A stretch of 23,712 nucleotides of DNA, from assembly GCA_002256025.1 (NCBI GenBank), contig NKIB01012145.1, forward strand, positions 62,001-85,712, in the 5' to 3' direction. Source of the DNA: Asterionella formosa. Taxonomy: Eukaryota. Below, piece after piece: positions 1 through 23,712 of this stretch. Position 1 is the first letter of the stretch. The number at the start of each line of letters is the position of its first letter. Below the pieces are notes generated by a model. The model did not search any database. It was given only the letters and a program-made list of their open reading frames with translations, and was not told where the DNA came from. Both the position numbers and the translations under genes were made by a program.

Positions 1-2
1 TT

Positions 3-1031
3 CAACATGGGCTTTGTGCTATATCAAGTTTCGCATTCACTACGTATGGCATGCTCCTCTGTGGCTATAGCTTTGATTTCAAAGGTGGATATCGGTATGG
101 GCAGCTTGCACTGAAGCTCTTAGATAGATTTGCAGCTAAGGAATGGCTTCCTCGCGTTTATGCTGGAGTCTTTGGAATCATTCATGGATGGAATCTCCCG
201 ATGGAATCAGCATTGGAACCATTATCTCGTGCAGTGCGGGTCGGACTAGAAACCGGTGATATTGAATTTGCTTGCCTTAATGCAGCAATTTTGAATTTTA
301 TGCAGTTTGACCTGGGAAAGCCTCTGCAAGAGTTGAAAGCACAAATCGAAAAGAATTCTAGCGAGATGAGAATGTTGAAACAGGAATCGAGTGTAAAAAT
401 GCAGGAATCATTCCTCCACATGGTAAATGTATTCTTGGACCTTGACGAGGGTGCACAGGTCCGACAATTTCAGTCCAATCATGGAATCCCTGACAACTGG
501 ATTCACTGTCATAAATGCGCTACAAGCTACATTTTTGGCGATTTTGAAATGGCTCTAGCTGAAGGCAATCTTGCGCAAAGATGTGGCGATCCTCCCTATA
601 AAGGTGTTGACATAGCTTTTGGGATTGTGTTTCACGGCTTAGCTTGTTTGGCGGTATGCCAAACGGCTGGAAACAATCAGCGAAAATTAATAGCAAACGC
701 AAAGAGGCACATGAAGCTTATTGAACGAATTTCTCATGGTGCGCCAGAGTATTGTCTAGGGAAACTGTTCCTTTTACGAGCTGAGTTATCTGTTGTGAGG
801 GGCCAGTTTGACAAGGCCCGCTCGGAGTATATTTCAGCAATAGCTCTTGCAACAAAAAGTGCTCTTCTGATGGATCTGGGCGTTGCAAACGAGAGAGCAG
901 GGCGTTTTATGCAGATGCTTGGAGACCCCCGGGGTCTCCCTCTTTTGAATGAAGCTGTTGTCGTGTTTGAGAAGTGGGGCGCGAAGTCAAAGGCAAGGAT
1001 GTTGCGGGAGAAGCTTGCTGTTCTGTTATAA
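3..1031 (+). CDS. C-terminal part (5'-truncated by the window) of a helical/TPR-like repeat protein resembling the region after the ATPase domain in COG3899-type STAND/AAA ATPases
   Basis: The frame is open from position 3 (QHGLCAISSFAFTTYG-MLLC...), so the ATG at 51 is internal; stop TAA ends at 1031. Motifs 'AVRVGLETGDIEFA', 'LLRAEL', 'GVANERAGRF' and 'FEKWGAKSKARML' resemble bacterial multi-sensor kinase/ATPase proteins and their diatom relatives. Family recognised from memory, no search run. Confidence 0.65.
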   Translation, partial: QHGLCAISSFAFTTYGMLLCGYSFDFKGGYRYGQLALKLLDRFAAKEWLPRVYAGVFGIIHGWNLPMESALEPLSRAVRVGLETGDIEFACLNAAILNFMQFDLGKPLQELKAQIEKNSSEMRMLKQESSVKMQESFLHMVNVFLDLDEGAQVRQFQSNHGIPDNWIHCHKCATSYIFGDFEMALAEGNLAQRCGDPPYKGVDIAFGIVFHGLACLAVCQTAGNNQRKLIANAKRHMKLIERISHGAPEYCLGKLFLLRAELSVVRGQFDKARSEYISAIALATKSALLMDLGVANERAGRFMQMLGDPRGLPLLNEAVVVFEKWGAKSKARMLREKLAVLL

Positions 1032-1217
1032 TAGCAAGGTGTGAGTAGTGGAGCCTCTATACCAATAGTGTGAGAGTTCGCTTCCTACACTACTGCCCTG
1101 TTTGGATTGAGTCAAACCTATACTAAAAGCGAAGGCTACAAGTGTAACACAATATTCATATGATGTAACTTATGACATCGTAAGAGCCTATGTAGTCCCC
1201 ACAATTGCCCCGTGCAA

Positions 1218-4200
1218 CTAGAGGTCCATGCTGCCTTGAGAGTCATCGAGAGCCATCCGTTGCACCTTCTCGCTCGCAGAAACTGATGCATTGGTTTTGT
1301 CTAAAAACGGCCCATTACTAGCACCTTTTCCAGCTACCCCGAACGCCTTAGGATTTATGGTTACGCTCTTGGTGCAGTTATTGGTCTTATAGATGCCGAC
1401 AAGTCGATCTGCTAGTTCAAACATGTTGTTGCGCAATGAAATAATGATGAATTGAGCATTCTTCGTCCTCTCTTTGATATAGTTCGCCACAATTGAAACA
1501 TTCTTGAAATCCAAAGCGGCGTCAATTTCGTCCATGACGTACAACGGAGTGGGCTTGTAGTGATGGAGTGCAAATACCAAAGCCAATGACGACAAGGTTT
1601 TTTCTCCGCCGGACAAGTTTGCGATATTTTTCCATGACTTTTTGGGAGGCCGAACTGAAAACACAATCCCTTCAGAAAAGGGGTCAAGAGAGTCAACTAG
1701 TTCAAGCTCAGCGTCACCACCAAGCGTGATCATCTGGTACATCTCCTTCAGTTTGAGCGTGATCGTGCCAAACCCATCCATAAATTTGTCCAGACGGAGT
1801 CGTCGGAGTTCTTCGTGCGCCTTCCTTGCTGCATTCCTCTCTTCGGAGACAGTGTCTAGTTCACTTACGCGAGCAAGATAGTCCGCTTCTTTCTTGCGGT
1901 ACTCCGCAATAGCTCCCATGTTTGCGTTCTTTGCGAGTGATGCCTTCTCGGATTCCAGTGTGTTGATATCCCCCTTTACCTCAATGAGATCATACTGCTC
2001 TAGCAACGCAAAAGGAAACGTTGGAAGCGATGATCCAGCGGTTGACTTCAGAGTTGGGTCCTCCTTTTTGTCAGAAGATTCCATTTCAGTGTTACTGTCA
2101 GCACTTTCGATGTTCTGAGGAAGAACAGGATCAGCTTCGTCTTCTGACTCATCAAAGTCGTCTTCTGCTGCTGCGTCGCGCAATTTGTTGATTTCAACCT
2201 CCCAGTGGAGTCGCTTGTTTTCACAATCATGGATATGCTTATTGAAAGCGTCCAACTGACCCAGAAGCTCGATCTCAATGCCTTTGATCTTCGACTGAGA
2301 CTTCTTGAGAGCTTCCACTTCTTTGGTTACAGAGTCCAGTGCCTTTCTCTTTTCCGACTCCGTCACTTTCACTTGTTCGAAGGCTTGCATGACTGTAAAA
2401 GCCTCCTCATCCATCTTCTTGAACTCTCTTTGCTTCTCCATGCCGGCCTCCATGCATTTTTCCAATTCAAGTTCTGCGACACCCTTGGCCTCGCGCGCCT
2501 TTTTGGCAGCCTTCAGATTGGTTGTTAGCGCCACCTTAGTAGTGGTTAGGGCATTTTCAGCGCTGTTAAGCCTTTCAAGAACGCTGTCGCACTGTGATTG
2601 CTGCTTCTTGAGTCTGGGTCCTCCTGCATCTAGAATAGCTTTTTGCAGTTTGTTAACCTCAGCTTCAAGCTTCGCAGCCAACATGGCACATGCCGCCATA
2701 TCAGACTTGCATTTTCCAACATTGCCCTTGAGTTCCTTCAAGCGCTTTCCTTCAGATTCGCTCAAGTTGCACTGTGCTCGAAGATCAGGGATACGCTTAG
2801 TCAACTCTTCTCTAGTAGTATCGCACCCATTGATATCAATGGAAAGTTTTGGTGGTTTTGTAGACAGGTCCTTAACCCGCTTCGTCAAAGCGCGGATCTC
2901 GTCCACTAGTTCTTTTCTTCGCTTACGACATAATTGGAGTTCTTCCAGAGCATCGGCGGCTTGCTTTTCAAGGTTCTTGCAGTCAAGGTCAGTTCCATCA
3001 TCGTCGATGATGGCCATGGAGGCAGGTCGACCGTTTGCAAGTCTCATTCCACCTTTCCGGACAGACTTTCCACCTCCGGCCATAGTTCCAGATGTTTCAA
3101 TTAGTCCACCGTCGAGCGTTACAACTCGCCATCTCTTACTAAAATCATATGCCCAGCGTGTCGCCGTTTCTAGATCAGGGGCAACAAGGGTATTTGATAC
3201 GCCCAAGTAAATTGCTGGTGTGACAGCGAAGTTAGAAGGTGTGATTAATTCAAAAAGCCGTGGTGCTCCTTCAGGTGTTTCTACGGAACGATCATGAGCC
3301 CCTTTACTCATCTTATCAAGAGGAATGAAGTTGGCTCTCCCAAGTTCGTGCTCACGAAGAAATTTAAGGCATCGCTGTGCCCCTGCTGTAGTTTGGACAA
3401 CAATGTGATCAAGCATAGTGCAAGCCGTTGAGACCGCAACATCATATTTTGCCGGAATTGTGGCTAGATCTCCCAGGCGTCCAAGGATCCCAACCTTGGA
3501 AAGCTCTCCTCCACTTCGTGACGCACGGAGAATGCCTTCCACGGCTCTAGACTTTTCTGCTCCACTGGCTCGAAGTGCTGCTTTGGCCTCCTCGGTCATG
3601 GCCTGAAACAAATCCAAGAATGTGTTAGTGTGTTGGCGAGGCAATGAAAGTCACGGTAAAACACATTGAACTCACCATCAACTCTTTGTTTCTTTTAGCA
3701 AGAGAGACCTCCTTTCGTGCCAACTCCTTCTCTTCATTTTCAGCGGCGATAATGCGCATTGTGGACTTGGCTAATTCGTCGTTGCACATGCGAAGCTCAT
3801 CGCGTTTCTTCGCTTGAGTTTCGTCCAGGGATGCAAGTTCCTTCTCGGCAGCATTAAGTTGGTCTTTGGCACGATTTTGGAAATCGGTCAAGAGATTGAC
3901 TTCGGTGTTGGCAGTATCTATGGCTGCTTGCTTGACAGCACGTTCTTGATTGACGGGAGCAAGTTCTTGCATCTTAGCGTCGAGTTGAACGCGAAGCGTG
4001 TCAGTGACTCCTTTAGATTCCTCTTGAATTTCCTCAAGTTTTTCATCTTCTCTAGCCTTATCTGCAGTCAAAGCTTCAATTTGAGCTTCGAGTTCAGGGA
4101 TGCAAGTCTTCGCCTCCTCCCCACTTTTGATAGCAGTTTCTTCCTTCTTTACCTCCAATTTCACCTTGGCCTCAAGCTTCTTCTTCTGCGCCTTGAAGTG

Positions 4201-5354
4201 CTTGATTTCCTCCTTAATCTTTATATCGCGGCGCTCGTAGGCAGCAAACTCCTCCTTCGTATCAATAAGTTCTTTGTGAATCTTGTCGTATTCTCGCTTC
4301 TGTGCTGCAAAGCCGTCTTCAATCTCTTTGACGCGATCATCGGCCAGCTTTAGCTGTTTGCGTTCCAATTCTAATTTTTCTTCAATACACTGCTTGTCAC
4401 AGATTATTTTTTTAGATTCCTTCACAGTCTGCATCATGTTGATCTGGTATAAAATGTTTTTCTTCCGCCGTATTTCACGCTCCTTTCCAAGCAACGCCTC
4501 TGCTTCAACCTTTGCTCCTTCTAAATTGTCTTTTTCCTTTTCTACTGCCTTTACACGGTTCAGCTTCTCTTGGCGTTGCTCCGAAAGTGCTTCTACTTTG
4601 GCGGCGGCAAGATTAGTCTCCTCAACGAATTTGTTGGATCCAATGATGTCCTCAAGGTATTCCAAAAGTCCCTCATCGTTTTCTGTCTTCCCCTTTGGAG
4701 GCATCATGGAGATCATCTCCACTTCTCCCTGCAAAATCAAGAATCGATTATTATCCAGGTCGATACCCTTGGATCCAAGGTAAGCCGCGACGCCTTTGAA
4801 AGAGCAGTTTTTTCCATTGAGCTTGTATTGTGATGAGTTGTCTGTCCTGGCCAATCTCTCAACAACGCACTCTGTTTGGGGGACAAGTTCATAGTCGTCG
4901 TCTCCGTCACCAGTGTCGATTATTTCTTGAAAGTACACGGATACACGAGCGTACTGAGGAGGGTTCTTCTTGACAGCATCTGAGTTGTGAATAAGCTCAC
5001 TGACTTTGTTCAAGCGAAGTTTTTTGGCTCGCTTTCCGAAGACAAAAAGCATGGCATCGATCACATTTGACTTGCCAGATCCGTTAGGACCCACGATTGA
5101 CGAGAAGCACTTGTGGAAGGGTCCAATCTCGCGAACACCAGCGTATGATTTGAAGTTTTCAAGAACCTGGTTTCATCAAGACGCAAGTGAGGTCAGACGC
5201 GAAGCTGCCTGCGTCGGAAAAACGCGGTGCAACACAAATGACTTACCATCTTTGTGATCATTAGTCGCTGTGGCGGTCTATCTTCGACGCCCATGATTCC
5301 TTCTTCGCCAAAGGCTGGCGCGTTCAGAGAAAGATCGAATTCTTGCTCTGTCAT
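1218..5354 (-). CDS. SMC4: Structural maintenance of chromosomes protein 4 (condensin subunit), ~1327 aa; exons 5354-5247, 5166-3676, 3602-1218
   Basis: Splicing gives RLMITKM|VLENFKSYAG...IVGPNGSGKSNVIDAMLFVFG (Walker A), FLILQGEVEMIS (Q-loop), hinge motifs GILGRLGDL and RWRVVTLDGGLIETSGTMAGG, signature LSGGEKTLSSLAL and Walker B YVMDEIDAALD. Phase-0 introns: 5246-5167 (GTAAGT..CAG, 80 nt) and 3675-3603 (GTGAGT..CAG, 73 nt). Confidence 0.96.
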
Positions 5355-5653
5355 GGTGGTGGATACCAAATCTACGTGTTGATTGTGCTTCTCTGAAATT
5401 CTGATAATAAAGTACGAGCAGGTGAGACGACGAGGCAATCGAAATTCAAATCTCAAAACCGTCACTTATTACATTCGTTCCAGCATCTACCGGGATACGA
5501 CATGTACCAGAGACCAGGTCCTACCGGTATATTATGTACCAGTGCGGGTACCAGTAGCTAGACGCTACGTAGTATCACACAGGTCTTTTACTACCAGTAC
5601 CAGGTACCTGGTACCAGGCGCTCTGAGACGAAGGCAACTACGATACTCTCAGG

Positions 5654-5753
5654 TACCTGCAAGTTGCGGTGATTTTGCTGAAACTAAAGATTTAGCTATC
5701 TTTATCTATGATTAAAATGTTAGTTCGAGCAAAATGACCGCAACTTGCTGGTA
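5654..5753. mobile_element. MITE copy 1 (~100 bp including TA flanks, ~26-bp TIRs, Tc1/mariner-like), in the divergent SMC4/GSS promoter region
   Basis: Left end TACCTGCAAGTTGCGGTGATTTTGCT and right end AGCAAAATGACCGCAACTTGCTGGTA are inverted repeats. Highly similar copies lie at 11706 and 20628. Confidence 0.85.
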
Positions 5754-5926
5754 TTATATATTAGTACTGGACGAAAGACGGTTTTTACTATAAGGGAAAC
5801 ACAGATAAACTTCTCTTTTACCGTACCAGGTACCAGAAACCATTCTTTTGATTATAGCCAGCCCTACACTATAGAGCATAGAGTGTTATCATTTTATCAT
5901 TTCTTCGTTTCCCCACACACCGCACC

Positions 5927-7615
5927 ATGAGAAGAAACAACAGGAGGCGCTATTGTGCGTTCAGAAACAAAGCAGCAATGGTGTTGGCCTTGAACTCTCT
6001 GCATTGCTTCCCAAGTGTTCGATTTCTGACTCTCGGATTGGCCCTCGGTGAGAGGAACACCCTTCCCTTGGAAAAATTAACTGCTCATGCCAATTCTTAC
6101 GCATCGGCGCGTGGACTTCAGGTGGAGAAACGTACCGGCGATGGCTCTTCGCTCTACGAATGCGCTCCAATGTCCTTACTTCCAAATGCTTACCCGAAGG
6201 AAGCGTTTTGTCGTGCCCAATCTCTAGCCATGCCCTTCAACCTATTGGTAGATCGCATCAGTCGAGACGGAAACTTCTTGGTGAATACATTGGGAGGTGG
6301 GGTTGCGGATGCAGATCCTTTTACTGGAAAGCTTCTCAAATTGTACAAGAAGATATACATGGAAGATCAAGATACATTTGCTAAATCGGCAGACTTGTTG
6401 GGAATTCTGCGATCGGATTACATGTTGAACTTTAAAGGACAAGGACAGCCACTGGAACTCAAACAAGTGGAGCTCAACACAATCGCTGCTTCATTTGCTG
6501 GGTTGGCAGTCAATGTCGCCGCTTTGCATCGGCACTTAATTTCGAGATTCCGATCAGATGTGCATGATTTTATTTGTGTCAATAAAGGTGTCATTAGCGG
6601 CTCTGCTGACGCCGAATTGTCCGACGACGATGGAGTACCAGAAAATCCGGCCTTACTTTTTATACCAGAAGCCATGAATGTTGCACACGAACGTTATAAG
6701 AGCAGGTTTCCAGATTCCGACCCAGTAATTCTTTTTGTGGTGCAAGAAGGCGAAACGAATACAGTGGACCAGAGGATGCTTGAATTTCGTTTATGGGAAG
6801 CACATGGAATTCCAGTCGTTCGCATGTCTTTGACTAGAGCACAAACAGACTTGCACGTCGATCCAAGTACCGGAGCGGTCCACATTACTACAGGAGGAGG
6901 GCGTGAAGAAGTATCCGTCGTATATTTTCGTTCTGGGTATGCTCCGACGGATTATCCGGATGGATATGAAGGAATTGAATGGGAGGCAAGAGAACGGATT
7001 GAACGGTCACGTGCCACGAAGTGCCCGAGTTTGGGATATCACCTAGCAGGAACCAAAAAGGTGCAACAGGAATTGGCAAGGTCAGGATGTCTTGAGCGCT
7101 TCTTTCCTGATGTCAACGAAGCTCCCATCGTAACAGACATTAGAAACGTTTTTGCTGGACTTTACAGTTTGGGCGAAGATACCGCACCTGAAGATCTAGA
7201 AGCAGTCAATGATGCTATCAACGGATCTGAAGGACGATATGTGCTCAAGCCACAGCGAGAGGGAGGTGGCTATAACTTTTATGGTAATCAACTGGCTGTG
7301 AAACTTAAAGAGAATATCGAACGAGCACCATCTAGTGATGATATCAAGCTTGGAAAAGGACTCGCGGAATTTATATTGATGGAAAGATTATTTCCGCCCC
7401 AACAACAGGCCGTGCTCTTACGGTCAGGAAGGGTACAAGGCAGTGGAGCGAGTATTTCTGAACTGGGCTGTTTCGGTACATTGGTTGTTTCAAGTGAAGG
7501 AGTTGTGGTTCACAACAAATACGCCGGCTTTTTACTTCGCACTAAATTCAGCAATGTTGACGAAGGAGGTGTTGCTTCTGGATTCGCCACATTGTCAAGT
7601 CCCTTTCTCTGCTAG
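5927..7615 (+). CDS. GSS: Eukaryotic-type glutathione synthetase, 562 aa (alternative in-frame ATG at 5978)
   Basis: Single ORF with the motifs LRSDYM, KQVELNTIAASF, YFRSGYAPTDY, KCPSLGYHLAGTKKVQQELA, VLKPQREGGGYNFYG, SELGCFG and GFLLRTK..EGGVASGF. Confidence 0.95.
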   Translation: MRRNNRRRYCAFRNKAAMVLALNSLHCFPSVRFLTLGLALGERNTLPLEKLTAHANSYASARGLQVEKRTGDGSSLYECAPMSLLPNAYPKEAFCRAQSLAMPFNLLVDRISRDGNFLVNTLGGGVADADPFTGKLLKLYKKIYMEDQDTFAKSADLLGILRSDYMLNFKGQGQPLELKQVELNTIAASFAGLAVNVAALHRHLISRFRSDVHDFICVNKGVISGSADAELSDDDGVPENPALLFIPEAMNVAHERYKSRFPDSDPVILFVVQEGETNTVDQRMLEFRLWEAHGIPVVRMSLTRAQTDLHVDPSTGAVHITTGGGREEVSVVYFRSGYAPTDYPDGYEGIEWEARERIERSRATKCPSLGYHLAGTKKVQQELARSGCLERFFPDVNEAPIVTDIRNVFAGLYSLGEDTAPEDLEAVNDAINGSEGRYVLKPQREGGGYNFYGNQLAVKLKENIERAPSSDDIKLGKGLAEFILMERLFPPQQQAVLLRSGRVQGSGASISELGCFGTLVVSSEGVVVHNKYAGFLLRTKFSNVDEGGVASGFATLSSPFLC

Positions 7616-7802
7616 CTAAATAATGACATTGGAAATTCTCAAAATAAAAATTCATACCGGTAGTTCATTAATTTACTGGGCCGTGCGACCAAGTTTGGTA
7701 CGTAGATTGTTAACAAGATGTTGAGAATTCAAACAAAGTAATTCATGGGGTGTATGCTTCTTGTCACGTAAGTATGTGAAGAACCATGTAGGCATACTAC
7801 TT

Positions 7803-9347
7803 TTAGAGGTCAAAGAAAGTCAAAGGGTCAGGCTTTCCAATGGCATGAACCTCAAAACCAATCTTTCGAAGTGCATTGTGGTCCAAGAGGTTGCGTCCAT
7901 CAAAGAGAAAGGCAGGCTTGGCCATGGACTTAAAGATGCGTGTGTAGTCTAGGTCCTTGAAACAGTCCCATTCAGTCAATACGCAAATAGCGTGTGCACC
8001 ATCACATGCCGAGTAAGCGTCTGGTGAGGTGGTGACCGATTTGTCAAGTCCTGGAGTATTTGTGTGGTTCACGTGACAAGTGTAATCCATCTCAATCCAC
8101 ATATCCTCACGCTTGACTTCTGGATCGAAAATGTGAATATTGGCTTGCTCCTGGAGCAAATCACGAACCACAAACATGGAAGGAGTCTCACGGACATCAC
8201 CGGTGTCCTTCTTGAAGGCATAACCAAGAATAGCAATCTTCTTTCCAGTCACAGTGTTGAACATCTTTCCAACAATTTTTTCTGTGAAACGTTTCTTCTG
8301 GTAGTCGTTCATCACGATGACTTGATTCCAGTACGCAGCGCATTCGTCCAATCCATAGGACTCGCAGAGGTAGACAAGGTTGAGAATGTCCTTTTGAAAG
8401 CAAGAGCCCCCAAAGCCGACCGACGATTGCAAGAATCTGCGACCAATGCGATCGTCCATGCCGACAGCGCGGCTAATCTCGTTAACATCAGCTCCAGTGG
8501 CTTCGCAGAGAGCTGAGATGGAGTTGATCGAGGAGACCCGTTGGGCAAGGAATGCGTTTGCAACCAACTTGGATAGCTCCGAAGACCACAAGTTGGTGGT
8601 CAAGATTCTTTCCCGAGGCACCCAGTTAGCGTACACATCGGCAAGGAAGGTGGCTGCCTTGATGCCAGCTTCGTTCTGCTGTCCCCCAATGAGGACACGA
8701 TCCGGCTTGAACAAATCAGTCATGGCGGTACCTTCCGCGAGGAACTCTGGATTCGAAAGCACCTGGAAGTCTAGGCCCTTGTCGTTGGATTGCAGGACGC
8801 GAGCAATAGCATGTGCCGTTCTAACAGGCACAGTACTCTTTTCCACCACGATCTTGTTGGTAGTGGCAACCTCAGCAATCTTGCGCGCACAAAGCTCGCA
8901 GTTCTTGATGTTGGCAGCACGTCCAGCTCCAATCCCCGTCGTCTTCGTAGGAGTATTGACGGAAATGAAGATCACGTCGGCTCTTTGGATTTCGGCGTCG
9001 ATGTCAGTGGAGAAAAAGAGATTCTTGCCTCGACATGCCTGGACTACCTCAAGGAGGCCTGGCTCGTAAATAGGGAGCTCATCAGTGTTCCAAGCATCAA
9101 TCTGGTTCTTGGAGATATCACACACGCAAACACGGACCTGCAGACGAATGAATTGACAAGTGTAAGCTAAGGGTGGACAGGGGGATGGCAGGTCCAGTGT
9201 CGGACCAAGGCTCTAGCGAACAACCGTAGCTGAAACTGAAACTGAAGTGAAACTCACTCTGGGGCACATCTTCGCAATCACCGCCATGGTCGGTCCGCCG
9301 ACGTATCCGGCTCCCATGCACATCACGTAGACATCGAATTCGCTCAT
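7803..9347 (-). CDS. UGDH: UDP-glucose 6-dehydrogenase, ~474 aa; exons 9347-9258 and 9137-7803
   Basis: Exon 1 [30 protein letters not shown] carries the Rossmann GxGxxG. Phase-0 intron 9257-9138 (GTGAGT..CAG, 120 nt). Exon 2 has [40 protein letters not shown], catalytic [10 protein letters not shown] and [11 protein letters not shown]. Confidence 0.96.
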
Positions 9348-9729
9348 TGGATTAGAATGTGTTCCAGTTCGGGACCGATGGTGTGCGTGGGTGTTTGTTG
9401 AGTGATGTGGAAGATGCTAATCTAAATTCTATTCTTTGGCTGCACAATGATGCTGCACTATCGCATCTATTACTGAGTATCAGACTACCGGTAGACTCTA
9501 CCTTTTAAAGTTTACGTGTACATACATAGGTAAATACACAGTACGAAGTGGGGAGTAAACTGAACAGCTACTTACTCCGCAGCTATACTCAAATTTTTTG
9601 AATTTTTAACAATTCGTTGGAAAACAATCACGTTGCTCCTCTTTGAATATACAGCTAGTATAGAGTGATAAGTTACACAACCATTTTACCGGACACTGAG
9701 GTCGATGTGTACCGTATGTAAAAGGTAGC

Positions 9730-10560
9730 TACATACGACAAATTCCACACACGAGTATATGGAAAACGGAATCCAGAATCAGCTTGGATGCAGTAATGCC
9801 TGAAGTAGAAAATGAGCATACCATCATCAGGAAACAATGACAGTATACCGGTAGTATACTGGTATGCATAGAGGCTCCTGTTATGATGATGCCAGTCTCA
9901 CCAGAACAGTATGTGGGTATAATATGTGTCATGTATCCTGTCGGATTAACAATGGAACAGAACTCACATGGATTCGGTAAGTTTATAAAATCATACACTA
10001 TTCCTCCTTACTACAGTATTACTCTAGCATGCTCATAGACAAATGCTTTTTTTTCTTGTGAAGGAGCGAGAAACACCAATGGCTGCAATCAAAGCTGAGC
10101 AACTGGGGGGATGGTGGTGTAGCTATGTGCTGATGGTTACCAAATGTCTTTAATTGGACAAAGTTTGATGCAGCCTCATCAGGCCCTATGAACCGATATT
10201 GTTATGAACCCAAGGTGCATTTCCAATTGTCATCAATATGGTCCATTTACAAGCTAAAAATTAGGTTGCAAAAGGAAGTGTATCCTTTTGTGTTTCCTTC
10301 TTCGCCCAATATTCTATCCAGAATAATGGCATCACGAGTTCCGGTGACACAGAAAATTGCATGGTGAGTCCACAAGTCCTGCTCAGCTGCAACCGATGCT
10401 GAAATGCAGCCAAAACAGTGTACCATTTCAGAATGTCACCCCATGTGATCCTGGCAAAACCCATGATGATTTTCTAGTTGCAGTTCACCCTCCTGAACAT
10501 TATTTGCATGTTCACTTCCCTCTCTCGTCCATAAAGCGTCACGATTCAGCGAAATAAAAA
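9730..10560. pseudogene. Decayed coding-like, CpG-depleted relic, probably transposon-derived; identity unknown
   Basis: Protein-like reading frames broken by TGA/TAA stops on both strands. One intron-like segment, 9977-10063 (+, GTAAGT..poly-T..AAG). Only 5 CpG counted by eye in 9781-10260. Confidence 0.3.
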
Positions 10561-10607
10561 GCAGAACTCTTCTAGTTGCAAAAACGAGAGAACACACAGC
10601 ATATGAG

Positions 10608-10715
10608 TATGACTTTCAGGAAATCATTTTGACTTTCAGAAAATTCCTATGAATTTCAGGAAATGACTATGACTTTCAGGAAATTTCAGGAAATTTCAGC
10701 ATTTCTCAGGAAATC
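10608..10715. repeat. Degenerate minisatellite with core TTTCAGGAAAT (units ~10-20 bp)
   Basis: TATGACTTTCAGGAAAT / TTTGACTTTCAGAAAAT / TATGAATTTCAGGAAAT / TATGACTTTCAGGAAAT / TTCAGGAAAT / ...CTCAGGAAAT read directly. Confidence 0.8.
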
Positions 10716-11199
10716 TGTGCAATTTCCTTAAGTCTCCAAAATTTGGCTTTTCTGGCCAAGGTACTAAAATAACCACCTAAATTTTGTTCCGGAATAAAAG
10801 TACTACTACTAAGCTAGCTTGTTTCTAGGTGAGGCCGTTATTGTATATCCTCCACCTATAGATACCTAGGTAGTATGGTAGTAGGTTGTTCATATGTGAC
10901 CATGTTATTCTGTACCCTCCATCATCTACTAGAAGGTCCGGTAGTAGCGCACGTTCTATGCGCACCTTTCAGTTTCGACGCACTCCCGATGGATCGTCTC
11001 ATGCCTGCCGGACGAAAAAGACCAGCTTTCGACGAAAATAATATTCCTTAAGTAGTTTAGGAAAGCATTACTCTTATTGACCGATGATGATTTGCAGAAT
11101 CAGCCTCTGAACATGACTCAGATTTGCTGACTGATGAACAGGTTCAGCAAACCGTCTTCTAGCTTCGGAAGCAACATAGGAATCCTACCTTTCTACATT

Positions 11200-11350
11200 T
11201 AGAACTTGCTGACAATGGCTGGGATTTTCTGACACAACTAGAATTTGCTGACAATTACTAAAATGTATTGACTTCAACTACTAGAACTTGCTGATTATGA
11301 CAAAACTTGCTGACAGTGACTAGAATTTGCAAACAATGACTAGAACTTGC
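11200..11350. repeat. ~20-bp minisatellite, consensus TAGAAYTTGCTGACAATGAC, about 7-8 diverged copies
   Basis: Units such as tagaacttgctgacaatggc, tagaatttgctgacaattac, tagaacttgctgattatgac, aaaacttgctgacagtgac and tagaatttgcaaacaatgac. Confidence 0.85.
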
Positions 11351-11651
11351 GAATAAGAATCGATTTTCTGAATGAAGTATATATATGAACAAACACACCA
11401 ACCAATACCCCTGATAGCCAAAAGTAAGCAAGATTTGCTTATTTTTGCTTACATTGCTTACTTTTTGTTTCGGGCCACCCCTGTATTGCCCCAGTCATTG
11501 TTGTGTTTTCTTAGCGTTTCCCTGTTTATTAGAAGAATAAAAATAGTATACAACCTATGTCACTTAGAAGTGGTGATCATAAAAACGATTTTAAAGAGTG
11601 AATTGATGACGTTTTCTATATTTGAGCGCCTGTCCTGCGTCACGTTATCAA

Positions 11652-11681
11652 TTTCAGTAAAATGACCGCAACTTTCAGATA
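11652..11681 (-). mobile_element. Orphan terminal inverted repeat related to the MITE left end, in reverse orientation
   Basis: The reverse complement TATCTGAAAGTTGCGGTCATTTTACTGAAA matches the MITE left end TACCTGCAAGTTGCGGTGATTTTGCTGAAA, but the sequence inside it differs from the MITE interior. Confidence 0.7.
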
Positions 11682-11705
11682 TCCCCTGATGATGGTGGTA
11701 CAAGG

Positions 11706-11804
11706 TAACTGCAAGTTGCGGTAAATTTGCTGAAACTAAATGTTTAGCTATCTTTATCCCATATTAATTGTTAGTTCAAGCAAAATTACCGCAACTTGCT
11801 GGTA
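11706..11804. mobile_element. MITE copy 2 (99 bp), ~120 bp upstream of the PCGF start codon
   Basis: TAACTGCAAGTTGCGGTAAATTTGCT...TTTAGCTATCTTTATC...AGCAAAATTACCGCAACTTGCTGGTA; collinear with copy 1. Confidence 0.85.
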
Positions 11805-11925
11805 CCTGGTACCAGGGAACCTGGTGGTATCAGGTAGTGTCTATTGTAATACCGGTAATACAAACAAAGCGGCATAATAGATCTCCTATTGTTGTGTGCG
11901 GTCAAGGTCAAAGTTCTGTGGAAAC

Positions 11926-12817
11926 ATGAGTCTGCAAGATCAGGTCGAGCGGAAACGAATTGCTTTGCCCAGTCCAGAGGAAGCCCCTGCCAAACGAATA
12001 TGCGGCAATGAAGAGCCCAGTAATATGTCCAATGGAATCATCAAATTTGCGTTGGATCCGATCAATCAATATGTGACATGCATCCTATGTTCTGGATACT
12101 TCCGGGATCCAGTTACTATTACCGAGTGCCTTCACACATTTTGCAAATCATGCCTCGTTCTCGCCATTTCGCGAAAAAACTCGAAATGCCCCACGTGCTC
12201 GGTTGACTTGGGTCCGGATCCCTTCAAGACGACTTTGAGTGATCGGACATTGCAGGAGTTGGTAGACAAAGTTTTGTTGCCAAATTTATGTGCTCAGGAT
12301 ACGGCTCAGGAAAGGGAGTTTTACAGCAGCCGAGGTATAAATTTAAAACCAGAACACGAAGAAGATTTTTTTAACAAGGAGTTTCCCAAAGACAACGAGG
12401 CACGGAGGGTGTTCGGCTTTGCTAAGAATCTGCAGGTAGGACGATCATACGTGGCATTGAGCAAAATCGTGCACAATTCAACCTCTCACGTCATCATTCT
12501 CGCTCTCGTTTCGTTCACATTAGACGGATGAACACGTGGAATTCACTTTAGTTCCAGAAGTTGGCTCGTCCATGCCGAAGCTGCTAAAACCAATGATTCG
12601 AACACTTGGAATCCTCCAAATTGTCCAACTGAAGAAGTACCTAGTAGTAAAGCTTAATATGCAACAGAATGACGTGTCATCTTTTGAAATTCTGTGCCGA
12701 GGCAAGGAGCTTGGAAACAAATTGAGTCTGACATTTGTTAAGCGGACCATATGGCTAGATTCCAAAAGTGACCTGCAACTCACTTATAATTGCCTGAAAT
12801 ATGTAGTTCGGCGATGA
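11926..12817 (+). CDS. PCGF: Polycomb group RING finger protein (PCGF/Psc/BMI1-like; C3HC4 RING plus RAWUL-like C-terminus), ~267 aa; exons 11926-12435 and 12524-12817
   Basis: INQYVTCILCSGYFRDPVTITECLHTFCKSC...CPTC..DRTLQELVDK is the typical PCGF RING. Phase-0 intron 12436-12523 (GTAGGA..TAG, 88 nt) joins it to TDEHVEFTL...LKKYLVVKL...FEILCRGKELG..LSL..LQLTY, which is RAWUL-like. Confidence 0.88.
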
Positions 12818-13143
12818 CAACAATAATTACCTAGATATGACAGTTGATTCCACCATCCCTGCAACGAGATGCCATGTTGAACCTGAACACATATTGCTAT
12901 CAAAAATTGATAAACAGAATGAGATGATAGATATGAAAAAACCTATTTAGTAACAGCAGGTAATATGCAATTGTATGATGATAGCAAATGAAGTATGATC
13001 AAGAGTGCAGATAATTCTAATCATTGCTAGTGAGCCAATGAAGTGAGGAAATATCAACCATGATGTAATGGTTGCATGTGTGGACATTGACATGATGTGT
13101 TTGAAAGGGTGATGGTTTTCCGGATTGTAAATGTAAGGCACCA

Positions 13144-16100
13144 CTATTGAACTATGTCGCCACCACCGACGAGGGTAGGTCGCTGAGCTCCCCCAGGAGC
13201 CATACAGGACCTAGCCACGCTTTCAAAGACCTTTTCTATCTCAGTAGCACAGCGCGTGAACGGATGACTCCAGAACTGGTATCTTTGGTTCTTGATAAGC
13301 TCGATAAAGGTAATAAGAAGTCCCCACTAAAAGAGAGTTGAAAGAAATAGGTGAGACATTACGGATACTTGTATTGGCAGATTCGAGCAACCTTGTGTGA
13401 ACTTACAGGATGCGGACGATGAAGGATGAGACGTTCGAGGAGAACGCGGGTCACCTGTTCTTTTACAGCAGAAATTTTCGATTCGCTGAAAAGGAATAGC
13501 ATGACACATGAGAAATAGTGTGTGTGGCTCGAAGGGAAACGGAGCTGGTTCGCAATAGCGTTCAAACTGATGTATCGACCGTGGTCGTCAAGCTCCATAA
13601 GCTTCTGCAGGATTTCCAATTCCGGAGTGTTGGCAAGGCTCTGGATCTGAGCACTCTGTAACCTGCTGATTGCTTGAATTCCTACATAAAGAACCAAGGA
13701 ATTAATACGAGGAGCATCTACTTCTTTCGTTCCCGCTTTATAGAGACGCGGTAACAAGCCGGAAATGAAGTCTCCACGTTCGCCCTTCAAGAAATTTTCT
13801 AAGCTCCCACGCATGGCCTCAATTGGCCCCATGACATTCGAAAGGATGACTGGGTTCTGTGAGATCTCGATCAATGAATCAATCTTCAAGTTAGGAGTAA
13901 AAGGGTCCGGCAAGGTCATGCCCTTTGGTACAGCAGAAAGGATGACATTGCGAAGCTGAACACAATTCTCTGGCAAAATATTGCAAAGCGAAAGATGATA
14001 TCCAGCAAGAAATGACGGGAAATCATGGAGTAAAATAAGGAGAACTCGAAGAGTTCCTTCGTATAGTTTCTTAATGGCAGGCCCCATGTCAATTTTCCCA
14101 AGGTGAGGTTCTAGGAACAAGAAGATATCCACAAGGAGCTGGTGGGCCACCCCCCACCCTTTCTGGCCCTGCAGTAACAATAGGTTGGGCAGGAAAGTAC
14201 GATGTGACACCAACTCGAGCCAAGCGAACGCAAAGCCAGGCAGAACAAGAGGCTGTGCAACATGAAAAGCCCCACCGAATATAGCGAGAATACTGCTTTG
14301 AATAGGATCAAACACCGGGTCAGGAGAATTCATGTCCACGGTTACGTTCAAAAGAAGTCTATACCAAGGCCTCTGGTCCCATGGTTTGAGCCCTTGCTTC
14401 TTGTTCTTTTCAAAGTCGAACATAATGCATCGAATGACAGCACCGAGAAACGTGTTCAACATGCCGACTCTCTGGGCGGTTGTTTGTTCCTCGCTCCCGC
14501 CGCCATTCAAAAACTTAATTTGAAGGGGAAGTAGCTTCGCGTAGATGTCAATGACAGAATAATTCAGAACGTTGCCATTCCCATCAGCTCCGCCATTGGA
14601 TGTCTTCAGAACGGCCTCAACCACAAGCTGGGCTGCTAGGCGGAAGAAGCGCTCAGTCTGTTCGTCCGATTTTCCAACTCCGTTTTGCTGTAAAAGCTGC
14701 AGATACTGTGTCAATACCTTATCGTTTGCCACAGCTTCGCTGTGCAAACGAATCCAACCGTCAAGCAAAAACGTAACTTGCTGTTTGGCATTGGGAGGAT
14801 CTGTGCGCGCAAAGCGAAGAAGAGTCTCGGCCGCACTCTTTGTTCCATTAGAATAAGCAACGAGCGATGCGGTGGACAGACTACTGGTGACGTCGATTGT
14901 AGCATGACGAGGTTCTGTTGTAGCTTCTGGTCGAATACTTCTAGCTTGTTGTTCGATTCCGCCAGAGGATCCACGCACTTCATCGAGCATTCGAAGTATT
15001 GGCTTTCGCAGAGTTTGGCTTACTTGTGGGTCTGCTTGACTTCTTCCTTCGACAATCTTGGTCATAAGGTCCATCAGCTTGGGAAAGTCAGATGGAGCAG
15101 CTATCCTCTCTAGGAATGCAGTTCGAATGAACAACAGAGAAAACTCAACCCAAACTGGATTGCGGCCACTATCAGCGCTTGCGCATAGAAAGCTATCAAG
15201 TTCTTGCGTCGACACAAGATTGCTGCGAACAAGGAGAAGCAATACAGTGCGATGGAGCTTCTTCTGGGCTTCGGTTTCTGTCGGAGCGTAAGTCGCCCAG
15301 GTACCTAAGTCTTTTCCTAGCTGTGGACATGATCCATTGATCTTTTCAAGCAAAGCTACAAGAGCCTCAAGACGGAGGGGCTCGGTCAACCGGAGTTCGT
15401 AAAGGCGCTTAAACACGCTTTGAGAAAAGCTCAACACAGCTTCTTTTTCTGACTGTGTAAGATTCTGTGGAACAACTTGAGGAACAGCAGCCAGCAACTT
15501 GCGAATGTCATGGTCCGCAGGTAGCATAGAAAAGGTGACTTCAGCGGCACGAGGTCCGGTTGAAGACAAGAGGGCGGAAACAGAGCCATCCATTTTGGTC
15601 GCGATTGTTTGAAGAGCCTCAAGGTTGAGTGGCTGGTCAGTGTGGCTGGCACCTTCAAGATTTGGATTTGATCTCGATGGTGTCAGACCGGAGGAGCCAT
15701 ATCCTCCGGCTGTGGGCAGTCGAGGCATTCGTTGGAACGCCTCATAGACTCTGAGTTGTTCCGGGCGTAGACCTCCGGGTTTCGGACGAAGTGGTTCGGG
15801 CAGCGCACCAGGATAACGCTGGTTTCCATTGCCAAGGACAGCCATGTCGTAGTATGGTTGGCCCCCGGTTTGCTCCCTGTGTTTGCGACGGGCAGTGAGG
15901 CCTGGGGAGAGGGCTTCGTCGACATCACGCACCGCCTTTTCGGTGGCAGCCTTTTCAATGAGCATGCAACCAAGCTCCAGGTTATCAGTAGCACAAATGG
16001 AGACACACTGTTCAATGATTGTTTGCTCCTGTTCGGTCAATTTTTCAGAGCCACCCGCACTGTTGGTGAGCAATTGCCGAAGATGAGTTGATATACTGGT

Positions 16101-19100
16101 GCGAAGCGGGTCTCTACAAGTAACCAAAGCCAAGCTTCCTGCAAGGTTTGCAACCATCAACTGAGCTGCTTTTCGAGTCTTGTTTTCGTCACCTTCAGTT
16201 GCAAAATCTTTGGTCACAATTTCTTTTGTGGTTATGCATGCGATTGTGACACTTCTTTCAACAACCGGTTGAATAATCTCCCTAATAGCACGATCAACCG
16301 CCATAGGGACTGCTTTCTTGAGAGTCACGGTGCTGAGAGCAGTAGTCAGACCAGGGGATATAGTGCTTCCAGAAGGTTGCTGAATCAGTTGAGCTAAGCT
16401 GGGGTTTATTGTGACATACGCAGCGAGATTTGGAATAACTGTTTGCTGCTCCCCTCCGGCGGTCTTCGACTGTCCGCCATTTGAAGTTGCGGTAGCTGCT
16501 GTTTGTGGTATGCTACCAGTGGATACATTAGACACCAGAGTGTTCCCGTCGGGGCTTCCAAGGATCGGCCCACCTGGAAGCGGAGTTGCCGTAATGGCCG
16601 GGGCGGGGGCGCTAGGGGGTGGTGCAGTTGATACCACAGTGATCTTGACATTGAAATCGGGATTCTTCTCTTTGACTGGCTTGATTCGAAGGGCCAAGGC
16701 TTCAGTTCGGGGAGAAATTTCTTCAAGCTTTATGTTCAGATTCTTGCAAAGTACCTCCACTTCAAATTTTATGTTCATCTTCAAATCGTCAACTTGGTAC
16801 AGTGCACGGAACACTCCCAAAAGTCCCATAACCCAAGGATTTGGAGGGCGAAAAACAACTGAGCTCTTAGCACCCTCTAGAATCTTCGCTACAAAGGGCG
16901 TTACAGCAATCAACATTCCATTCTCGTATCCTTGAAAGAGTAGTTCTTTACAGTCCAACATCACTTGAAGAATGGGGCGATTCCTTGCAATAGTGATCTG
17001 ACCCAACCAACTTCCGAGATTCTTCAGAAGACTGCGCTCCGACGTAGAAGTTGTAATCTTGGGGGAGCGCAAGAGCTTTCCAATATTCAAGTAGACACTC
17101 GACAAGATGGATATGATCAGTCCCTTTCCATAGTCACCCAAGTGATCCAGAAATGCTAAGTATAGAGCATGAAAATTGGGCTGAGCACTGATCCGTTTTA
17201 CGACCAAGTAATGGCCCAGCCAATCAAAATACTGTGGCTTTAGCATCTCTCTGAGTTCTGCAGACTTCGCTTCGACGTTTGAAGGTGAAATATTATTGAT
17301 CAAGAATTGCACTCGATCCAGAACTGCATCTGGGGGAGCTTCGTGTTGAACTTCGACTTCTACTTTGTTGTTGACAGCGCGTCCAAGTTTAGGACCGAAA
17401 ACAGGAACTCGGTTTTCAGCTGGTTCGGGACGAGGAAAAGCAACCGATGACAGCTCAATGGAGGACGACACAGATCGATTTGGCACTGAGAAAGCACCGC
17501 TTGGTTGTGGATTGGGTGGAGTTGCACTCATAACACTAGAGCTCCCCCCTCGTGACCGATCTCCATCACCGCTGCTTCCACCGATACTGCCGCTGTCAGT
17601 TGGACCATGCTGCTGAGGAGGCTTGCTCTGACTCTCCGACATAGCAGTCTCAATTTCTCCAACCAATTCGGCGTAACCATCCTTCAAATGAGGAATTTGT
17701 ACAATATGAGAACAATATTGGGGCCACTCGTGTAAACGGTCCTTGAACTGCTCCAAAGCAAACATTCCGAACCGAAACATTTTCCCACTACTGGAGGTGT
17801 TCGAACCAGGGGGGGAGGAAGGGGGGCGACGCAAGGCTTCCAAAACATACCGAAGAGCGATTCCCAAGGTAATGCTGTTGACTAATTGCTCCTTGATAAG
17901 AGTACCAAACAATATTCCGGTAATGCGAAGCTCTTTCTCTGGGTACTTGGAAAAGAATCGATATTCGTCGAACAGGTTGCGAATCATACAAGCAAAGATC
18001 TCATTCTCTCGGGTGTCGCCAGATGTTTTGAAACGCTTAAGCATTTCCACAACCTCTCCGATGCTCTGTTCTGAGGTATAAATCTTTTGAAAATATGAAT
18101 TGGCCATTTCGTCAATGTCATCATCGTTGGTTGGCGAAGGCTTTTGCTGCAATCCTTGAGAAGCATTGATTTGCTGCTGCTGAAAGGATTGACTAAGACT
18201 GGCTCGAATCGAAGAATGTGTCGAGGCACAAGCCTCGGTCAAAGACTTGATGCTATCGAGTAAAGTGATGGGCTGACCATCACTGGGAATCGTTTGTTGA
18301 AGTAGTGTGGAATCTAATGAATGGAGAATTTGAAGGGAAAGCAACATATTCTCCAATGACACCAAGACTGAACTATCGCGGGGCGCCGCCGTTGGGTACA
18401 TCTTGGCCAAGTAAGCCACCAACGCAGCTGCAAACAAGACTCCGCTGGATGAGAACCGTTCCGTCAGCCATGGCTTGAGTTGAAGGATGTTCTTGTCCGC
18501 CATCACAAACGCAACAGCCAACGAAAACTCGGGATCTTTGCTTCCATTCAAAAGCGAGGCTATAGCAGTTTCTGGAGATGGGAGCAGTCGAATAATTTGG
18601 ATAAGGTGCACAATCGTTCCAAGGCGAGTCTGGGGCGCTTCTGAAGCTGTTGACTTCCAGGCTTCAATGCAGGCTGCTGTCACAGTGTTCGGTGAGATAG
18701 CCCAAAGTCGCCGTAATGCAGCGGGTCCGTTTTGCATTCGATGGTTAGAATTGGGCTTGAAAAATAGAGGAATCAGCTCCCGCATCAACTCTCCCTTCAT
18801 TTGCTGTCCACCGGACGGGGCACCATTCAACTGCAGTCGCACAAGAGCACAGAGCAAGACTTCGGGACAACCCCGCAGACCCTCGACAAACAAGTCTCGG
18901 ACTCGTCGCGCTAGAGTAGGAATGTCACTGAGACATAAAAGTCTCTGCAAAACAGCCGCTGATGCCCAGCAACGCGGGTTTGGAGAGGTTGCTCCTTGGC
19001 CTGCGCTCGTTTCAGCATCAGCAGTTTCTGCTTCGTTCAACTCGCAAAGGTAGACTGTCGGCGAGACGGACAACACGGCCTCCAAAAGAGAAGTTTGGCC

Positions 19101-20205
19101 AGCAGCATGGGTCCATTGATAAGTCAAAGCAGCTAATGGAGGGTTCGCCAATGCACCAGATTGATAAAGTTGCAGTAAGGTTTGGAATTGTTCAGTGCTC
19201 GAAATATTGAAATCAAAGAAATCCCATTTTAGCGCCACTTTGGCCCAATCGAGAGATGCAGAATAATCTCTTCGAATGACCGAGGATACGACTGGCAGGG
19301 ACCATCCAATTTCCGACGGGTCATTGTAACTTCCCGGTAGAATACTTCCTAGAAGCGATGAGGATAGTGAGTCCATGGAAAGGGCTTTTTTCGATTTGGA
19401 CGAGAAGAAGTGCAAAATTCTGGCCATCGCAGCTTCGTTCATCCCGCCAGGCAGCATTTCTGCCAGTGTCTGTCGAAAGATGGTTTCATTTCGAGTACAA
19501 GCAGGGCCCACGTCCGCTAGTAGATTTGCGATAACTGAAACTGCATCTGCTGCAGCCATTCGGTCTGCGATGCCACCAGTTGAGAACAGACCACTGTCGA
19601 GGCTGTTACTCCCAGGAAACAGTGAATCCATTTTAATTTGCTTACGTAGATGCTTCTTTAGTTTGCACACGACCCGACTGAGTTGCTCTTGGTGATATGT
19701 TTGTTTGAAACTCAAGTGTTCCGACGTCTCCAAAACTCCTTTCGCTTCTTCGAGGATCGATAAACCTAAAGACTTCGGAAGAGTTTCTTCTAAAGCTGTA
19801 TCCAATGTTTGAACAAGTGCTAAAGCGGCTTTTTCTGCTGCACCTGTGCTTTCTTTGTTTCTCGCAGTCGTTGTCTGGTGATGAAATGACGGAAGGAATA
19901 GGGAAGGAGCATGTGAGCGAGTTTGATTCTGAAGCATTGAGTTGGTATCTTTTCCGTATTCTACTGACCAAATTCCGTATAAAAGGCGACAGAATTCCGG
20001 GGGTAAAGGCGTGTTTTTTACTCTGTATGACTCTGCCGTAGATTTCAACCAGAACAGGCGCTACCGCGCGGGGCCTTCCGGCCCTTTTTGAATGTGAAGT
20101 AAGGTCACTGTTGCTAAACTGAGTCGATGAATATGTATCAGATATAATAGAATCACTAATGCACTCGTTGGATCTGTCTTCTGTTGTTATTACGCCCTCG
20201 CTCAT
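13144..20205 (-). CDS. CNOT1: CCR4-NOT complex subunit 1, ~2295 aa; exons 20205-19969 (less certain), 19874-13407 and 13326-13144
   Basis: Motifs [88 protein letters not shown] and [18 protein letters not shown]. Intron 13406-13327 (GTAAGT..TAG, 80 nt) restores [26 protein letters not shown], with the stop at 13146-13144. A proposed 5' intron 19968-19875 (GTCAGT..CAG, 94 nt) gives [17 protein letters not shown]. Confidence 0.93.
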
Positions 20206-20483
20206 GGGCCATGGCCTAGCCTTTTTATTCTCTTGCTTTGTGTTTGATTTGTTTGGAATTGGCGCTGGCGCTGAAGCTGCTGGCGACACACAGACCAAAT
20301 GGTTATCCTTACCGGTACATACATAACAATATGCCGGCATATCAAATTCGTGCCTCGTACCTGGTACCTGGTAGCAAGTACCAGGGGTACTGTAAATTCG
20401 ATGGATAGTGTGTTATACTTTCAACATGTATAGAATTTGTACCAGGTACCAGGTAGCCTCCAATTGTACCTCGTACCTGGTTG

Positions 20484-20571
20484 CCTGTCGAAGGTCCGGT
20501 GAATGGTTTTTTTACTAAAGAAAAGATATAGCTAAATATCTTGATTAGCGGACCTTCCTGTGGGAAGGTCC
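20484..20571. mobile_element. Degenerate small inverted-repeat element related to the MITE (second subfamily)
   Basis: GAAGGTCCG (20490-20498) and CGGACCTTC (20549-20557) are inverted repeats enclosing AAAGATATAGCTAAA, which resembles the reverse complement of the MITE core TTTAGCTATCTTT. Overlapping hairpin GGACCTTCC-TGTG-GGAAGGTCC. Confidence 0.45.
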
Positions 20572-20627
20572 AGTGTAGTGGAACCAGTTATGAGGTCCTG
20601 TTGCATTGTGCCTATACTCCTACCTGG

Positions 20628-20727
20628 TACCAGCAAGGTGCGGTAATTTTGCTGAAAGTAAAGACTTAGCTATCTTTATCCCAGATTAAAATGTTTGTTT
20701 AAGCAAAATGACCGCAACTTGCAGGTA
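20628..20727. mobile_element. MITE copy 3 (100 bp), ~420 bp upstream of the proposed CNOT1 start
   Basis: TACCAGCAAGGTGCGGTAATTTTGCT...TTAGCTATCTTTATC...AGCAAAATGACCGCAACTTGCAGGTA; collinear with copies 1 and 2. Confidence 0.85.
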
Positions 20728-21205
20728 CCAAGTACCTGGCACCCCACCGTAGACTGGGAAGGTAAGTGTTGAAATGGTCCGTACACCTTCCCGCGGGCTG
20801 GGTCTCGGTTCACGTAGACTCTTACGTGTTCGTAGTACTACCTAGTAACCACTTACTTTCTCTCTCGTCTCTGCTTCCAGCCTTCCTGCAAGATAGACAA
20901 ATTGACCTTCCTGTCAATTAACACGCTGTTTCCTCAATTGATAATCTAAACTATAATTAAATTACAAGCTAAACTAAATGTTTCCTTGCTTTCCAGGCAT
21001 CTTTGCTTCCCGCAAAGTCATTCTGAGACTCTCTTCGAGTTTCCACATTTCCATAGAAATCTTCAATCTTCGATCTCGTTAGACAGCTGATTCACATGGC
21101 AATGCAATATTCGAATTTTTCGATTACAATCAAGTCAAACAATCCTTGTGACTCGAGCTAATTTTCTTGACAGGTAAGGACGGTATTGTAGGTACATCTG
21201 CAAAT

Positions 21206-21490
21206 AAAAACTATCATGAATATAGGATCAAGGGTATCGTACGCTAAGTGGCATAGGATTTTTACATATATGATAGTTTTTCAATCAAAGATATGATCAA
21301 TGTATCATATAATTATGATCATGCAGCAAACTTTTACCAAGCTTGACGTATGATGATACTATCATAGTTATAATACGATTGCATCAAATCATTAGTTAAA
21401 CATGGTCCTATGATGTGTATACTTTTGTCATGCATCTATCTTAGCATGATCATAATTCTCATCGATAACACTGTCTAAAATAGGATGAAA
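21206..21490. repeat. AT-rich patch of TATGAT/ATCATA-type motifs in both orientations, with two perfect inverted pairs
   Basis: AAAAACTATCAT (21206-21217) pairs with ATGATAGTTTTT (21270-21281). AATTATGATCATGC (21311-21324) pairs with GCATGATCATAATT (21444-21457). Confidence 0.6.
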
Positions 21491-21549
21491 TTGATCGAAA
21501 TTTAGAACTATATATAAGAATGGTTTTATGTTCTTGAGTGGCTACAGAA

Positions 21550-22243
21550 TGTTCTACAATGCTCTCATCGCAATGATTGGTGCCGCTTGCACCACTTCCA
21601 CCTTCCCCCCAATCCAATTCTGAATGTTGCTGTACTGCTGGTTGCCTTGCCCTTGTTCCTGCCCTGTTTTCCTTTTACTTCTGAGGGTTCTGAGTTTGAA
21701 TTCATATTTTCCCATTACTATTTAATCCATTTCGTTGTTCCAATCAGCCATACTAACAAAGAGAAGCAATTCATTGTTAGCTGTTCGTGTTTTGCTTACA
21801 CAACAACATGCATTTCGCTTCTATCTTCACTTACCACAAATTGAGGAAGTAAGCAACTGATGCATATTTCTGTAAAAGAATGTGTCAGTTGAAGATTGAA
21901 TGAGAAGCAAAGTATCGATCAATAAATGGGCTCCAACACTGCTGTTTGTAACTTACAAATACTGTTTGTCTACCATTATCCTGAAAGAAGCAACACATAT
22001 GTGTCAGTTTTTCTAACATTTGTAGTTGATCCAAAGATGGCTGATAGGCAGTACTTACCGATTTATTTTGTCCACATTGATGGTTGGCCAGCCACCAAAT
22101 CGAAAAGGAGCTATTGAATCACTGAAAGGGGACAAGTCATTCCGTATTTGTAATCCCAACAAATCATCATCCTGGCATTTGCTCTTGACATGCCGTGATA
22201 CTATGCACAGCTTGTTGATTCCGCCCTTCTCCATCATATTCAC
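21550..22243 (-). pseudogene. Intron-dense relic or unannotated gene with micro-exons; product unknown
   Basis: Three consecutive canonical introns, 22058-21981, 21956-21870 and 21834-21753, each with GTAAGT, a CTRAC branch site and YAG. They are separated by 24- and 35-nt exons. Every spliced frame soon hits a stop. Confidence 0.5.
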
Positions 22244-22527
22244 TCCTTCTTAGCCACATGGTGTATCATCATGTTGTATTGTCACTTCAGTTTTTCGCAT
22301 CATGTGTTGCTTGAGATCCTTCATTTCAGGAAGTGTATGTATGACAAGGAGCTTGAAAGGCTTTTGCTCTTGATTTACCATCTATTGATTCCGCCCTTCT
22401 CCGTAGTCACTCCTTCTAAGCCGCAAGTATCATTGTGCTGTCTTATCACTTTCGTTTTCCGCGTCATCATATGTGATGATCCTTCATTTCAGGAGCAAAG
22501 TGTATGCATGACAAGGAACATGAAAAC
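22178..22527. repeat. Diverged tandem duplication, two copies of ~170-185 bp
   Basis: Shared blocks TTTGCTCTTGA (22178/22363), TTGATTCCGCCCTTCTCC (22215/22385), TCACTCCTTCT, GATCCTTCATTTCAGGA and ATGACAAGGA. Confidence 0.85.
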
Positions 22528-23324
22528 GTGATTTCAAATGTTTCAGCCATGAATACATATATAGGAAGATTTGTAAGTTTAAAAGTACATATAGTTGAAC
22601 ATTTGCATAGTTTTAAACACGCTCATTATACGGCACATCCTGTGTGTACTCATATCAATTTTGATTATATATAAATCAAATATATACAATGCATGATGAG
22701 TTCATAGTTTTCCACGACCTGTTGAATTTTTTCAATTTGTTTTGTGTCAGCCAATTCTTGTACCTACAAGTCAGTGGCTGACTTAAAAAAGCCCCTTAAT
22801 AAACGGGAGTGATCACCAATTTTTCAAATGGTCGAAATCATACATTAATGTATATAGACACATTGACCTTATACATTCGAAGAATTCATATGGCCTAGCT
22901 ACCGGTAGTACTGTATACTTGCTGGGAATTACTTCTATCATGGGAGTACCACAAGAATAGTGCAGCGGAAAACTGAGTAGGCTCATGTGTTTAGGATCAT
23001 TTGATCATATTTTTTATATATCAACTCATTTTGGTGCTTGCTTCTTTGTTCCATACCGGCAGTATTTGCCACATGTCGCTTGTTTCCATGAATCTCTTTA
23101 TGGTTTTTTGAAGACATTGTACTACTAGATAACTGTTATCGTTGTCTTGCTTACTTAAAGTTTGATCATCTTAAAATCAGGTGTTGCTAGCTACAATGAA
23201 ATGAATCGTCAGCCACTACATACAATATTTTACGCTGTCTAGATATGATACCATAAAACCAACAGTGCTATTTACATTATCATATAAAAAATCAGAACCG
23301 AGTTTGAGTAATAGCATATCTTGT

Positions 23325-23712
23325 TTTCAATTATATGATTATACAATCCTAAAAATATGATGATTTACTGTCCCGCTGCAGTAACAGCAGTCATGAACAT
23401 ATGGTGTTCTGTTGCTCGCTTACTACTCCGACTACTCTCTTTCAATTTTACGATCATACAATCCTAAAACTATGATGATTTACTGTCCCGCTGCAGTAGC
23501 AGCAGTCATGAACATATGGTGTTCTGTTGCTCGCTTACTACTCCGACTACTCTCTTTCAATTTTACGATCATACAATCCTAAAACTATGATGATTTACTG
23601 TCCCGCTGCAGTAGCAGCAGTCATGAATATATGGTGTTCTGTTGCTTGCTTACTACTCCGACTACTCTCTTTGAATTTTACGATCATACAATCCTAAAAC
23701 TATGATGATTTA
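23325..23712. repeat. 115-bp tandem repeat, at least 3.3 near-identical copies, truncated by the window end
   Basis: ATACAATCCTAAAA recurs at 23341, 23456, 23571 and 23686, with only a few substitutions between units and no spacers. Confidence 0.95.

What the first reader, a model, noticed from the sequence alone, without database searches (positions are those of the whole stretch)
5503..22915. Intergenic TA-CC(W)GG-TA arrays that look like accumulated excision footprints of the MITE
Seen: TACCGGTA occurs at 5522, 7655, 9486, 9846, 11850, 20310 and 22900, all outside the gene models; I saw none in the ~15 kb of CDS. Chained variants occur at 5598-5618 (TACCAGGTACCTGGTACCAGG), 5824, 11803 (abutting copy 2), 20358-20373, 20440-20455 and 20621 (abutting copy 3). 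Related words: TACCTAGGTA (10863), TACCAGTA (5549), TACTGGTA (9857), TACAGTA (10012) and TACTGTA (20388, 22909). The CC(W)GG words equal the MITE's two ends (TA-CCW... ...WGG-TA) fused together. Established: Tc1/mariner excision leaves a few terminal bases between duplicated TAs (Sleeping Beauty leaves TACAGTA/TACTGTA). Inference: repeated insertion and excision at earlier footprints builds heptamer arrays in promoters, so the promoters carry a record of transposition. An alternative is that this is a transcription-factor or chromatin motif that the MITE targets.
Basis: partly seen in the sequence, partly recalled or inferred. Interest (0 to 1): 0.75.

Follow-up and report, generated by a model that had tools for sequence, protein, structure and literature searches.

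The report
Transposon excision scars in diatom promoters
The short TA-bounded palindromes that crowd the DNA in front of this diatom's genes are most likely scars left when TA-targeting jumping genes cut themselves out, but the small element first blamed for them only lands in these scars and does not make them.

Summary
The words are real: 7 TACCGGTA and 9 TACCWGGTA in 7.9 kb of spacer DNA, none in 15.8 kb of genes; 28,528 and 26,886 genome-wide. They behave as scars. Among copies of repeats, 16 of 80 six-base indels are TA versus TA-CCGG-TA, none a tandem duplication, and the filled form is usually the minority. The named maker is wrong. The 88-bp MITE is CAAG...CTTG with its flanking W as a direct repeat (45 of 54 copies), often lacks TA flanks, and so inserts into TAC-CWG-GTA like NuwaI/Harbinger3_DR. 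The better source of TACCGGTA is a set of resident pogo-like (DDE_1) elements ending TA|CCG...CGG|TA, with empty paralogous TA sites and near-identical copies; CCG overhangs joined through their terminal CG would give this scar (inferred). CCWGG units also arise at bare TA, mostly in G|TA|C context, but their maker was not found. The words are 4 to 11 times denser upstream than downstream of ORFs, so later use as factor sites is not excluded. This is a known mechanism at unusual density. The scan noted it repeatedly elsewhere in this genome and similar scars in other genomes.

The parts
5522..5529 (.). TACCGGTA, solitary scar-type word, divergent SMC4/glutathione synthase spacer
5549..5556 (.). 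TACCAGTA, probable CpG-transition product of TACCGGTA (inferred)
   Evidence: class counts; 5 TA-duplicating indels of this form
5592..5618 (.). Chain TA-CCAG-TA-CCAGG-TA-CCTGG-TA-CCAGG
5657..5750 (+). MITE copy 1: core CAAG...CTTG 5660-5747 between direct CTG repeats (5657-5659, 5748-5750); target TAC-CTG-GTA
5824..5836 (.). TA-CCAGG-TA-CCAG, about 100 bp upstream of the glutathione synthase ATG (5927)
7655..7662 (.). TACCGGTA between the convergent ends of glutathione synthase and UDP-glucose dehydrogenase
9486..9493 (.). TACCGGTA, 139 bp upstream of the UDP-glucose dehydrogenase ATG (9347, minus strand)
9846..9864 (.). TACCGGTA (9846) followed by TACTGGTA (9857)
10863..10872 (.). TACCTAGGTA, single site, status unclear
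11652..11681 (-). Lone MITE end fragment
11709..11801 (+). MITE copy 2: core 11712-11798 between direct CTG repeats
11803..11816 (.). TA-CCTGG-TA-CCAGG next to MITE copy 2
11850..11857 (.). TACCGGTA, 76 bp upstream of the RING-finger gene ATG (11926)
20310..20317 (.). TACCGGTA, about 0.7 kb upstream of the NOT1 ATG (19631, minus strand)
20358..20373 (.). TA-CCTGG-TA-CCTGG-TA
20440..20455 (.). TA-CCAGG-TA-CCAGG-TA
20621..20629 (.). TACCTGGTA next to MITE copy 3
20631..20724 (+). MITE copy 3: core 20634-20721 between direct CAG repeats; target TAC-CAG-GTA
22900..22915 (.). TACCGGTA (22900) and TACTGTA (22909) in a region of high-copy repeats

Best explanation
Two layers. (1) Scars. TA-targeting cut-and-paste elements insert at a TA, duplicate it, and leave a few of their terminal bases when they excise (shown: TA versus TA-x-TA states in paralogous repeats; inferred: that excision made them). 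TACCGGTA most likely comes from the resident pogo-like DDE_1 families that end TA|CCG...CGG|TA: two 3' CCG overhangs anneal through their terminal CG and are filled in (inferred; CC plus GG joining gives the same word). CpG transitions erode it to TACCAGTA/TACTGGTA (inferred). CCWGG units also arise at bare TA, mostly at G|TA|C, so earlier scars attract new ones and chains grow; W looks random from unit to unit. Their maker is unidentified: an unseen CC(A/T)-ended TA element, or one untemplated A added during repair of pogo breaks. (2) Users. The 88-bp MITE inserts in the middle of TAC-CWG-GTA, duplicating CWG (or only W), as PHIS elements do, and would excise without a trace. My odds by step: TACCGGTA are TA-site scars 0.9; CCG-ended pogo is the main source 0.65; CCWGG units are scars of the same kind 0.7; the MITE is a user, not the maker 0.88.
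For: Indels between repeat copies in 931 kb (221 G000 loci plus the window): 16 of 80 six-base indels are TA versus TACCGGTA, 0 of 16 tandem duplications, filled form in fewer loci in 10, in more in 1, tied in 5. They are 16 of 25 TA-duplicating six-base indels against a 7.7% background (p 1.6e-12); CCAGG is 4 of 10 TA-duplicating seven-base indels against 7.5% (p 0.0045). Composite chains at single TAs: L035, inside a MITE copy; L102 against L147 and L280. Pogo-like elements: DDE_1 hit, TIRs starting CCGTA in four variants, copies 99-100% identical, TA at 36 of 37 ends, empty paralogous TA sites for L129 and L135. One repeat holds a pogo insertion and a TACCGGTA scar at two neighbouring ATCGGAG|TA|TAGA sites. 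MITE: direct W in 45 of 54 copies; W is T 59, A 60 of 126 single ends; near-consensus copies L057, L048 and L025 lack TA; two ends share one CAG in L030, and a one-base gap between GCAAG-defined ends at C141:7180/7182 implies the same. In 32 related loci from metagenomes (244 kb) the words occur 5 and 6 times.
Against: No single site was seen in all three states (empty, pogo-filled, scar). No CC(A/T)-ended TA element was found in 0.9 Mb. No pogo end lies directly after CCGG|TA (0 of 43), and CCGG-CCGG dimers are rare (6 in 400 kb). About 28,000 scars stand against 135 exact ends of the main pogo family, which needs long, repeated turnover. No empty paralogous site of the MITE and no autonomous partner were found, and the inner G is better kept (116 of 126) than the outer C (105 of 126), so a 1-bp duplication is not excluded. 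Contigs of run X2 show no gap across 11789-18277 and 18279-20657, so no allele difference at six of the window's motif sites (tables were truncated). None of the window's own sites has an empty paralogue in the data held. Polarity counts use loci that partly overlap and are not independent.
Confidence: 0.7

Rival explanations
1. One reading: the MITE is a TA-duplicating element with ends TA|CCW...WGG|TA. With the same W at both ends, its 3-base overhangs CCA and CCT would anneal by one base and give TACCWGGTA exactly; T/T and A/A classes would come from flips of the interior between the TIRs.
For: It would explain why CCWGG scars and MITE flanks share the (G)G|TA|C(C) context and why no other CCW-ended element was found. 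The test of W against internal sequence has little power because the family is star-like (p 0.97). The family is large: 1,496 exact ends.
Against: TA on both sides in only 16 of 32 clean copies, on neither in 6; copies 0-1 change from consensus lack TA; ends abut across a single CAG; W is 50:50; another repeat family also starts after CCWGG with variable W. It cannot explain TACCGGTA, the commoner word.
Confidence: 0.1
2. The words are transcription-factor or chromatin sites kept by selection in promoters, and mobile elements merely aim at them.
For: Per kb upstream against downstream of long ORFs: TACCGGTA 1.72 against 0.41, TACCWGGTA 1.58 against 0.14, while TA is 75 against 69. TACCGGTA and TACATGTA are predicted promoter motifs in Phytophthora (PMC3597505, passages), and PsMyb37 binds TACATGTA (PMC11134190, passages).
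Against: The words appear whole, as insertions with TA duplication, inside transposons and other repeats, which selection on point mutations does not give. Only 1 of 27 UDP-glucose dehydrogenase orthologues has TACCGGTA within 800 bp upstream and none has TACCWGGTA (these are at most 84% identical in protein, so a weak test). Upstream bias is also expected from insertion into open chromatin (general knowledge). As a secondary use it remains open.
Confidence: 0.1
3. CCWGG chains are heptamer microsatellites that grow by slippage or by templated (snap-back) repair from a rare seed such as G-TACCAG-TA, with no excision per unit.
For: 111 of 142 TACCWGGTA have a GG or CC neighbour, against 34 of 172 TACCGGTA; 1 of 4 CCAGG indels is a pure tandem duplication; L035 has three identical CCAGG units.
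Against: Adjacent units have the same W in 23 and opposite W in 22 dimers, where slippage predicts same and snap-back predicts opposite; 3 of 4 CCAGG indels are not tandem duplications; one-base snap-back templating fits 2 of 5 de novo cases I inspected by eye. Chains are short: 322 single units, 41 doubles, 14 longer in 400 kb.
Confidence: 0.2

Closest known systems
Excision footprints of Tc1/mariner and pogo elements (Sleeping Beauty; Tc1; ZB; Passer)
   Same: A few terminal bases between two TAs. SB leaves TACAGTA, TACTGTA, TACATA, TACGTA, TATGTA, TACTA, TAGTA, TATA (bioRxiv 10.1101/659086, abstract and passages); footprints of 0-4 bp for the pogo element Passer (PMC9976928, passages) and 0-3 bp for ZB (PMC7913693, passages); taCATGta named as a rare Tc1 footprint (PMC3520976, passage).
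   Different: Here the 2+2 form CCGG dominates the longer scars, one word reaches 28,528 copies and is the commonest 8-mer sampled, scars are chained, and a five-base CCWGG class has no identified maker.
NuwaI group of the PHIS superfamily and zebrafish Harbinger3_DR
   Same: CWG target duplication (PMC4482050, parts 1-2 of 4 read); extended palindromic target AAACACCWGGTCTTT (PMC3016246, passage); precise excision in PIF/Harbinger (PMC2836001, abstract and passages). Fits the MITE.
   Different: NuwaI TIRs usually start GGG and were found only in animals; this MITE starts CAAG (or GCAAG), lies in a diatom, has no known autonomous partner, and aims at sites that another transposon class appears to create.
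Phytophthora promoter motifs M93/AM-20 (TACATGTA) and M94 (TACCGGTA)
   Same: TA-flanked 8-base palindromes abundant in stramenopile promoters; M94 is the same word (PMC3597505, passages).
   Different: Read there as factor sites; a footprint origin was considered and dismissed for TACATGTA (PMC3520976, passage), and PsMyb37 binds it (PMC11134190, passages). Here de novo insertion at TA is seen and no binding was tested.

Membership tests
Tc1/mariner-pogo excision footprint (TACCGGTA) | Insertion at a TA with the TA duplicated, absent from paralogous copies | tested here: met
   16 of 80 six-base indels, 0 tandem duplications, polarity 10:1:5
Tc1/mariner-pogo excision footprint (TACCGGTA) | Inner bases match the termini of a resident TA-duplicating element | tested here: met
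   CCG...CGG ends, DDE_1 transposase, empty TA paralogues
Tc1/mariner-pogo excision footprint (TACCGGTA) | Same site seen empty, element-filled and scarred | tested here: inconclusive
   Only neighbouring look-alike sites in one repeat; none in 48 element ends examined
Tc1/mariner-pogo excision footprint (TACCGGTA) | Produced by the transposase in an excision assay | not testable with these tools
   bench test
Tc1/mariner-pogo excision footprint (TACCWGGTA) | Insertion at a TA with the TA duplicated | tested here: met
   4 of 66 seven-base indels plus composites; small numbers
Tc1/mariner-pogo excision footprint (TACCWGGTA) | Resident TA element with CC(A/T) ends | tested here: inconclusive
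   None in 0.9 Mb of 68 Mb; divergent helper-gene elements listed were not read
Tc1/mariner-derived (Stowaway-like) MITE, for the 88-bp element | TA target duplication | tested here: not met
   TA on both sides in 16 of 32 clean copies; ends abut across CAG
Tc1/mariner-derived (Stowaway-like) MITE, for the 88-bp element | Outermost bases CCW...WGG inverted as part of the TIR | tested here: not met
   W direct in 45 of 54, inverted in 1
PHIS / NuwaI-type MITE, for the 88-bp element | 3-bp CWG target duplication | tested here: inconclusive
   Direct W shown; 3 bp against 1 bp unresolved, no empty site
PHIS / NuwaI-type MITE, for the 88-bp element | Extended palindromic target preference | tested here: met
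   Reconstructed target (GG)TAC-CWG-GTA(CC)
PHIS / NuwaI-type MITE, for the 88-bp element | TIR starting GGG | tested here: not met
   Starts CAAG or GCAAG; so not filed as NuwaI
PHIS / NuwaI-type MITE, for the 88-bp element | Autonomous partner with DDE and Myb/SANT ORFs and the same TIR | tested here: inconclusive
   150 DDE_Tnp_4 matches scored; the MITE TIR was not an end of any of the 30 loci read
Transcription-factor site (Phytophthora M94/AM-20 type) | Promoter enrichment | tested here: met
   4 to 11 times upstream over downstream, ORF-based proxy
Transcription-factor site (Phytophthora M94/AM-20 type) | Conservation at orthologous promoters | tested here: inconclusive
   1 of 27 distant orthologues; no close relative available
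Transcription-factor site (Phytophthora M94/AM-20 type) | Protein binding or reporter effect | not testable with these tools
   bench test

The most novel reading that the evidence does not exclude
Excision scars of TA-targeting transposons are the main source of promoter-side sequence words in this diatom (about 55,000 sites). They feed forward, because scars attract new TA insertions and serve as the programmed landing site of unrelated elements (the CWG MITE and at least one more family), and they have been adopted as factor-binding sites. The same route would explain the TA-flanked palindromes read as factor sites in other stramenopiles (TACATGTA and TACCGGTA in Phytophthora) and why each diatom lineage has its own word.
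Probability: 0.3. Interest if true: 0.8.

Novelty: new variant of a known kind. Interest (0 to 1): 0.5.

Why it matters
Footprints are usually treated as rare by-products. Here they are probably the commonest words of the non-coding genome, about one per 1.2 kb, concentrated upstream of genes. That would give a countable record of past excisions and of how a diatom repairs breaks, and a warning that motif-finding in stramenopile promoters can return transposon scars. It also shows one transposon class apparently building the target of another. The correction matters too: the MITE should be annotated as a CWG-type element, not as a mariner-type one.

Tried and rejected
MITE as maker of the scars: rejected. 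Imprecise-excision words of a CWG element (such as CAG-AG or CAG-CAG between TAC and GTA): 0-1 each in 200 kb, no support. Tc1 (PF13358) and mariner (PF01359) searches of G000 gave 0 matches, but these are weak negatives: the pogo protein itself passes the PF13358 cut-off and was missed, and the PF01359 control rang nowhere. The GCAATTCCC repeat, first taken for a relative of the MITE, has one fixed flank and no transposase ORF in L104, so it was dropped. A search for empty MITE sites in 861 kb gave only tandem artefacts. Laying four runs on 5350-23100 was swamped by repeats; the indel tables were cut to the best-supported rows, so allele differences at most motif sites could not be read. The ends of divergent elements that carry the pogo helper gene were not read. 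De novo searches for CC(A/T)- or GC-ended TA elements found none. Literature: TACCGGTA, TACCAGGTA, TACCTGGTA or TACCWGGTA occur in 1 paper of the library, TACATGTA in 5; four wider searches for genome-wide footprint accumulation or diatom pogo/MITE work showed, by listing only, no paper on this; two searches gave reviews and tool papers. Supplements were not read; those of PMC4482050 may list stramenopile CWG families.
Full report
Setting. The window holds SMC4, glutathione synthase, UDP-glucose dehydrogenase, a RING-finger gene and NOT1. The best named relatives of the dehydrogenase are diatoms at 80-84% identity, and the runs that hold the stretch are labelled algal or freshwater. It lies in G000, 68.4 Mb in 15,436 contigs.

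Observation. Every listed coordinate is right. In 7,918 bp of spacer DNA, TACCGGTA (7) and TACCWGGTA (9) exceed Markov expectations of at most 0.7 and 0.43, and both are absent from 15,794 bp of gene bodies. Genome-wide there are 28,528 and 26,886, against 1,718 and 902 for reversed controls. TACCGGTA is the top 8-mer in 200 kb, O/E 48. TACAGTA/TACTGTA are not enriched. In a 400-kb sample the words are 1.72 and 1.58 per kb within 500 bp upstream of long ORFs, 0.41 and 0.14 downstream, 0.04 and 0.01 inside, while TA itself is level (ORFs stand in for gene models, so some 'upstream' DNA is intron).

The MITE's boundary. The family has at least 1,496 exact ends. If its ends were CCW...WGG, the W would be inverted. 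It is direct: T/T 29, A/A 13, T/A or A/T 0 of 48 copies, and T/T 31, A/A 14, A/T 1, other 8 of 54. The first 30 loci were found with a T/T query, but pattern-found copies show both classes, and single ends are T 59, A 60 of 126. W does not track internal sequence (p 0.97, weak because the family is star-like). TA flanks both sides in 16 of 32 clean copies and neither in 6; copies with 0-1 change from consensus have CAC/GTG, AAC/GTT or CAC/TAC flanks. In L030 two ends abut across CAG alone. So the element is CAAG...CTTG, 88 bp, inserted in (GG)TAC-CWG-GTA(CC). A 1-bp duplication with G...C termini fits nearly as well, since the inner G is kept better than the outer C (116 and 105 of 126). No empty site and no autonomous partner among 30 of 150 scored Harbinger-type loci were found. 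It works like NuwaI (CWG duplication; PMC4482050) and Harbinger3_DR (target AAACACCWGGTCTTT; PMC3016246), and such elements excise precisely (PMC2836001), so it would leave no new word. It fails the GGG-start feature of NuwaI and is not filed as a member.

The words are insertions at TA. One MITE copy (L035) carries TA(CCAGGTA)3TCGGTA and TA-CCGG-TA-TGA-TA where the consensus has single TAs. An all-against-all comparison of 221 G000 loci plus the window (931 kb, partly overlapping) gave 2,162 distinct indels (earlier, smaller runs agree). Of 80 six-base indels, 25 duplicate a TA; 16 insert CCGG and 5 CCAG/CTGG, against 7.7% CCGG among genomic TA-N4-TA words (p 1.6e-12). None of the 16 is a tandem duplication, and the filled form is in fewer loci in 10, in more in 1, tied in 5. 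Of 66 seven-base indels, 10 duplicate a TA and 4 insert CCWGG (background 7.5%, p 0.0045); 7 of their 8 sides are G|TA|C. Two more classes exist: TA-(C/G)-TA (66, of which 40 could be plain tandem duplications) and TA-GC-TA (21, 4 tandem).

A maker for TACCGGTA. G000 has 93 DDE_1 matches. One family of about 2.46 kb ends TA|CCGTAAAACCTGG, with copies 99-100% identical and 135 exact ends against 44 control; others end CCGTATACTTC, CCGTAAATCCCG and CCGTAAACCTC, and one ends CAGTG. TA precedes 36 of 37 ends. Paralogous empty sites confirm the TA duplication for L129 (against L123, L125, L161) and L135 (against L104). In one repeat, a pogo copy and a TACCGGTA scar sit at two neighbouring ATCGGAG|TA|TAGA sites about 135 bp apart; these are not the same site. 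Tc1/mariner cuts leave 2- or 3-base 3' overhangs of terminal bases (bioRxiv 10.1101/659086, passages). Two CCG overhangs can pair through their last two bases and fill in to TA-CCGG-TA; this step is inference. TACCAGTA/TACTGGTA (96) is the commonest one-change neighbour, ahead of 41, 23, 12, 10 and 9, as CpG decay would give.

CCWGG and the chains. CCWGG units cluster (111 of 142 with a GG or CC neighbour) and CCGG units mostly do not (34 of 172); adjacent W is the same in 23 and opposite in 22 dimers. Chains are short: 322, 41, 11, 2 and 1 for one to five units in 400 kb. Pogo ends follow CCWGG|TA in 5 of 43 cases against 0.9% (p 4e-5) and CCGG|TA in 0, which supports re-entry into chains. 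No TA element with fixed CCA or CCT ends was found in 0.9 Mb; every family starting after TACCWG had a variable W. The maker stays open. An unseen element with G|TA|C preference, an untemplated A, and some slippage all remain possible.

Against a conserved factor site. In 32 metagenome loci of at least 3.5 kb around related dehydrogenase genes (244 kb; of 80 fetched; unnamed, 60-84% identical, not all necessarily diatoms) the two words occur 5 and 6 times, about 0.02 per kb against 0.4 here; 1 of 27 upstream regions has TACCGGTA; two loci are rich in TACACGTA instead. These relatives are too distant for a strict test. Phytophthora work lists TACCGGTA as a promoter motif (PMC3597505), dismisses a footprint origin for TACATGTA (PMC3520976) and shows Myb binding to it (PMC11134190), so secondary use is plausible and untested.

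Strain data. Contigs of run X2 cover 11789-18277 and 18279-20657 without gaps, and X6 covers 11773-12647 without gaps, so no indel at 11803, 11850, 20310, 20358, 20440 or 20621 in those; gaps in contigs over 5815-6383 and 5923-9704 were not displayed. The window's own sites are therefore assigned by class, not shown one by one.

Verdict. Observation confirmed; scar origin well supported; maker misassigned. The mechanism is known, and the scale, promoter bias and reuse of scars as targets are unusual. I found no paper on it in the searches named under Tried and rejected. My reading was fixed before I opened the scan's notes; they report the same thing many times in this genome and split on the MITE. 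All papers were seen as passages, abstracts or listings, as marked; none was read whole.

Noticed in passing
L129:2176-4639, L131:1964-4432, L135:1963-4626: The CCG-ended pogo-like elements carry a second, convergent ORF of about 140 aa with no Pfam hit; 152 matches in G000.
   Followed up: partly
G000 repeats: TA-GC-TA (21 events) and TA-(C/G)-TA (66 events) are further TA-duplicating insertions; TAGCTA is also enriched in the window's spacers (9 against about 2). No GC-ended element was found.
   Followed up: partly
L003, L059, L091, L184, L002: A repeat family beginning TGAGC(G/A)ATC, followed by TATAGGGTTAG, starts directly after CCWGG with variable W in several copies: a second user of the same site; class not determined.
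   Followed up: partly
L217, L219: Related metagenome loci carry 8 and 9 TACACGTA, partly chained: a different lineage-specific TA-flanked word.
   Followed up: partly
L034, L043, L015, L016, L055, L040: Several MITE ends have one or two extra bases beside the target repeat (such as CAG-AG or CT-CTG), possibly traces of nested insertion and imprecise loss.
   Followed up: no
L070-L090 (for example G000:C2488): A near-identical PIF/Harbinger family starting AGGGTCGTTCTTATCA, at many contig ends, looks recently expanded.
   Followed up: no
L273-L301: A repeat with end GCAATTCCCGCTCCAGCTATC (250 exact matches) is preceded by RG and by T eight bases out in 24 of 29 cases; class unknown.
   Followed up: partly
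window 20742-23100: Mosaic of high-copy repeats, depth several hundred times that of the genes in four runs.
   Followed up: no
window 23325-23712: Tandem repeat with a 115-bp period, 95-97% identical.
   Followed up: no
window 10594-10714 and 11191-11347: Short degenerate tandem repeats (10/20-bp and about 39-43-bp period) inside multi-copy DNA.
   Followed up: no

What the first reader, a model, noticed from the sequence alone, without database searches (positions are those of the whole stretch)
5654..20727. A ~100-bp TA-flanked MITE present three times, always just upstream of a gene
Seen: three collinear copies (5654-5753, 11706-11804, 20628-20727) with ~26-bp TIRs (TA-CCWGCAAGTTGCGGT-N-ATTTTGCT), TA at both ends and, in copy 1, an internal palindrome TAAAGAT-ttagct-ATCTTTA. 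Copy 1 lies between the divergent SMC4 and GSS starts (~300 and ~170 bp away), copy 2 ~120 bp before PCGF and copy 3 ~420 bp before CNOT1. None was seen in the 3' spacers. All three have the same orientation on the + strand. Established: TA duplication plus short TIRs is typical of Tc1/mariner-derived MITEs. Inference: a high-copy family that targets or is retained in promoters, and could supply cis-elements or hairpin small RNAs. With three copies, promoter bias is only suggestive.
Basis: partly seen in the sequence, partly recalled or inferred. Interest (0 to 1): 0.75.

Follow-up and report, generated by a model that had tools for sequence, protein, structure and literature searches.

The report
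Mini-transposon landing in other transposons' scars
A tiny, gene-less jumping element with over a thousand copies in an alga's genome inserts into one short palindromic DNA word, which appears to be the scar left by a different jumping element, and this goes far to explain why it sits in front of genes.

Summary
The element is an 88-bp MITE (CAAG...CTTG, 20-bp TIRs; at least 1,206 candidate places in the genome). It duplicates CWG, not TA: the middle base is a direct repeat in 54 of 56 copies, and the youngest copies lack the TA pair. A decayed 3-kb element with the same TIRs encodes a ~300-aa DDE_Tnp_4 transposase, so this is PIF/Harbinger (PHIS)-like, not Tc1/mariner. The target is AC-CWG-GT, mostly TACCWGGTA. 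Promoter bias is real against a TA-site null (16 of 19 vs 37%), but unoccupied target words are also 5'-biased (42 of 72) and the MITE does not differ significantly from them. Alleles of one locus with 0, 2, 4 and 5 TA-CC(W)GG units at one TA show such words are written into TA sites, probably as footprints of another element. No empty site for the MITE itself was found, a 1-bp duplication is not excluded, and no regulatory role is shown. The scan noted CWG duplication and scar arrays before on other DNA of this genome; the transposase partner, the scar alleles and the null test are added here.

The parts
5660..5747 (+). MITE copy 1, 88 bp, CAAG...CTTG; duplicated CTG at 5657-5659 and 5748-5750
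5685..5704 (.). internal palindrome of copy 1; a feature of the family consensus
11712..11798 (+). MITE copy 2, 87 bp; duplicated CTG at 11709-11711 and 11799-11801
20634..20721 (+). MITE copy 3, 88 bp; duplicated CAG at 20631-20633 and 20722-20724
11422..11675 (+). right end (left limit approximate) of a longer, non-coding 1.7-2 kb element with the same TIR ('family B'), followed by CAG at 11676-11678
5598..5613 (.). two overlapping unoccupied TACCWGGTA target words
5824..5832 (.). unoccupied TACCWGGTA target word
11803..11811 (.). unoccupied TACCWGGTA word abutting the right flank of copy 2
20358..20455 (.). two pairs of unoccupied TACCWGGTA words (20358-20373, 20440-20455) upstream of CNOT1
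20621..20629 (.). unoccupied TACCWGGTA word abutting the left flank of copy 3
5927..7615 (+). context: glutathione synthetase gene
13359..20205 (-). context: CNOT1 gene, ATG 20205 (or 20340), intron 19875-19968

Best explanation
The repeat is an 88-bp non-autonomous cut-and-paste element (MITE) of the PIF/Harbinger (PHIS, IS5-like) type. A ~300-aa DDE_Tnp_4 transposase, encoded by a ~3-kb element with the same 20-bp TIRs, recognised the ends (inferred from shared TIRs) and inserted it into the centre of the palindrome AC-CWG-GT, duplicating CWG (duplication of the central base shown; 3-bp length favoured, not proven). The commonest such site in this genome is TACCWGGTA, which is about 50-100 times over-represented and clusters near gene 5' ends (shown); the flanking TA is part of that target. 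These words are written into plain TA dinucleotides (shown for one locus across samples and in further copies), most likely as excision footprints of a different, TA-targeting element with CC...GG ends (inferred). The MITE therefore reaches promoters by following its target. It is a selfish passenger with no shown host function.
For: Middle base direct in 54 of the 56 copies with W on both sides (37 T/T, 17 A/A, 2 A/T, 0 T/A), out of 64 distinct full-length copies; exact 3-bp direct repeat 34 of 64, inverted 1 of 64 (Fisher p=2e-12). A/A and T/T copies are not separate subfamilies (nearest-neighbour agreement 0.53 vs 0.56 shuffled, p=0.66). Six copies 98-100% identical to consensus have exact CWG repeats but no TA pair, e.g. 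L028 in a perfect palindrome AATACAC-CAG-GTGTATT. Triplet positions conserved 224/256 vs TA positions 173/256 (p=8e-8). A MITE inserted into the end of a longer relative shares one CAG with it, with no TA-CC between them (L069). Same TIR on L265 (DDE_Tnp_4 E=1.4e-5; D-D-E motifs; CAG...CAG) and L264 (CTG...CTG); 79 homologues, 69 with PF13359, 8 of 8 tested above the Pfam cut-off. Promoter test in 424 kb. Footprint-like alleles. Precedent: NuwaI CWG TSD (PMC4482050), Harbinger3_DR target with the same ACCWGGT core (PMC3016246), extended targets and Tourist MITEs in PIF/Harbinger (PMC2836001).
Against: No empty site for any MITE copy: none among the 15 joints shown of 136, none real among 10 candidates from 120 flank pairs. 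The C at -3 is lost far more often than the G at -1 (162 vs 44 half-sites), which a 3-bp duplication does not predict; many of these are ends with 1-2 extra bases, which I cannot explain. Only 2 of 32 paired off-consensus loci show a matching off-consensus triplet (L187, L216). The transposase copy found is broken (one stop, one frameshift, degenerate right TIR), and homology to the MITE is limited to the TIR; mobilisation is inferred. TIRs start with C, whereas PHIS TIRs usually start with A or G, and no Myb/SANT partner was detected. MITE copies are somewhat more 5'-biased than free targets at one threshold (16/19 vs 42/72, p=0.059). The transposase that makes the footprints was not identified.
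Confidence: 0.8

Rival explanations
1. One reading: a Tc1/mariner-derived (Stowaway-like) MITE of 96 bp with CCWG ends that duplicates TA.
For: All three window copies have TA at both ends; TA-C is the commonest flank; a TA-flanked, CCAG-ended repeat does exist in this genome (L243-L250).
Against: W is direct, not inverted, in 54 of 56; TA on both sides in 22 of 64; the youngest copies lack it. It would need two equally diverged, interleaved subfamilies in the MITE and again in two longer families. The gene under this TIR is DDE_Tnp_4. No DDE_3 match in the genome (0 of 16 candidates; pogo-type DDE_1 not searched).
Confidence: 0.03
2. Same element and transposase, but the ends are GCAAG...CTTGC (90 bp) and only the central W is duplicated (1-bp TSD). 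The empty site is the same word.
For: G at -1 is much better kept than C at -3 (CWG 587, DWG 162, CWH 44; p=5e-17). A G start fits the usual purine start of PHIS TIRs (PMC4482050). PHIS groups already vary from 0 to 3 bp.
Against: Much of the DWG excess is ends with extra bases next to an intact CWG. L216 (AAG/AAG) and L187 (CTC/CTC) are off-consensus 3-bp direct repeats; where -1 is not G, +3 is also not G in 6 of 12 distinct loci against 22% expected (p=0.03). CWG 3-bp duplication has precedent; I recall no 1-bp group (recall, not searched).
Confidence: 0.12
3. Copies are kept in promoters by selection because they supply cis-elements or hairpin RNAs, over and above target choice.
For: MITE 5' bias is nominally higher than that of free targets at two of three gene-calling thresholds (84% vs 58%, 72% vs 52%). 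Copies 2 and 3 are present in other samples. MITE-like contigs occur in a poly(A) run (cannot be assigned to a locus). Such roles are known for plant MITEs (PMC12595863).
Against: The differences are not significant (p=0.059, 0.18, 0.80). No orientation preference. No Rfam family. The hairpin follows from the TIRs alone. Copies decay, nest and take insertions.
Confidence: 0.12
4. The TACCWGGTA words are a host promoter motif or slippage-born micro-repeat, not footprints; the MITE targets them all the same.
For: They are 5'-biased and form 7-bp tandem runs that could grow by slippage; the 2/4/5-unit series is one duplicated locus. No footprint-making transposase was found.
Against: Units appear at TA sites inside transposon copies whose ancestral state is a plain TA, each bounded by a new TA, and in several lengths (CCGG, CCWGG, CTGG, CTG). 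The whole series is over-represented (219, 193, 96, 79 vs 0-4 for permuted words).
Confidence: 0.18

Closest known systems
NuwaI group of the PHIS superfamily (PMC4482050; abstract, Background, Results, Discussion and Methods read, supplements searched by term)
   Same: CWG target duplication; DDE_Tnp_4 transposase; TIR length within 12-61 bp; a second ORF in the long element.
   Different: NuwaI was found only in 16 animal genomes, TIRs usually start GGG, and ORF2 has Myb/SANT. Here the host is an alga (apparently a freshwater diatom), TIRs start CAAG, and no Myb/SANT was detected. Clade membership could not be tested.
Zebrafish Harbinger3_DR (target quoted in PMC3016246; two-protein mechanism in PMC2836001; passages read)
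   Same: Extended palindromic target with the same ACCWGGT core; one young copy here sits in AATACAC-CAG-GTGTATT.
   Different: Outer target letters here are mostly GGT...ACC, not AAAC...CTTT; no Myb-like partner shown; no activity shown.
Tourist-like MITEs such as mPing (PMC2836001, PMC12595863; passages read)
   Same: Small, high-copy, TIR-bounded, near genes, mobilised in trans by a PIF/Harbinger-type transposase, 3-bp duplication in an extended target.
   Different: Tourist duplicates TWA in AT-rich sites; this duplicates CWG in a GC-centred site, and shares only the TIR with its coding relative rather than being a plain deletion derivative.
Stowaway-like (Tc1/mariner) MITEs (PMC12595863; passages read)
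   Same: Size, hairpin shape, apparent TA at both ends in many copies.
   Different: TA is part of the target, not the duplication; transposase family differs.
MITEs reported in diatoms: Phaeodactylum tricornutum, 235 copies (PMC5859163) and Cyclotella cryptica (PMC7466962); passages read
   Same: MITEs and PIF/Harbinger elements are known to occur in diatoms.
   Different: The passages read give no target site, superfamily assignment of the MITEs or promoter test; this one family has at least 1,206 candidate places.

Membership tests
MITE (general) | short, non-coding, TIR-bounded, high copy, target duplication | tested here: met
   88 bp; 1,206 candidates, best 40 at 91-100%; 587 exact 23-mer half-sites, control 0; direct duplication
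MITE (general) | empty sites showing insertion polymorphism | tested here: inconclusive
   none found in four runs (15 of 136 joints shown), two flank searches or 120 flank pairs against 0.95 Mb held
Tc1/mariner (Stowaway-like) | TA target duplication | tested here: not met
   TA both sides 22 of 64; absent in the youngest copies; W direct 54 of 56
Tc1/mariner (Stowaway-like) | DD(D/E) Tc1/mariner transposase with the same TIRs | tested here: not met
   no DDE_3 match; the same-TIR gene is DDE_Tnp_4; DDE_1 not searched
PHIS superfamily | IS5-like DDE_Tnp_4 transposase between the same TIRs | tested here: met
   L265 exon 2 hits PF13359 above cut-off; 8 of 8 full-length homologues do; weak IS5 hits below cut-off in 3 of 8; TIR alignment
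PHIS superfamily | short duplication within an extended, palindromic target | tested here: met
   flank logo GGTAC-CWG / CWG-GTACC
PIF/Harbinger sensu stricto (Tourist) | TWA duplication | tested here: not met
   CWG
NuwaI | 3-bp CWG duplication | tested here: inconclusive
   centred on CWG; 3 bp favoured over 1 bp only weakly
NuwaI | TIRs usually beginning GGG | tested here: not met
   CAAG
NuwaI | second ORF with Myb/SANT domain | tested here: inconclusive
   further ORFs exist in L264/L265 but are decayed; no Myb hit in Pfam and no Atlas hit at 0.9 or more
NuwaI | transposase falls in the Nuwa clade | not testable with these tools
   no labelled NuwaI transposase was obtainable from a tool
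ISL2EU | AT duplication; THAP and YqaJ domains | tested here: not met
   CWG-centred duplication; no THAP or YqaJ in 8 homologues or the ORF pieces

The most novel reading that the evidence does not exclude
A two-element relay: a TA-targeting transposon with CC...GG ends leaves TA-CC(W)GG-TA scars where it enters and leaves gene-upstream DNA, and an unrelated lineage of compact (~300-aa) PHIS transposases, with C-initial TIRs and no Myb partner, uses those scars as its main landing sites. One transposon's repair scars would then be the genomic address book of another, steering more than a thousand MITEs to promoters without selection and without harm to coding DNA; this lineage would be a CWG-duplicating PHIS group outside animals.
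Probability: 0.45. Interest if true: 0.75.

Novelty: new variant of a known kind. Interest (0 to 1): 0.55.

Why it matters
It corrects a classification trap: an element inserted in TACCWGGTA looks TA-flanked and would be filed as Tc1/mariner by eye or by MITE finders. It extends CWG-duplicating PHIS elements, described only from animals in the survey read, to an alga, with different ends and a compact transposase clade that has many relatives in public data. It gives a mechanical, testable account of the old question whether MITEs sit near genes by targeting or by retention: here a short target word, apparently made by another transposon, accounts for most of the bias. A small transposase with a 7-bp sequence preference could also be of use as a tool if an intact relative proves active.

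Tried and rejected
Tc1/mariner partner: DDE_3 search of the genome gave nothing. The 30 best DDE_Tnp_4 loci and 10 more chosen by hand did not carry the TIR at their ends; the dominant family starts AGGG and is distant from the partner's clade. A coding fragment beside a family-B end (L101/L181) and an ORF in L253/L254 belong to nested elements. Family B (1.7-2 kb) shares the TIR but showed no transposase. Empty sites: four runs laid on window 4900-21300 gave no joint that skips one copy among the 15 shown (121 not shown); two flank searches found only an LTR ending before the MITE and duplicated filled loci; the 10 in-script candidates were artefacts of tandem copies. RNA: poly(A) contigs stop at 5508, 5911, 11853 and 20174, short of the copies, but contigs break at repeats and cannot show a start; only one RNA run was laid. 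Rfam: no match. Orientation bias: rejected. Subfamily explanation of the W pattern: rejected (smallest column p=0.005 of 88 columns). Atlas search of ORF2: best 0.85, a lead at most. Literature: no paper held diatom+GGTACC+intergenic+motif+genome; ISL2EU+diatom gave two off-topic listings; NuwaI+transposon gave four listings; footprint-targeting search gave 12 listings, none read; the TIR word is absent from the three supplements of PMC4482050, one of which was cut when stored. Repbase and Dfam could not be searched.
Full report
Observation. The three repeats lie exactly where stated and align without gaps but for one base. The TIR core occurs 11 times in the window against 1.74 expected and each copy folds far better than shuffles. 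The flanking genes are an SMC gene, glutathione synthetase, a C3HC4 RING gene and CNOT1; with the introns shown by an RNA run, start codons are at 5354 and 20205, so the stated distances hold. The host is a eukaryote of 68.4 Mb in 15,436 contigs; that it is a freshwater diatom is my inference from the run labels, the named transposase relatives and earlier scan notes.

Copy number. A search with copy 1 gave 1,206 candidate places, of which 40 were scored and the best 40 hits were 91-100% identical. An exact 23-letter half-site occurs 587 times, its reversed control 0 times. In 423,712 bases from four contigs, chosen because they held hits and so not a random sample, a profile found 21 copies including partial ones. 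The consensus core is 88 bp, CAAG...CTTG; copies average 92% identity to it.

The ends. In each window copy the hairpin has one unpaired base near the foot, because the triplets outside the core are direct repeats: CTG/CTG, CTG/CTG, CAG/CAG. Among 64 distinct full-length copies, 56 have A or T in the middle position on both sides, and 54 of these are direct (37 T/T, 17 A/A), 2 inverted; the other 8 have another base on one or both sides. The sample leans towards T/T and towards TA flanks, since many loci were ranked by likeness to copy 1 with its flanks or picked by a pattern requiring CWG on one side. The two classes are not subfamilies (nearest-neighbour agreement 0.53 against 0.56 shuffled). 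TA stands in register on both sides in 22 of 64 copies, and in 17 of the 34 with an exact triplet repeat; six copies 98-100% identical to consensus have the exact triplet and no TA pair. Conservation falls from 224/256 at the triplet positions to 173/256 at the TA positions, though outer positions are also more exposed to erosion. In L069 a MITE has entered the end of a longer relative and shares a single CAG with it. So the duplicated unit is centred on W within AC-CWG-GT, mostly TACCWGGTA, and TA belongs to the target.

One base or three. A 3-bp duplication predicts equal loss of the C at -3 and the G at -1. Instead half-sites with a changed -3 number 162 and those with a changed -1 number 44. 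I fetched 20 of the 44 and 20 of the first 100 listed of the 162; 14 and 18 had a partner end. Many of the second set are ends with one or two extra bases beside an intact CWG, which I cannot explain. Two loci show off-consensus 3-bp direct repeats (L187, L216), and where -1 is not G, +3 is also not G in 6 of 12 distinct loci against 22% expected (p=0.03). Three bases is favoured by this and by precedent; one base is not excluded.

The transposase. There is no DDE_3 match in the genome. The best DDE_Tnp_4 loci belong to other families. Following TIR half-sites that do not continue as MITE led first to a non-coding 1.7-2 kb family, whose right end lies in the window at about 11422-11675, and then to a second family (13 of 42 hits fetched). 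In it, L265 runs 3,067 bp from an intact left TIR after TAC-CAG to a degenerate right end before CAG-GTA, and holds a two-exon gene with the motifs SVDGTH, VGDEGYRG and ARHETFN, one stop and one frameshift; it hits DDE_Tnp_4 above cut-off. L264 has both TIRs with CTG/CTG and an internal deletion plus nested inserts; L268 is a 977-bp derivative whose triplets do not match. The 20-bp TIR is the same as the MITE's; likeness ends there. A search with exon 2 found 79 relatives of 219-409 aa at 37-66% identity, 69 carrying PF13359, the two with species names from diatoms; 8 of 8 tested pass the Pfam cut-off and none has THAP, YqaJ or Myb; they align with both exons. No Myb/SANT was found in the other ORF pieces. 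That this enzyme moved the MITE is inferred from the shared TIR and shared duplication, not shown.

Promoter bias. In the window all 9 unoccupied TACCWGGTA words lie in the same three spacers as the copies, two of them abutting a copy. With a simple codon-score gene caller at three thresholds, intergenic MITE copies lay within 600 bp of a coding 5' end in 16/19, 13/18 and 10/18 cases against 37%, 31% and 28% of intergenic TA sites (p=3e-5, 4e-4, 0.014; without the window copies 14/17, 11/16, 9/16, p=2e-4, 0.002, 0.02); none of 21 was in coding DNA, and 2-3 at contig edges were left out. Unoccupied target clusters more than 500 bp from any MITE were also 5'-biased (42/72, 36/69, 35/69; p at most 3e-4), and MITE versus target did not differ significantly (p=0.059, 0.18, 0.80). 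The word occurs 193 times against 1-5 for permuted words. There is no orientation bias.

Where the target comes from. Earlier scan notes on this genome proposed that such arrays are excision footprints, and one that the main family duplicates CWG; I took the footprint idea from them and tested it. One MITE copy with the same flanks occurs in G000 (L210, L251, L252) and in public metagenome contigs (L258, L261, L263; 3 of the 6 hits). At one consensus TA inside it, L258 and L263 have plain TA, L261 and L251 two TA-bounded CC(W)GG units, L210 four and L252 five; a second TA also carries units. Among 97 TIR-to-TIR copies there were 17 insertions of 4 or more bases, 8 of them TA-bounded units at two consensus TAs (7 from this one locus, 1 from the independent copy L217); further TA-bounded inserts occur in the transposase family's arm. 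The series TACCGGTA, TACCWGGTA, TACCAGTA/TACTGGTA and TACWGTA is over-represented (219, 193, 96, 79; permuted controls 0-4; TACCATGGTA only 3). A young repeat ending in CTGG-TA is a candidate maker (L243-L250), but its transposase was not identified, and multi-unit runs may grow by slippage. PIF/Harbinger elements usually excise cleanly (PMC2836001, passages), so the MITE itself is an unlikely maker of the scars.

What was not found. No empty allele of a MITE copy. Contigs of other samples run from unique flanks into copies 2 and 3, so those insertions are shared. No evidence for a regulatory role: no Rfam hit; poly(A) contigs end at 5508, 5911, 11853 and 20174, which is weak because contigs break at repeats.

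Comparison. It works like a Tourist-type MITE under a PHIS transposase. The CWG duplication matches NuwaI, reported from 16 animal genomes with GGG ends and a Myb/SANT ORF, in a survey whose genome list included three diatoms (PMC4482050: main text parts 1-3 of 4 read, supplements searched by term). The ACCWGGT core matches zebrafish Harbinger3_DR (PMC3016246, passage). It fails NuwaI on the TIR start, is inconclusive on the partner ORF and could not be placed in that clade, so I file it as PHIS-like, not NuwaI. MITEs and PIF/Harbinger elements are known in diatoms (PMC5859163, PMC7466962, passages). Searches listed nothing describing a CWG-duplicating element in a diatom or a MITE that targets another element's footprints; these cover only the open library, most listings were seen as titles and abstract starts, and Repbase and Dfam were not searchable. 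PMC4455052 and PMC12595863 were read as passages.

Verdict. Observation confirmed; interpretation partly supported. A new variant of a known kind: a CWG-duplicating, PHIS-type MITE in an alga whose promoter bias largely follows a target word that appears to be another transposon's scar. Interest 0.55.

Noticed in passing
window 11422-11675; L081-L140: Right end of a 1.7-2 kb non-coding element with the MITE's TIR and long subterminal inverted repeats; 161 and 764 candidate places for two parts of it; mostly truncated copies.
   Followed up: yes
L265:620-3686 (-), L264, L268: Decayed ~3-kb element with the MITE's TIR, a DDE_Tnp_4 gene and further ORFs of no known family; deletion derivatives and nested inserts.
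   Followed up: yes
L187-L226: Many MITE ends carry one or two extra bases between CWG and the TIR (CAG-AG, CTG-TG and the like), sometimes on both ends; unexplained, perhaps repair of single-end cuts.
   Followed up: partly
L243-L250: Young, high-copy repeat ending in CTGG-TA and followed by GGTACC arrays; candidate maker of the TA-CC(W)GG-TA footprints.
   Followed up: partly
L031-L060, L076: Very young DDE_Tnp_4 family starting AGGG, dozens of near-identical copies at contig ends; one copy is inserted inside a MITE (L076).
   Followed up: partly
window 20763-21300: Very high-copy repeat right of copy 3: summed contig depth several hundred to about two thousand times unique depth.
   Followed up: no
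window 23325-23712: 115-bp tandem repeat, at least three units at 95-97%, running off the contig end.
   Followed up: no
window 10594-10714 and 11191-11350: Short tandem arrays (10/20-bp and about 39-bp units) in the long spacer upstream of the UDP-glucose dehydrogenase and RING genes.
   Followed up: no
L013, L002/L012, L070, L072/L073, L030: MITE copies often lie in tandem or nested pairs a few bases apart, one entering the flank of another.
   Followed up: partly
L210, L251, L252, L258, L261, L263: One MITE-bearing, array-rich locus is duplicated on at least eight small G000 contigs and recurs in three public metagenome contigs; array length differs between them.
   Followed up: partly
L061:1-1520, L227-L232: Young Gypsy-type LTR element with about 40 near-identical ends; in L061 it ends about 60 bp before a MITE in a GGTACC-rich tract. 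Observed only.
   Followed up: no
L238-L241: Another DDE_Tnp_4 family with ~60-bp TIRs and a convergent second ORF.
   Followed up: no
L181:1295-2526 of the minus strand: Decayed Cys-rich transposase-like fragment nested in a family-B copy; superfamily not determined.
   Followed up: partly
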